Made by a program: the position numbers and the translations under genes | Shown: positions 1-64,000 of the stretch, one piece after another | Position numbering within the stretch: the first letter of the stretch is position 1 | Layout: each line of letters begins with the position of its first letter | The notes under the pieces: model-generated | Database searches by the model: none | Told to the model about the DNA's origin: nothing | Seen by the model: the letters and a program-made list of their open reading frames with translations, nothing else | Assembly (NCBI GenBank): GCA_905331295.1 | Contig: CAJNYD010000529.1 | Span: 1 to 64,000, forward strand | Direction: 5' to 3' | DNA from: Rotaria socialis | Lineage: Eukaryota | DNA: 64,000 nt

Positions 1-2847
1 TTTAAAAAATCTTTTACACATGAGTTTGTAGAGAATTGAATGCTAAATCTTTTGGGAAAATGTTCAGTTCAAATCAATGAAGAGCAAAAACGATATTGAG
101 TAAATAATGAGACCACCATTCTTTATGGGCCACCCGTTACTTGTATGAAATCAACTGCTTATTTTCGAGTGGGCGCCGCCGACTCTGCCCATACAGTAGA
201 TAAATCACTATGTCAAACCAAATCTAGACGAGTCTTCGTCGTATATTTTCAGTATTGGAGTACTTTCTTCAATAGCACATTGATTGAGATTCTGCTCGAA
301 TTTCAGAATTTGAATTTCATCAGGTTCTTGTGGATGAGAATGGCCCACTTTAACTTTGACTGAAATATCATTTGTATCCGTATATAAAAACACTGCACAG
401 ATTGGGTCGGCACATCCGTAGTATTTTGTTAAATTTGTTATTTTATTCAATTTATATATGAAATTGCCTTTTATCAGAAATGGCTCTCCTTTTCTGAAAA
501 AATAAAATATACTTTATTCTAACGGGAACTCATTTAAAATAAAGCCAATCGGCTAATGTTTGCGTTTTCTCCTTTTTATGCAATCAGAAGTTACTGATAA
601 TTATCTATTGCGTTATCATATATGTATACTGTTTGTTTCAAAAATGAATATAAATATCAAAACCAGTCAACCACAACAATTCATAGGTTTGCGCTCAGGC
701 GACCTCTTCCACTTCTATTTTTCGCATTCAATATTTTTCATTTTCGATTATTTTCTCTTGGGCATTTTGTGTTCATTCTTTTTCTTTTCGACAATTTTCT
801 TTTCAATGTTTCCGTACGCTTTCTTCCGATATTTTCCCATACATTCATATAATTCTCACTTTCGTCTTGTTTTTCGAGAAATACTATGAATTGTCTAATC
901 TTCTAAAATATTCAGTTAAATTGAATAATGAATCATAGAAAAAAATATCAATCTATGGATCGTCTTATCCATAAAATCTTCCAAAGTTCATGATGCAAGT
1001 TTCATTAATTTCGGCATGAAAAAATCCGAAAATCTGATTAGAATCTTATTTTGAAGTACACTTACTACGTGAAATCATGCTGAACTGGATTTCATTAAAG
1101 AAGTATAAGTTTTTTTTCTCCGCTGCAACCATAATTTTTATCCACTATTCTCGCTCATCCTTTACTGTGGCTGTGTGGAATCCTTCTCACTGGAGCATAT
1201 ATTTGAAAATACAAATTTCCAAGCAATAAATGCAAGGTAGATGAAACAGAAATAATACAGAGAGCGTTGGCATGCTGCAAAAGTAGGACACAAATCATTG
1301 TGTATGTGTGTGAGTCTAGAGAAGTGACACCCACACCGACGCCTCAAAATGTAGACATCCTACTCAATTTTTTGAAATATTATTTCACGTAAAGAGAAAG
1401 ATAAGATAACGGATTCATTTTCTTGAGTTTTTCGAAGCTTTCTGAAACAAATTACTAGTTCTGTGGATCTATTCGAATAAGTTGTCATAATATTCAATGT
1501 TTTAGAAACTTTTTTGCTGGATCTCAGAAATACGTTGTTGGCTACATATTGGGTATTGACAATTTTTTATTATTTTCGACTTAGTTCAGCTATATTTCAT
1601 ACTGAGTAAGTCAAAATGATTGCAGTACCTAGTGTATTGAAAAATATCTCAACACGGATAAATCTAATAAACTTTATACTTTCCTTTCTGCAGACGGATG
1701 TGAAAATGAGTACAAAAATAATAATCAGAAAGTCTATTGAGTTAGTTTCATAAGTTCTTTTTTATAGGACTAACAATACGACATTCTGTGACGGATAAAT
1801 GTCCCATCACTCTGAAGGAGAACAAGAAGAAATGTATCCTTGCCAATCGACTGCCATTAAGTATAGGGCGTTGTCCGGATACAGTTTCGAAAGTCCGACA
1901 GTTTTTTCTAAAACTATTACTGGTTTCAGGTCTGGGCCACAAACTAGCCTGATTTAGAGTTCTTCTGCTGAATCGCTTGAGCTCTCCATACACATCGACT
2001 AACCATATACCAACTAAAAGGGTCGGTATATATCATTACTAAGAAGTAGTACGAATTCCATCATATATGTAGTAAAAAATAGTGAAAAATTGTATGACGC
2101 TGTCGTATCGAAATATAAGCAAAATAATCGATACAAGTTTCATTGTTTTTTTCAGAATCATAGGAAATGTCATCACCACACAGTGTTTCGTTGTGAGCCT
2201 TATAATAAAACCTATTAAAACAGACTTAAGAGGGCCCTTCCCTAACAAAAGTCGATTTTATAAGAAAAATGAAATGAAGTTTTCGGTATACAAAGATGCA
2301 CACGACTCTTCTTTACCCAAATATATATATATATATACGGTTTTTAGAAAAATTCAGGTTTAATAATAATGCTTTCGAAATCATTTCTTTAACCTACTGC
2401 GTCAGCTTTAAGCTGATCTATACATTGTATTTTCGCGTTTCTCTAAAAATACGACATTCGATCAACAAAACGGAAACTCCTCTCATTCAATTTGAGACTA
2501 TCTAATTATTTTGCTTTAAAGCTTTAAGTGTGAGTTAACTTTTTACCGAACAAACTTTCTATAATTGATCCTACGTTGAGAAATCAGAGGTTTTATGTTA
2601 CGTTTTTTTGGATTATTTTGACGTCATGAATAGTAGAATGATTATAAAAATTTAATGGAAAGAATTTCAAAATTCTGTTTGATAGAAGGTTAGATGCTGC
2701 ACTGATAAAACAATCCGGGTAATGATCTATCTCTATACTTAAAAAAGTCGCCATTAAACCCTTGAAGGGTTTATTCCAATGTGATGAACCCTTTTAGCGT
2801 TTATTAGTCGAAGGGTTTATGACTCTATGAGTTTATGAAAACTCAAG

Positions 2848-3240
2848 GGGTATATGATGGGTACATAAGGATTCATTATTCTACGATTTTAAGATAAGAG
2901 TATATCCTTCAACGGATGATCGTAGATTGTTGTTCGCTTTCAAGGTAGAGGTATTTTATTCTTGGTTATCAGGTTTACTATTTTACTTTCTCGTTGAAAG
3001 GGTACATCACTCTGCCTTTCTGGGTAGAGTGAGCTATCCTTCTNTGGTATATGATGGGTACATAAGGATTCATTATTCTACGATTTTAAGATAAGAGTAT
3101 ATCCTTCAACGGATGATCGTAGATTGTTATTCGCTTTCAAGGTAGAGGTATTTTATTCTTGGTTATCAGGTTTACTATTTTACTTTCTCGTTGAAAGGGT
3201 ACATCACTCTGCCTTTCTGGGTAGAGTAAGCTATCTTTCT
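2848..3240. repeat. ~197-bp near-identical tandem duplication separated by a single N
   Basis: ggtatatgatgggtacataagg...gctatc occurs at ~2848 and ~3046 with an N at 3044; probably an unmerged contig overlap. Confidence 0.8.
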
Positions 3241-4270
3241 CAGAAACAGTTCGTTATTCTACGCCTAAGAGTAGATTCCGCTACCATTTCCTGCTAAGGG
3301 TTTAGTATTCCACGCTCAACAGTTGATTCATCTACATCTTAATAAAAAGGGTTTAGTACTGTACGTGGATGCTCGATTCTATGCCTCTTTATTGACAGGT
3401 TTTTTTTTTATTCTACTGACAAATATCGTCTTATCTACCTTATCATCTCAAGGGATAGTTTTATCGTCGGTCGGTAGTTGATTCTACTTCTCTTTTATTG
3501 AAAGAAGTTCATTGTTCATCGTACAGGAGTTGATATTTCCGCTCTTTCATCGAAAGGGTTTATCATTCTACATAGAGAGATCGATTGTTCTACTGTTTGA
3601 TCGGAAAGGTTTATTACTCTACGCACAGGGGTTGATTATTTTACCTTTGCGTCAAAAATGGTTTATTAGGGTGTCGGTGTGAGGGTCTGCGTCTGGTTAA
3701 TGTTATTTTATACAGTCACTCACGCGCTAACTTGATGAAAAGAAATCGTAAGATGCCCATCGCTTTTGTTTTGCACTGGTTACAACCGAAAGGAAAATAT
3801 GAATCACTCATGTGGTGAAATTGCGTTGTACATGAAACAATGTTTTGATATGCAAAAATAAGAAGTAGCGAAATTACAGTCACACTTTATTGACTCAGGT
3901 AAACATTTTATGTTAGAAAAAAAGAAAAAAAGATGTAATACCTATATATGTATATACAAAGCAATACCTCTTACAGACTGACATTAAAAAAAAGCATTTT
4001 GATATCGGCTGGTAAGTAGTCTTATTCGATCATCGATATTTTTACATTAGCGATGTGTTTGATTTTTACAATATAGCAGTGTAGATAATAATGACAGCAA
4101 AAAAGAGGAAAGATAAACATGCATTTTTTTGTGTTTAATATGAAGATATTGAAAAAACTGAAATAGAAAGTGTTGCAGAGGCCCCGCTGTAACTTGAATC
4201 AATTCGCAAAATAGAAATTTATGTTTCTATTTAACCAATCAACAACAAATTTCCTATTTTCGATTCCTCA

Positions 4271-4547
4271 CCCAGGTCGAACTTTCCGGTCCCGGAAACA
4301 GCCTGTTCTGTGCTATTCCGGAGATTTCATGGAAGCAGCATTCCGGTGAAAGGACCCGGTGACCGGGTTTATCCGGTTCCGGCCGGAATCGACAGGAACC
4401 TGTCAAAACTGGTAGCCGGATACGGTTTCCGGATTCCTGCATCGAATTCCGGACAATCCTCGGTTGGTTCCGGTCGGAAACAGAGAGTTTCTTGCAGGTT
4501 TTCGCCGGAAATTCACGGAATACTGCTTCAGGAATCATTGTCCTGGG
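4271..4547. mobile_element. GC-rich MITE with CCCAGG...CCTGGG termini (copy 1)
   Basis: Inverted termini, CCGG-rich interior contrasting with AT-rich flanks; ends match those of 24919-25227 in the opposite orientation. Confidence 0.7.
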
Positions 4548-4835
4548 AATCTGACTCTGAATCTTTTCTTTACTATTCTTTTTTTCCTATTTATACTATA
4601 CAACCCACACCCACGCACCCACACCCTCAGTGTATGATACACCCTTTTCAAGTTGTTCAGTCGTATAAACTCTATGATAAACCTTTTTATTTTGTCTTTT
4701 GATGGGTAGATAAAAGGGTTTATCTCATGCTGCTAAACGGTAGAAAAGGGTATATCATACGTTGCATTTTCATAAACGCTTTAAACGTTAATCATTCGGC
4801 CCTTTTTTTATCAGTGTGTGACTAGCTTTAATTAA

Positions 4836-6065
4836 AAACTAGATGGTATTCGAGTTTCACTCGTATACGAAATGCGGTGCGAAGCACGAGTCGAGTACAC
4901 GAAAAAATAAAAAAAATTAACGGAAATGGAACAAGCAATCTTAAACTTAATTAGACATCGTTATGGTCTGATTAGTTTCATATTCGCTTGAAATATGCAC
5001 ATTTTCCTGTCTTCAGCAGTTGTAATGAAAAACAAAAAATCATTACATTTTTTTTAGTTCTCAAGTAATCATAATAGAATTCATTGCTGAGAAAGTTTTT
5101 TTTCGTGACAATCACCATAATCCCAGAGAATGGTTTTGATTGAACATTAAATTATTTCAATGATTCACTATCTTAGATCAGATGATAAGAAATAGACTAT
5201 TCGCTAAGATTACTTGATGACGTCACTTTAATTATCTCGAAACTCTCTTATGATAAAAACCTTTCAGAGTCATCATTTTCGAATGATATTTTTAAGCGAA
5301 CGAAACTTAGTATTGAAAATTGGAAAAAAGATGTAACAAGTTCGATCTCGATACTTTCATATCTAGTTTGAATGGATTTTCTAGCATTTACGGTTCCCTA
5401 GATCATCGCGCTACTTTATTAGAACTTTTATGTGTACTCAAGTTAGAAAGAAACAAAAAACTAGATGGTATTCAAGTCTTACTCGAATACGAAATGCGAT
5501 GCGAAGCAGGAATCTCGATCCAGGAAAAATCTACAATTCAGAGAAATCTTGAATACATTTTATGTCGACATGATGAAATTCATCACTGAGAAAACTCTAT
5601 TCTTACTTAGCGATACATTTTTATAGATCGATTTCGATTGATCGATTAATTATCTCCATGATTCATTATCTTAGATCAGCTGTAAATGAATAGACTATAG
5701 TGGCTAACATATGTTCATGACGTCACTTTAATTATCTCTTGATAAATTTCTTTCATTTTCGTCATTTCGGAACCACATTTCTGTGTGAACGGAACTTCAG
5801 ATTGAAGATTAGAAAAAAGATCTCTCAAATTCGATCTTTATACTTCGATCTCACGTTTCAATGAGTTCTCTATCATTTATGGTTCTCGAGATCATTGCGA
5901 CACAAAACAACGAGATGTGCTGCGTACGCCAAGTAAGTAAACTGGATGGTATTTAAGTTTCACTCGAATACGAAATGCGATGCGAAGCTCGAATCAGATC
6001 TTCACATCGCATTAAAAAAAAACTCGCGACGGACTACATGAATGCCGTGCTTCGCACCGCATTAA
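4836..6065 (-). mobile_element. Helentron-associated non-autonomous element (HINE/DINE-1-like) with reiterated 3' ends
   Basis: Perfect 18-bp subterminal inverted repeat (aatgcggtgcgaagcacg 4871-4888 / cgtgcttcgcaccgcatt 6046-6063), hairpin at 4846-4868, minus-strand end ctagtttt. The end motif recurs at ~5457 and ~5938. Confidence 0.7.
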
Positions 6066-6888
6066 TTACTGCAAGCTCTGGGTTTCTTCTCATAGTGAAG
6101 TTATAAGGGTTCTCCGAAAGACCAGAAATGGACTGTATATTAGCTGTAAACTGGATCTACTTTGACATATCGCAGTGAAGTTTATACTTTGAGCGTTTCT
6201 TAGTACTACCACTCATCCCTGAAAATTTCAACTCAATTGAAGTGCTAATTGAAAAATTGTTTTTGAGGGTGAGGGAACTTAATAGACTTTCCTAGCACCT
6301 TTTTTGTAAAGAATTTTACTATGTATATTTTTGAAGACAAATCGAGTTTACTCGATAATTTGTGCGAAAATACTTTTACAATACTAGATGTCTCAATGCT
6401 TATGACTCACTGTAATTCTGGAAAATTTAACTCCAATAAGTAGAAAATATTCTTATGCAGACATATAAAGATGGTCTTTACAAATCAGTTGGCTAAAATT
6501 CAGTAATAGGAGAAAACCGTACAACGCTCAATTATGAAGTATTCAGCTCAGTGATACCCCTACCAGCAGTAAAAGCATTTTACAAATTTAGCCTAATGTG
6601 CTTAATAAATTTCTCAATCATTTTATATAACATCGTTCCATATCCAACGAATTCAGCTTCAAAGAAGACCCTTAAGAAATAATTTTTTATACAATTCATA
6701 ATTAGTCTCATTTGCTAGCATCAACAAAAAGTAACGAGCGAGAAAACTGTATTTCCTGTATGTTGTTTTAACTATATATTTTAATTCATTTATTTGCTTT
6801 GAAGATATCAACATCTATTATATTGTCGTCGCTACGTTGCTGTTGTAGCGCAACGCCTTTTTAAGTGTTTACATATATATATGTACAG

Positions 6889-8714
6889 ATGTCAAAGCAG
6901 AATCCGTGTTCGATATGCCAGAAAGAAGCAGGAATATGCACTTGTGCAGGATGCAAAGCCTTTTTTTGTACAAAGGACTTTTTGGAACATCGTCAGTGGC
7001 TCTTCGGAGAATTTGAAAGAGTTGTTGAGGCTAGGAATCATCTTCAGGAGTCGTTGAGCGAAAGGAGTCAAATTAAACACCTTCAGGATACTCTTTTTTC
7101 TCAAATTGATCAATGGAAAAAAACTACTATTAGAAACGTGCACTATGCAGAAGACAAGGCTCGTCATCAAGTTATTAAATTACTCAATGAAAAAATTACG
7201 GACATTGAAAATGAATTTGACAATATGACTAAGCAACTTCGTGAACTTCAAGAAAGAAAAAACTTTGTAGAAGATGATCTTACACAGCAAAAAGAAAAAA
7301 ATCGAAACTCTGGAAAAACAATTGCAACAGATCACCGAACCGCCCTCGTTAACTCTAAACGACGATCAGAATAAACAAATTGACTGGACTTCTGTCATAT
7401 ATACTGAAGACAAGCTGGCTCATTACGATAAGGTAATTTTCATCAAATTTTGGAGTAAGAAAACATATCATGATATATCAGAGTTTCGTACTAGTGATGA
7501 AAATAATGACAAACGTTGCCCTTTTCCCCACCACTTATACAAAATGCATATTTTCTAGGTGAAGGTACCATGCCCATTAGATAATACCAAGTGTTCATGG
7601 ATAGGGCTGCCTGATCAAATTAACAGCCATTTGATTACATGTTCATTTGGATCTAACCGTTCAAAACTTCTAAAACTTCAGACAGTAAATGACCAACTGA
7701 CAGAGCAAATAAAGCAACAGAAGAATCATATCGATATGAATGATTTTGAAGTACAACATCTAAGACAGGAAGTAGAACAGACGAAAATTCAAATCAATGT
7801 AAATGAAACAGAGATATCTCAGTTTAAAGAACAAACAGAGAAACAAAAGAGTCTGATTGATGTTAAGGAAACTGAGATTCGACAAGTGCGCGAACGATTG
7901 AAACAAAAAAATATTCAAATTAACGCACATGAAAATCATATTCACGAGTTGAAAGAAGAAACGAACCAACAACAAAGTAAAATCAATATCCAGCAAGTTG
8001 AGATTAAACAGCTGAAAGGGCAGTTAAAACAAAGAGAGAACCAATGTAGCATAAATGAAACACATATCAATCAATTTAAAGAACAAACAGATAAGCAAAA
8101 GAGTTCGATCGATATTAAGGAAGTCGAAATTCGCCAGGTGAAACAACAAATAAAACAAAAAAATATTCTGATTAGCACGCATGAAAGTCAGATTCAGGAA
8201 CTGCAAGAAGAAACGAAGCAAAAAACGAGCCGAATCAATACTCTGCAAGTCGAGATTAAACAATTGAAAGAGCAGGAAAAACAAACAGAAAGTCAATGCT
8301 ACAAAAATGAAGTAGATATTGATCAGTTGAGAGCAGAAACAAAGAAGCAAAATATTCAAATAAAATTGTACGAGACTGAGATTCGGCAAAAAAAAGAGCA
8401 ATCAACCAAGCATGAGACTGAAGCTAATTCAAACACAGTCGTAATTCGACAATTAAAAAACAAGTTGGAGCAACGAGAGACTGAAATCAGTTCTAATACA
8501 GTGGAAATTCAACAAATGAAAGCACGATTAGAGCAACAAAAGAATGAAATTGATTTCAACACAGCAATAGCTCGACAACTGAGAACGCAGCTGGGGCGAC
8601 GAGAGGCTGAAATCGATTCCAATTCGAATGTAATTAGACAACTAAAAATGCAACTGGAACAACGAGAGAATCAAATGAGCTCAATCAAAGCTCAGCTTAT
8701 AAAGAAAGAACACC
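6889..8714 (+). CDS. B-box-like zinc finger / coiled-coil / TRAF-type zinc finger-like / long coiled-coil protein; one frameshift; 3' end not located
   Basis: N-terminus CSICQKEAGICTCAGCKAFFCTKDFLEH. Frame changes in the A-run near 7295. Intron 7432-7558, then CPLDNTKCSWIG...HLITC and 21-aa periodic coiled-coil repeats. Splice donor gtaagt at 8715. Confidence 0.65.
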
Positions 8715-9727
8715 GTAAGTGTTTGTGTCAGCAGTGGAGCCCGGGGGTGGGGCTAGGGGTCTCAACCCCCCCCCCCAGCTAAATCTTTGAGGGATGAGTT
8801 TTGTTTTATAAAAAGATGTATAAGTCTTAGCAATTGAATATTTGAGCACTTTAGTTATTGTGTGACGCTAGTAGCTGCTTCGGAAGAGAATAAAGTACTG
8901 TAATTATAATTCCCAATCAGGTTCTGGAGGTTATAATCTCTCCCTCCAACACATAGCTAATGATTGGAAGATTTTCAGATAATATTTTGTTCATTACCAC
9001 TCACGCAGAATGCATTTCAGACGAGTCGAAAGTTATTCTATGGCTATAGTTTTGCGCTTTTTCGAAGATGGACTTATAAATGTTGTGGATATTTTTATTC
9101 AAATATAGGGAAGGATTTAGTGCACAGCGTAAAAAGTTACTTTCCATGCTGCGCTAACAATTTTTTGTTTTGAACCGTAAGCTATTTTACGAATCTGATA
9201 AGAATTGACGTAATCCGTCATTTTCTGGAGCGGATACTTCCCGAAAAAGTGGGATATTGATTTAAACTAGCTTTAAATTAATTAATTTTGCACACATTTC
9301 TTAAGAGCTCCTCTTAACGTAAAATGATTTTTGGAGAAAAGTCGATTTTTTAGAAATGAGGTTTAGGAAGAACAGTAACTGGGATGCCTGATGGAAAGCA
9401 AAAAAACTTCGTATAGCATATTTTTTAGGATACCTTCGGTTTTGCAAGTTGATTTATAGGGTAGGATACGAAGTTTTCGCTTCGAACTGGAAACCAAAAT
9501 ACAAAAATGAACGGAAAAAGTTTCTATCTTAGCCTATTGGTTTGATTTTCTGCAGGCTATTTCACTGATTACTTTCGAAGAAAAACAGAATACTAGATCA
9601 ATTTCTATAACGGAGACCAAATTTTGATAGTAACTAAAATAGTTTTGAGCTAGTCGAAATTACATTCCGTTGAGTTACAAGTGAAAAACAATTTTGCCTA
9701 ATAACTTTCTGAACACGCATTAATACA

Positions 9728-10053
9728 TTTTTGGATTAGACAAAAACACATCTTTCAAAAGTCTCTTCAGGTATGAGTAATAGTCGACAAACAGCAAAAG
9801 TCAAGTTATTAAACTTTTTCAGTTTCGGTTGATTTTTTTAATTTTTTTCTTTTTTGGGCATTAAGAACTTGCTTCAGTTTTATATAGTTTTGCTGCACTA
9901 TCAGATACAATAATAGTCAAAGTTTTTGCCACCCATCCTATTAAAAAAATCAACCGAAACTGAAAAAGTTTAATAACTTGACTTTTGCTGTTTGTCGACT
10001 ATTACTCATACCTGAAGAGACTTTTGAAAGATGTGTTTTTGTCTAATGCAAAA
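9728..10053. repeat. ~114-bp near-perfect inverted repeat with ~97-bp spacer
   Basis: 9728-9842 is the reverse complement of 9940-10053; the right arm ends at the N at 10054. Confidence 0.85.
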
Positions 10054-11849
10054 NAACTTGATTAGAGTAGCTTGTGCCACTCTCGGCAAAGATGTTTATT
10101 AGGCTACTTCAAGTTATCCAGAGTGTAACGACAAAACTAGAGAGTGTCGCCTATGCCCGTCGGCATGATGGTGTATTGTGTCATCTGACATCTCCAGAGT
10201 GTAACAACTTCATACATGACGCACGTATATATAGAAGAGAGACAGGAGAGAGATACATTAGAACAATGGAAAGAGAACAAAAAGAGAAGGAAGGAGAATC
10301 ATCGAAGCGTGCCATCAATATCGGCACAATTACCATTTACACATCATATTTATATCGTATTATTGAATTATATTAAACTCACGGTCACATACATTGTAGG
10401 AATATGTAATCAACCGCTCGTATTGAGTCCCATCTGGTATCACTGATGATACCACGAAAGTATAAACACAAACAGCTGAATACCGAAATATTTGAAGAAT
10501 ATTTTAATAGTTGAATTCAGTGTTTAAGTTTAAGATTACAAACACCAGTGCAGATATATATCCTTCTCAGCGCATCTAGCAGTCGTTTTTATCGTAGAAA
10601 ATGAAGGAATCTCATTGACTGATCTTTTCCAATATCAAGACCCCGGAGAAATAGACCAAAGACTTTGGTTCTACATTTTCAACCGCTCACCATTGTGAAC
10701 CAAATCATATTATCGACTATTTATCTAGAATTGCATGTACATTAAATCTCAGCTACACTTGCTTGCGTACAAAGTTTTAAAGTTTGTGAGCCTCACCTGT
10801 AAGAAATATTCATTTTTTTCAAAAGAGTGACATTGTTATGGTGAGCATATAGAAAAGATTATATTGTGCGGGAAGAAAGGATATTGATACAGGTCAAGAG
10901 TTTATCTAGATTGATTCTACGCGGTGTATCTGCTTTCATTTTTGTAAAATCAAGAGATCCAAGGTCAATTTTTATATATTATACTTCGGATCGTTTGAGG
11001 TTAAAAGATGACAGCAGTTAAACTGCAGAAGTCAATTGTGATAGACTTTTAAACTGTCAATATTCACTCATGTGGAACAATATTATCTCAATAATTTAAT
11101 GAAAATACAACATTTGTATTGTACTTAGCTTTTACAATTACTGAAAATCTATCTTTTGATATATTTCATGGAAGTTTAAAATGGTCCTCTGAAACGTAAA
11201 CATACATAAGTCTGATAGGGTAACCTTTGCTGTTTTTTCTCAGAAACTTATGATGCCGCTAAATTATGGTATTGATTAATTTTTCGAAAGGAGGATACTA
11301 GAAGCTAGAATTATCGGATTAGTAGTTTCATATATTAATAGTTCGAATCGACCAAAAATATCAAAATTTCAGTTTTTTTCACCGAGTGCCTGACATTGTT
11401 CGGTCACGCTCGATGATTTCATTGAAACTCTCTTCGAATTTTCAAATGGGTCAATTGTCAGGTTGCAAATCGGTAACATAGTTGAATTAAATAAATGAAG
11501 CTGTAAAAATGCTATAATATTATTAATTAGGTAGACCGGCAAAAGATATTGAGTGATATCGACTTTATTTGGTCTTCTCTATTCTTACTGAGGTCTAGTT
11601 CCAGATGACACTTCAGAATAAAGCTCGATCATCACTTGAAAATGTTCTCTCGTCAGTAGAACACAATAGAGAGCTTTTGCTATGAATATACATACTTCAC
11701 ATTAATTCTATTGAGCCTACCACACGAATTTTACTTTAAAGCAAATAAAATACTAGTGAAATTCCTAAGAAGATTATAGTGTAGAATATGGCAGCACCAA
11801 TTCAGTGTTGGAGTAAAAATTGCTTTATTATATTCTACACTGCTTGGTA

Positions 11850-13657
11850 CACTGAAAAAAAAGGTACCATACGAAACCCCAAAGGTATCCGATTTTTGCA
11901 ACCAAATCGAAATCCTTTGAGGTTTCGTAAAAAGCCTTAATTTTAATAGCTGATAACAGGGGTTTCGTATTTGGGGTTCCGTATAATTCACCACGCAGTA
12001 TTGAATGAAAGATCCGCCAGGTGCTATGCTCCATTATGGAAGTAGTTTTCCACCGCTATTCACTGCAAAACACACCCATTCTCTAAAAAAGAACCGAGTT
12101 CTGTAGAAACCACCAGGAAAGTTGTCTGAAAGTCGCCGTATTCTGCAGGAGAACCCAGGATATCGCTGAAACATGGAAGCGGTATTCCGACCGCCAACTT
12201 TCGCAAATTGTTTTCAATGATTTCCGCCGCAACTTGCCGAAAGGCATTGCAAGTTGGTCGGAACTCACTAGAAAAATCAGGAAGGTTTGCGACCGGGATA
12301 CTGTTTTCATGTTCCACCGACACCATGTATTCCCCTACAGAATACGGGGACTTTCAGGCATCTTTCCTGCCAGTTCCTCCAGATTCCGGTGGGTGAAGCG
12401 ATCGGTGTGGGATGTTTCATCTAAAAAGAAAAAAAATTAATTAATCAGCTTTTAACTTTCTAAATGACTCACCATTAAATATTGCTTCATCTGAGAATCG
12501 ATCTAAGAAGAAATAAAATGATTTATCAGGTGTTAACTTTTAAAATCGAACTCACCATTCGTATTTCTTCATCTTACACTTGCCCTAAATATAAATATAA
12601 TAATTCATCAGCATTTAACTTTCAAAATCGAACTCACCATTAGTATTTCTTCATCTGGCGGTGGATCTAAATATACGTAAAATATTTCTCAGGTTGTAAC
12701 TTATAAAAATGAAACTTACCATTAGTATTTGTAGAGCTGAGCCTGGATCTAAACAGAAAAAAAAAATTCATCAATTTGTAACTTTCAAATCCCAACTCAT
12801 CCTTATCATTTGTTCAAGTGACCCTTGCGCTAAATCGAAACAAATACTTCACCATGTCTTAAGTTTTAAAGTAGAACTTACCATTATTATTTGATCAAAT
12901 GACGCTTGATCTTAATAAAAATCATATTCGGGTTGCTGGATCTTGATAACCTATTACAAACTTTCATCAGAATTTATCTCGGAGTTGAAATAAAAAATCG
13001 ACCTTTACAGTTTTTGACTTAGACAGGGACCGATTTTCTGACCAACGGGGACGCGACGCGAAAAACTGACTACATATTCGGGTTGCTGGACCTCGATAAA
13101 CTATTACAAAGTTATTTGACAATTTTGCCCGGAGTTGTAATAAAAAATCTTATTGTGGCAGCAATTGAATTTTTGATCGGTGCAATGTGGTTGGCGAAAA
13201 TGTTCTTCAGAAATATATTGAACTGACATGATGGCCTCCTTGTGTAGTGGTCAAAAGCTTTTATACTGTGAGATCCTCTTACAAATTGGGAACAGCTCGG
13301 AAACTGATGTTCTCGTTTTGTGTGAATGGGGTTCTTCGAAAATTCTGAACAGTAGAAAATAGAAGTTATTATTTTGAATGGTAATGTAGTGATGAGCGAA
13401 TTGTACACTAGGTTTATTACGAAACCCTTCTGAATGCGAAACTCGAAAGGGTTTTTGACCAAACCTATGGGGTAAGACACAATTCGAAGGGTTCCGGACG
13501 AAACCTTTTTACATTTTAAAACTCTTTGAAGTCTTTTACAGAGCCTTGGATTTCGCGAAACCTCATAGTGGTTTCGTATGATTCTACGGATACTTATATG
13601 GTATCGTAAAACTCGACGAAACCTCAAGGGTTTCGTGTGACACCTTTTTTTTCAGTG
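11850..13657. mobile_element. Non-autonomous CMC/EnSpm (CACTG) DNA transposon, 1.8 kb
   Basis: Left end CACTGAAAAAAAAGGTACCATACGAAACCCC; right end reverse complement CACTGAAAAAAAAGGTGTCACACGAAACCCT; TA on both flanks (2-bp TSD); subterminal CGAAACC/GGTTTCG repeats. Confidence 0.85.
12410..12915. repeat. Degenerate ~81-bp minisatellite (~6 units) inside the CACTG element
   Basis: aactttcaaaatcgaactcaccattagtatttcttcatct-like core recurs near 12454, 12535, 12617, 12698, 12781 and 12861. Confidence 0.75.
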
Positions 13658-16600
13658 TAGGTATAGTGTGTGTATCGCGTGCTGAGTCCACAGGGTATGC
13701 AGGGAATCATCGTAATATTTTTGATACAGGTAGGAAAGGAGAATGGCTAGCCAACGGAAAACATTTCTATGAAAACTACCTCGATTTTTGCACGATAATC
13801 CGAATAAAATTCAGTTAGTCTCCAGAATCTATTGAAAAAATTGTTTCAATCAATTTCCATCGATTATTTCACTAAAACTCGGATTGTAATAATACCAATT
13901 GATTATAGAAAAGTTGTAGAATTTCAGCAAGATCTGTAAAGACGTAAATTAATCTGGCAAACAGGCAGGATATATTTGAGTTAACGTTCGTGCTGGGTAC
14001 TTATGAATGAAGTACAACAAATATTTACTGACATCAACGTCGTCCTAGTTTCAAACTTGATGTAATAAGTAGGAGTTTCAAGAATGAAGCTGGCCTAGTA
14101 TAGACTCGGAAACAATCGGAGTAACTTTAAGAACGAATGGGTGATATTGAGCTGATACGTTTAATGACTATACTATTTTTATGCATACATTATTAAGAGT
14201 TAATTTTCTGAACGAGATGAATGCTCGCTACATATATTTTGAATAGTATATAATTGAATCTATTTTTATTGTCACAGTATTTGGGAATTACAGTACATGT
14301 TGCACGATTAACTAATTTCAATTGATTTCTGATGCAACTGCGTCACCTCAATTTGAAAACACTTCGCATAGTCTCTAAATTTAACTTGCGTGACGATGTC
14401 ATGATTTCTAAAGCATCTAATCTAAAATATCTTAAGAAATTAGTATATAGCATTCTGATTTCGATAAAAATCGTTGATTTTTGGTGTCCATGAACAAATC
14501 CGATTAACAAGTAGTAACAGAGAATGTAGGTTAGCAGTCAAGTCAAGTAGAAGTTGAAATCGATTAATAGGTAGCAGAGAATCAAGACAAAAAATTCACG
14601 TTTTAAATTATCGTAAAATCTAATTTTAAGCAATGTTTTTCAGCGTATTTTTACAGCGAAAGATAGTTGCTCAGTTTTATCCCACGCTTTTGTTTATAGG
14701 CCAGTATAAGAGTATAGAAACTCGATCACAACTAAACTGAAGTCATTATATTAGGATTTTCATCATGACTATTGTGAACCAAAAGTTAAATTATTATCTA
14801 TTAAAATAAAATTTATTAATCGGTCAAATTGCCATTCGATAGATATCTTCGATTATAACGTTGATTTTGTTACAGAATAATTGAATTATCAATCTCTAAT
14901 GTATCCATAGGATTTTGAAATTTCGATCGATTTCAAACGCTAATTTTTAGTAGTTAGGATTTGATTCCTTAGTTCATACATCACCATTCTGTAATTGTGA
15001 TTGATAAAATAGGTGAATGGTATTTTCGTTGTGAGATTTCATTTTTCTAAACATGTTATTACTAAGAAAATCTCAAAATTATACTCTTCAGTGTCAATGG
15101 GTTATTAGAATAAATCTCTCTTGATTAGAATTCATTTTTTCTTAGACATTTTATCAAGTTATTAACCAAAATTTCATCACTAAATTCGTTAAATAAGAGA
15201 ACAGAACATTGGTTATGCTAATTCATTATTTATGTAACATTCAACGAACTCATCGATTATGCATATTTGACTTGCTGAGAATAAACCCGTTAGATAACAC
15301 AGTTCTGTTGAGGATATTGTTTGCCATGGAAATTTAAATTGCCTTAAAACAGAAAACCTCTACTTCAAACTGAATAAAATATTTGAATACAATCATGGTG
15401 GTGGTATTGTACATGTATTATTATATTCATTGATTGACGAATTCAAAACTATTGCTTTCAACTGGCCAACATAAACGAACAGAAGAATCCTGGGGAAAAT
15501 ATATTTGCTTTATGATCATAGGTCAGCGTATTAGATCGCAATATTCACTTTGAAATACAAAGTTTATTTGAACCGAGTCGCGGTTGAGATAGTTCATTGG
15601 CATATTGTCTTTGATCTTGCCTGCCAACGGAAGATCTTCGTTTTAAAGCCGATAAATTATATGAATATAATAATATTCGAAAATATTCAGTACTCATGTG
15701 ACCTCTAATTATCTTGATGCCCCACAATCTTTACTTGAAATGAGTGAATAATGTAAACAGAACAATGTTTTTCACTGTTGTTGTGCTGTGTGAACTGTGA
15801 ACAACGGGCTTGTTTGAAAGTTTCACTTCGAAATGAACAAAATAAGTGAATATAAGGATGCTATAAAAAATTCCGTATCTATCCGATCTTTGATCACATA
15901 TAGGAAATTCGAATTATTTTTTGAAATAAGCGGAGCGCATGAACGAAATCATCGGCATTCAAATTCATTTGTCTTGCAATATTCGTTAAACTTATCATTT
16001 TGAAACTTTCTATTCAATATGAGTTAAAACACGAATACAATCTATTGATCATAGCTTGGGATCCGCGTGAACTCCGATCGTACTTACTTGAACAGGATGG
16101 ATTTGTCCAAAGAAAAAATCATTGAGCAGAATCATCAATATCCCGGATCGTTTTTCATGTTATCACCCATTACTAGGCCAGCTCAAAACTTAATTTGAAT
16201 ACAAATGAAGATGTGGAATAGAGCCGCTTTGATAAAAATCCATTTTTCATGAAACGTTTAATCAATGCATCAGCTTGTCAAGTGTTTTCTTTTATCCGTC
16301 AGCGTAATAATTGAATAAAGCTCTTAATAATAGTTCATTTACGATGTGATTTCTGTTAAGCTCATTCAATCAAAACGTTGATTTTTAAAGTGAGTAAAAT
16401 ATATAAGTATACTCACCGAATTTGAACTCATTTACCTTTAATTTTAAAATTCCGACTCGCTATCCGGCTAAAAACTAACCGAGCTTTTCAATTTCTAACT
16501 TTAATCGTGTCTTACTTAACTCATCATACCATTTAAACATTACAGGCTGGATTCAATATAATATTTGCCAACATTTTCTCGAAGAGATCCTTCGTTAATT

Positions 16601-17585
16601 TGATTAAATTTGTTTACTAATAATTATTAACGTCAAGCATATGATTGAATACATCATGTCATTCTGATGTACAACATGTTCAGTAAGATGTAGTATTTAA
16701 TTTTATAATGATTGCAATTCTTCTTGATGTAATATCAACTTATCAAGTTTAAATGAGTAATGAGATTTTTTTAAATAAATTTTCGGAATAAATCAAATTC
16801 ATCACGGCTGGGGAGGGTGTGGGCTTAAGTGACTGGCTGGGTTTACGGGTGAGGATTGGTCAACTTCATGCAGAATTGTACTGGATCAGTCAGCATCCTT
16901 TCTAGAAGAACTTGTCATGTAGCTTTAGTTGTGTATCAATTCAGTATAAAAAGAAATATGAAAAGACCGAAAAGCTTTCATACCTTTCATTGACAATTTT
17001 AGTGGCTTTACAGTACTTTGATCCTATAATTGTCTTCAGTCAGATTAGCAACGAACGTATATTGAAAATGTAGGATGTGAGTGTGGATTAAGAAAAGTGA
17101 CACTCATGTCCATCCACACCCGAATCCTGCCTATGACAACAAGACACATATTCTTGTTGGCATAAGTGAGTTATATAAACATGTACATTTCTGTTGAGTC
17201 CAATAATATTTTTCATTCGAATCAATTTTATATGCAGTAGGACGATTACTGGCCAGTGATCCATAAGCGGAAACTAGTGCTGATGTTTGATGATAGACTA
17301 GCGTCTGCTGAGGTAAATCTAACTGCACCCGTCAACTATAATATTTCACTAGTATAATTGTAAATTTCTATACACCATTCGTTTTCGAAGTTGAATGTAG
17401 CCTTGCTGACCCATACAAGGTCAAGTATGAGAACAATATAACGAGAAATCGTTATGTATTTTTATCAAGTCTTTTTTGCAGCTAAAATCAAGAATGAATA
17501 CAAAATAGAAAAGTTTTTGTTCAGTGTTTTTCGGACCCATAAATATGACTGACCATTTGTGAACGTAGTTCAGTAAAATTTAGAA

Positions 17586-18997
17586 TCAATTGAAGAAACT
17601 AGATTCGTTTTTGGATGTGGACAGAATTTTTTCGGCAGTTTTTAAATGAATTATATTGCTCACGATGACTGGAATTTTCATGTCAATATCCGAGAAAAGA
17701 CCAGAAACTTGAACTTTGATCAAGAGTTCATAACTCAAGACGATTCGTGCTCCAGTAAGCGAGGAAGGGTGTTCGATGGAGCATGTAGGTGGAATCGTGC
17801 GAGGTACAAATAATTCGAAACTTCTATGAAAATGTTCGCCACGAAATGATTGGGTTCCTTCCAAATCTCGATAAAGTATTTGCACTTGTTGCCGATTCAC
17901 ATAAAATAGTTGATCGCCTGGTATTCTCCTGGAGCTTATGTCCCAAATTTGAACAAGAGATGCCGACACGCCATATATAAGCACTTCATTCGAATTGTGT
18001 AAATCAATATCAAATAAGAATTTACTCTCAGTTACGACACGATTCTTCGGTAGAGTGACATGAATATGAACATTTCTATTTTTTTCTTGACTTTCGACTC
18101 TCGTTACATTTACAAACAGCGGTGAATTATGTCGAACATTAAGAAAAAAATTTTTGCAAACATTTTTCTTGTACCATTTGATTTGAGTCATTTCTATACG
18201 AATGAAATAGTGAACTAGTGGACTCTTCGGATCGGTTATGTTGATCGAAGGCAATAGGAGATGATCAACAAGGCCACTGAACGACCAAGTGTATCTACCG
18301 ATCGGTAGGGAAATCCCACTATCATTACCAATCGTGTGTGAAAGAAAATCTTGCTGGAAAAATACCATCCTATACGTCTTTGTTGATGTTGTTTTGCCTA
18401 TCTTCTCTGAAATGTTGTAGACAACCTCACCAACCAATATAATATTAATCTTCTTAAATTTTAATTCCGAATCATCACTATTGAAGAATTCGATTGTACC
18501 CGAAACAATCTCACCAGTGACATATTCAGTTTTGTCTTTATCAGTAAATTGACATTCTATACTCCATCCAGGTGGCAGAATGCTGACAAAATCTATAGCA
18601 TTAAAAAAGTATCAAAATATTTCAGAAAAGTCGACCTCAATGTGTGAATCTCAGATGTTAATCAAAGATAGACGCCATATAATTATAACAATTTACTTCG
18701 TAAAATTCAATTCTCTCAATTATACATAGGAAACTGTTTTCAACATGTGGAATTCGTATGTAGAACCGTTTTTTTCATACCTTTTGATTCTTCTCCGGAT
18801 AGATTAAATAAACCACTCCTGCCCACTGTAACCAAGACGCAACCAAGAATGGCTAACAGAATAATTACGATAAGCATAATTTTCGCACGCCTCGACATGC
18901 CCGATTCACCTGTAATATATGTTGGTTGATAAGTAACTAGGGTTGTGGGATGTCCATCGCAATTTGCAGACAGCATAGGTGATTGTACTGTATTCAT
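17586..18997 (-). CDS. Arrestin-fold (alpha-arrestin-like) protein with N-terminal transmembrane anchor, 407 aa, 2 exons
   Basis: Exons 18997-18781 and 18592-17586 join in phase 1 across a GT-AG intron. Arrestin-like motifs YVTGEIVSGTI, LVGEV, LPIGRYTWSF, LLPS, VHYFIR, IPPT, SYELLIKV, IPVIV. Hydrophobic IMLIVIILLAILGCVLVTV in exon 1. Confidence 0.75.
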
Positions 18998-20324
18998 TGT
19001 GTGTAGCTGTTAAATAAAATACTATTTTTTTTTCTATACACTAAAGAGGTTAAGATCTGCAGTACGGTGGTTATAGATTTATCTTGTCTCTCTGAAACAA
19101 ATTTTTAAAATTACCATGTATTGGATTTTCCATGAATTTTATTGTTATTTTTATGACCTCTGTCTTCTGTAGTTTAAAGTCCTACAGAACAATAATGAAC
19201 TCTCAATATTCGATCTTAGGATTGTTAAGAGAGTCTTTAGAGTTTATTACCTTTCAATCAGCCTTTTCTTCTAATTTTTCGTATATTGAACTTTTTTTGC
19301 AAATCGTACAATAGACGGCATCCGATTTGCACTAAATGTTTTGACATACGACTGTTACTCACCTAAATAATTTTGTCAAATTCAATAAAGATCATAAAAT
19401 ATTTTCACTGCCAATATATGAATTCTTCAGACGAGAAGGCTAAAGTTTGCAATCGAATCTTGATTCCAATCACTATTTGAGTCGTAGTATGATGCAGTAT
19501 TTTAGTTTGAAATTACTGAGTTATTTACAATCTATATTAAATATGAACATTTATCACGAAAAAATTCGAACTAAAATCTAGTCATTATCAAGCTTTTAAA
19601 TAAGAGAAAAATTTGGGGATCTTTTTTTTCGAATAACTCAACGCCATCTCTTAGTGATTATATTATGGTTTTCTTTCAATTCTTCTATTTTCCACCAATC
19701 CTTACAACTAACATTATAAGTTACCAATAACAATAACAATAGGATGTATGTATTATCTTACATGAAATAAGAGCAGAAACACACTGAATGACCAAGATTT
19801 TATGATAGATATTGTAGCATGATATTACGATTTGAATCTTTAGTACAATGAAACCTGGTGATAAACATGGAGTAGTAAAAACAGTGTTTTATTTTGCTAC
19901 GTGGAATAAAGAAATGAGCTGAGACAAATTGCTTATAAAAAAGTAGGAGAGTAATTGTTAAAAAGCAAAAGTTATTACAATATTTGCGATTAGAGAATAA
20001 AGAAAAATGATTGAATGCAAGTGCAAAATGAGAATGTGAATGGTAAGGAAAGAAAAACAGAAAGAGACGCGAGTGACGAGGAGAGAAAAATATATGCATC
20101 GACTCAGACTGGAAATGAAAAGGAAACATGTGACGATAGCGGTAAAACTAGAATACATTAATGTTATTCTGCCAGAAGGAGGAGTGCACATTTTCGGACA
20201 ATCGAATATTTTTCGGATCTACTAAAAATAGTAGCAGCTATAGATAGGAACTATGCATTTAGGGCAATCCAAAATTAGTGAGGTAGGTCCCTTGTTTCCT
20301 CAAGCAGAGGTCGAAAAAAGTTTC

Positions 20325-20640
20325 TTTTTGTGTACTCAAAAAGTGAGTACACTCTAGATTCGGTCAGTGTATCCGGTCGTTAGCACGATAACTTTTGAAA
20401 GCCTCATCCAATTAACATGAAATTTTGTAAACAGAATGACCTCATCCAAATCTCAGTCGAGTTCGAAGATGAGAAGGATCCGTCAAGAAATGGCTGATTT
20501 ATCGAATAAGTTGTCATTATTGACCAGACCATCCCTGAGCGGGTACAGAGATTTTTTCTCAGAATTATTCAAAACATATAAATCGACTCAGTTTTTGAAG
20601 TACACATAATAATCGGATGCAGATCCGATGTTTCAACATT
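20325..20640. repeat. Probable Helentron/DINE-like interspersed repeat fragment
   Basis: Contains cacgataact...atgaaatttt...gagttcgaagatg blocks typical of such elements; termini not resolved. Confidence 0.35.
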
Positions 20641-20762
20641 TATTTACCAATAGATAGTGCGCGTTTCGCTCTATTTTTCTATGCTATTTGACCACTATTT
20701 AATTAATATCATAATAGTAAAATTTCAGTAAGATCTGTTTCTTTTCCATATGTGCTGGTAGC

Positions 20763-23570
20763 ATGAACATGAATGCTCGTGAGTATTTTTTGAATAATGC
20801 TTTAATAGCAACAAGTTACTTGCCGTAAGTTTGGCAAACTTATTTTTCTATCGATTAGACAATTAGAAAAAATAAGTATAACATTACAGAAATATACATG
20901 TGATTTGGAATTTTTAAGATTCTGCTTGTTGTATGATCTAAGTCCAACTTTTATAAACATAAATATTTGGAAAAAACAACTAAAAACACAACAACAATTT
21001 TTATCATTTAAACGATATCTCATACAACAAGAATATTATAATAGAAATAAAGATATACAGAAATATGAAAGACATATAAATGAATTAAAAAAACATATTG
21101 AATCGGTTGTAAGTAGAATAGATTATGTTAAAATTGAAAAATAATTATAAGCTCGACAGAGTCAAACGTGAACGTGATAAGATAAAAGAAAATCATAAGA
21201 AAAAACTAGAAAAACTTAATAAAGGTCCTATAGGACAAAATTATGAAGCAACACATAATAAACTTGTTCATAATGTATCAACATACGTTCTCACTCCAGC
21301 TGAAGAGAGACTTCTATGTCGTGGCTGGAATTTTTGTATAAAAAGTAAAATTACAAAAAATGGATGACTTTAAAACGGATATGGAGATTAATGGAACAAA
21401 GCTCGAATCTCATTGTCATCCTTCTGTTTTCTCAACAGTGTGTCATCATCTACATGATTATGCAAATAAATATATTAGAAATATAAATAATAATAATATT
21501 CGTAATATTAGCGATGAAGAATTTCAGGCTATAAAAACATTGCGTAATAATAAACAAATCATAATAAGTCGTGCCGATAAAAGCAATGCCATCGTAGTGA
21601 TGGATAAAAAAGACTGCATAGAAAAAAATAATAATATTCTTCAATTAAAACAGTTTCAACATACAACTAGATCTCTACAAAAAGAGAAAGAAGAAGAAAT
21701 GAACAAATATCTTCGAGAGTTATATAAAGAAAATACTATAACTAAAGAACTATTTTATAGTATCAGGTCTACATGTTCGTCGATAGCTTGCATGTATGGA
21801 CAACCAAAAATCCATAAAAATGGTTATCCGCTAAGACCTATTATATCATCAATAGGGAGTTATAACTACGAACTCTCTAAATATCTAGCAGGCTTAATAA
21901 AAGCCAATCGCGAAAATAAGTCATTTTCATATATAAAAGACTCATTTGATCTCGTCAAACAAATAAGAGAAATAACTAACGTTCAACAACAAGTAATGTG
22001 TAGCTTCGACGTCGACGCATTATACACGAACGTACCAGTAAAAGAGGCCATAGACATAGTTGTAGAGTCTATGGGAAAATCAAAAACAATTAAAAACACA
22101 CCTTTTAATAAAAAACAATTTAAAAAATTGCTTGAACTCGCCGTTTGTAATGTACCATTCCGCTTCATGAATGAGTACTATATACAATGCGATGGTGTTG
22201 CGATGGGGTCACCACTCGGACCTATACTCGCTGATATGTTCATGAGTAAACTAGCAAATAAACTTAATAAATTCTCAAAAAACAAACCACAGGTGTGGTT
22301 AAGATATGTCGATGACATACTATGTATTTTTGATAATAAACAGAGCATTGATAATGTTCTTGAAAGTATAAATAAGTGGCATAAGAATATAAGTTTTACA
22401 ATAGAAACAGAAATAGATAATACAATACATTTTCTAGATGTACTAATAATTAGAAATATGAACACTAATAAATATGATACAACTATCTATACAAAAACCA
22501 ACAAATACTAACTTATATCTACTCTACGAAAGTAATCAACCTAGAAAATACAAACTAGGTCTTATAAGAACTCTAACTATTAGGATATTATTGTTATGTT
22601 CTTCTGATAGATATTCTAATCAAGAACTAATAGACCTAGAAAAAACCCTAGGTGAAAACGGATATCCTAAACATATTATACGTAGAGGTATCAGAGAAGG
22701 AAAAATAATTACTACAAAAATCATTAATAAACATAAACATATAAATAATAATAATAATAATAGTAACAACAATAATACATCAATAAAAAAGAAAATATTT
22801 TTCACGTTATCATACTATGGACATGAATCCAATATACTTGCATCAAGGATGCAAAAGCTATGTAAAAGATTTCTACCTCATCTAGAAATCAGTATAACAC
22901 TAAAAAACACTAACACGCTTAAAAATATATTCTTGTCTATACAAAAAGGCGTAGACGAAGATAATAAACTTAAAAAACTAGTTTATCAAATACCATGTAA
23001 AAACTGTAATTACAGCTACATTGGAGAAACTAATAGAAGTTTAACCACGAGAATAAAAGAACATAAAGAAGATATAAGGAAAGTAAAAGAAAACTCGAAT
23101 ACAGCACAACATGTATTCGAAAAGAATCACTCCTTTGATTTTGAGAACACAAAAATCTTATCTTCAGAAACAAACTGGAAACGTAGAGTCATAAAAGAAA
23201 GTCTTTTCACACACTACAGTTATGGTAAGTCTTTAAACGAAGTAAAACATGATTTAAAAATTTTCGCTTAAAAATAACATAAAAATAAAACCGATATAAC
23301 TATATATTATTTATTTATTTATTTATATTTAAGAACTTAATATCACTTATATATTCAACCTCTAGATATAAAAATACCACACTCCTTCACTCAATAACTA
23401 TCCGATAAACAAAGAAGAAATACACCTACATATATTAATCATCATTTTTACAATTAATCACTATTTTTTCATCTAGTATCTCTATATCTTATATAAAAAT
23501 GTCTCTTATTCTTTCTCTTTGTAATATTCCTGATGATGGTAAGAGTTCTTGCCGAAAGCTTGAAATAAAA
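20763..23570 (+). mobile_element. Penelope-like retrotransposon (RT + GIY-YIG endonuclease), frameshifted
   Basis: RT motifs YGQPKIHK, PLRPIIS, SFDVDALYTNVP, GVAMGSPLGP, RYVDD (21360-22511). GIY-YIG VYQIPCKNCNYSYIGETNR...RIKEH (22474-23271). The ORF is split across frames near 21135, 21360 and 22495. Confidence 0.95.
23525..23567 (+). ncRNA. Minimal type I hammerhead ribozyme in the Penelope 3' terminal region
   Basis: Core CTGATGA (23530-23536), stem II GGTAAGA/TCTTGCC, GAAA (23554-23557), palindromic AAGCTT stem III, stem I TATTC/GAAATA, followed by AATAAA. Confidence 0.8.
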
Positions 23571-24504
23571 TTAAATAAAGTTTGAATTTTGTTAAAATTC
23601 TCATGTATTTTGTGGCAGTTATATATTCAATCTTATCTTCAATTATTTCTACTGCTCATTCGGATGGTTATAGATTTACGCTTATTTAACTGCTTCTCAT
23701 CGGTCTACAGAAACTCCTTACTTCGTTAATATTTTATCATTGATAGAATGATCAAAACGAGAAAAATATCATAACAACATTAGATATGCCACCTAATTGG
23801 CATCTAAACTGTGTCCACATCACAGAAAAATTAAATCAACAAAAAATAGTATCTTTTGCGTTAGGGTATCCTTTTTTATGTTATTGCCTTCCACTCCTTC
23901 GAAGAAACATGTTGTTTTACATAGTGGTCACTGGTGTATGTAGTCATAATCCATCTCTTCAATGTCGTCCGCGTGTGGGAGTGGACTCTGCAGGAACATG
24001 TACACCCGCATCCCACATGAAGCTACTGTGTGGGTTGAGAAACAGCTTATTGTATAGGTTCAATTAAGACTATAATTAGTTTTCTAACATCAACTTGAAA
24101 CATAAATACTTCGTTTTATTATTAAAGCAAGATAAATAAAACAAGATTATTATGAAATCATTGTCATGATGAGTGGAATAATCTAAATTAAAAATTACTA
24201 ATAGATGCTATGGGTGTGTTAGTGGCTTCAATAAACTCGTATAGCAGAAGCAAACCCATACTCTTGATGAAGAAGATTTTAATCGATTGTCGGATTAAAA
24301 TTTAATTGAATGAGCCCACGAATTTTGTAGACTGAGTTATGAATCTCAAGGAAAAAACAAATGATCTAATAGGATTTTGAAAAGATCAGAAAAAACTATT
24401 AATTTTAAAAATAAATATAAAATAACTCTCCTCAGTGACAGAAGACATTTCTTGTCAATATTCATACAATTATCTATTCAGAAAAGTGGTGAGTACACAC
24501 AATT

Positions 24505-25560
24505 AAAAAATTTACAAGTGAAAAGGGAAAAGCTATGCTTGGTTATGAAGGTTATATTTATACTTTAGAACAAAAAAATGATGTTAAATTGATTTTTCGT
24601 TGTCAAAACAGAGATTGCAAAGGTAAAAAAAAACTAATTAATTATTTGTACTTTATTTTTATCTTCTTTTAGGTCGTTGTCATACCAACACCAATTCGGC
24701 TATGGATGTAATTGTTTCTACTCCTACTGAGCACTGCCACGCGTCAAAACCAGATCTGGTTCCAGCACTGAAACTAAAAAATAAAATAAAACCATGAGCT
24801 GCTGAAACCAAAGAATTATCAAGCACAATTTTACATTCTACAATGAGATCTTTTCCTTTAGATGCAGCCGATCAACTACCTCAAAGTGAAACACTTTTGA
24901 GAACTATTCATCAACCACCCCAGGTCAATGATTCCGGAGGACGGATACTGTAGGAACCGGCCGGAAAGATGCGGAAAAATCACCGTATCTGGCCGGAAAG
25001 CATGGGAAAGCACTGGAAACTGGAAGCAGTATTCCAGTTGGAAGTTACCGGATTTTTTTCCTGTGGATTCCGGTCAGTTTCCTGTGTTTTCCGGTCAGTT
25101 TTCTGTGTTTTACATCTGGAAGTTGATCGGAATCTACAGGAAGAAAATCCGGTAANAATACGGCTCCCTGTTCCCTGCGCTTCCCGGTGCTTTCGGGCCG
25201 TTTCCCGCCGTACGTCCACGACCTGGGACGTCAAGGGCACCCAACGAATTCCAACAATCAACTGCCTGATAATTTAAAACAAACAGACCGTGGAGAGAAC
25301 TTCGTACTTCACGAAGATGAGAAATTGATCATTTTTACAACCGCGGTGCATCTCTTAGTATTGAAAACGTGTAAACATTGGTTTGCCGATGGAACATTTA
25401 AGGCAAAATAAAAGCAAAGACTTTCAATTTACTCATTAAACGTCTATTTTAGGTGTGTCCAAAAGATTTCTATCAAATGTTTACGTTACATAGATTGTTC
25501 AAACCACAAATTATTCCATTGGTTTATGGTTTACTCGTAGGGAAAAGAACAACGGACTAT
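24505..25560 (+). pseudogene. FLYWCH-MULE (Mutator-like) transposase relic with introns, interrupted by a MITE, 3'-truncated
   Basis: Spliced translation TSEKGKAMLGYEGYIY...FRCQNRDCK/GRCHT...EHCH (FLYWCH-like) and HWFADGTFK/VCPKDFYQMFTLH...IPLVYGLL (MULE first catalytic Asp region). In-frame TGA near 24795. Introns 24623-24672 and 25403-25452. Confidence 0.85.
24919..25227. mobile_element. GC-rich MITE with CCCAGG...CCTGGG termini (copy 2)
   Basis: CCCAGGTCAATG...CACGACCTGGG with AC on both flanks; the MULE protein sequence resumes after it. Confidence 0.8.
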
Positions 25561-25561
25561 A

Positions 25562-26680
25562 TGAAAAAGGCATCGGCATGGAATTCTTAGCATTGATTGC
25601 AACGATAACCAGCATTTGCTGCTGTTTCATAGTATCATTTATAGTCAATTGGAAATTAACTATGGTTATGTATGTGTGATACCATTGGCCATTGGTAGTT
25701 CACTTGTGTTTTCTAAGGTATAAATTATTGTTTGCTCAATAAAATCTTTATGTATTATCATAGCTCACGGCCAATGAAACAGTTTATGAATTAAAGACGT
25801 ACGCCAAAACGGGACAAATCGTTCAAGAATTTTTTAGTTCATTGCGAACTGTTCTTTCAACGGTGCCAAATTTGAGCAGAAACGGTAAACGAATACATGA
25901 AAATGAATATTCTCAAATAACATCGTTCATGAACTTAGATATGACAAAGAATTGGCTCCGACTCGTTCGGGTGGCATACGTCAAGGCGCCTTATTCGGTG
26001 TTTTTATTGGATGGCTGTCTCTTATAACCTTTATAGTTTGTGCGACTGATTTTATTTCTGGCTCATTTCTAATGACAAAAAAGAATCAGTCCACTTTCAC
26101 AATTAGTGATATTCTTATTGTGAGCAATTCACTCAATTATTCAATAGTGAATAAATGTGCAGTTCATATTATTAATATAGGTCGCCTCCATCTTTTCGCA
26201 ATCTATAGGTCTCATCAGTTTTGTTGGTTCTTTTGTTCAAGGGCTTTCAGAAGCGCGAGGTGCAGCAGTATCAGTGTTTCGACTTATTGACGAAGTAGTT
26301 ACGAACATATCGAAATCTCAATTTTATTTATTTTTCTTTAAATAAGGAAAAAGATGAAAGTATCAACGAAGCAGAAGTTTGGGAAGATATCACAGAATCG
26401 CGTTCTAATATCAATGGTGATATTAAATTTAACAATGTCAACTTTCATTATCCGTCTCGAAGAGATGCACCAGTTCTATGTAATCTCTCTGTCGTTGCTC
26501 GTGCTGGACAGACAACAGCTCTCGTTGGTTTCAGTGGATGCGGTAAGCTTTCTTCAAAACAACAAGCAGCTTGCTAAACTGATCTAAACTATGTTCACGA
26601 TTATTTTCATAGGAAAAAGTACATGCATATCACTTTTTCTTCGTTACTATGAACCTTCATCTGGTGAAATTACGATCGAA
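25562..26680 (+). pseudogene. ABCB1: ABCB1/P-glycoprotein-like pseudogene, part 1 (TMD1 remainder and NBD1 start)
   Basis: EKGIG...NWKLT, SLRTV, GIRQGALFG, ARGAAVSVFRLIDE, GDIKFNNVNFHYPSR, Walker A GFSGCG/KST, RYYEPSSGEITI. 5'-truncated with frame disruptions. Confidence 0.85.
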
Positions 26681-27708
26681 CAGTAACCGAACGCCTAGAT
26701 ATTAAAAAAATCAACACATACTGATGCATACTATGGATCACTCACCTCAACTACGTTAGCATAGAAAAATGCAAATAATGGCTGAGATGCTCCACTAAAT
26801 AAACATGCCGCACAACCAATGAATACGGTTTTCCATTCAGATCCATTCATTGATAACAGTCTTAACAGAACAAATCTTTGTATGAATGATTTTGAGCTTT
26901 TATAAATCATGAATGATCAATATTGATTGTTATTAGAATGTCACAAATATGTGTACCTTTTGCACATCAACAATAACTTGTGAATCGCTAATTAAACGAG
27001 ATCGTTCAGCTGCATAAGAGAAAATACAGAAGATATTAAATTCAATTAGTATTATAATATACACATGCCTATCGCCTCTTCTTCTTCCTCTTTTGCTTTT
27101 TGCATTTTGATTGGATCATCTTGATCATCATCAATTTTCTCCATTTGTTGTCGTTTGACCAACTCTTGATATTTTCCTCCTTCGTTCCCCATCAATGTGT
27201 CATGTGTACCTTGCTCAATCACATTTCCCTTGTCAAACACATATATTTGATCAGCATTTCGAATCGTAGTCAAACGATGAGCAATAACAATAGTTGTACG
27301 ACCTATATATTCATAATGATATGGTATCTATTCAAGAAACAGAAGAAAAAAACGAGCTCTACCTTTGCATGCTCGATCGAGTGCTTCTTGAACAATTTTT
27401 TCATTATTATTATCGAGTGCACTTGTTGCTTCATCCAATAAAAGAAACGTAGGCTTTTTTACAAGAGCTCGAGCTAATGCAATGCGTTGTTTTTCACCAC
27501 CACTTAACTGGATACCACGTTCTCCAACGAGTGTTTCATATTTCTAAATAAGATATCATAAAATAAACATACGTGCATAGATAGAGATAACTATTAAATG
27601 CAAACATCTGGTAATTGCATGATGAAATTATGTGCATTTGCTTCTCTTGCTGCTTCTTCAATTTCATCTTGTGTTGCATTTAATTTACCAAAACGAATAT
27701 TTTCATAG
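26680..27708 (-). pseudogene. ABCB1: ABCB1-like pseudogene, part 2 (rest of NBD1, linker, TMD2 start), inverted
   Basis: Minus strand: [55 protein letters not shown], linker, then EWKTVFIGCAACLFSGASQPLFA. Confidence 0.9.
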
Positions 27709-28118
27709 NNNNNNNNNNNNNNNNNNNNNNNNNNNNNNNNNNNNNNNNNNNNNNNNNNNNNNNNNNNNNNNNNNNNNNNNNNNNNNNNNNNNNNNNNNNN
27801 NNNNNNNNNNNNNNNNNNNNNNNNNNNNNNNNNNNNNNNNNNNNNNNNNNNNNNNNNNNNNNNNNNNNNNNNNNNNNNNNNNNNNNNNNNNNNNNNNNNN
27901 NNNNNNNNNNNNNNNNNNNNNNNNNNNNNNNNNNNNNNNNNNNNNNNNNNNNNNNNNNNNNNNNNNNNNNNNNNNNNNNNNNNNNNNNNNNNNNNNNNNN
28001 NNNNNNNNNNNNNNNNNNNNNNNNNNNNNNNNNNNNNNNNNNNNNNNNNNNNNNNNNNNNNNNNNNNNNNNNNNNNNNNNNNNNNNNNNNNNNNNNNNNN
28101 NNNNNNNNNNNNNNNNNN
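27709..28118. other. Assembly gap (410 N)
   Basis: Run of N. Confidence 1.
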
Positions 28119-28125
28119 GATCTAG

Positions 28126-28790
28126 CTTCTTGATGGTGTCGATATTCGACAGCTAAATATTCATTGGGTGCGCTCTCAATTCGGCCTTGTTAGTCAAGAA
28201 CCAATTTTATTTGATTTAACAATTGCTGAAAACATAGCATATGGCTTAGAAGATGTTTCGATGACTGACATTATTGATGCAGCAAAAAAAGCTAACATTC
28301 ATCAATTTATTGAACAATTACCTGACGTAAAATACTAATAAGTTATGTAGTGCACCGTTTATTGTTGTGTGATATTTGTTTTAGGGCTATGAAACCAAAG
28401 TAGGAATCAAAGGTAGTTTTCTATCAGGTGGCGAGAAGCAACGTATTGCTATTGCTCGAGTTCTTATTCGTCGTCCTAAAGTATTGCTACTAGATGAAGC
28501 TACAAGTGCTATGGATTCACAAAATGAACAAGTAATTTTCCTACGCACCGATCGTTGTTTCATCTTCATTTGTCATTGATAGATCGTACAAGAAGCTCTT
28601 GAACATGCTCAAATAGAAGATCCTAGTCGAACATCACTGATTATTGCTCATCGTCTCTCGACTATTCGTTCATGTGATTCAATATATGTAGTTAATAAGG
28701 GAAAATTAATCGAAAGTGGCACTCATACAGAATTGATTCAATGACGCCGTACCTATTAGAGAATGCTGACTCAAAACCATCAAAAATAAT
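28126..28790 (+). pseudogene. ABCB1: ABCB1-like pseudogene, part 3 (NBD2)
   Basis: [63 protein letters not shown]; early stops near 28742 and 28757. Confidence 0.9.
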
Positions 28791-29369
28791 TATTAGTAAA
28801 CTATTGAGATAATAAAAAAATGCATATATTTTAAGCGTTTCAAGGCACTCTTTCTAAAAAAATTACGATAGGTAATAAAGTGGCAACGGTTCAGTTAACG
28901 TCTACTTTTTACTGTTAATGAAAAGCTCACTGCTTTGTACAATAGCAGTATATTTCTTGAGTCATTTTTAATTTATCAACCCTATCGGCACAAATTTATT
29001 ACGATCCTAATCATGAATGTGATGATAAACGATTATTTGGGATGGTGAAATTGGTTCTACATTCAAGACACAAAACATGCTAGTCCACATCCACATTGTG
29101 ATGTGGGGTATTGTATAGTTTTGCTGTAAAACATTTTCCCGTTAGTTTTGTAGCGAAGAGGAGGAATGTTTTAATCACAGTTGAATCGAAAAGTCTTCAA
29201 GAAATATGTTGAAATAAAGTGATTGTACGTGCATAACAGCAATCATTTTATCTAAAACCCTTAGCCTTATAAGTGTGATTCAAATATTTTCAGTTAATTG
29301 GTGCCATTTTTTTATTATGTCTTTCTGTGCATATCGTCGCGACTCTCAGATGAAGAATGCAAAATATGA

Positions 29370-29831
29370 TCATTGTTGATGCACCTCCCAATTGATGTTG
29401 ACACCATACCGTTGTAATTTCTGAGGACCAACAAATTTGAGAATGTAAAGATAGTCAGCATCCGAATATTGAACGAGAGTATCATCTGAAGTGGTCACAT
29501 CCGTCTCTTGATTCTTGTAGATGCGAAAAATATTATTGACACCAGCGCGAACTTCATGATTCTCTAGATATAGAATGGATGGCTTCTTCTCTACGGTGAA
29601 TGAAGAGACGATGTTGATTGTGAGATTGTGTAGCGGGTACGACCAGAAGAAGCGAACTGAGTCACAGTTCACAAATTTAGTGTCTTTAAGATTGAGTATT
29701 GAATCTTCACATCCATCCGTCATCACAGTAGCAGTGCATTGCGCAAAAGAACTGATGCGAGCCTGGCAAGAATCAGTAGCTTCACTTTTAACGACGATGC
29801 AGAGGTAGGCAATAATAACAGCGAGAAACAT
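29370..29831 (-). CDS. Small putative secreted protein of unknown family, 153 aa, single exon
   Basis: ATG at 29831, signal-peptide-like MFLAVIIAYLCIVVKSEA, four Cys in the mature N-terminal part, beta-rich-looking remainder. Confidence 0.65.
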   Translation of the reverse strand: MFLAVIIAYLCIVVKSEATDSCQARISSFAQCTATVMTDGCEDSILNLKDTKFVNCDSVRFFWSYPLHNLTINIVSSFTVEKKPSILYLENHEVRAGVNNIFRIYKNQETDVTTSDDTLVQYSDADYLYILKFVGPQKLQRYGVNINWEVHQQ

Positions 29832-31097
29832 GATAATGGCTGATATCACCGTTTGCGAATGAATGAATGAATGAATGATATAATGCAAGGATAGAATCCT
29901 TTAAGAGTAAAATAAAGAAGTGCATCCAGATGGACATAATCACACAGTGATTCAGACAATTGTGATCCCATTACATTTTGAGTGCAACTTCAAAAGTATA
30001 GTCATGCTGACAGAACAGCTTTAATTCATCGAATAAGAAGTGAAACCAAAAGAGAAATATTCAGAATATCAATAAAGAGGTACTTGAACACAAATGAGAT
30101 TTTATTCACTTTCAGCTGATGAGCTACGTGAAAAAGCATAATTGCGCAAGATGTATCTGTTTTTTTATTCTCCTTTTAAAAATAGGTTTTTTTGGTCAGT
30201 ATTATTTTTAAAAGAATTATATGTAAATGTTAACCCTAATTATTACATCTTTTTTGGCCCATTTTACCTAAAAATGGCTGAAAAATAAAATTCGAAAATA
30301 TTTTCTCCATTTTCCATCAATAATAAAATCGTTCTGATAGGCTCTTTTTTTCATTACCAAAGTTGTGTAGTTTTCTGGAGAGCAACTGATTACGCAGGCG
30401 CATCTTGAATACAGTTATTAAGAGTACCAATATTGAAGCTTGTTCAATCTAAAATATCACCACAATCATATACATTATTGCCGACATTGCCAGTATATTC
30501 ACACCTTCATCGATATTCAATATATGTTCTACAATTCATTTTCGCATGAATGTGTTAGTTTTAAGTTGAGAAAATGAAGTACAGAATAAGCAGATTTCAT
30601 TGTTTATCTATACATAGTTTGGGTGTCAACTAGCTAATGTAGTGGAGAGGCTCTCTTAGAAAACTCAATGAAAATGGTAAATTTCTCTGTAACTGCTGTG
30701 TCATATCGATTGTATCCACGCTAGGATGTTTAGTTTGGCAACTCTGATGCGAATTTTTTCTTAGAAACATGCCGCATGAAACTACCAATAAACACTGTTT
30801 CTTTCAAAAAATAATATATTTGGTTCTGCAATAATTTTCTCTTTTTCTTTAAAAAAAACATACAGATCTGTCGCATCATAAGTCTTTCTTGTGATAAAGA
30901 TATTTTTTATGTGGGATTCTCCCCATCGAATATATTTATTTAGAGAAGAGTAATTTACGATGACAGATAGCTTGTCAGCTGTAAAGCAGAAGTATATATG
31001 ACACTTCATTTTCTTCTCTCCTTACATTTGTGATACAGATTCATCAAAGTAACTATTGCATGAGTTTTCTGAGGAACAACACTAAAGCTAACGGATA

Positions 31098-31557
31098 GGC
31101 CAAAAAGAATTAAAGCGCCAGTATTTTGATTGTTTCTCCTCGTTGTTATACTTGATCGAGTTAATTTTGTACCTGAAGATTTCCCTTTCAATTTTCTACA
31201 AAACAGTTTACTCTAGTGACAAAGTAGGATTTTCTCTAGGTAGAATGTAAGATTCCTTATTTTTTCGATTATTCCATTCCTCTCTAATAATCCAATTCCA
31301 ATGTTCCGTTTCTAAATAAAGTTTTCTGGTCAGAATTCGAACTAGTTGCTGCGAAATAGCGTTTCTCTCAATAATTTGGCTTGAAATATGAACGAAAAAA
31401 CTTGGGAGTTTTCATTTTAAGGTTTGTTTTTTCATTCTGTGATTATATACCATTGAAAACCCTAGAGAAGTCTAACTTTGCTTGTAAAAAATTAATTCAA
31501 TCAAGTGTTAACCCGAGGAGAAAATATGAAAATACTGGTGCTATAGTTATTTTTGAC
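31098..31557. repeat. Degenerate ~75-bp inverted repeat pair, probably part of an old DNA transposon
   Basis: 31098-31172 resembles the reverse complement of 31484-31557 (ccagtatttt...ttctcctcg...acttgat..a.ttaatttt). Confidence 0.5.
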
Positions 31558-31664
31558 TCACTCGTTGCATACAGTTACTTTTCAACAGTGTAAATAAGTT
31601 TTAAAAAAATATTTTCTTCAGACACTATTAATTAATCCTTCGGTACAATTAAAACGCTAAAAAC

Positions 31665-32257
31665 ATGGCTCCAAAAACCATTTCTAACCATCTGTTAGAT
31701 GTGAGCGTCTTGTTAGTTTTTGCCATTGTTCTGGTAGGTAAAAGCATGAGAAGTTAAGATTCAGTCTACTTTGATTCGTCATTATTTATCAGGTCGTGTC
31801 AGCAACAAGTGAACAAGATAAGTGTTTGAAACCTTACGGCGATTCCTGTACAGATTCGACGCCGATGCCAACAAGAGCTGAAGGTTTAGGAGTTTATTAT
31901 GAAGAACCATGCTACGGAGTCGGATGTGGATTCTTTCGACCTTACTGCCGTCTTTGTTGGATTGATCCAAAAGCACCTGGTAGAATGGATCGTCCACAAT
32001 GTCCGCAATGTGTTATTGATCGAGAACGGAGAACAGACACTCAAGATCTACGATGTAAACTGCCTCCTGGAAACTCTTGTACCAGCGGGACGCCGAAAAA
32101 CACGAAAAAGGAAGGTTTAGGAGTTTATTATGAAAACCCATGCCATGGAGCCGGATGTGGATTCTTTCAACCTTACTGCCGTCTTTGTTGGATTGATCCA
32201 AAAGCACCTGGTAGAATGGATCGCCCACAGTGTCCAAAATGTGTAGCTAGCTTTTAA
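31665..32257 (+). CDS. Putative secreted protein with two tandem 8-Cys modules (~177 aa, 2 exons)
   Basis: Exon 31665-31733 (MAPKTISNHLLDVSVLLVFAIVL), 59-nt intron, exon 31793-32257 (VVSA-TSEQDKC...). Two repeats of C-x7-C-x11-GLGVYYExPCxGxGCGFFxPYCRLCWIDPKAPGRMDRPQCPxC. The start codon is less certain than the rest. Confidence 0.8.
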
Positions 32258-32894
32258 TGTCATGCTATTAAAGTTCAAATTTATTTCCCCTATGTAGCCC
32301 GTGACCTTATCAAACCTTTTTTTCTAAGGTACTTTACACATCACTGTTCCTTTTTAGTAGTACAAAAAATAAATTATGTATAATATAATGTGCGCGTGTG
32401 TAATACAGAGATAGTGAGAAAAAGAAAGCAATGGAAAACTGTCACAGACACCTTGTTTACATTATTTTTGGCTTCCTCCTACGATGGAGAGATGTAATTA
32501 AATTCACATTTATCCGTGAACATTTTGGTATGAAGAAACAAAAAATGCATATATAATAGAAGTATATTTTGTTACGTTTATAATATCTTTAACATCGTTT
32601 TGACGCATTTTTTCCCTTAAAACCTTTTCTCAAGCCCGGTTAGTTATCTGTTCAGTAAAAGTTTAAAAAAAATAGCGAGTTAATCCCGTAATTTTGAAAT
32701 TCTATCGTTCGTTGTGTTGATATTCTACTTTGCAAGTAAATGCAGTGAAATTATAAGGCAATCTCGTGCATCATCTATATTCTTTTATATTTCTCTTTGA
32801 AGACAGTTTTTTTCCTAGAGCAAATTGTACGATACGTTGCTTGTTTATCACAAAACTTCGTAAAAAGTCGTCTGATTTTTTTAATGTCAAAGCG

Positions 32895-33140
32895 TGTAAG
32901 ACTTCTTTTCTTATCGGTTGACTATTGTACCCCTTTATTGAAGAAAACACTCCATCATCTATATTGTATGAAAACTCAGACAGAGAGATAGTTAGTACAA
33001 GAGAGAAAAGGAGATAGAGAGAGTTAGTACACCGAACGATATATGTTCCTTTGACCTGTGACAAGAGACATGAAGATAAAACTGCATAGAAGAAGAATAA
33101 AAGTGATGATATGATCTCACGAAAGATGAAGATTATAACA
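32895..33140 (-). repeat. 3' LTR (246 bp), preceded on the minus strand by polypurine tract GGGAGAGG
   Basis: Direct repeat of 38322-38561; cctctccc at 33141-33148. Confidence 0.95.
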
Positions 33141-33412
33141 CCTCTCCCGTACAAAAAAAACGGTGCGCGCCCCGTGCATCGAACAATGATCAGTATAAAT
33201 AAGATAAAATGAAAACTTTTTTGTTTTTGTATTATAAGGTACTTCTTGTGATCTGTTAAAATTGAGAATTTGAGTTGCCACACCTCAATTTGATAATGAT
33301 AAGACGTTGCCACGTCGTCTTCGATCACTGTTGATAATCGTGATAAAATATGATTGTATCAGTTTGAATACTTTGTAATTAGACGACTCGTTCCATAACC
33401 CGTTGTAGTTGA

Positions 33413-36400
33413 CTAATATGAGCTCATGTAAATTTTCGTTTCATTATTTTGAACAAAATAATTTTGTTCACCTGTCTTATTGATCATTTGACAAGGTCTT
33501 ATCCGCCGTTCATCTAATTTTGTACGATTAGCACATACCTTCAGAAATACTAAGTCACCAATAGAATAAGACAAATCTTTGCGATGTTTGCCATATCGCA
33601 GTTTTGTTAATTGTTGTTGATGACGCATGTTTTCTTGAGCTTGTTTAAGAATTGTTCGTCGTGTTTTTTGTAAATATTTGAAAAATGTATGCGGTCGAGT
33701 TAAAGTGAAGTTGCTCGAGTTAGAATCAAATGAACTCTTTTGTCGTCGACCAAATGCAAGTTCATACGAAATAAAGCCAGTTGTAGCATGGATGCCTGTA
33801 TTGTAGACATAAACTACGGACTGAAGATAATCATCCCAGCCATCTTCGTTCTCATCATAATACTTTCCCAGCTGTGTACAAAACGTAGCATTAAAGTGCT
33901 CGACTTGGCCATTCGTTTGCGGATGATACGAAGCTGAAAATGAATGAGTAGTTTTTATCATTGTGGTAATTGTCTTCATTAATGTGTGGTTAAAATGTAC
34001 TCCGTTATCTGTAATAAGTCGTTCAGGTGCACCATGTATCATAATGAATTCGTTCATAATGAATTCAGCAGTAGCCTTAGCAGTATTATTTGAGATCGCT
34101 TTTGCTATCACGTACTTTGATAAATTGTCCGTAAGCACTATCACATATCGATTCCCCTGTGACGATGTGCGAACAGGACCCCAGAAATTCATATTTAATA
34201 CTTGAAATACATCTGTTGGTGGATCAAACGATTTAAGATGATCTGGTGTTTTGCTTTGTACGATATTGAATTTCCTGCATTTTTGACATGATGCGATGTA
34301 ATGTTCAATTGATTTGCGTATAATCAGGCCACTAAAATCGAGTATGAATTTTATGTAAAGTGCGTTGCACTCCGAAATACCCACTCAATGGATGATAATG
34401 AAATGCTTCTAATAGTGTGCTTAGCATTGACACAGGTAAATAAGGAAACGTGCTCTTGGTACTATCGTTTTTCTTGGTGATAAGACGAAATAAGATGTTG
34501 CTGTACAGTACATAGTTATCCATTTTCTGTTGGGCATGAATACGTGAAATAATAAGTTGAATATCAATATCATGATTTGTTCACTTTTGATCTTTTCCAA
34601 AGAAAAGTCTAAAATTGAGGTAGATTTAAGTAGAGGTGTTGATGTTTTCGGGTGATCTTCGGTCACGGTTGGTAATGACGAAGCACTTGTAGTTGCTTGT
34701 TTTGTTATAGATCGAGTGATGGCAGAAAGTGACTGTTGCTGATTGTCACTATCAATTGTTTCATATCGAGTAAGATAACCAGGACCGATATTGTCAATAC
34801 CACGCCTATACTTTATTTCAATAATTTGTGGTATTAAATCTTGTAAATATATCAACCAATTGTCAATTCTTTTGTTACCATAGTTTCGCTTCTTATGCAT
34901 ATTGACCAATGGCTTGTGATCTATTCCGATGGTGATTTCAGAATCTCCAATATAATTTCTCAATTTAGTAAGACACCAATAGATCGCTAAAGCTTCTTGT
35001 TCTGTGGTTGAATACCTACTTTAAATGTCATTCAGTAATCTGGATTTGCAGTAGCAAATCCTCAATCCATCAGTTGTATCTTGCTTGAGTACATCAGCAA
35101 TTCTTAGATCACTTGCATCTGTAGATAAGATAAATGGTACTGATCGGTTTGGAAAATCGAGGAATAGTGGTGCACTTGTCAGTATTGATTTAAATTTGTC
35201 GAAGGCATCTTGTTGTTGTTGTTCCCAACGAAATTCATTTCTTTTTGTTCTTGTCTTGTTAGTAACCTTGTGAATGGGTGCAGCAATTTTTGCGAAGTCT
35301 GGAATAAATTTACGATAATATCCAATTTTACCTATAAACTTGTTGGCTTGTGAAAGCGTTTTTGGCGGAGCAATATTAACAATTGCTTTGATCTTGTCTA
35401 ATGATGGTTCCAATTTGTCAGATGTAACAAAGTGACTTAAAAATTCGATCTTTTTGACGGCAATTGAGCATTTTGCTGGTGATACTTGCAAGTTGGCCTT
35501 GTGAAGTGTTGAGATAACGTCGGCCACGTGTTGTTTGTGTTCTTCGATTGTTTTCGAAAAAATCACAATATCATCAAGATAGACAACCACATAGTCCCAT
35601 CGTCCATTGGCCAATAATTCATTCATCACCCTTTGGAATGTTGGTGGAGCATTCATAAGACCTTGAGCAAGTACCGTAAATTCATAGAGGCCGTCTTGAG
35701 TGATTATAGCCGTCTTGGGTATATCGGATTTGTGTATTGGTATTTGGAAGTAACCGGACTTTAAATCTAATTTGGTGAAGTATTGATGCCCAGCCAAACG
35801 ATGAAGTAACTCTTCAGCTGATGGTTGAGGGTATGAGTCCTTTTTTGTGATTGAATTCAGTCGGCGGAAGTCAACCAGAAATCTATACGTACCATCCGGT
35901 TCCCTCTTTAATAACACTGGTGACGACCATGGCGAGTTTGACGGTCGAAGAATTCCTTGATCAAGTAACATTCCTACTTCCTGTTGAACTTCCTTTCTTT
36001 GTTGTACTGTCTTATAATATGGTCGAACACTTGTTGGTAGGTGATCACCAGTGTTGATTGTATGATGAATCTTGGTTTTTGCTCTGGTCATTTTTGAGTT
36101 GTCAAATGAACGTTCATTTTGTCGAAGGATGTTAGGAAAATCATTGCGATTGTATTTGTCACCAATGTGCATCACTAATTCTTGAAGAGTATTTTCGAGT
36201 AATGATAATTTTAATGATTCTTGTTGTTCATTTGTTTGTATTGAATTCAGTTGAGTACTTTGTTCTGTCATACTTGATTGCTTATCTGTGTTTAATATGC
36301 TATACATCATTTCATCATTTGACTGATAGTGTATTGATCCAAGTTTTTTAGTACTAGCTAGTTTGTAGATATTTTTGTTAGGATTATAAATGCAAACATA

Positions 36401-37021
36401 AAATGAGAAATCTTTAATTTCAACAAAAGCATCAGATACTTGAACATTTAACTTAGCACATTTTTTAATATCTGGTAAAAAAGAAACAAGATTAGCAGAT
36501 GAAATCGGTACATAAATTTTGACTATATGCTCATGATGTGGTAATAAAGTGATGCATTCAGCGAGACGGACATCGGCTGACCCTGAGTTCAAGAAAGGTG
36601 TTATCGTAATTCCGTATTTTGGATGATTTATTTCGACTTGTTTTTTACCGATATTCACGTTCACATTATTTGATTTGCACCAGTCCATACCAAGAATTAA
36701 ATTTGCACCTAATGAATCGACAATCAGAGCTGTAATGATGGTAGCAATATCATTGATAGTAATAGTTAATTCAACTGCACCGCTGACTATTATTTTGGTT
36801 TTTCCATCACCAAGTACTGCTGTTGTTTGAATTTGTTGAATTGGTGGATGTGTAATAAGATCAAGTTCAGTTTGTGATATAATTGATGTAGTAGCTCCCG
36901 TATCAAGCATCGCATGAATTAATGTACCATTAACGATTGTTCCAATTATTATAAGTGATGGGTGAGATTGTGGAAAGGAAGTATGACCATCACATACTCC
37001 CCCTAGTAGTTTTTTGAACAA
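33413..37021 (-). pseudogene. pol: Gypsy pol (protease, RT, RNase H, integrase) with a stop and frameshifts
   Basis: LDTGA, YLDD, TDAS, TDNG, PQTNGQVE. In-frame TAA at 35021-35023 inside RNase H; frame shifts near 34550 and 34340. Confidence 0.95.
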
Positions 37022-38259
37022 TTATATTGATAATGGTCCATACCACCGCATGACCAACATCCGCCATAGCTTTTCTCACTGTTGTTATGTTGAGGTTGAT
37101 GTGAAGCGTATGTTGTGTAATGCTGTTGATGTCGTGGTTGTTGTGACGAATTGTTGTATTGGTGTTGCGGAGAATTGTATTGCTGTTGTGGAATCGAAGA
37201 ATAAGGTTGTTGTTGGATGAAAGGTTGTTGTGTTGTTGTTGTTGCTATATGTCTACGATTATCAAAAGATATGGTAGCTCTCACCTGATTCTTTTCTTCT
37301 TCTTGCCATTTGTCATACTTAATAAGAGCTTGAAGAAATTCTTCCAAAGTGGCAGGACTTTTTAAATCCATATGTAGTTGAGCTGCTGCATTCAGTCCTT
37401 TAGTAAGATGTTTGAGTCGAGTTTCATCATCCATGTATTTATTAACCTTTGAACAAAGTCTTAGAACATTATGACAATAATCAATTGCTAATTCATTTGT
37501 TTGTCGTCGTCGATTGTAAAGCTTTTGTTCCAGTTGAAAATGATCGGTACCAGTTACAAGTTTAAAATAGGTTGTTAATTTATTTTTTAATGTTACCCAA
37601 TCATGAATTGTGTCCTTGTATGTATCATACCATAATTTGTCATTGCCCTTGAGAAGATCAATAACCACCGATAAACGTTGAGCATCGTCTAGTTGAACTT
37701 GATCACACTTGTTACTAAAGTTGTTGATCCAATCTGAGACTTCTTGTGAAGCTGATCCAGTGAATGGAGTAGAATCAAGAAGTTGATTGATTCTTTTAGA
37801 GTGTAGTTGTTTAACAGCTTGTTCCTTAAGACTAGACTCCATATTCATAATAACAGACGATGTTGACTGCCACAATGGAGCTGTTGTTAATGATGATGTT
37901 TTTGTTGGCAGTACATTGTGACATAACGCATTACTTACTTGTATAGCTTCAATTGTTTGAGTAAGATTGTTGATGGTGAACTGTTGTGTTGCCATCTCTT
38001 GGTTAATTTCTTTGTTTTCATCTAGAAGCAAATCTTGTTTAGCCAATAGTCGTTGCATTAATAACATCATTTTATTTGATTGTTGAATATCCATTTGTGC
38101 TTGTTTGTTTTCATCTTGATCATCCATTCGTATCTGTTGTTGTTCGATGTAGGATGGAGATGATCCTCGTCTTACTTTGTGTTCAGAATCAGTTAATGAC
38201 GAAAATTCTTGCTTCTGTGCCATGCTTCGAGTATGATGTTTTCGTTCGTTGTTGTTCAT
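37003..38259 (-). CDS. gag: Gypsy gag, 418 aa
   Basis: Open ORF, capsid-like region, Q-rich linker, CCHC knuckle CWSCGGMDHYQYNC. Confidence 0.92.
   Translation of the reverse strand: MNNNERKHHTRSMAQKQEFSSLTDSEHKVRRGSSPSYIEQQQIRMDDQDENKQAQMDIQQSNKMMLLMQRLLAKQDLLLDENKEINQEMATQQFTINNLTQTIEAIQVSNALCHNVLPTKTSSLTTAPLWQSTSSVIMNMESSLKEQAVKQLHSKRINQLLDSTPFTGSASQEVSDWINNFSNKCDQVQLDDAQRLSVVIDLLKGNDKLWYDTYKDTIHDWVTLKNKLTTYFKLVTGTDHFQLEQKLYNRRRQTNELAIDYCHNVLRLCSKVNKYMDDETRLKHLTKGLNAAAQLHMDLKSPATLEEFLQALIKYDKWQEEEKNQVRATISFDNRRHIATTTTQQPFIQQQPYSSIPQQQYNSPQHQYNNSSQQPRHQQHYTTYASHQPQHNNSEKSYGGCWSCGGMDHYQYNCSKNY
37009..37015 (-). promoter_or_regulatory. -1 ribosomal frameshift slippery site A AAA AAC (gag/pol)
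   Basis: gag reads TCA AAA AAC TAC TAG; pol is open in the -1 frame across the same bases. Confidence 0.8.
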
Positions 38260-38303
38260 GTACGACTCCGGATTACTTACTGTGTTGTTGAATTGTCAGT
38301 AAG

Positions 38304-38319
38304 ATCGGCTAGTGCACCA
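38304..38319 (-). promoter_or_regulatory. Primer binding site TGGTGCACTAGCCG (resembles the complement of a tRNA-Gly 3' end)
   Basis: Begins with TGG 2 nt inside the 5' LTR; tRNA identity is an inference. Confidence 0.7.
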
Positions 38320-38321
38320 AT

Positions 38322-38561
38322 TGTAAGACTTCTTTTCTTATCGGTTGACTATTGTACCCCTTTATTGAAGAAAACACTCCATCATCTATATTGTATGAAA
38401 ACTCAGACAGAGAGATAGTTAGTACAAGAGAGAAAGAGAGAGAGTTAGTACACCGAACAATATATGTTCCTTTGACCTGTGGCAAGAGATATGACGAGAA
38501 AACTGCATAGGAGAAGAATAGAAGTGATGATATGATCTTACGAATGATGAAGATAATAACA
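38322..38561 (-). repeat. 5' LTR (240 bp)
   Basis: Direct repeat of 32895-33140. Confidence 0.95.
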
Positions 38562-38640
38562 AAGCGTTCATATTTTCGCAAATTATTTGTCTCATGGCGA
38601 TGACAAGACTTTTTCGATAAAAAATACAATGTAAGTGAAT

Positions 38641-39718
38641 TCAACTGAATTTGCTTAAAACCACAGAAACGCACGGTGGACACTGTGGACGGTCCATTTT
38701 GCCAGGTGCCTTTGGATCAATCCAACAAAGACGGCAGTAAGGTCGAAAGAATCCACACCCAACTCCATAGCATGGTTCTTCATAATAAACTCCTAAACCT
38801 TCAGCTCTTGTTGGCATCGGCGTTGCCATTGTACAAGAGTTATCCCTAGGCAGTTTACATCGACCATCGTTGAGATCTAGTTTAGGTGGCGGGTGAGGGT
38901 CAGGGTCATTCGAAAAAAATAAATAAATTATCACCGCAATCGTTGCTGATATCATTAGAATAAAGCCAAGTGATAGGATAATTAAACGTTTCCGATTACA
39001 ATAAATTCCTCGAAATTTATTAATTCCAATATTGATGGAGTGCGGTCCAGAATGAATATTTTCTGCTTTTGTGACTGGTGTTACCATTGACATAACTGAT
39101 ATTGGAATATTTGTATTGTTAGTATTAATTTGATGAAGTTCCTGAGTCATATCTTGAGGAAAAAAATGGGTACTTATAAATTATTCACATGTACAATGTA
39201 AAATGAATTTCACACAAACATACGTGAAATATGTGTTGTAGCTATTTTATCATCTTCCATATCTTTCATCAAGTCATCGACAAAACTCGAACCACTACTC
39301 GTTGTAAACTGGAGACAGCGGCTGTTGCTGCTCGTATCAGCTGTAGAAGTCACATTATTGTCAGAGTTCGACGGTGAACGAGTTTTTAATATTCGTTGTT
39401 GAAGTTCTAAAAGATAGCAGACGAAACAGTTAGAAGTCTTTCATGAAACACACATATACCTCTTAAACTCTTCGTTGCTTGATAACATTTGATAGCTTCA
39501 AATGCTGCAATTAAATAGGTAAAGTTTTCTTCCGATATTTTTCTTCGATCGAAAAGTTGTTGAAATATGTTTAATGTGCCGCCAATTGTTGGATCGTCTA
39601 TAATACTTCGTTCAATATCTTCGCTCAAAAGAAACGATAGTTTTTTTCGTTCGTTAGCACCCAAATGATCAAGAATATCGATTAGTACTGTACGAAACTG
39701 TTTGTTTGGCTCATTCAT
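38641..39718 (-). CDS. Type II membrane protein: death effector domain, linker, TM helix, 8-Cys ectodomain; 317 aa, 3 exons
   Basis: Exons 39718-39460, 39406-39224 and 39152-38641 join through two phase-1 GT-AG introns (53 and 71 nt) into a 954-nt open frame. Exon 1 is DED-like (FRTVLIDILDHLGANERKKLSFLL...LNIFQQLFDRRKISEENFTYLIAAFEAI). TM LIILSLGFILMISATIAVIIYLFF follows RKR. The C-terminal module matches the 31665-32257 repeats. Confidence 0.85.
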
Positions 39719-41987
39719 GATGTCGTAGTATTCTGAAAGTGGGTACAGAAAAGAAGAAATCTACATCTTCTATCAATCGAGGAGAGATATAAAATCAGTT
39801 ATCAGTTCTGTGTGAGATCGAATGCTGAGAACTGGAAATAAGGCTTCAACAAAATCTACACATCTTCGTAGAAGAGTATTTTTTCATAGTAGGTACTGCT
39901 CTCAGATTGACGTTAGACTAGGAAGTGCTGCTAAATCAGTATCAACAAAGCAAAGTTTAACCAGAGAAAATAGAGAAAAGAACAATTTATGCTTGTGTCA
40001 GCCTGTCTTCCTCTTTTGTTTGTCCCAGAACTGATTATTCTGGAAGATGTTGTCATCGTTGGACTCGTGCAGGAGAAGAAAAACAAGAAAAAGATATTTA
40101 GAACGTTAACACGATCGTACGACAGATATTTTTAGATGGCAATAGATAAACGAAGGGATATGCATGTGGGAAAATATCAGCAATATCGTAACTCAAGAAT
40201 ATTCATCTACGGAAGGAAGAAAGAGAGATATGCGGGAAACTTCTCGGGCAACATTTCCGTCAATTATTAATTATTTTTATTCTTTCTTATATTTTACTCA
40301 AATAATACTAAATTAAATAAAAATAAAAATCATTTATTAGAATTAAACCTTTATAATTCACGTTGCAACAATCGAAGTTGTTTTCTTCACATGATAAACA
40401 AGAATGTAGAGTTGTTATTCCATTTCTTTCTTCTTTTCTTTGATCATATGATAGTAAAGGATCGAGGAAGAAAACAAATATTTGGAAGTTCTTTTTAATA
40501 ATTTCGTAATTTCAATCAATGAGAGAGATAGACAAGTCGATTTTTTTATGAATGGTTCTTAGTGTTTCGCTTCCAAAACTCATTGTTCATAATAAATGCT
40601 TATTTGTCAAAAAGTCTAATAATAAGATTATCATTACTTGAAGTTAAGTTATAATATTTTATGATAATGATGGTTGAATGATTTTTTTTGGTTCTTTAGA
40701 TTCAATTAATGTATGACAAAAATCGGCTCATGGAAAATAGTTTGAATTCTATAAAAAAAAAAAGCTGGTATGGATGCATTACAGAACAAAGCAAATAATG
40801 TTTCCTTTTTTCCTATATTAATGCAAATCAATATTCGATATTTGATGGCGATTGAAATAATTTTTATTGAATTATTAGAAGCGAAGCAAATATAATCATT
40901 TAATATAGTATTATCAGTTGGATGATTGAGAAGTTTAGTAAAGAAAAGTCGTCAGTTATTTATCTCTTCTATTCTAGACGAAGAATTCCAATATGAACAG
41001 CAGCTAGAAGAGGAATTACACCGAGTATTTTTGAATTTATTTTTATAAATAATCGATTGAAATCAAATTATACCACAAAACCAAGAAGTAGACTCTGATA
41101 CTGAAAAGAAAATGCCATCCGTGATGTTTTAGCACATATTGGATGGAAGAAATAAAATTTGTATTAATACATTTCTACTTCATCTTCACTGTTTATCTCA
41201 ATGAAGACAAGTTGAGGCGCCACGAAACATGTAAGGGATGCGATAAATGGCGCCTAAACTTTCGACCAAATTCAAGATAAACCGCGTGTAAAATAAGTTC
41301 AAAAGACTTACGCTGTACCATTTGAAACTGCCAGAGCTTGAAGCCTAAGCTCGCCAAGATCAAAATTCCTGGCGTCGCAGCTATTCGATTGTTAATTTAC
41401 TCTATATGATGGTATACATAAAAGCAACTTAGCATTGTATAAAATAATATCTTGATAAAACATTCAACAAAGCTCATGGAAGAATAAACAATTTTGTTTC
41501 AGTCTCGTTTCTTATCAACTGCACAGCTGTACTCGGATAAGTAACACTCGAAATTAGCAGTGCAATGATTAACAAAGGAAAAAAGTACACGTATGCATAG
41601 AAAAATGGGAGAGGAGGTTAAAAACCAAATCTTTTTGAAAATATCTCTTCTGTTTGTCTCTTCATGTGTTCGTTTTACTAATCAGCAGATGAATAGTCAT
41701 GTAATTTGTTTTTGTCATATTTATACAAGAAAAATATTATGCGAATAAAAGCAACAAAAAGAAAATACCTGATGATATAGATAATTATTAATGTCCGTGT
41801 AGATAATGTCTAATTCTTACAAAAAAAAACATAGATCGAACGTCTGATGTAAAATTATCGAGTAGGTTGTGCTTGATTCATAAGCTCTCCATATTTTTCG
41901 TTATATTTTCTAGAAATGCCTAATAAGAAAACGTAAGAAATAAAATAAATTTCTTAATTGAATAATATTTCTTTTTTTTTCCTAAAG

Positions 41988-43603
41988 CCATATTGAAGAT
42001 CCGTCAGTTGCATCGAAAATTTACCGAATGAAGTATTTCATGAAATTTTCGATTATCATGGTGGTTATGATATGTATGCAGCATTTTCGAATCTCAATAA
42101 TCGTTTTAAAGATCTTCTAATTAGTTCATCGCTTCTTTTGAACATTCAATTTTCTTCTGAAACGCAATCATTCAATGAATATCGTTATCAAAAATTTATC
42201 ATTCTAAACAAGGATTATATTGTTTCATTTCATTCTTATAATGAATCTATTTTCTGCAAATTTTTGAAAATATATACCATTGACTCATCATTTACTCATC
42301 TTAGATCACTTGTTCTTAAGGAAATTTCAACATTTAAATTAGCAACACTTCTCCTCTATTTAAAACCGTTATGTTGTCTTTTTTCATTGACGATTTGTCT
42401 TGATCAATGTTTTGATGATCTTGGCGATATTTATCCAATTATTTTTCGTTTACCTTTCTTAAAATATGTTAAATAAATAATATCAAAGTATGAAGAATTA
42501 GACATAAATATACCAATTGCTACCAATGAACAACATTCGACGATTGAATATTTGGTTATCCATCATCGTTGTACTCTCAATGAATTTACTGCTATACTTT
42601 CGTATACATCTCAACTTTCTCATCTTTATTGTCTCAATATATCAGAATTAGATGAAATTATTGAACGAAAAGTCTCGACCATCTTGTCTAATTTAGTACA
42701 TTTTAGTTTTTCTTTAAATTATATCGAGTTCGATGAATTTAAAGAGTGCATTATCCAAATATCTTCTTAGTTGAAATTATTGAGTGTTACAATTCAATGT
42801 TTAGACAAGAGTTATTTAGGCGCTAGTCTATGGAAGAAATTAATCTTAGAGCATATGCCTGATCTGAGTAGATTTATTTGATAAGCGTTGTTCTCACTAA
42901 AAAATTATTTTGATCTTTGTTATTAGGGCAACATCAGCTGATTTTCCAAAATATACACATATTGATACATACTCTAATCAAAATACTATTAATGACGGTG
43001 TTATTGGCAATCGACAAAAAGCTGCTATTTCTTATTCTTCAACTGTTAGTTTATTCGTCAGAGATTCTTCTCTCGGCCAAATGAATAAATCATTTATTAA
43101 CAAGATTCGTCCCATATTTGGATATTTGTTGTAGCCAGTTAACTGCTAGTTTATTGATTGAACTTTTTAGTCTATTACCAAACCTCGATTCAGTGCGAAT
43201 ATCACCATTGCCACTATATGAAGATTTCTATAAATCTGATCAGCCTTCAATTATTTCTAAATTTCTTTTGAAAAACAACAAAATTACTAAAGTAGCTCTC
43301 ATAAAGATATCTCAAATTGAAGAAATTGGTTCTATTATTGATATTTGTCCTCGGATGCAACATCTTACATTAGAATGTATTAGTCATGTCAATCTTAAAC
43401 TGCTCGTACGACAAACTTTATCGAAAATTAAGACGAACCGTATTCGTCGTCCAATTACAATTTGTATTTATATTGCAGATGCCAACAATAATATGGTGCA
43501 AGAGTTACAAAAAATGATTCATTCGAAAAAGCTACTCAAGAACTATACATTAAATCGTCAATATGATAGATTTTATTTGCACTGGAACCGGGACAAAGCC
43601 TAA
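41988..43603 (+). pseudogene. F-box / LRR-like protein pseudogene
   Basis: IENLPNEVFHEIFDY...AFSNLNNRF F-box start, LRR-like LxxL repeats, premature stops at 42474 and 42768, C-terminal exon ending FYLHW. Confidence 0.75.
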
Positions 43604-45086
43604 CTCTAGTTTCATCTATTTTGCATGAGGTTTTTTTTATAATAAAATCATGCACAGAATTCAAGATATTCTTTTTATTTTAATAGTCGAAATGAGTGTT
43701 AAATTTTTTGTTCAGAAAAAGACGAATAAATAGATTGAGTTGATCTTGTTTTCGCTATGTTGACTCTCAGACCTAGTCTTTTTTTCATAGAAAGTGCTCG
43801 CCCATAACATCTATTCGATCTGCATAGAGATGAATTTAAATCTTGATGCTTGATCTATTCATTTACGTAGAACTTTCAGAGAGAGAGAAAACCTAGTTAA
43901 GATAGTCCGAGACATAAAAATCGCATCACATTTGGCAATTGTTTTTCGGTGTTTCCATAAATTCTGATTTATCGGAGATTTGACAAATAACTTCAAGAGT
44001 AAGTCTTATTTTGAACAAGAAATTTCTATGAGCACGATGAGAAATGACGGTCGTATTCATGTATAGTTGTTACGAACGAAAATGCTGCCCATTAACAGTA
44101 CACACTATATAATAATGTACGTTTCTATCATTAATGAAGAATTGTTGATACTGAGAGAAGACAGTTTTCTTCGTCAAAACTTGAAAAAGTGTTTCAGTTT
44201 CCGTCAAAAACTTTGCACAACATCTACGCAATTTTTACAGTCGTGTGGTAAAATCTAGTTTTTAGGTTATCGTTCTCTGATGAGTGTGTTCCAAAATCAA
44301 TCGATAACCCCATATTAATCATAAAAAAACGATATAACGATATAATGAAGTGTTTTGACATGAAATAGAATATTCAACAGAATTGTTTTTGATTAGCTAC
44401 GTGACACATAAAACTCAATTGCTAAATATCTATTGAAGCGTGTGGGTATGTTGTCTCAATCCATGCCCACATCCGATAAATGTTTCTACAATAAAAAGTA
44501 GCGATTTCGATTCTTGATCAAAAATAAAATTATGGTTTATTTAACGAGTTATTGAATATGCAGAATTTCTAGGCGCGTATATCAATTTTGTGCTCAGAAC
44601 TACTGTCACAAGAATATTCTTACGCTATAACTGAATCATACGGAGAAGAACAAACCGAATAGTCTAATTGTTTTTCTTTCCCACGATAATTCTAGCATAA
44701 ACATGAGCACTTGCGCTTGAGAAATATACTGGCTATTTTGCTTTGATTCTTAGCACCATCTACTCAATTTGCTCCAGATTGGCTAAATAGTTGAGTCACT
44801 AATAATTTGAGTTGTCGTACATAATATAAAATGAAAACGATGAATCATGAAAGGAATAAAAAAATCCACACTTACGTGGAACAGTTTACATTGAATTTTT
44901 TGTATTTAATCTGAAAAATTGCTTTTATCTTGCTATCGCATTTAGTTATGTTGTTATTATCTAAAGCTCATATTATGCATGTATATACACTGCCAACGAA
45001 GATCGATCGCGATTGTCGACAAATTACTTTTAACTTCAAATAGAAAATAATCATTCAACATTTCTTTCTCTTTTAGCATTATTAAA

Positions 45087-48000
45087 ATGGCTCAAAAGAA
45101 TCCTAAAGGTGGTGGTGGTAGTGTGTCAGCAACAAAACATATCGATAATAATGATATGTTTTTAAAACGAGCTCTAGAAAAATTATTAACTGAAAAAGAT
45201 ATGAAAAAATCATACCATCAACAATTAAAACGTGCATGTGAAGCAGCACTTGGTGCGTTTTCTTCTCTAATGGCTCCATAAAAATATATATTTATTACTT
45301 ATTTTAGCTTCTTTAACAAAAGAACCTCGAACTACAAAGTAAATTCAATCGATATTTGTTTTTTTCTTTTTTTAACTATTTTTCTTTCAGTATTTTATCT
45401 ATTCACGAAACTTATTTTCTTCCGTTTGAATTGGCTTGTACATCAAAGAATTCTCGAATGATCGATACTTCACTGGATTGTCTTCAAGTAAAATTTTGAA
45501 ACATTTCATTAGAAAAAAAACCGACAGTAAGCTCGTGTTTAGAAACTTCTTTTAAATGGTCACGCAATTGGCAATATAAGTGATCCGATCGATTCATCAA
45601 AATTATTAATCGATCGTATTGTATCTGTTATTTGTGCATGTTTTTATGGCATCCAAACTGAAGAAAAAGTTGAATTACAAATAATAAAAATTTGTTTAAC
45701 TATAATGACGTCGCAAACAGTTGAAATTCATCAACGTAGTGTGCTACAAATAGTTAAGACATGTTTTAATATTTATTTAACAAGCCGTTCGAAAATTAAT
45801 GAGGCAACAGCACAAGGTTGTCTTTCACAAATACTTAATGGAATTTTTTCGAAAATGGAACAAAAAATGGTTTGAAATGATTTTGATTTTTTTCTATATT
45901 TGAAAGATGAAATTTTATTTAGAGTTTAGTTAATGAGCGTAAACAAAAAGAAACAATAAGTGTAGTGACAACTGATTATGATGAAGAACAAGTAATTATT
46001 AAAGATATTCTCGATGAACTTGTTGAGAAAATTGTTTATGGTAAGAAACACTCATTTTTATTTTTGACCAATGAAAAATAATATGCAATTCAGATGAAGC
46101 AACACTAGTAGAAACCAATAGTTCATTGTCAAACAACGAAATTATTGAAGATACTCAATCAACACAAGGAGATATCAATGGCGAAATAAGACAGAATGAT
46201 GGAGGTAGGCTATCGGACTTGTTCTTGATAAGAGATTAATGATGATTGACGTTTGTAATTTGATCCGATGCAAAAGAAGTATATTGTTTTTCCTATTCTG
46301 AAAATAAGGAACAATTTATCTTTATTNGTGGAGGTAGGCTATCGGACTTGTTCTTGATAAGAGATTAATGATGATTGACGTTTGTAATTTGATCCGATGC
46401 AAAAGAAGTATATTGTTTTTCCTATTCAGAAAAAAGGAACAATTTATCTTTATTACAATCGAGTCTTCTTAAATAATGAATTTAATTTTGAGAGCATTGA
46501 TCAACTGAATAAATTAGCCCAGATTCTACTGCATATAGGTCACTATGATAAGATTGTCCCAGGTACTGTGTTTGTAGATGAATCCCAATAACCAATGAAA
46601 ACCTTGATTTCTTATCTGCAAAGAGACTTGAAATCTCTAAATTTTGAATATCTCCATATCTACTGCATATAAGTCACTATGATAAGATTGTCCCAGGTAC
46701 TGTGTTTGTAGACGAATCCCAATAACCAATGAAAACCTTGATTTCTTATCTTCAAAGAGACTTGAAATCTCTAAATTTTGAATATCTCCATTCCCCACTC
46801 AACACCGTATCATATCGTGCTGCTTGAATAAATAAAAATTTCGTATAAGCTTTTTTTTGTACTTCTTATTTTGACTTGTCACAATAGAAAACGAGAACCA
46901 TAGTTTTCATTCGATAGACACAGACATTCCTATCTACTTGACGTCACGAGTACCCGTATAATCTAAAGAAAACTTTTTACTAATTCTATTTTTGAAGCTG
47001 GATCTCAAATTTGCCTAAACATTATTTATCCGATAGCTGTCTCATACATGAATCCCATTTAATCTGTGATTTGAATGTATTCAAACTGATAAATATTTGT
47101 TAGTCCAGAAAAGTAATCTGCTTATCATTCGTTAGCTGATAGCAAGAAGACATTTCTTAGTGGTACCAAATTTTAATTTCTCTATATTTAGATTTGCAAT
47201 CGATTGATGAAGCATCATCTATTGGAAAAGTCGTGTCATCTTCATTATCAGCTGATGAAATATCTGCTGATAATTACTTCCGACATGCATATTATGTTTT
47301 TCGTGCCTTATGTAAACTATCTGACCGAGATATTAAAGATAAAGTCAATACAGATCCGAAGTATGCCAAAAATTAAATAAAAAACATGAACATTTCCTTT
47401 TATTCTATAGGACTAATTTGGATCTTAAATCTCGAATATTTTCATTACGTCTAATAATACAAATACTTCAAACATCGGGTCCAATATTTCGTTCATCAGA
47501 AGATTTTCTCCTGATAATCAAAACAAGTTTATGTGTATCATTATCACGTAATGGTGTTTCGTCCATACCTGAACTGTTTGAAATGTCTTTATTTAATTTT
47601 GTTGAATTACTTGACAAATTCAAAGCACATTTAAAAATACAAATTGAAGTAAATGAAATTATCTTTGTTTATAGAAAAAAAAGAGAAGACTTCCATTAAT
47701 TCAAATAGGTTCTATTTCGTGAAATATTCTTAACAATACTCGAAACATCGACTAGTTCATTTCGTCATAAATGGCTTGTTATTCAATCGTTGACAAAAAT
47801 TTGTGCAGGTAATTCAAATTTTTCTAGTGTCGAATGATGTTTTTTTTTTCTTGTTGCATAGATGCTCAAATAATTGTTGATTTATTTATTAATTATGATT
47901 GTTCAATGCGATCTGGAAATGTATTCGAACGTCTTGTAATTGTTCTTTCACGTGCAGCACAAGGTCGACAAGCCGTAGAATTAGGTATGGATATATTCGA

Positions 48001-51000
48001 GAAAGAAAAGCCTATTCTTAGATTAAAAAAAAATGAAAAATGACTTTTTGTGGGTATATGCAGCTTAGCAATTACAATTATTTTGTTTACGAAATAACCA
48101 AATTGATTATGCACTGTCGCAATAAACTATTGCGTGACAAGTAAAGCAGCATAATCTCCGAGACAACTAAACGGAGATTGATCCAATCAACTATTCGATT
48201 TAATCAGATAGGGAAAGACAACTTTGGCGGCTGATACGCCTTAGCAGATATTGTTATTTTTCTATTTACACAAATGATTTATGTATGAAAAATTATATCT
48301 ATCCTATAATGTTCAAAATATTTTCCTTTCAAATTGTTCTATCTAGTGGAACTATCATATAGAAATACACTAAATATTCATTAAACAGGAATAAAAACTC
48401 AAGTATAATTTTAAAACCACGAGTTAAAAGTAACTCTCCGTTAGTTTATAATCACTGATAACAAGGAACAATTGTTTATGGGCGTAATATCCCATCCTAT
48501 TTACGCTCTACTAATCATCCGTTATGGCAGCAATTCAGATCCGAATATGTTTTTTTGACTTTCAGTCAATATCAAACAGATCGATCAGAATTATTTTTGT
48601 TTTGCTAAATAGGTTGCAGTCAAGTAGAAGAGCATAATTTACGAATGAAAGGCCTCGAATGTCTTGTCTCAATATTACGATGTATGGCTGATTGGAGTAA
48701 AGATCTGTATGTCAATCCACATCTACAAAGCAATTTAGGTTTGTTTTTATTTTTCAGTTTTCAGTGGCATTTTCGAATCTTTTCTTAGGACCAGATACAA
48801 AACCAGTAAATGAAAATGGTCACGATCAAGATAGTAATCGATCATCGTCAGGTTATGTCGGTAGTGGAATTCGTCGTACGGATTCAAGTGCTTCAATAAA
48901 TTCCTCGCAATCAGCAGAACATGTTCATGATTTTGAATTAGTTCGTCAACGTAAAGAATTATTCGAAAAAGGCATCGATTTATTTAATCAAAGTGCTAAA
49001 AAAGGCTTAGAATTTCTCATTGATAAGAATCTTTTGAATAATGAACCGGAAGATATTGCGCAATTTTTTCATTCGTATCAAGATGTGTTAGATAAAACAG
49101 TGATTGGGGATTGTCTCGGTGAAGAGGATAAACGTCATAAGCAAATTATGTATGCGTATATTGATCAAATGGATTTCATACAAATGGATTTTTTAACGGC
49201 TTTAAGAAGATTTTTAGCAGGATTTCGATTACCTGGCGAAGCGCAAAAAATTGATAGATTAATGGAAAAATTTGCTGGAAGATTTTGTGAATGTAATTCA
49301 AAGTAAGGAGAAAGAAAAAGATTTTTTTGTTATTATTTCTTTCAAACTGAATAATATTAGGAGAATATGTTTTAAATCAAGGGTAGGTCTATTGAAACAT
49401 AGATAGAATGCATCGCTCTGTTTTAGCTAGATTAAACATGCATTACTTTCGAAGTAAAAGTAGTTTAGCGATTTACGATTGAAATAGAAAACCATAGTTG
49501 ATTACAGTGATTGTTTAAACAGGTGTATCTTAGAAAATTTCAAAGCGATGAAAGATTAGAGGCTAGAAATTTTTCTTTCAAAATGCTGCCTTCGAAAAAC
49601 TTTCTTCAAGAGTGTAATACATAATTTAATGTTTTAAAATAATAACTAAGCCTTTTAGTATAAAATGATTCGAAATTCTCTTCACATCGATAATGACAGA
49701 TGAGACAAATTTGAATTATCTAACTTTTCCGTATGATAATATTTTTTTAGTTTACAAATATTCGCCAGTGCTGATGCAGCCTATGTTCTGGCGTATTCCG
49801 TTATAATGCTGACAACAGATTTACATAGTATTAATGTAAGTAAATAGCTCAATGAATATAACAAAAAAACAATTCTCTAAAATACTTTAGGTGAAGAAAA
49901 AAATTACAAAAGAACAGTATATAAAAATGAATCGTGGCATTAATGACAGTCGTGATTTACCAGAAGAATTTCTATCGAAAATTTATGATGAAATTAAAAA
50001 CGAAGAAATCAAACTTAAAGTTACGTCAATGAAACGGGGAACAAAAGAAACTATTACAAATGATAAACAACGAGAATTATTATTTACTGTTCAAATGGGA
50101 AACGTCGAGTCCATAGCACGAGATTTAATGACTAGTGCAGGCTCCATGAGTGAAGAGTTTACTATAGCAAAAAATTTAGAACATGTTGGACCTATGTTTC
50201 AAGTGAATAGACTTACTAGTTTGTTCGTGAATTAAAGTTAATGAATTTTGTTTAGAAAGCCTGGTCACCATGTTTAGCGGCATTTAGTGTTAATCTTCAA
50301 GATAGTGATCATATAGATCTTACAAATCTATGTTTAATTGGTATTAGCTATGCTATTCGTATAGCTTGCATCTTTCATATGGAGGTTTGACTATTAGGAT
50401 AGATTTAAATTTGTATAAATAGATTTGTTCTCGTCTAAAAATTTAGCTTGAACGTAATGCATTTATTCAAGCATTATCACGTTTTACATTACTCATGGCA
50501 ACATCACAAGTCATAGAAATCAAAGCAAAAAATGTTGAATGCCTCAAAATACTAATATCAGTTGCACAAACCGATGGAAATTATCTTGGTGAAGCTTGGT
50601 ATGATGTAAGTATACGAAAATTTCAATCAGCTCGTTATAAATTTCGTTCTATTAGGTTTTAAAATGTATTAGTCAATTGGAATTAGCGCAATTATTTGGT
50701 GTTAATGTTAATAAAGGAAAAATGTCGGTTTCAAATCATCATCAACTGGGTATACCAACGCATATCGGTTCACCTTCAACATTCAGTTTACCATTTGATA
50801 ATATTTTCAATACTGACAAAGGTATGCTAAAGCTTAGAATCGTACAGTTTTTATCTATTTACTCTCTCACAAAACATATTGTAGAAAATATTCATGACTA
50901 TTTTTCCCGATATGAGGAGTCTAAGAAACGGCTAAATTCTTTAGGTTTGAAAGTATCAGCTTTTCGTAGGATTCGAATTTGAAAAATAAATGGAAAGATA

Positions 51001-54000
51001 ACGTTTCCTAGAATACATTTTCATTTGATATCATTATTGATTTGATAGTAAAATATTCTTTGAACCTATAAAGGAGTTTTTAATGTTCTGAAATCTTATA
51101 TCACTGCATATATCCATTTTGCATTGTATAGCTGTAATTAGGGGTGGGCCATTAACATTAATTTAATATTAATGTTAATGTTTCTCATTAACCATTAATA
51201 TTAATGTTTAATGTTTTCTGAGAAAAACTTAATTCATTAATATTAATGATTAATGAAAAGCATTAATATTAATTTTAAAATTAATGTTTCTCATTAATCA
51301 TTAATATTAGTGTCAATGTTTTCATTAAAATTAATGACTTAATATTAATGGTTAATGTTTTCATGAAAACATTAATATTAATGATTAATGAAAACATTAA
51401 TTTTAAAATTAATACTAATTTTTTTCATTAATCATTAAGATTAATGGCTAATAGAAGTCATTAATTAATGCCGTTAATTAAGTTCCGTTAAAAAAATGGT
51501 CCACCCCTAGCTGTAATTTAGAGCTTTATGCTCACGACCAAACATCGTATTATCTAGTTATCAATAGACTAAACTCACACAAGATATTCGCTTTAAGCTA
51601 ATTATTACTGGTATTTACCAGTCCATTTGAAGACTCACATTCAGATAGGGCGTATGAAGACTAAGACTCTCAGAATAAAAGATATCGTGTTAGTCGATAA
51701 GCATTTAAAATTTCTTTTAAACAGGCTCATCAAATAGACGACTACAAACCATTCATGGTCAAATTCATGAAACAAGCTCACAGAATATAGTTGTTTCTGT
51801 TGATCGTATTTTTGCTGGATCAGCACGGTTGGATGGCGATGCAATTGGTAAGGAAAATTTGTTTTGCTTTGTTTCAATATTCTCATTCTTTATTTGCTCA
51901 GTGGCATTCGTTCGTAGTCTATGTCATGTATCCATGGATGAATTATATTCAACTCCACCTCGAATGTTTAGTTTATTAAAAGTTGTTGAAATATCCTATT
52001 ATAATATGGGACGTATTCGACTTACATGGTCAAGAATATGGGAAATTGTTGGTGACCATTTTAATAAAGTTTGTTACATATTGTTGATCAACATTACTTT
52101 ACTCGATTTTTATTCATATAGGCTGCTTGTCATCCATTGCAAGACGTCTCATTTTTTGCAGTTGATTCTTTACGACAGTTATCGATGAAATTTCTTGAAA
52201 AAGGCGAATTTCCGAATTTTCGCTTTCAAAAAGAATTTCTTAAACCATTTGAATTGATCATGAAAAAAAATTCGTACGTGTTTATTTCATTTTATTGTAT
52301 TTTTTCGCATATAGTTACTCTTATTTTGAATAGATCACCAACTATGCGTGATATGGTTGTTCGTTGCATAACACATTTTGTTGATGCACAAGCAAAAAAT
52401 ATTCGGTCTGGTTGGAAAAATATATTTAGTGTTTTTCAAATGGCTGCTACAGATACAGATGTGCAAATTGTTGAATTAGCTTTTCAAACATGTACACTTA
52501 TTGTTGGTATGCTATTTAATTCGAATTTTCTATTTAACGAGCTTAGAAATTTTCCTTACAATTGCGAACGTTAGTTATCTATCTAAGAGATCCATAACAA
52601 CGGGAAAGACTTCGAAATAAGTATTCTCAAGATATGCAGTGATTTTCATAGGGCTCATTTATAAATCTGGGAAATAATCTCTGCCATTGAATTTTTACTC
52701 GCCGTGGAATATGAGACGAGGTAATATGATTATATTGGTCCTTATTAGGTAGCTATAATCTGCTTGAGATTGAGGATCATGTGAGTGTTCGACATTTACA
52801 TTTTATTTCGAAAAAGATTGTACTACCAAGCTTTTTTCGTGTTTTCTATTACAATAGATGTGGTTTTTGATCGTTATTTTGCATCAATATTGGACAGTTT
52901 TCAAGATGCTGTTAAATGTTTATCAGAATTTGCTTGCAATGTCTCGTTTACTGATACATCCATGGAAGCCATACGATTAATTAGGCAATGTGCGAAATAT
53001 GTGGCTGAAAAACCACAAGTAATATTTTTTTAAATTTAGCTTTCAAAAACTGAAACTTAACTTTTATAGATTTTTCGTGAACATGCTGGAGAAGATCTAA
53101 TCAATGTACCCGAAGAAGATCGTATTTGGGTTAAAGGATGGTTTCCTATTCTCTTTGAATTATCATGTATTATTAATCGGTGTAAACTTGATGTGAGAAC
53201 AAGGTAACGTTATTCTAAATAATTTAAGCTTGGGAATTTTTCAACTTAAAATTCTAAGGGAATTAACATTTCAATGTTTAAATAGTAATAAAAAGAAAAA
53301 AGAGTTTTGAATTCGATCAATGAGGAAAAAAATCTTGATTGCATATTGATTTTATTTTCCAGGGCATTAACCGTCATGTTTGAAATAATGAAAAGTTATG
53401 GTGAAAGTTTTACTCAGAATTGGTGGATTGATTTATTCAATGTTGTTTTTCGTATTTTCGATAATATGAAACTGCCTGATACACAAGTAGAGGTATATCC
53501 GAAATTTCTTCTTTTCTTCTTCGGATTATCATTGAATTTAATCTGCCAATAGAAAATTGAATGGATGACAACAACTTGTAATCATGCACTCTATGCTATT
53601 GTTGATGTATTCACACAGTACTACGATGTTATACCTGAATCGGTTGTTAAAGATTTATATGCTCAATTGAAATGGTGTATTAATCAAAGTAAAATATTTA
53701 TGTTGAAAAAACACAATTCATCTTATTGATATTTATAGATAATGAACAATTGGCAAGATCAGGAACGAATTGCCTAGAAAATTTTGTTATTGCTTGCGGT
53801 CAACATTTTACTCCGAAGATATGGGAAAAATTATGTACTTGTATATTAGGAGTGTTTCATTCAACGCTACCCCAAACGTAAGTTACTAAATCGAATCAGT
53901 TATTTCATGTTTGCTAATGATAGATCTAACCCAAGAGATTAAATTGATTGAAAATATTTATGTTCGTATAGCTTCAGACAGCGGTAAATAATTGCTGCAC

Positions 54001-56632
54001 TACTCATCAGGAATATGACTTCTTTTCAAGTTCGAATAGAAACGTCTATCCGACTTTTGACTGCCGTATTTTCAATGGAATTTACTGAAATTTTCTCCTT
54101 AAATTGAAAATTCTGATTGCAGCCCGATGGATCTTTCTACATATTATGTTACTAATTTAAAGTTTGTTCTAATTCTAGGCTTTTAACATGGCGACCTGAT
54201 TCTGAATCATCAGGAATGTTAACAATCAGCGAATCTGCTGTAAGCTATTGCCATTCGTAGAATAAAAGATTTCTAGTATTTCTTTTTCGTGCATATGTTA
54301 GATACTCGATCGTACCGATAGTTCATTTGATCAGTCAATAGTCGAGTCAGCTGCCAGTCAACATCATCGTATGACACGAGCAGGTAGTAGCAGTAGTGTA
54401 AATAGTGCTACATCAGATCAACAAGAACCACATTTTAATAATCGCCATAGCGAACGAACAAGTAAAAGCAATGAAATTCTCATAGTTTCTAATTCAAATT
54501 CTTTCTGTTTTCCATCATAGAAACGAATTCAGATCTTATGCAATTTCAAATTTTATCAATAAAATCTATTGTACAAATAGAACTAATTCAAACAGTTGAT
54601 AATATTATTTTTTATCCTTCTTCAAGTAAAAAAGAAGATTTACAATATATTTCTATAGCACATGTAAGTATATATACATTTTATAATTTATTAATAATTC
54701 ACATTCTCTTACTAACCTATTGCCCTTAGAATTCTGCTTCAGTTGAATCCGAGGTATTGATAAGAAATTTATCTATTTAAAAAAAACTGCATGCTGAATT
54801 TGTTTTGCTCTTATCTATTGGGGTTCTAATATTTATTTTTTTCTACTGGAATATTTTTCTTTTTAAGGCATTAGCAAGTACACCCGTTGGACAAGAAAAT
54901 TTATCTTATATTACATCGCTTGATGATTTACATAATGAACATGGGATGTACAAACATATGAGTTTTGATCAATTAATTTTGCTTGTTGATTGTTTACTCG
55001 AATCACATATGTTTGCACGAGCATTTAATTCTAATAATGAACAAAGAAATCTTTTATGGAAAGCTGGTAAAACGAAAAATGAATGGCAGAGAAAAAGAAA
55101 GCCTCTATTGTACTTTTGTTTTCATTTAAAGGATATCGAGGCAAAATCAAACCAAATTTATTAATACAAGAAACAAATAGTATTGCGTGTGCATTCCGTA
55201 TTCTTTTTCGTTTATACAGTGATACAAAATATATCGATTCAAATGATTTACTCAAAAAACGAATACTCAAGTTAGTATTGAAAATATTCTTTTTTGGTAG
55301 TTTCGATACAGTTGTAAGATAATATGATCGTGATAGTAGATATCGCTACAAGCAAACTGAGTATATCTTCTATTATTAGTAGATTTTAGCGACAATATTT
55401 ATCTTTTCCAATACGCTATGATTTATTTACCACCGTTAGAATAGAGATAGAGAGGGCATAAAGTAATAGAAACAAAAGTTCGATCATTTATGATTATGAA
55501 GAAAATCAACAATATGTTTTTGTAGAGGATTTTCTGTGTTTCGTGAAAATTTTTTATTGGTTCTTTGTGCTGTTGCACACATGTACTCAAGGGGCGTTAG
55601 TATATAACTGGATAAATGTTATCTATGCATTTTAATATTATAATAGAATCGCAATGATATAGACAAGGTATGTGTGATCGGTAGTAGAGAACGTCCGAGA
55701 TGTTTTCGAATACTCGATAAATCTAGATGAAATACTGGGTGCTGTTTGGAGGGCAGATCGTTTGTATTGGGATCGTCGCCCGAGAAATTCATTCAATTTT
55801 CTCCTTATATTAGTACAGAATTTCTAATAGTAGATATTCGGAGTCTCAAAATGATCATTTTGCAAATTGACTATGTTCTTATGTGAAGTTTGACCTCACA
55901 TAGTGTGACCGACAAATTTGTACCCGAAAGACACATTTCATTCATAGCCAATATCATAATGGATATTTACTTCTGTTTTTACGTTAATAAATTGATCCTT
56001 GAAGCCTCTTTTCTAGAAGAGCGAATTGGATATAAATTTTTAGTGCTAGTAAATCATGTGTAAAAGTATTTTTCTACTGTATTCCATTAAAAAATACAAC
56101 GTGCGCTCACAAACAATTGTTTACTCCAATAGAAAGGTTATATGTAGTTGCACGTAGTAGCTACACCACAAGACGACTGTGTTTACGCATAGAACGAAAA
56201 AAGAAATAGAAAGGGGACATCAATGCTTACCCCTTTAATGTCTAGAAAATATTTGGTCGATACGGTCATTGCTTTTTCTATGTAAAAAAGAAATTCTAAA
56301 TTTCTGCGTCAATTTGTTTAGATTAACTCGTGATAGTTTGGAATATTATTTAGCATTACAATCGGAAAATCATCGTGAAGCATGGACAAATGTTCTTATG
56401 CTTCTATTAACAAAATTATTAAAACTCGATGAAGAACAAGTATGTTTTTCACTCGATTTTCTTTTAAATTACATTAATTTTTCTTTTACAATAGTTTAAA
56501 TACTATTCGATTGAAATCTATCCACTTATCTCTGAAATAGTTGTATTTGATTTGAAACCTGAATTAAGGTATATATTACGAGAATTTTTACTTCGTATTG
56601 GTCGATCATTTTTACTAAAAACAGTGATTTAA
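45087..56632 (+). CDS. ARFGEF1/2: Brefeldin A-inhibited ARF guanine nucleotide exchange factor (BIG1/BIG2, Sec7 domain), multi-exon
   Basis: [24 protein letters not shown], Sec7 [18 protein letters not shown] and [55 protein letters not shown]; stop TAA at 56630-56632. Confidence 0.97.
46199..46455. repeat. ~129-bp duplication across a single N (likely assembly overlap)
   Basis: tggaggtaggctatcggac... repeats on both sides of the N at 46327. Confidence 0.8.
46526..46791. repeat. 134-bp tandem duplication in an ARFGEF intron
   Basis: ctactgcatata...tctccat at 46526 and 46660, about three substitutions, no N. Confidence 0.9.
51139..51509. mobile_element. hAT-type MITE (371 bp) in an ARFGEF intron
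   Basis: TIRs TAGGGGTGGGCCATT / AATGGTCCACCCCTA; perfect 8-bp TSD GCTGTAAT (51131-51138, 51510-51517); interior of CATTAATATTAATG-like palindromes. Confidence 0.92.
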
Positions 56633-56910
56633 TTAGATTCATATCATAATAAATATTCCTTTCTTTTTTTTGTTTCTTTTTCTTTTTTCGTTTACTTTTA
56701 TTTTACACATTCCGTACCATTTTTACTTGTCTCACTATTCAACCTTTTATTTATTATTTTACACAATGTGATTCCATTCGAAAATTATTTTTCTTTGTCG
56801 GACTTACTGTAAACTCAAAATAAAAATAAAAATAAAAACAAAAATAAGTGCCAATAAAAAAACAAGTATTCTTCTTTATGTGTTTTATTTTCTTGTTTTG
56901 AGATCGAACT

Positions 56911-59649
56911 ATGTTATCTCGAGCAACTCGTCCTTTGGTTCGGTCTGCATTCAGTCAGGTATAATCAAGTAAAAGAGAATAATTTTAATAATTGCTTTGT
57001 TTTTCTCGGTCTAGCTTTACTTACGTAGTCTATCGACAAGCAAATCAACAAAAAAATTTTATACTGATTTTAATGAAATTGTAGAAGATATTCCACATGG
57101 AGCAAAATTACTCGTAGGAGGTATTATTCTATTGATTTTGATATTTTTCCAAGATAGTATTTTCCTATTGGTTAAGGTTTTGGATTATGTGGTATTCCTG
57201 AAAGTTTAATTAAAGGTTTACTTAAAAATGGACAAAAAGATCTAATAATTGTATCAAATAACTGTGGTGTTGATGATTTTGGTCTTGGTTTACTATTAAA
57301 AACTAAACAGGTTAAATATTGACGAAAAGAAAATCATTTTTCTCCTAATATTATCGTTATCTTTATAAAGATTAAACGTATGATTTCTTCATACGTTGGT
57401 GAAAATGCAGAATTCGAACGACAATACTTAAGTATGTTTTTATTTTCATTGATATTTCTAATTCATGATTGGTTCACTCGTTTGTATGTAGACGGTGAGC
57501 TCGAGGTTGAACTTACGCCACAAGTATAACATTCGAATCTTAATTTTTTCTTCAAATAAATATTGAAATTCTATAGGGAACTCTAGCAGAAAAAATCCGA
57601 GCTGGTGGTGCTGGTATTCCAGCTTTTTTTACACCAACTGGTTTCGGTACACTAATTCAACAAGGTGGTGCACCAATAAAATATGATAAAAATACTAAAC
57701 GACCAATTATTGAAAGTCCAATGAAAGAGGTATGCAAAAACAAATACCTTCCTTTGATTGAATCTTTATCTTTTTCTGTAAATAGACTCGACTTTATAAT
57801 GGTCGACCATACGTTTTAGAAGATGCTATTGTTGGCGATTTCGCTCTTGTAAAAGCTTGGAAAGCAGATCGTCTTGGAAATCTCATCTTTCAGTAAGCCT
57901 TAGAACAAATTTATCTTTTTCTAATTTTCTTATTAAAAAATTATTTTAGAAAATCTGCTCGAAATTTCAATTCAACCATGTGCAAAGCCGCACGATGTAC
58001 AATTGCTGAAGTTGAAGAAATCGTTGAAGTTGGAGATTTGAAACCTGACGAAATTCATATACCAAATATATTTGTGCATCGTATTATTGTAGGCGATAAG
58101 CATGAAAAGCGTATTGAGGTAATTAAATATATATTCATCAGAACGAGAAGAAGAAAAACAAAGTAACTGATGATTTGATTGTTTACATAGCGTCGAACTG
58201 TACGTAAACGTAATCCAACAGCAACTACATCATCTGCAGCACCATCGAAAAAGAAGAAAGACGACACTTCTCGAGAACGTATTATTCGACGAGCAGCTTT
58301 AGAATTTACCGATGGAATGTATGCGAATTTAGGCATAGGTAAAGACAATAATAAGAAAATTAGATTTAAAATACAACTGTGTCTGTTCCTAATTAGGAAT
58401 ACCAATGTTGGCTTCAAATTATATTCCAGATGGTTTAACAGTACATCTGCAAAGTGAAAATGGAATTTTAGGTTTGGTAAGTTTGTTTGTTTGAATGAAC
58501 GATATCGAGAATACTGAAGCTTTTATAGCAGAAAACTTTTAAGATTTTAGAAAATCACGTATTAAAGCTATGGAAAGTTGTGAGTACTATTCGTGCGAAA
58601 TCGTTCCTATCTCGACACGTACTTTCTCAATATGTTCCTTCATTGAATCCGTCAGTAATGTAATCAGGAAATAATTGAAAGATCAATAATGTCTATCACA
58701 GTTTGTGCAAGAGACAAGTGTGTCTGAAGGTCTAACCTTATACACCAACGTTCTGCTTCAGTCTAAATAAATTGTGACAATATTTTATGTAGCCTTGTGC
58801 AGTTGTATTCTAGGCCACGTTGTGCTAAAAATTAAAACAAAATTGAGCGTAGCATAAAATATCTGTGTTTTAAGTAATTGCCAGTTCTAAGTAATCAATG
58901 GGATTTGTAAACAAATTTTCTCCTCTATTAATATGGAATGTTAAAAATAACGTGCTGCTAGGACCTTAAACATGTTGTTTTTTGACAAAAAAATACATAT
59001 TCTCTTCTATTTCTAGGGCCCATTTCCATATGAAGGTGAAGAAGATCCAGATCTAATCAATGCTGGCAAAGAAACTGTCACTGTTCTTCCTGGAGCATCC
59101 TTTTTCTCGAGCGATGATTCGTTTGCTATGATTCGTGGTGGCCATATTGATTTAACTATACTTGGTGCTATGCAAGTCTCACGTTATGGTGATGTGGCTA
59201 ATTGGATGATTCCAGGCAAATTAATTAAAGGTATGGGCGGTGCTATGGATTTAGTTGGTAGTGGTCGAACTAAAGTTGTTGTGACAATGGAACACAATGC
59301 CAAAGTAAAGAACACTTCTATCTCTCATGCTCTTATTATTTTCTGTTGGCATAGGATGGTTCATCGAAATTTTTTGAATCATGCACATTACCATTGACAG
59401 GCAAAGGAGTTGTCGATCTGATTATCACAGAAAAATGTGTCTTTGAAGTTGATCCAGAAAAAGGTTTGACACTGACGGAAATTGCTGATGGGTTTTCAGT
59501 AGAAGATATTGTGAAATGTACCGGTTGTGCCATTAATGTAAATATGAATAATGTTTAAATGATAATGTCAATAATTGCTTTTTGTTTTGTTTTAGATTTC
59601 TAACAGCCTGAAACCAATGCAACAAGTGCAAATTAATCGCCATAATTAA
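56911..59649 (+). CDS. OXCT1: Succinyl-CoA:3-ketoacid CoA transferase (SCOT), mitochondrial, multi-exon
   Basis: Arg/Ser-rich presequence [56 protein letters not shown], catalytic [21 protein letters not shown]. Confidence 0.97.
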
Positions 59650-62065
59650 TTGTTCTTGTTGAAATATGCCAGTGTAGGATGGGTAGTTGTGATTTTTTTC
59701 CATTATTTTGTACCAGACGAGTAGTTTTTGTCAGAAAATAAAAATAAAAATAAAATGGATAGAACCACCGGGCAATGGAACTATTTCTTGTGTCATGTGA
59801 TGAATCAAACGACAACAAATCCATATAAAAACAGGTAACAATTGAAAATTTTCATCAACAAAAACTCCGCTAAAGTTTCATCAAGCGAGAAAAAAGTGGA
59901 TTCCGATGTTTTACCGCCATATATTCAACCTTCCCTACCCCCACTTGTGTATTATTGTTTTGTGTAAAAAACTCTTGCAAATACAATTTTAGTTTCGATT
60001 TCAATCTCATTGTAAATTTTGAACTCTATCATGTAAAAATATGCCTAGCTAATTTAAATAGTGGATATAGTCATGTGCAGTTTTACTATAAAAAAATTTT
60101 CAAGCTGATCATGATCATGTATTGGATTAGTCTTATAGGCTTATATCCGTTACTATTTAATCTAAAACTAACATTTTGTATCACGAAAAATGAGTAAGAA
60201 TGAGAGTTAATCGAAGTGATGAGCTATGTTCTCTTATCTTTACCTTTAAATTATCTCTTGTTACAGCATTTGGTAATACTAATCGATTTATGGGATCGTT
60301 TATTTGTAAATTTATTTAAAAACACTATCAGCATATTAAAATTTATATCATTGAATTCAGATAACAGGCGAAATATAAACATTCTCTAGTAGAAGAACTC
60401 GCAATAGAGTCGTAGTCGAATAGAAATGAAATCCAGCCAGCGAACTTTATTTTCAACCAGTGTTTCCAAGAAATTCTTGCACAGTTTTATGTATACAAAA
60501 CTATCACAAAAGCTCACAACACTTGAGAAAAACTAATCAGGCTTGCATATTTAGCAATTAGCGAATCGGAAGAGATTCTTCAATGTTATTCACATCGCAA
60601 GCGAAATATTTTCTTTGTAAATAAATCGATTTATTTTATCAACATATCAGTATCGTATTATTGACTTATTTCCTTTTTTCTTTGTATACAAAACAAAGAA
60701 TACTTATTTTTGACTTCGACCACTTTTATCCCATCTCGGAAGTAAGCATTCTCTCTCCTAGTTGATAATCATGTTTCAATAGAAATAGATAGTTGCAAAC
60801 TGAAAAATATAAGCGAAAAGAAAAGGTTTTCGGTTGTTAATCAATAGTGGGGATATTAAAAAAACGCTTGCCAACCAATCCGTCATGTTTTTAGGAATCA
60901 AAGCGAAATTTAGAATATTTTATATCCATTAACTGCAAAACATGGAGATTTTTGTCACTGGGTTTCAACGTAAATGTTTTTTCCCTTCGTCATCATCATC
61001 AAATAGGAATATTACACTTCAATATTCGACCATTACACCGCTTGTGAATCGATGCATTTCTTTTTTTCTCCTACGAGAGAGAAAAGAAAAAAATCTTGTC
61101 ACCAATCACGCATGTCATTGTATGATTTTAATGTTTGTCTCATCTTGATCGAATGGGAATACGGACATGACAACGACAAGCATCTCTAGTTCTGCCATTT
61201 GTCGAACAGCTGTCGCGAATAGAAGAAAAAAGAAGACAAATTTGCTTTTTTGAAATTTGAGAACATTCAAGTCATGCCCCTTTTCAAAATAAATGTGTGA
61301 AAAGAGAGAATGTCGTCGTCGTATATACACACATACATATAAATATATATGTGTTCTCAGAAAATGATGCCATCATGAACCGCGCACATCGGCACTGACT
61401 CGATCATGATAGACAAGAACCTGTTCTTTATATATTTATGTATACGTATATATATATATGTGTATGTGTGTGTGTATACACATAGAACGCAGCTGTTTAC
61501 TGTCAATTATCTTCGTACATAGCCTGTGCACATAGATATCAAGGAAATCACTAGGGAGAAAAGAAGAAATATATAGAAATAGTAGCACATATAATCGTAG
61601 AGTAGATGCATCCACTTGTTCTTTTACTTCTTATGTCGATCAGAAAAATACAGAGTACAATGATTATCAACATACAAAAAAAAAAGAAAGAAAAAATTTC
61701 TTTTTCTTCTTTTTTTACGCTCTCTCAATACGGATTGGTTCACATTTGTCACTCATAGATTTCTGTCGCCTATCGTTCAACATTTATTCTTCATAATTTT
61801 CTCGTTAGGGAAAGAAAAAACTTTGACGTGTCAAACAAAAAATATATTATCGAACCGAGACAACAGAAGAAAACAGTTGAGTATGTGTGTTTTTGTTGTA
61901 ATACGATTAAAACTTGATCTGCCTTCTATTGGATACGATTATACCCACCCTAGTCAAGGATTAGTCTATACTATTTCAAGTTCGTTTTATTGAAAATTGC
62001 TTTTTTTGTCTGCGTTTGATTTGAAATCGTAAACCAGCGAGCAAGTTAAGATAGAGTGAGTAAGT

Positions 62066-62075
62066 GAGAGAGAAG

Positions 62076-62115
<40 letters not shown>
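62066..62115. repeat. (GA)n microsatellite upstream of Six1/2
   Basis: Direct reading; another (GA)n tract lies at ~63485-63507. Confidence 0.9.
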
Positions 62116-62241
62116 AAAGAGTTAATCATTTGTTCTTTCTCTTTATCATGCATCGCCTCTTCAATCAATCGATCGATTGATGTCTGTTACTATTAACAAA
62201 AAGAAACAAAATCTTCTTTTTTTCTCTCTAGTTCTTTTCTA

Positions 62242-63229
62242 ATGCTTGAAAGCAATCCGATACCAATAACAACGATTGGTGGTGGTTTCACTAACATCAA
62301 TACACCATCAACAAGCAATATAATAGGTAGCATTTTTACATCCGAACAAGTTGCCTGTGTATGCGAAGTACTTCAGCAAAGTAATGATATCCAACGGCTC
62401 GGTAAGACTTTTACAATATAAATATTTAACAAATATCTTAAATAAGAAGAAGAAAAACAACAACAACAACAACTCTACTTCTTTTTTTCTTCTTCTGCAG
62501 GTGATTTTTTATGGACATTACCAACATACGAACATTTTCATAATCATGAAAGCGTTGTAAAAGCTAAGGCAGTTGTTGCATTTCGTCGTGGAAACTATCG
62601 TGAACTCTACAATATACTTGAACGCTATCAATTCGCACCATGTAGTCATCCGCAGTTGCAACAATTATGGTTACAAGCGCATTACAATGAAGCTGAAAAA
62701 CTACGTGGTAGACCGCTCGGTGCTGTTGGAAAATATCGTGTTCGACGAAAATTTCCTTTGCCACGAACAATATGGGATGGTGAAGAAACAAGTTATTGTT
62801 TTAAAGAAAAGTCACGTAATATTTTACGCGACTGGTATTTACATAATCCATATCCATCTCCAAGAGAAAAACGTGAATTAGCTGAAGCAACTACTCTAAC
62901 AACAACACAAGTATCAAATTGGTTTAAAAATCGACGACAACGAGACCGAGCATCGGAAACAAATGATAGGTTGGTTGTTATTATGAGTGAATTTAAAATT
63001 AATAAAAATTTCCTTCGGTTTTTGTAGAAAAACAATCGATATGAGCCCTTCACATAATGATGATAATTCATTAGATGATCTTGGATCAACAGGCAGTGAA
63101 CCAACGACGAAAGGTTTTCAAGTTGATTACAACAATCAACAGTATCATTATCACCATCATCATATGAAACCAACAACAACAGATATTATTGATTCTGGAG
63201 GAATGTTTAAAGATTATCATTCACTTTAA
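62242..63229 (+). CDS. SIX1/2: SIX homeobox protein, Six1/2 (sine oculis) class, 3 exons
   Basis: Six domain [12 protein letters not shown]...[26 protein letters not shown], class-diagnostic ETSY, homeodomain [10 protein letters not shown]; introns 62402-62500 and 62970-63027. Confidence 0.95.
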
Positions 63230-64000
63230 AATACATTTTCTTCTTTCTTTTTTCTTTTTTCTCTTTTTTTTTGTCTTTGTATTTTCAATGGGATCAGATA
63301 GAAAAAACATAATATGAAAATGACTAATCGTTTTTTCTTTTGTTTAGCACGATATGTAAATATTTAATTTCTAAGTGCTTTGTGTATATACAAACTTGAA
63401 ATATGAGATGTGCCTTTCGTGTTAAAGGACGAATTGCGTGATGATGACTCGAAATCGGATCTAATCGATGTGTATGTATGTGTGTGAGAGAGAGAGAGAG
63501 AGAGAGAAGAAAAAAGAAAGCATACATAGTGTTTTGTTTTGTTATTCTTGGAATGAGACAGAGTAACTATCGATAGGGCTTCAAACATCGATTACTGAAT
63601 GTAACGATTAATAGAAGTTTATCTTTTGGTTATGCTTACGTCATATTGCAATCCCCGTTGAGTATCAAATTTCTTTTTTTCTTGTCAATCAAAGGGAAGA
63701 GGAGAAAAAAATATTATTACGGAAACTTCTTTACTTAAAATATTGTCGTTCTCTTGATGGAAATTATCGTTTATTTCCATGTCGAATAACGCTGAGATGT
63801 TCATTGATTGAAGAAAAATCACACATATTTTATCCGGCTACAAGAACAAGAAATCAATGATATCCCTTGAAGATGTAAATTAACAGAAATAATCAAGATA
63901 TTCATGCTGAGTAACTCACACCTTTCCATTTTTGATCTATGACAGTTGATCTCTGTAATATTGAAAGATAACATCTCTCTTTATATACATATCATGGTCA

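Follow-up and report, generated by a model that had tools for sequence, protein, structure and literature searches.

Arrestin-fold proteins (visual, beta- and alpha-arrestins and VPS26) are regarded as cytosolic adaptors, and according to the available parts of two papers (PMC2515105, PMC9105457) the characterised members all act at the cytosolic face. A gene of the bdelloid rotifer Rotaria socialis raises the question of whether the fold can also be placed on the opposite side of the membrane. The gene lies on the minus strand of the window, the whole stretch of 64,000 nucleotides that was analysed, and joins a predicted transmembrane helix to a tandem pair of arrestin domains. It seems fairly likely that its product is an alpha-arrestin-fold protein whose N-terminal helix inserts as type II, with the sandwich forming a luminal or extracellular ligand-binding ectodomain. 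If this is true, the arrestin fold would be a general Ig-like binding scaffold serving on either side of the membrane, and a relocation by exchange of the N-terminus (Met-Gly, short leader, anchor) with loss of PPxY could be traced through three states in one animal class. The features of the gene are the following.

18781..18997, minus strand: coding exon 1 (217 nt, residues 1-72), with a 39-residue N-terminal tail, the putative signal-anchor helix and the start of the stalk; from the joined frame, with a start Met common to P0002 and P0121.
18881..18892, minus strand: basic flank RRAK, residues 36-39, on the N-terminal side of the helix; from the sequence.
18821..18880, minus strand: predicted transmembrane helix, residues 40-59; 20 uncharged hydrophobic residues, best Kyte-Doolittle 19-window 3.34, AlphaFold2 helix 36-59.
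18853..18909, minus strand: possible alternative in-frame 57-nt intron within exon 1, whose removal gives the 388-aa NCBI model P0010; from NCBI models.
18593..18780, minus strand: intron of 188 nt, GT-AG, phase 1, starting with GTATGA and ending with TAG; from the joined frame, with four stops in the exon-2 frame.
17586..18592, minus strand: coding exon 2 (1007 nt), an open frame with residues 73-407 and the stop.
18132..18566, minus strand: Arrestin N domain, residues 82-226, including the clade-marker Cys86 (18554-18552); Pfam PF00339 E 4e-7 and AlphaFold2 strands.
18102..18110, minus strand: sequon N234, in the hinge between the two domains, with the highest conservation among the six; present in 7/7 anchored-clade and 2/10 leader-bearing rows.
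17658..18098, minus strand: Arrestin C domain, residues 238-384; Pfam PF02752 E 3e-15 and the AlphaFold2 model.
17589..17651, minus strand: C-terminal tail, residues 387-407, without PPxY; from the sequence.

The in-frame join at 18781/18592 proposed by the first-pass annotation agrees with the gene models and with homology. Once joined, the two exons give 407 codons with zero internal stops, and the product is identical to P0008, the NCBI R. socialis model, although agreement with a gene model is no proof of junction reads. According to the available part of PMC7943196, BRAKER with hints from RNA-seq was used to annotate published assemblies of R. socialis and R. magnacalcarata, which may not be the source of the models used here. 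A T-rich, acceptor-like stretch on the minus strand (19006-19025) ends with CAG 9 nt ahead of the start codon and suggests a 5' UTR intron preceded by an unseen upstream exon.

The product carries the full arrestin N and C fold, as had been claimed, since both Pfam domains pass their curated cut-offs (PF00339 with 30.5 bits against 24.9, PF02752 with 57.1 against 27.7). The AlphaFold2 model built on a 94-sequence alignment (pLDDT 83.0, pTM 0.73) was the one used, a 5-sequence model (pLDDT 48) having been set aside as poor, and in it the helix (36-59) is followed by a stalk of low confidence and by two beta-sandwiches (82-226 and 238-384). Such N and C beta-sandwiches in tandem define the arrestin clan, and the model aligns with VPS26, ARRD-6 and beta-arrestins with Z scores of 17-20. 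The closest fold by VIA-align is VPS26 (Z 20.2, rmsd 3.5 Å over 267 residues, 14% identity) and the top Foldseek match is C. elegans ARRD-6 (E 4e-16), which is also the single match below E 0.1 of a PDB sequence search (7usy, E 0.018); the ESM Atlas returned arrestin/Vps26 clusters only, below 0.9. The alpha type is distinguished by the lack of helix I in the N domain, as given in the available text of PMC2515105, and no helix is found in residues 82-226 of the model. Judged by the predicted fold and the missing helix I, the protein derives from the alpha-arrestins. It is not filed as a member of that class because both the PPxY tail and solubility are missing: no [LP]PxY occurs anywhere in the 407-aa protein, as the first-pass annotation had said of the tail, and a transmembrane segment is predicted, which the 388-aa model would shorten. 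Nor does it match the visual and beta-arrestins, which are marked by helix I in the N domain and by a clathrin-binding tail: its N-domain helix is absent, and its tail has 21 residues. The VPS26 family PF03643 gave no match at E 0.01 for P0008, and below-cut-off matches for P0005 and P0034.

Comparison with known systems delimits what is unusual in this architecture. The alpha-arrestins (human ARRDC1-5 and TXNIP, the yeast ARTs, C. elegans ARRD-6) share Arrestin_N, Arrestin_C and the lack of an N-domain helix; unlike them, the rotifer protein has an N-terminal transmembrane helix, no PPxY tail and a predicted luminal or extracellular position. In the available text of PMC9605866, ARRD-6 is soluble and located at the cytoplasmic face of TMC-1. 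VPS26A, B and C, of retromer and retriever, are likewise without a PPxY tail. The Dictyostelium Adc proteins, as described in the accessible portion of PMC2699828, also combine an arrestin core with an added membrane-targeting part (FYVE or C2); these amoebozoan arrestins are peripheral and cytosolic, whereas the helix of the rotifer protein is integral and its predicted orientation is away from the cytosol. The nearest relatives without a hydrophobic leader are bdelloid arrestins known as database models only (P0024 of Rotaria sp. Silwood2, P0028 of R. magnacalcarata, P0034 of A. ricciae), with the same core at 24-30% identity. Unlike the anchored group, this bdelloid type has Met-Gly with nearby Ser/Thr and often a PPxY end, and lacks both Cys86 and a sequon excess. 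The UniRef names of these records are only those of arrestin domain-containing proteins and, judging by the records with a named taxon, the family seems to be restricted to bdelloids. Among the papers found, which were in part accessible, none dealt with a transmembrane, signal-peptide-bearing or secreted arrestin; supplementary secretome tables could list such proteins.

The helix described by the first-pass annotation is present, but MSRRAK corresponds to residues 34-39 and is not the start of the protein, and the uncharged span is 20 rather than 19 residues long. A search for anchored orthologs, which had been recommended, was successful: the anchor is also present in R. magnacalcarata (P0002, 83% identical), in five A. 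steineri proteins (P0005, P0017 and P0190-P0192, the first two 36-38% identical to P0008) and in the metagenome protein P0121. The helix is thus conserved in 8 sequences and two bdelloid genera. P0121 corresponds to exon 1 and P0003 (66% identical) to exon 2, the latter starting with the same read-through of the acceptor; each is recorded with a 4181-bp contig, which would fit the presence of this two-exon gene in a third species. A match of exon 1 to Calcyon (E 0.016, below the cut-off) was rejected as one between hydrophobic helices. In P0005 the predicted cytosolic tail, residues 1-80, is expanded by four Pro/Tyr/Gln-rich repeats, and the other anchored members have many tyrosines in their tails too.

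The orientation of the helix is the point on which the reading turns. Type II proteins have an internal hydrophobic helix, no cleaved signal and more positive charge on the N-terminal side, a rule that was applied, with its scale, to the charge differences across the helix (C-terminal minus N-terminal flank). The rotifer protein has this arrangement, and the difference is negative in 4 of the 8 anchored sequences (-3 in P0008 and P0002, -2 in P0121, -5 in P0005), while it is +1, +1, +1 and 0 in four A. steineri paralogs. The lack of a clear bias in these four would suit the opposite insertion of a real helix, with the N-terminus outside and the arrestin domains in the cytosol; the protein would then be a tethered alpha-arrestin whose helix had replaced a myristoyl anchor and which bound receptor tails without Nedd4. 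That every characterised arrestin-fold protein acts at the cytosolic face speaks for it, and so do the relatives that start with Met-Gly, by which membrane tethering is probably ancestral. However, each of the 8 anchored sequences has a cluster of basic residues immediately before the helix, and in this orientation an N-terminal tail of 32-86 residues would need to be translocated although no signal peptide precedes it. The further evidence on the two orientations comes from the relatives of the protein.

A profile search of 1.84 billion representatives gave 154 proteins at E <=0.001. The best 150 of these 154, together with four close homologs, made up 154 rows, 75 of which span both domains and are at most 450 aa long. 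Among the matches listed, these 75 comprise 7 rows of the anchored clade (3 without N-terminus), 10 with a short leader, 42 other rotifer-like and 13 ARRDC-like; the remaining three were left out, one as a near copy, one for its long branch and one because it had two matched stretches. The labels rotifer-like, ARRDC-like and cytosolic were judged from similarity and motifs, taxa being recorded for some rows only.

The groups differ at both ends of the protein. A Met-Gly start is found in 35 of the 42 rotifer-like rows, with Ser, Thr or Cys 4-5 residues further on in 34, and in none of the 17 anchored or leader-bearing rows (3 of which lack the N-terminus). We take Met-Gly in this Ser/Thr context to be a myristoylation-like motif, and rotifers would apparently hold a large expansion of lipid-anchored arrestins. 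The full motif occurs in 0/13 ARRDC-like rows; examples of Met-Gly are P0024, P0028, P0034 and P0039. At the other end, an [LP]PxY tail is present in 20/42 rotifer-like rows against 0/17 anchored or leader-bearing ones, or in 20/33 against 0/10 when tails of at least 10 residues are considered. As an argument for topology the missing PPxY is weaker than first stated, since 13 of these 33 presumed cytosolic relatives lack it too.

The closest relatives after the anchored clade carry conserved signal-peptide-like leaders, and the more distant rotifer-type arrestins are of the Met-Gly/PPxY kind. A short hydrophobic core with small residues after it is typical of signal peptides. In 14 of 15 leaders (the fifteenth, P0031, being misplaced in this comparison) the best 9-window hydrophobicity is 1.9-3.0, and small residues follow. 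Leader-bearing proteins with a recorded taxon are P0025 and P0030 of A. steineri, P0031 and P0035 of A. ricciae and the partial P0032 of R. socialis. Because the leaders end where the acceptor of the R. socialis gene sits, they were tested against intron read-through. The window contains 374 acceptor-like sites, 23 of which would yield a Met-started, open and hydrophobic leader; the motif Q[YHC] occurs in 11/14 leaders against 2/57 control read-throughs, and 46 of 91 leader pairs score above the 95th percentile of the control. By this comparison the leaders are most likely coding and conserved. That gene callers had read through T-rich ends of introns and so produced them is unlikely for the group, though single members may still be such; one probable read-through, P0180, is also hydrophobic at the leader position. 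The leaders of these sister proteins look like export signals and are too short for a membrane span, which argues against a cytosol-facing anchor in the R. socialis protein.

The anchored clade is well delimited, with a support of 99 in the quick tree and of 100/99 in the core-only tree and the 23-row tree. In the core-only tree (39 of the 75 rows) it falls, together with the leader-bearing and four Met-Gly-type rows, in a clade supported at 97/93. A clade made up of anchored and leader-bearing rows alone is weak, with a support of 91 in the quick tree, where leader columns are included, and of 81/50 from the core only; it was not recovered in the 23-row tree without the Cys86 column. In AU tests on these 23 rows without that column, neither the grouping of anchored with leader-bearing rows (p 0.34) nor that of anchored with the four Met-Gly-type rows (p 0.18) was rejected. 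From the alignments, the anchored and leader-bearing forms may plausibly share a single origin, for which Cys86 is the best marker: it is present in 16/17 anchored or leader-bearing rows and in 1/42 rotifer-like ones.

The first-pass annotation had read six N-glycosylation sequons as a sign of an outward position. All six are present in P0008 (N65, N132, N162, N190, N234 and N401), but in this single protein they do not clearly exceed expectation (6 against 3.2 in shuffles, p 0.088). The conservation check that had been recommended gave a divided answer: N234 is kept in all seven anchored-clade rows, while the R. magnacalcarata ortholog P0002 lacks N65 and N190. At the level of the group there is an excess, the cores of 15 anchored or leader-bearing rows having 65 sequons against 40.8 in shuffles (p 0.0005), and 13 such rows of 25-51% identity having 55 against 33.6 in local shuffles (1.64-fold, p 0.001). 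The 11 nearest Met-Gly-type rows have 27 core sequons against 28.1, and all 42 presumed cytosolic rotifer-like rows 107 against 104 in shuffles or 100 in local shuffles. However, the sequon test is not specific, since the ARRDC-like set of 13 rows, presumed to be cytosolic, has more sequons than expected as well (64 against 41, 1.56-fold, p 0.001; 52 against 36.5 when one column shared by 11/13 rows is masked). This second excess would favour the cytosolic orientation, and against it stands the fact that sequon excess and cysteine loss together separate the anchored and leader-bearing group from its nearest relatives; cysteines per core are fewer in the group (p 0.013).

Taken together, a cytosol-facing arrestin is unlikely, and type II insertion with the sandwich in the lumen or outside the cell, as first proposed, is the best-supported reading, because the helix is conserved in two genera, its sisters bear leaders, and the group lacks Met-Gly and PPxY, has fewer cysteines and has more sequons than its shuffles. 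From these traits we judge the outward topology likely, and, given that topology, a role in binding at the surface has an even chance of being right.

Two further properties of the cores bear on what an outward-facing arrestin could be. A second cysteine (column 221) is found in 6/10 leader-bearing rows against 0/55 others and is absent from P0008 and the anchored clade; Cys86 and Cys221, which belong to the first and the last strand of the N domain, may form a disulfide in the leader-bearing members. P0030 of A. steineri has a further pair of cysteines (columns 293 and 353) in edge loops of the C domain, a disulfide candidate. The median net charge of the leader-bearing cores is +13.5 against +1, with the anchored clade mildly basic at +4. 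The strongly basic leader-bearing cores hint at polyanionic ligands.

A different objection concerns the helix itself. The exon-1 model of the first-pass annotation stands as regards the 407-aa join, but a rival in-frame 57-nt GT-AG piece (18909-18853) was overlooked, whose loss would take away the basic flank and roughly half of the helix. If the 388-aa form were the main product, the anchor would be mostly gone and the protein would be secreted through the residual hydrophobic stretch or be soluble; both variants may exist. In R. socialis the piece is spliced out in 3 of 6 cluster members (6/15 contig records), its donor (ACAG/GTGAAT) and acceptor (TCTGTTAG/CC) are canonical, and the stretch left after its removal is still leader-like, with a 9-window hydrophobicity of 2.9 as in the leaders of paralogs. 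The segment also diverges faster than its upstream flank, 11/19 residues being identical to P0002 against 26/29 in the preceding residues. On the other hand, all four R. magnacalcarata cluster members read through it, the A. steineri models retain the full helix, and P0121 keeps the segment at its full 19 codons with no stop and with 10/19 identities, its matching exon 2 (P0003) being itself only 66% identical. Hence the shorter form is improbable as the main product, although as an optional intron the 57-nt piece may serve to switch the protein between anchored and secreted forms.

It is very improbable that the gene model is wrong, with another first exon, or that the locus is an unexpressed decaying paralog and the anchored arrestin an artefact of annotation: the support for the junction consists of gene predictions and homology, but the same exon join is predicted in R. 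socialis and R. magnacalcarata models, A. steineri likewise has an anchor ahead of the fold, both exons show open and conserved frames, the intron holds four in-frame stops, and near the exon-2 acceptor there is no Met able to start a complete arrestin.

The type II reading can be set in an evolutionary scheme. The ancestors would have been cytosolic adaptors, held at the membrane by N-myristoylation of Met-Gly and recruiting Nedd4-type ligases via PPxY. Their N-terminus would have been exchanged for an ER-targeting segment, a short and probably cleaved leader in most paralogs and, in the anchored clade, an uncleaved anchor on an exon of its own. PPxY, useless in the lumen, would have been lost, free cysteines would have fallen in number and sequons would have been gained. 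In the present protein the helix would act as an uncleaved signal anchor, leaving the 39-residue tail in the cytosol while stalk and sandwich enter the ER lumen and become N-glycosylated; the anchored protein would then proceed to the cell surface or to a secretory or endosomal compartment, and the leader-bearing paralogs would be secreted. Cytosolic arrestins bind receptor tails with their concave beta-sheets. Outside the cytosol the same sheets would bind an external ligand, the fold acting as an Ig-like binding module, and the ligands of the basic leader-bearing paralogs might be polyanions such as glycans or microbial surfaces. Put at its widest, the proposal is that bdelloids possess a family of secreted and type II anchored arrestins, derived from myristoylated PPxY adaptors by a swap of the N-terminus, with glycans, some with a disulfide, and with Ig-like extracellular binding, in which the anchor came from a new first exon whose acceptor lies where the leader of the paralogs ends and which holds the optional 57-nt intron; we give it a little better than an even chance.

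The surroundings of the gene contain mobile elements and a few other reading frames. A Penelope-like retroelement (21342-23268, plus strand), with reverse transcriptase and GIY-YIG endonuclease in two overlapping frames, lies about 2.3 kb upstream of the arrestin gene. An LTR retrotransposon (32774-39180, minus strand) has its protease, reverse transcriptase, RNase H and integrase spread over several frames and is therefore apparently broken. An assembly gap is located at about 27700-28120, and the whole window has 414 N. Two frames without a Pfam match (29373-29900, minus strand, and 31775-32254, plus strand) have a hydrophobic start followed by cysteines, like small secreted proteins. On the plus strand, 52122-52571, 59017-59394 and 62446-63024 correspond to a Sec7/BIG1-type ARF exchange factor, a CoA transferase and a SIX-family homeobox gene.

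What the first reader, a model, noticed from the sequence alone, without database searches (positions are those of the whole stretch)
31665..39718. Candidate receptor / soluble-partner system: DED-TM-Cys receptor paired with a secreted tandem copy of its ectodomain
Seen: two convergent intact genes share one ~65-aa 8-Cys module. One has it once, C-terminal to a TM helix with an N-terminal DED-like domain. The other has it twice after a signal-peptide-like leader. Removing the Gypsy insertion leaves ~710 bp between the stop codons. Established: DEDs are homotypic modules of FADD and caspase-8/10; classical death receptors (Fas, TNFR1) are type I proteins that use a death domain and need FADD. 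Inference: a membrane sensor that recruits a DED caspase or adaptor directly, with a soluble bivalent decoy, opsonin or co-receptor for the same ligand. This may be an innate-immune module. Novelty and function are untested.
Basis: partly seen in the sequence, partly recalled or inferred. Interest (0 to 1): 0.9.

Follow-up and report, generated by a model that had tools for sequence, protein, structure and literature searches.

The report
Rotifer DED receptor with secreted twin
Two neighbouring genes of a bdelloid rotifer share a small cysteine-rich domain that is otherwise seen in water moulds and algae: one is predicted to be a membrane sensor with a cell-death-type signalling domain inside the cell, the other is a transcribed, likely secreted double copy, and together they likely form an undescribed immune recognition pair whose binding domains are likely kept alike by gene conversion.

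Summary
Observation confirmed. Gene B (39718-38641, minus) equals a 317-aa Rotaria socialis protein: N-terminal DED (Pfam E 1.9e-8, just under the cut-off), one TM helix, one 8-Cys module. Gene A (31665-32257) has a hydrophobic leader and two modules. Without the Gypsy the stops lie 711 bp apart. One RNA-like run splices A's intron and B's first intron; B's second intron, which joins DED to TM and module, is untested. Both genes occur in 4 of 5 named bdelloid species, apparently linked. New here: (1) the module has no Pfam or PDB match but is homologous to repeats in oomycete, brown-algal and raphidophyte surface proteins, four copies trailing a GH81 glucanase, pointing to a horizontally acquired, possibly glycan-binding domain; (2) receptor and secreted copies show gene-conversion tracts and do not group by role (AU p 1e-5; p 0.07 within one subtype). 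Best reading: pattern sensor plus soluble bivalent partner, signalling by DED clustering. Ligand, binding and output are untested.

The parts
31620..31664 (+). 5' untranslated end of gene A; transcript contig begins with 11 non-genomic letters at an AG, as expected of spliced-leader trans-splicing
   Evidence: loose end at 31620; context; bdelloid trans-splicing in PMC1925144; likeness to the leader itself is recalled, not tested
31665..31733 (+). gene A exon 1: start and hydrophobic leader (predicted signal peptide)
   Evidence: hydropathy 2.59, residues 10-28
31734..31792 (+). gene A intron, 59 nt, GT..AG
   Evidence: spliced out in an X1 contig
31793..32257 (+). gene A exon 2, to the stop codon
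   Evidence: covered by X1 contigs
31823..32017 (+). 8-Cys module S1
32054..32248 (+). 8-Cys module S2
32368..32386 (+). gene A polyadenylation signal and poly(A) site
   Evidence: AATAAA at 32368; poly(A) loose end at 32386
32895..38561 (-). degenerate Ty3/Gypsy LTR retrotransposon between the genes (LTRs 32895-33140 and 38322-38561, 5-bp target duplication; pol split over several frames). Passenger, not part of the system
38641..39152 (-). gene B exon 3: juxtamembrane region, TM, short stalk, module, stop
   Evidence: 3' part covered by X1
38665..38859 (-). 8-Cys module M of the membrane protein
38914..38988 (-). predicted single TM helix (about residues 203-227), basic N-side: predicted type II topology
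   Evidence: net +5 before, -2 after; helix in the model
39153..39223 (-). gene B intron 2, 71 nt, GT..AAG; predicted only
   Evidence: same join in the public model P0005; not covered by X1
39224..39406 (-). gene B exon 2, low-complexity cytosolic linker
39407..39459 (-). gene B intron 1, 53 nt, GT..AG
   Evidence: spliced out in an X1 contig
39460..39718 (-). gene B exon 1: DED-like domain

Best explanation
The two genes likely form a recognition pair: gene B is predicted to be a type II membrane sensor that holds one 8-Cys module outside the cell and a DED inside, gene A is a transcribed, likely secreted bivalent form of the same module, and both would bind the same foreign surface ligand, most likely a microbial wall glycan such as beta-1,3-glucan. 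Shown: gene structures, two of three splices, the shared module, its homology to stramenopile repeats, both genes in several bdelloids. Inferred: the module entered bdelloids by horizontal transfer from a stramenopile and was fused to an animal DED; a polymeric ligand clusters the monovalent receptor, and the DEDs assemble through the conserved hydrophobic patch with each other or with a non-caspase-8 partner; the soluble form coats the ligand (opsonin or agglutinin) or competes for it (decoy); gene conversion between the inverted neighbours keeps their specificity matched, as in Siglec-11/16.
For: Architecture and splicing. Module homologous to stramenopile repeats: of 27 hits among 1.84 billion representatives, 8 are named oomycete, brown alga or raphidophyte proteins, 5 named bdelloid, none a named other animal; profile-profile 99.06%, E 1.7e-18. 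All 11 stramenopile-type proteins examined end in a hydrophobic segment, as surface proteins do, and P0035 carries four modules after a GH81 glucanase, the usual position of a carbohydrate-binding module (established knowledge). Conversion: 56-nt identical tract S1-M (p 1.5e-4) in which S2 differs at 13 sites; synonymous differences 5/39, 4/32, 1/32 in the core against 5/13, 5/16, 7/15 in the flanks; the window's allele of A differs from allele P0002 at 3 residues and matches the receptor at 3 of 3; a clade of all membrane-form modules is rejected, AU p 1e-5, as is an S1 clade, p 0.0035. A. steineri keeps the DED at 68-78% but its module at 51-55%. The caspase-8 FL motif aligns and is kept in 5 of 5 species. 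Bdelloids face over 60 fungal and oomycete pathogens and upregulate acquired glucan-binding genes on infection (PMC11258130).
Against: No ligand, induction or binding data. The glycan idea rests on one GH81 fusion family; the other stramenopile-type proteins scanned carry no Pfam domain. Intron 2 is not shown spliced, has an AAG acceptor, and one R. magnacalcarata model (P0021) stops in it, giving a DED-only protein. The A. vaga model P0008 has no TM between DED and module. No secreted form named from A. steineri was found. Within the main subtype alone a membrane-form clade is not rejected, p 0.073. Conversion between inverted neighbours can be neutral. The DED scores below Pfam's cut-off in 5 of 5 full proteins, lacks RxDL, and the model's fold match is inconclusive. 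The tree does not fix the direction of transfer. Linkage outside the window is read from accessions and contig lengths, not from DNA.
Confidence: 0.45

Rival explanations
1. Non-immune sensing or adhesion: the module binds polysaccharides of food, biofilm or the animal's own mucus or cuticle; the secreted form is a glue or particle-capture protein and the membrane form an anchor or feeding sensor whose DED is a general scaffold.
For: Stramenopile relatives look like Ser/Thr/Pro-rich surface or wall proteins; both genes are transcribed in a run not known to be an infection; DED-like domains also serve non-apoptotic roles (established, PEA-15).
Against: A death-fold domain held at 68-91% identity across five species and joined to a diversifying ectodomain fits immune receptors; conversion between membrane and soluble forms is typical of pathogen-facing pairs (PMC5701461 abstract).
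Confidence: 0.2
2. Gene A is the endogenous ligand: modules bind each other, so the bivalent secreted protein cross-links two receptors and triggers DED assembly; conversion keeps the two surfaces compatible.
For: Two or three repeats on a spacer suit a cross-linker; tight linkage and matched sequence suit a self-recognition pair.
Against: The module's place after a glycoside hydrolase suggests a substrate-binding role instead; no A. steineri secreted form was found beside its receptor.
Confidence: 0.13
3. One reading: a true death receptor shortcut in which the DED recruits an endogenous DED caspase and kills the cell, with A as decoy.
For: Best PDB hits are caspase-8 DEDs and the FL patch is kept; receptor-caspase shortcuts exist in amphioxus (PMC2575513).
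Against: PMC12066828 states rotifers lack DED-containing caspase-8 (an aside, partly contradicted for flatworms); a search with the DED returned only 6 proteins, all orthologues of gene B (insensitive to distant DEDs).
Confidence: 0.12
4. The genes are functionally independent paralogues; their likeness is a neutral by-product of conversion between close inverted copies, and the DED and TM-module exons may even be used as separate products.
For: Inverted copies 0.7 kb apart in the empty site; intron 2 unproven; exon 3 begins with an in-frame ATG; DED-only model P0021.
Against: DED, TM and module are joined in this order in public models of four species; both genes have stayed intact and apparently adjacent across two genera.
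Confidence: 0.1

Closest known systems
TNFRSF death receptors with soluble decoys (Fas/DcR3, TRAIL-R/OPG; decoy names recalled)
   Same: Cys-rich ectodomain, single TM, cytosolic death-fold domain, and a soluble protein made of the ectodomain.
   Different: Here type II, DED not DD, no TNFR repeat, one module on the receptor and two on the soluble form, no known TNF-type ligand.
DED proteins: FADD, caspase-8/10, FLIP, PEA-15, DEDD, DEDD2 (list from PMC4558505, passages)
   Same: DED profile match and the FL hydrophobic patch.
   Different: None in that list has a TM and an ectodomain; RxDL is absent here. BAR/BFAR and BAP31 are membrane proteins with DED-like segments (recalled), but they are multi-pass ER proteins without a sensor module.
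Dectin-1 and other type II C-type lectin receptors (recalled)
   Same: Type II topology, stalk, single C-terminal disulfide-rich domain; glucan sensing by clustering is the proposed analogy.
   Different: No C-type lectin domain; signalling domain is a DED, not a tyrosine motif.
Paired receptors kept alike by gene conversion (Siglec-11/16, PMC5701461 abstract; CEACAM, listing only)
   Same: Neighbouring genes share a ligand domain homogenised within lineages.
   Different: Partner is soluble and bivalent; unrelated domain; asexual invertebrate.
Amphioxus 'shortcut' receptors such as TNFR-caspase and DED-NACHT (PMC2575513, passages)
   Same: Domain shuffling joins a sensor directly to a downstream death module.
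   Different: Different domains; the sensor here has its relatives in another kingdom.
Unnamed stramenopile Cys-rich repeat (Phytophthora, Pythium, Pylaiella, Heterosigma, Fibrocapsa proteins; P0035 GH81 fusion)
   Same: Homologous module, G-x-G-x-Y-Y and C-x-x-G-x-G-C...C-R-x-C core.
   Different: There it sits in repeats ahead of a C-terminal anchor; here it is fused to an animal DED or secreted.

Membership tests
TNFRSF death receptor | type I topology with signal peptide | tested here: not met
   no N-terminal hydrophobic segment; single TM at 203-227 with basic N-side
TNFRSF death receptor | TNFR cysteine-rich domains | tested here: not met
   no Pfam TNFR hit up to E 10
TNFRSF death receptor | C-terminal death domain | tested here: not met
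   only an N-terminal DED hit
DED family | DED profile above curated cut-off | tested here: inconclusive
   E 1.9e-8, 34.9 bits against 35.9; 31.5-35.5 bits in 5 of 5 full proteins; only family hit on exon 1
DED family | six-helix death fold | tested here: inconclusive
   six helices in residues 5-96, pLDDT about 60-72; Foldseek top 4 are FADD DD and PEA-15 DED but E 0.65-0.87; VIA best death fold AIM2 PYD Z 4.4, rmsd 3.4, 64 aligned, rank 25
DED family | hydrophobic FL patch on helix 2 | tested here: met
   F29-L30 align with the caspase-8 FL motif, invariant in 5 of 5 species; role from PMC4558505
DED family | E/D-RxDL charged triad | tested here: not met
   absent in 5 of 5 species
DED family | homotypic DED binding | not testable with these tools
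   no rotifer DED partner in hand
Type II C-type lectin receptor | C-type lectin domain | tested here: not met
Carbohydrate-binding module | match to a described CBM family | tested here: not met
   no Pfam hit for bdelloid or stramenopile modules
Carbohydrate-binding module | occurs appended to a glycoside hydrolase | tested here: met
   P0035 and its two full-length cluster mates: GH81 then four modules; one family only
Carbohydrate-binding module | binds a glycan | not testable with these tools
   needs a glycan array
Paired receptor or decoy kept alike by gene conversion | linked genes sharing a ligand-type domain | tested here: met
   window directly; other species by accession and contig length
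Paired receptor or decoy kept alike by gene conversion | conversion tracts or clustering by lineage, not by role | tested here: met
   but p 0.073 within the main subtype
Paired receptor or decoy kept alike by gene conversion | same ligand, different outcome | not testable with these tools
   experiment needed
Horizontally acquired domain | nearest non-self relatives are non-metazoan | tested here: met
   8 named stramenopile and 0 named non-bdelloid animal hits of 27; 14 carry no taxon name
Horizontally acquired domain | nested within the donor clade | tested here: inconclusive
   53 modules, 69 columns; deep forks 75/80
Horizontally acquired domain | resident in the host genome, spliced, among animal genes | tested here: met
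   Six-type homeobox, Sec7 and arrestin-fold genes in the window

The most novel reading that the evidence does not exclude
Bdelloids captured a surface or wall-binding domain from the oomycete-algal lineage that includes their own parasites, fused it to an animal DED to make an adaptor-free immune receptor, and pair it with a secreted bivalent twin that is re-synchronised by gene conversion; in animals reported to lack caspase-8 the DED would signal by a route not yet described. It would be a cross-kingdom chimeric receptor and a way for an asexual animal to retune sensor and soluble partner together without sex.
Probability: 0.25. Interest if true: 0.9.

Novelty: new variant of a known kind. 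Interest (0 to 1): 0.7.

Why it matters
Bdelloid immunity is almost undescribed beyond acquired enzymes. This locus offers a concrete receptor candidate with a small, foldable ligand domain that can be put on a glycan array. It would add a membrane-anchored, sensor-fused member to the small DED family, ask what a DED does in an animal reported to lack caspase-8, define an unnamed domain shared with crop- and animal-pathogenic oomycetes, and give a case of horizontal transfer plus domain shuffling building a signalling receptor and not just an enzyme.

Tried and rejected
No whole genome is held, so paralogues, DED caspases and FADD could not be surveyed. Complex prediction of gene A with the gene B module: no verdict, score 0.00 twice, partner fold uncertain; not used either way. 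Fold searches of the tandem model (mean pLDDT 76.7): nothing at E 0.001 in PDB or the viral library; VIA best Z 2.8, on the leader helix only; this shows no known fold match and not a new fold. PDB sequence hits of the module to Kelch proteins cover 20-35 residues and no stretch passes alone: rejected. ESM Atlas: no usable hit for gene A or P0046. Metagenome scan gave one locus, L001, a bacterial off-frame chance match: dropped. Viral and prokaryote contigs: 0 of 11 and 0 of 2 candidates confirmed. Three of the 27 hits (P0037, P0039, P0040) are unrelated repeats and were dropped. Infection expression: the raw table of PMC11258130 is too large to read, files 8, 9 and 11 were not searched, and no DED term or locus number was found in the rest; none in the one held supplement of PMC12220480; these unseen supplements may bear on the immune claim. 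No RNA holder on record was listed; X1 is taken as RNA from its spliced joints and poly(A). Lack of cover over intron 2 is no evidence. Contig depth was not used to rank genes. Trees left out degenerate or duplicate rows (P0027_2; also P0042_5, P0068_1, P0068_3, P0036_2). Literature searches listed no paper on this gene pair or module; PMC8878817 on rotifer lectins has no DED or cysteine-rich passage; subscription papers are not covered. Earlier findings of this scan: none.
Full report
Observation. The window is from the bdelloid rotifer Rotaria socialis or a very close strain: the two exon models translate letter for letter to database proteins P0005 (317 aa) and P0011 (177 aa) of that species. 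Gene A (plus strand, 31665-32257, one 59-nt intron) encodes a hydrophobic leader and two 65-aa modules. Gene B (minus strand, 39718-38641, introns of 53 and 71 nt) encodes a DED-like exon, a low-complexity linker, one TM helix, a short stalk and one module. All three modules have eight cysteines at the same spacing and are 78.5-83.1% identical in DNA over 195 nt. A degenerate Gypsy element with a 5-bp target duplication fills 32895-38561; the empty site leaves 711 bp between the stops.

Expression. Two runs held the stretch, neither on record as RNA. Contigs of X1 skip exactly the gene A intron and gene B intron 1, carry a poly(A) tail at 32386 behind an AATAAA, and begin with non-genomic letters at an AG at 31620, so X1 behaves as RNA. 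Bdelloids trans-splice a 23-nt leader to over half of their transcripts (PMC1925144, passages); that these letters are the leader's end is my recollection. X2 reads through intron 2 without a gap and looks like DNA. Intron 2, the join that makes B a membrane receptor, is therefore untested by RNA. It has an AAG acceptor, and one R. magnacalcarata model (P0021) stops inside it. Public models of R. socialis, R. magnacalcarata, A. ricciae and A. steineri do join DED, TM and module; the A. vaga model lacks the TM and has a long extra N-terminus, likely a misprediction but not checked.

The DED. Pfam DED is the only family hit on exon 1 (E 1.9e-8, 34.9 bits, cut-off 35.9) and caspase-8 DEDs are the best PDB sequence hits (E 8e-4). 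The FL patch, which mediates DED contacts (PMC4558505, passages), is invariant in five species, while RxDL is missing. AlphaFold gave six helices at modest confidence; structure searches were inconclusive. Hydropathy and flanking charge predict DED inside, module outside. A DED search returned six proteins, all orthologues of B. A figure legend in PMC12066828 says rotifers have no DED-containing caspase-8; its parallel claim for flatworms is contradicted by bioRxiv 2023.12.11.571055 (passages).

Conservation. Both genes are present in R. socialis, R. magnacalcarata, A. ricciae and A. vaga, that is 4 of the 5 named species; A. steineri gave a receptor but no named secreted form. Linkage elsewhere is inferred from consecutive accessions or locus tags and shared contig lengths, not from DNA, and orientation is unknown. 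Unnamed environmental proteins add more TM-stalk-module fragments and two- or three-module forms.

The module. It matches no Pfam family or solved structure, yet AlphaFold models both repeats alike with a small beta core at pLDDT 75-90. A profile search of 1.84 billion representatives gave 27 hits: 5 named bdelloid, 8 unnamed rotifer-like, 8 named stramenopile (Phytophthora cactorum, Pythium insidiosum, two Pylaiella, Discosporangium, Choristocarpus, Heterosigma cluster, Fibrocapsa), 3 unnamed stramenopile-like and 3 unrelated repeats. Profile-profile comparison gives 99.06% and E 1.7e-18, and a profile of stramenopile modules alone scores the bdelloid proteins at 37-128 bits (the stramenopile modules were first cut with the bdelloid profile, so this is not fully independent). 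Core cysteines and glycines are shared. All 11 stramenopile-type proteins examined have a C-terminal hydrophobic segment, so the module is extracellular there too. P0035 bears four modules behind a GH81 endo-beta-1,3-glucanase. This is the only functional clue and suggests a carbohydrate-binding module. No named non-bdelloid animal, and no viral or prokaryote contig, holds it. Transfer from a stramenopile is the simplest reading, but the 69-column tree does not resolve direction.

Concerted evolution. The rotifer modules fall into two subtypes split at 100/99, and each subtype contains both membrane and tandem forms. Flanks are shared across subtypes: the secreted gene's exon 2 start in P0077, and the DED at 68-78% in A. 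steineri while its module is 51-55%. So both architectures predate the split, yet modules group by subtype; a clade of all nine membrane-form modules is rejected (AU p 1e-5; roles of five environmental proteins are inferred from architecture). Within the main subtype a receptor clade is not rejected (p 0.073) but an S1 clade is (p 0.0035). In the window, S1 and M share a 56-nt identical tract in which S2 differs at 13 sites, and S1 and S2 share 54 nt; synonymous differences are 5/39, 4/32 and 1/32 in the core against 5/13, 5/16 and 7/15 in the flanks (region limits were my choice, and the permutation null ignores selection). The window's allele of A differs from another allele, P0002, at three residues, and at all three it matches the receptor. 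This is the pattern described for Siglec-11 and -16 (PMC5701461, abstract). It is compatible with selection for shared specificity, and also with neutral conversion between close inverted copies.

Mechanism. I commit to a recognition pair (0.45): a monovalent type II sensor clusters on a polymeric microbial ligand, likely a wall glucan, and its DEDs assemble; the bivalent secreted form binds the same ligand as opsonin, agglutinin or decoy. The setting fits: over 60 fungal and oomycete pathogens attack bdelloids, which upregulate acquired glucan-binding genes on infection (PMC11258130, passages and some supplements). Ligand, clustering, partner and outcome are all inferred. Rivals: non-immune adhesion or feeding (0.2), A as endogenous cross-linking ligand (0.13), classical DED-caspase death signalling (0.12), independent paralogues (0.1).

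Comparison and verdict. It works like a death receptor with a soluble decoy, or like Dectin-1 in topology, but fails the membership tests of both. None of the DED proteins listed in PMC4558505 has an ectodomain; amphioxus shortcut receptors are the nearest idea (PMC2575513, passages). Nine literature searches listed nothing on this pair or module. It is a real, conserved, apparently undescribed architecture of a known kind, with a cross-kingdom sensor domain as its most surprising feature. Interest 0.7.

Noticed in passing
window 38354-38640: An X1 contig runs from gene B's last exon into the Gypsy LTR and ends at 38354, just past the only minus-strand AATAAA in that stretch (38361, inside the LTR). 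The insertion may supply the receptor's polyadenylation site; no poly(A) tail was seen on that contig.
   Followed up: partly
window 39153-39223: Retention of intron 2 would give a soluble DED-only protein of about 151 aa, as in model P0021; a possible PEA-15 or short-FLIP-like regulator.
   Followed up: no
window 29223-29900 (minus): Divergent neighbour of gene A: an intronless, signal-peptide-like ORF of about 150 aa with no Pfam hit, covered by an X1 contig.
   Followed up: partly
window 31090-31566: Inverted repeat, 83-nt arms, 76% complementary, just upstream of gene A; MITE-like.
   Followed up: no
   Followed up: partly
P0041, P0080, P0081, P0082: A third module subtype from unnamed assemblies keeps the stramenopile-like GGVGC motif and lies outside the rotifer clade; its taxon would bear on the direction of transfer.
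   Followed up: partly
window 21342-23271: Penelope-like element: reverse transcriptase and GIY-YIG in two frames.
   Followed up: no
window 17586-18611, 45543-55164, 59017-59397, 62446-63027: Ordinary animal genes: arrestin-fold protein, Sec7 protein, CoA transferase, Six-type homeobox. An ABC-transporter-like gene spans the N gap near 27700 (recalled motif).
   Followed up: no

Follow-up and report, generated by a model that had tools for sequence, protein, structure and literature searches.

The gene read from the minus strand at 38641-39718 of the window (the whole 64,000-nucleotide stretch of Rotaria socialis DNA that was analysed) encodes one protein in which a domain resembling the death effector domain (DED) precedes a predicted transmembrane helix, a short stalk and a C-terminal module of eight cysteines. 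The same module closes the secreted GH81 endo-beta-1,3-glucanases of bdelloid rotifers, and comparison of the predicted proteins showed the architecture to be that of a conserved bdelloid gene, present in several species. We propose, with a probability of about one half, that the protein is a pattern-recognition receptor: on binding of beta-glucan or a related glycan of cell walls by the module, the DEDs would cluster. The features of the window are given in Table 1.

In the list of open reading frames the region appears as two separate minus-strand frames (39407-39760 and 38641-39180) with a 76-codon frame between them. The original prediction, which joined both frames through an unlisted middle exon of 183 nt and two phase-1 introns into a product of 317 aa, was borne out. 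The three joined exons measure 954 nt (317 aa and the stop codon), and their product is identical to P0001, a public Rotaria socialis "DED domain-containing protein" on which databases already carry the DED label. Two runs, X1 and X2, cover part of the stretch, and X1 was taken as RNA from its behaviour alone: on the secreted neighbour gene its coverage was confined to exons, the intron was spliced and a poly(A) end lay near 32386, so X1 behaves as mRNA. It also splices intron 1 of the receptor gene. The three-exon gene is thus confirmed, and both it and its secreted neighbour are transcribed. Regarding intron 2, no bridging RNA contig was found among the X1 contigs searched, and a contig of X2, which is probably a DNA run, reads through it. 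When this intron is retained the frame ends after residue 150; such retention (39180-39718, minus strand) would give a soluble 150-aa DED protein, a form seen in the R. magnacalcarata model P0074, which might act naturally as a dominant-negative isoform.

Table 1. Features of the receptor gene and of the rest of the window.
Feature	Position	Strand	Description
Exon 1	39460..39718	minus	259 nt, residues 1-86, DED-like domain
Intron 1	39407..39459	minus	53 nt, phase 1, GT-AG; one X1 contig skips exactly these bases
Exon 2	39224..39406	minus	183 nt, residues 87-148, S/T-rich cytoplasmic linker with acidic EDD patch
Intron 2	39153..39223	minus	71 nt, phase 1, GT-AG; spliced in public models of four species
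Exon 3	38641..39152	minus	512 nt; linker remainder, RKR, transmembrane helix, stalk, cysteine-rich module, stop
Predicted transmembrane helix	38914..38985	minus	residues 204-227, 24 hydrophobic residues, N-terminus predicted inside
Eight-cysteine module	38668..38859	minus	residues 246-309; homologue of the module that closes GH81 beta-1,3-glucanases at the C-terminus
Secreted neighbour gene	31665..32257	plus	exons 31665-31733 and 31793-32257; convergent to the receptor gene; 177 aa, identical to P0081
Module copies of secreted neighbour	31823-32014 and 32054-32245	plus	two copies behind a signal peptide
Ty3/gypsy-type LTR retrotransposon	32895..38561	minus	LTRs 32895-33140 and 38322-38561; between receptor and secreted gene
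83-nt inverted repeat (76%)	31090-31172 and 31484-31566		encloses 311 nt, directly upstream of the secreted gene
Single-exon ORF	29370-29834	minus	154 aa, signal-peptide-like start, nothing matched in Pfam at E<=1; distance to the secreted gene 1.8 kb
Reverse-transcriptase element	21342-23271	plus	Penelope-like by our own reading
Arrestin-domain gene	17586-18611	minus	
Sec7 gene	about 45500-55200	plus	
CoA transferase gene	59017-59397	plus	
SIX homeobox gene	62446-63027	plus	

The DED-like nature of the exon 1 domain is supported by several sequence comparisons. DED (PF01335) was the only Pfam family matched at E<=1 (E 1.9e-8; 34.9 bits, slightly short of the cut-off of 35.9), leaving no competing assignment to a family outside the death fold, and the DEDs of the orthologues gave 31.9-35.8 bits with the same model. 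When exon 1 was searched against the sequences of the PDB, caspase-8 accounted for nine of the 11 matches (best E 8e-4). Residues F29-L30, the hydrophobic FL patch of helix 2, are invariant in all 18 DED-bearing sequences and align with F122-L123 of the caspase-8 chain 5l08_A, which presumably form the equivalent functional patch. The E/D-RxDL charge triad is absent from all five aligned proteins, which have CYQA or CYKA at its position; for the self-association of FADD the hydrophobic patch is reported to be critical and the RxDL motif not (PMC4558505). Across five species this domain is 63–87% identical. The comparison of folds was less clear. A receptor model built from five sequences predicts six helices, the number of a death fold, in residues 4-96, but with low pLDDT values of 52-71 (mean of 44 over the whole chain). 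Foldseek searches with this low-confidence model placed PEA-15 first, at a weak E of 0.34, with caspase-8/cFLIP and FADD among the other weak rows, whereas the top 50 VIA matches (best Z 6.4-7.3) were generic helical bundles with no death fold among them. The profile of the five whole receptor proteins did not recover the DED in the PDB; it matched nothing but a type II protein of a poxvirus, in the membrane region (E 0.009), and this was read as an effect of composition and discarded. The claim that the domain fills exon 1 exactly holds approximately: the PF01335 match spans residues 8-78 of the 86 residues, and identity to Adineta falls from 66–74% to 23–26% at the exon 1/2 border, but the last predicted helix (79-96) enters exon 2.

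A type II topology with a cytoplasmic N-terminus had also been predicted, and the evidence agrees with it. The triplet RKR (residues 201-203) stands directly before the transmembrane stretch, whose hydropathy reaches 2.77 over the best 19-residue window, and five K/R residues precede that window for one that follows it. Among the homologues with the full layout, K/R residues were more abundant upstream of the helix in four out of five, the exception being P0006 (3 vs 4). No signal peptide was found in the receptor, the best hydropathy within the first 33 residues being 0.12, and a hydrophobic stretch follows the DED in 16 of the 18 DED-bearing sequences. Furthermore, the C-terminal module should lie outside the cell because the same module occurs in proteins with signal peptides. 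The DED and the membrane helix are indeed parts of one protein, as had been proposed, but they are not directly fused, since about 115 poorly conserved residues of low model confidence separate them. This linker drifts while the domains at both ends stay conserved: identity between the receptor and Adineta is 66–74% in the DED, 15–26% in the linker and 48–78% in the module. Similarly, the proline stalk DPDPHPPP after the helix is present here but poorly kept (12–44% identity), and the stalks of the relatives are longer and S/T/P-rich.

The C-terminal module comprises 64 residues, and seven of its eight cysteines are invariant across 40 aligned sequences. The model obtained from these sequences reached a pLDDT of 92.5 and a pTM of 0.82. 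The positions of Y270 and Y271 are occupied by an aromatic residue or His in 40/40 sequences, and these conserved aromatics may be structural. For 20 members of the module no Pfam family gave a match below E 0.029. At E<=1 neither a lectin_C match in receptor or module nor a TNFR or death-domain match in the receptor was obtained, and the cysteine pattern of the module differs from that of C-type lectins. No structural relative of the model was detected by Foldseek in the PDB (best E 6.5), in a viral library (best E 3.1) or by VIA over 48,161 chains (best Z 2.4), which does not by itself prove the fold new. With sequence profiles of the module the PDB yielded nothing beyond a RING fragment and one designed kelch repeat, and the ESM Atlas gave no usable match for the secreted protein or P0001.

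A sequence search of 1.84 billion representatives identified 20 matches to the module, 16 of them genuine by alignment; P0018, P0019, P0023 and P0024 were dropped as spurious CxGxGC or kelch matches. A profile search produced 33 matches among 7,995 scored candidates, and 11 of the 33 carry GH81 Pfam domains. The module was found in four settings. It stands C-terminal to the DED and membrane helix; it follows a signal peptide, duplicated or triplicated; it closes the secreted GH81 endo-beta-1,3-glucanases of eight named bdelloid taxa; and it is present in Heterosigma, Pylaiella and Ectocarpus, in surface proteins and there also without a glucanase, as well as in the four-copy GH81 protein P0017. 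No relatives were detected in prokaryote genomes (single-protein patterns, 326 candidate stretches) or in viral contigs (3 candidates). In a metagenome scan of 42 candidates, three loci emerged; two of them are secreted genes with two copies, the third is a weak match over part of the sequence, and the DED exon was absent from all three.

Glycoside hydrolases with a binding module are usually arranged as catalytic domain, S/T/P-rich linker and small disulfide module. In the bdelloid GH81 proteins (P0057-P0066) the eight-cysteine module is terminal and follows a linker of 25-32 residues of which 72–81% are S, T, P or G (8/8 measured); it is therefore a discrete folded unit appended to a glycoside hydrolase, which is the layout of carbohydrate-binding modules. 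From this domain context alone we infer that it is a carbohydrate-binding module for glucan or a related wall glycan. These enzymes come from R. socialis, R. sordida, R. sp. Silwood1 and 2, A. vaga, A. ricciae, A. steineri and D. carnosus, and they have intact YNDHHYH and DQESTSE acidic motifs, which we take to be the catalytic motifs of GH81. The nearest solved relative of the R. socialis enzyme is the GH81 endo-beta-1,3-glucanase 5xbz (E 8e-134, 451 bits), and the enzyme aligns end to end with the non-bdelloid P0017 (39% identity, 510 bits). The bdelloid secreted GH81 may merely digest food glucans.

The named carriers of the module outside bdelloids are all stramenopiles (Heterosigma, Pylaiella and Ectocarpus). 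Because no named animal outside the bdelloids carries it in these searches, the module likely entered bdelloids horizontally, from outside the animals. That eight bdelloid taxa have a secreted GH81 ending in this module probably reflects an ancient horizontal transfer, of which no description was found in the open-licence literature. In module trees, which are based on 72-74 columns and gave long-branch warnings, the receptor and secreted modules form one clade (100/99 and 100/100), which lies within a clade of all bdelloid modules that is separate from those of stramenopile type (96/98). An origin of the receptor modules within the GH81 modules and a sister position to them were not separated (p-AU 0.41).

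A search with exon 1 gave six protein clusters among 71 candidates, from R. socialis, R. magnacalcarata, A. steineri (two), A. vaga and A. ricciae. Five of the six, from four bdelloid species, show the full layout of DED, linker, helix, stalk and module; the public A. vaga model has the DED and the module without a transmembrane helix between them and with unrelated sequence in front. Fifteen of the 18 DED-bearing sequences reach the module, two are partial and end in the stalk, and one stops in intron 2. It had been suggested that the protein is a modular scaffold with a swappable ectodomain and that paralogs with other ectodomains may exist. The ectodomain is in fact a grafted module, but all six clusters end in this same module, and no paralog with an unrelated ectodomain was found by the exon 1 search, whose reach is that of close relatives. 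Swapping is finer-grained than had been supposed: the receptor and the secreted neighbour exchange variants of one and the same module. Additionally, P0013, P0055, P0014, P0054 and P0056 carry the module in its A. steineri subtype and are anchored in the membrane. A separate clade is made up of P0013 and P0055, in which the N-terminal domain may be different or absent, and P0056 and the three-copy secreted protein P0049 come from equally long contigs (54,330).

The secreted neighbour and exon 3 of the receptor show an inverted similarity of 83–89%, and their stop codons are 711 nt apart once the retrotransposon between them is subtracted. Outside the window the pairing was read from record numbers, not DNA: the two A. 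vaga genes have consecutive locus tags (027126 and 027127), those of R. magnacalcarata are consecutive records (CAF2104296 and CAF2104297), and in A. ricciae and A. steineri the accessions of each pair lie close together, on contigs of equal length. The pair thus appears to be old and adjacent in five species. A single clade of receptor ectodomains was rejected (p-AU 0.0003, 20 rows), and the reason is A. steineri, whose ectodomain is 68–72% like its own neighbour and 48–52% like other receptors, while its DED is 73% like the Rotaria ones. Among the three module copies of the window Ks is about 0.5. Nucleotides 1-34 of the window ectodomain side with repeat 2 of the secreted gene at 11 of 12 informative sites and nucleotides 35-120 with repeat 1 at 16 of 17; the breakpoint was chosen after inspection, so P = 4e-6 is optimistic. 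Two versions of R. socialis repeat 1 differ at three residues, and the window version equals the receptor at all three. Gene conversion between the receptor ectodomain and the secreted copy is the simplest reading of these patterns. Ka is 0.39-0.65 in module codons 1-19 and 0.02-0.08 beyond them. A prediction of the complex of both proteins, made without an alignment, scored 0.00 and is evidence neither way. The RNA contig of the secreted gene begins with 11 loose bases at an AG site (31620), which presumably match the end of the bdelloid spliced leader. A bdelloid spliced leader of 23 nt has been reported (PMC1925144).

According to the proposed mechanism, the module would have arrived with a non-animal GH81 gene and would later have been grafted onto the DED exon. 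Fungi, oomycetes or algae would offer a glucan surface of repeating units, and binding of the module to this beta-glucan or a related wall glycan would cluster the receptors; the clustered DEDs would nucleate DED-DED assembly via the kept FL patch. The partner is probably not a classical caspase-8: rotifers contain no DED-containing caspase-8 according to a figure legend (PMC12066828), and this reported lack removes the textbook partner. The secreted two-copy neighbour might bind the same ligand as an opsonin, bridge or decoy, and gene conversion would keep the specificities of receptor and secreted copy matched. The more detailed version, a one-chain antifungal sensor-adaptor with a glucan-binding module of new fold taken from a horizontally acquired GH81, tuned by conversion and signalling without caspase-8, is offered tentatively. 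With respect to the target, bdelloid GH16 and GH64 glucanases are reported to rise under fungal attack, and a role in recognition was raised for them (PMC11258130). The same study is centred on foreign genes and calls the role of glucan-binding enzymes unclear (PMC11258130). In 12 of its 16 supplement files no DED or GH81 terms pointing to an infection response of the receptor or of GH81 were found. For two infection-induced genes of A. vaga annotated with GO:0042973, neither R. socialis nor A. steineri has a listed orthologue, and for this reason they are probably not GH81.

The protein could also bind glucan without an immune function, either by sensing food such as yeast or the laminarin of algae, or by serving, tethered to the membrane, as an inhibitor or scaffold of DEDs similar to PEA-15 and short FLIP. 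The single DED, with no catalytic domain and no RxDL, would suit such a role, as would the absence of DED-caspase-8 reported for rotifers (PMC12066828) and the lack of an infection response in the supplement files examined (PMC11258130). However, a ligand-binding ectodomain with a variable N-terminal module half fits recognition of a changing target, and DEDs have been grafted onto other spiralian immune sensors (PMC8998645), so we regard this possibility as rather doubtful. Another reading, which we consider unlikely, is that the module binds protein and that the linked genes are a ligand-receptor or co-receptor pair; receptors would then be cross-linked by the secreted protein with its two copies, or one host or pathogen protein would be bound by both. 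The adjacency of the pair, which is seen in the window and seems to hold in four other species, the co-variation of the modules within each pair and the stramenopile surface proteins that bear the module without glucanase are in line with it. Nevertheless, gene conversion of neighbouring copies alone also gives co-variation, and a purely self-binding domain would be needless at the end of secreted glucanases in eight bdelloid taxa. Finally, it is very improbable that intron 2 stays unspliced to give two products, a soluble 150-aa DED protein and a membrane protein starting at Met149: the intron is unbridged by RNA contigs, P0074 (151 aa) stops in it, exon 3 opens with Met and DED-less versions exist among metagenome gene calls, but the intron is canonical (71 nt, phase 1), joined models exist in four species, there is no space for a promoter, P0053 has an exon-2-like end directly upstream of an exon-3-like start, and the DED-less calls begin at the exon 3 start, as gene callers that ignore introns would presumably give.

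Several known proteins share parts of the layout of the putative glucan receptor. Dectin-1 has a type II membrane layout, a stalk and a C-terminal sugar-binding domain; the rotifer protein resembles it in its type II orientation, stalk and C-terminal module, which in its case is a presumed sugar binder, but it has no C-type lectin domain and carries the DED itself. Regions that resemble a DED or form a pseudo-DED occur in the membrane proteins BAR and BAP31, which, to our knowledge, lack an ectodomain for ligand binding. Insect GNBP/betaGRP, Limulus factor G and the soybean GH81 glucan-elicitor binding protein are immune sensors derived from beta-glucanase parts; they act as soluble or peripheral proteins, employ GH16/CBM39 or the body of GH81, and pass the signal to protease cascades or to separate receptors, whereas the rotifer receptor uses the ancillary module only, wired across the membrane to a DED. 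Dectin-1 is reported to signal to a caspase-8 complex via SYK and CARD9/BCL10/MALT1 (PMC12705816). With Fas and other TNFR death receptors the rotifer protein has in common a cysteine-rich ectodomain, one membrane pass and an intracellular domain of the death-fold kind, which in its case is putative. Those receptors are type I and have a death domain and TNFR repeats; they depend on FADD for a DED (PMC4558505). The rotifer topology is reversed and the ectodomain unrelated, with receptor and adaptor in one chain; its N-terminal DED, C-terminal ectodomain and lack of a TNFR or death-domain match place it outside the TNFR type. In operation it would resemble Dectin-1 or the insect sensors derived from glucanases, and in signalling a death receptor with FADD already built in. 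FADD, PEA-15, DEDD and DEDD2 have one DED and no protease, and in a review of DED proteins, whose text does not contain the word "transmembrane", none of those listed spans the membrane (PMC4558505). They have the FL patch in common with the receptor, which lacks RxDL. In spiralian RLRs and NLRs the sensor domain is reported to have gained a DED by exon gain (PMC8998645); they are cytosolic nucleic-acid or NACHT sensors, unlike the membrane-bound rotifer protein. No published description of the receptor gene or module was found in the open-licence literature.

If the glucan-receptor reading is right, the protein is a concrete candidate sensor for the detection of fungal enemies by bdelloids, and it would link foreign-gene acquisition with native immune signalling in one chimeric protein. 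The module, which has no Pfam model or solved relative and is common to rotifer and stramenopile glucanases, may define a new carbohydrate-binding family. A DED-bearing receptor in animals reported to lack DED-caspase-8 would point to a further DED pathway (PMC12066828). Gene conversion between receptor and secreted copy, if true, could be the way in which an asexual lineage varies recognition.

The Ty3/gypsy-type element between both genes contains matches to protease, reverse transcriptase, RNase H and integrase, its pol is split into three ORFs, and it is flanked by the target duplication AAGCG (32890-32894 and 38562-38566). The insertion is not very recent, because the LTRs agree at 228 of 246 columns. 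This retrotransposon was considered as the maker of the chimera and rejected: it has matching LTRs and a 5-bp duplication, it lies about 75 nt past the stop codon and the fusion exists in two genera. The element is a later insertion. One contig of X1 extends from exon 3 beyond the stop codon as far as the LTR and, if collinear, ends near 38354; an AATAAA at 38366, inside the LTR, lies a few bases before the end of this contig (38354-38561 region). The retrotransposon may now supply the poly(A) signal of the receptor gene. The 83-nt inverted repeat upstream of the secreted gene is possibly the remnant of a small DNA transposon.
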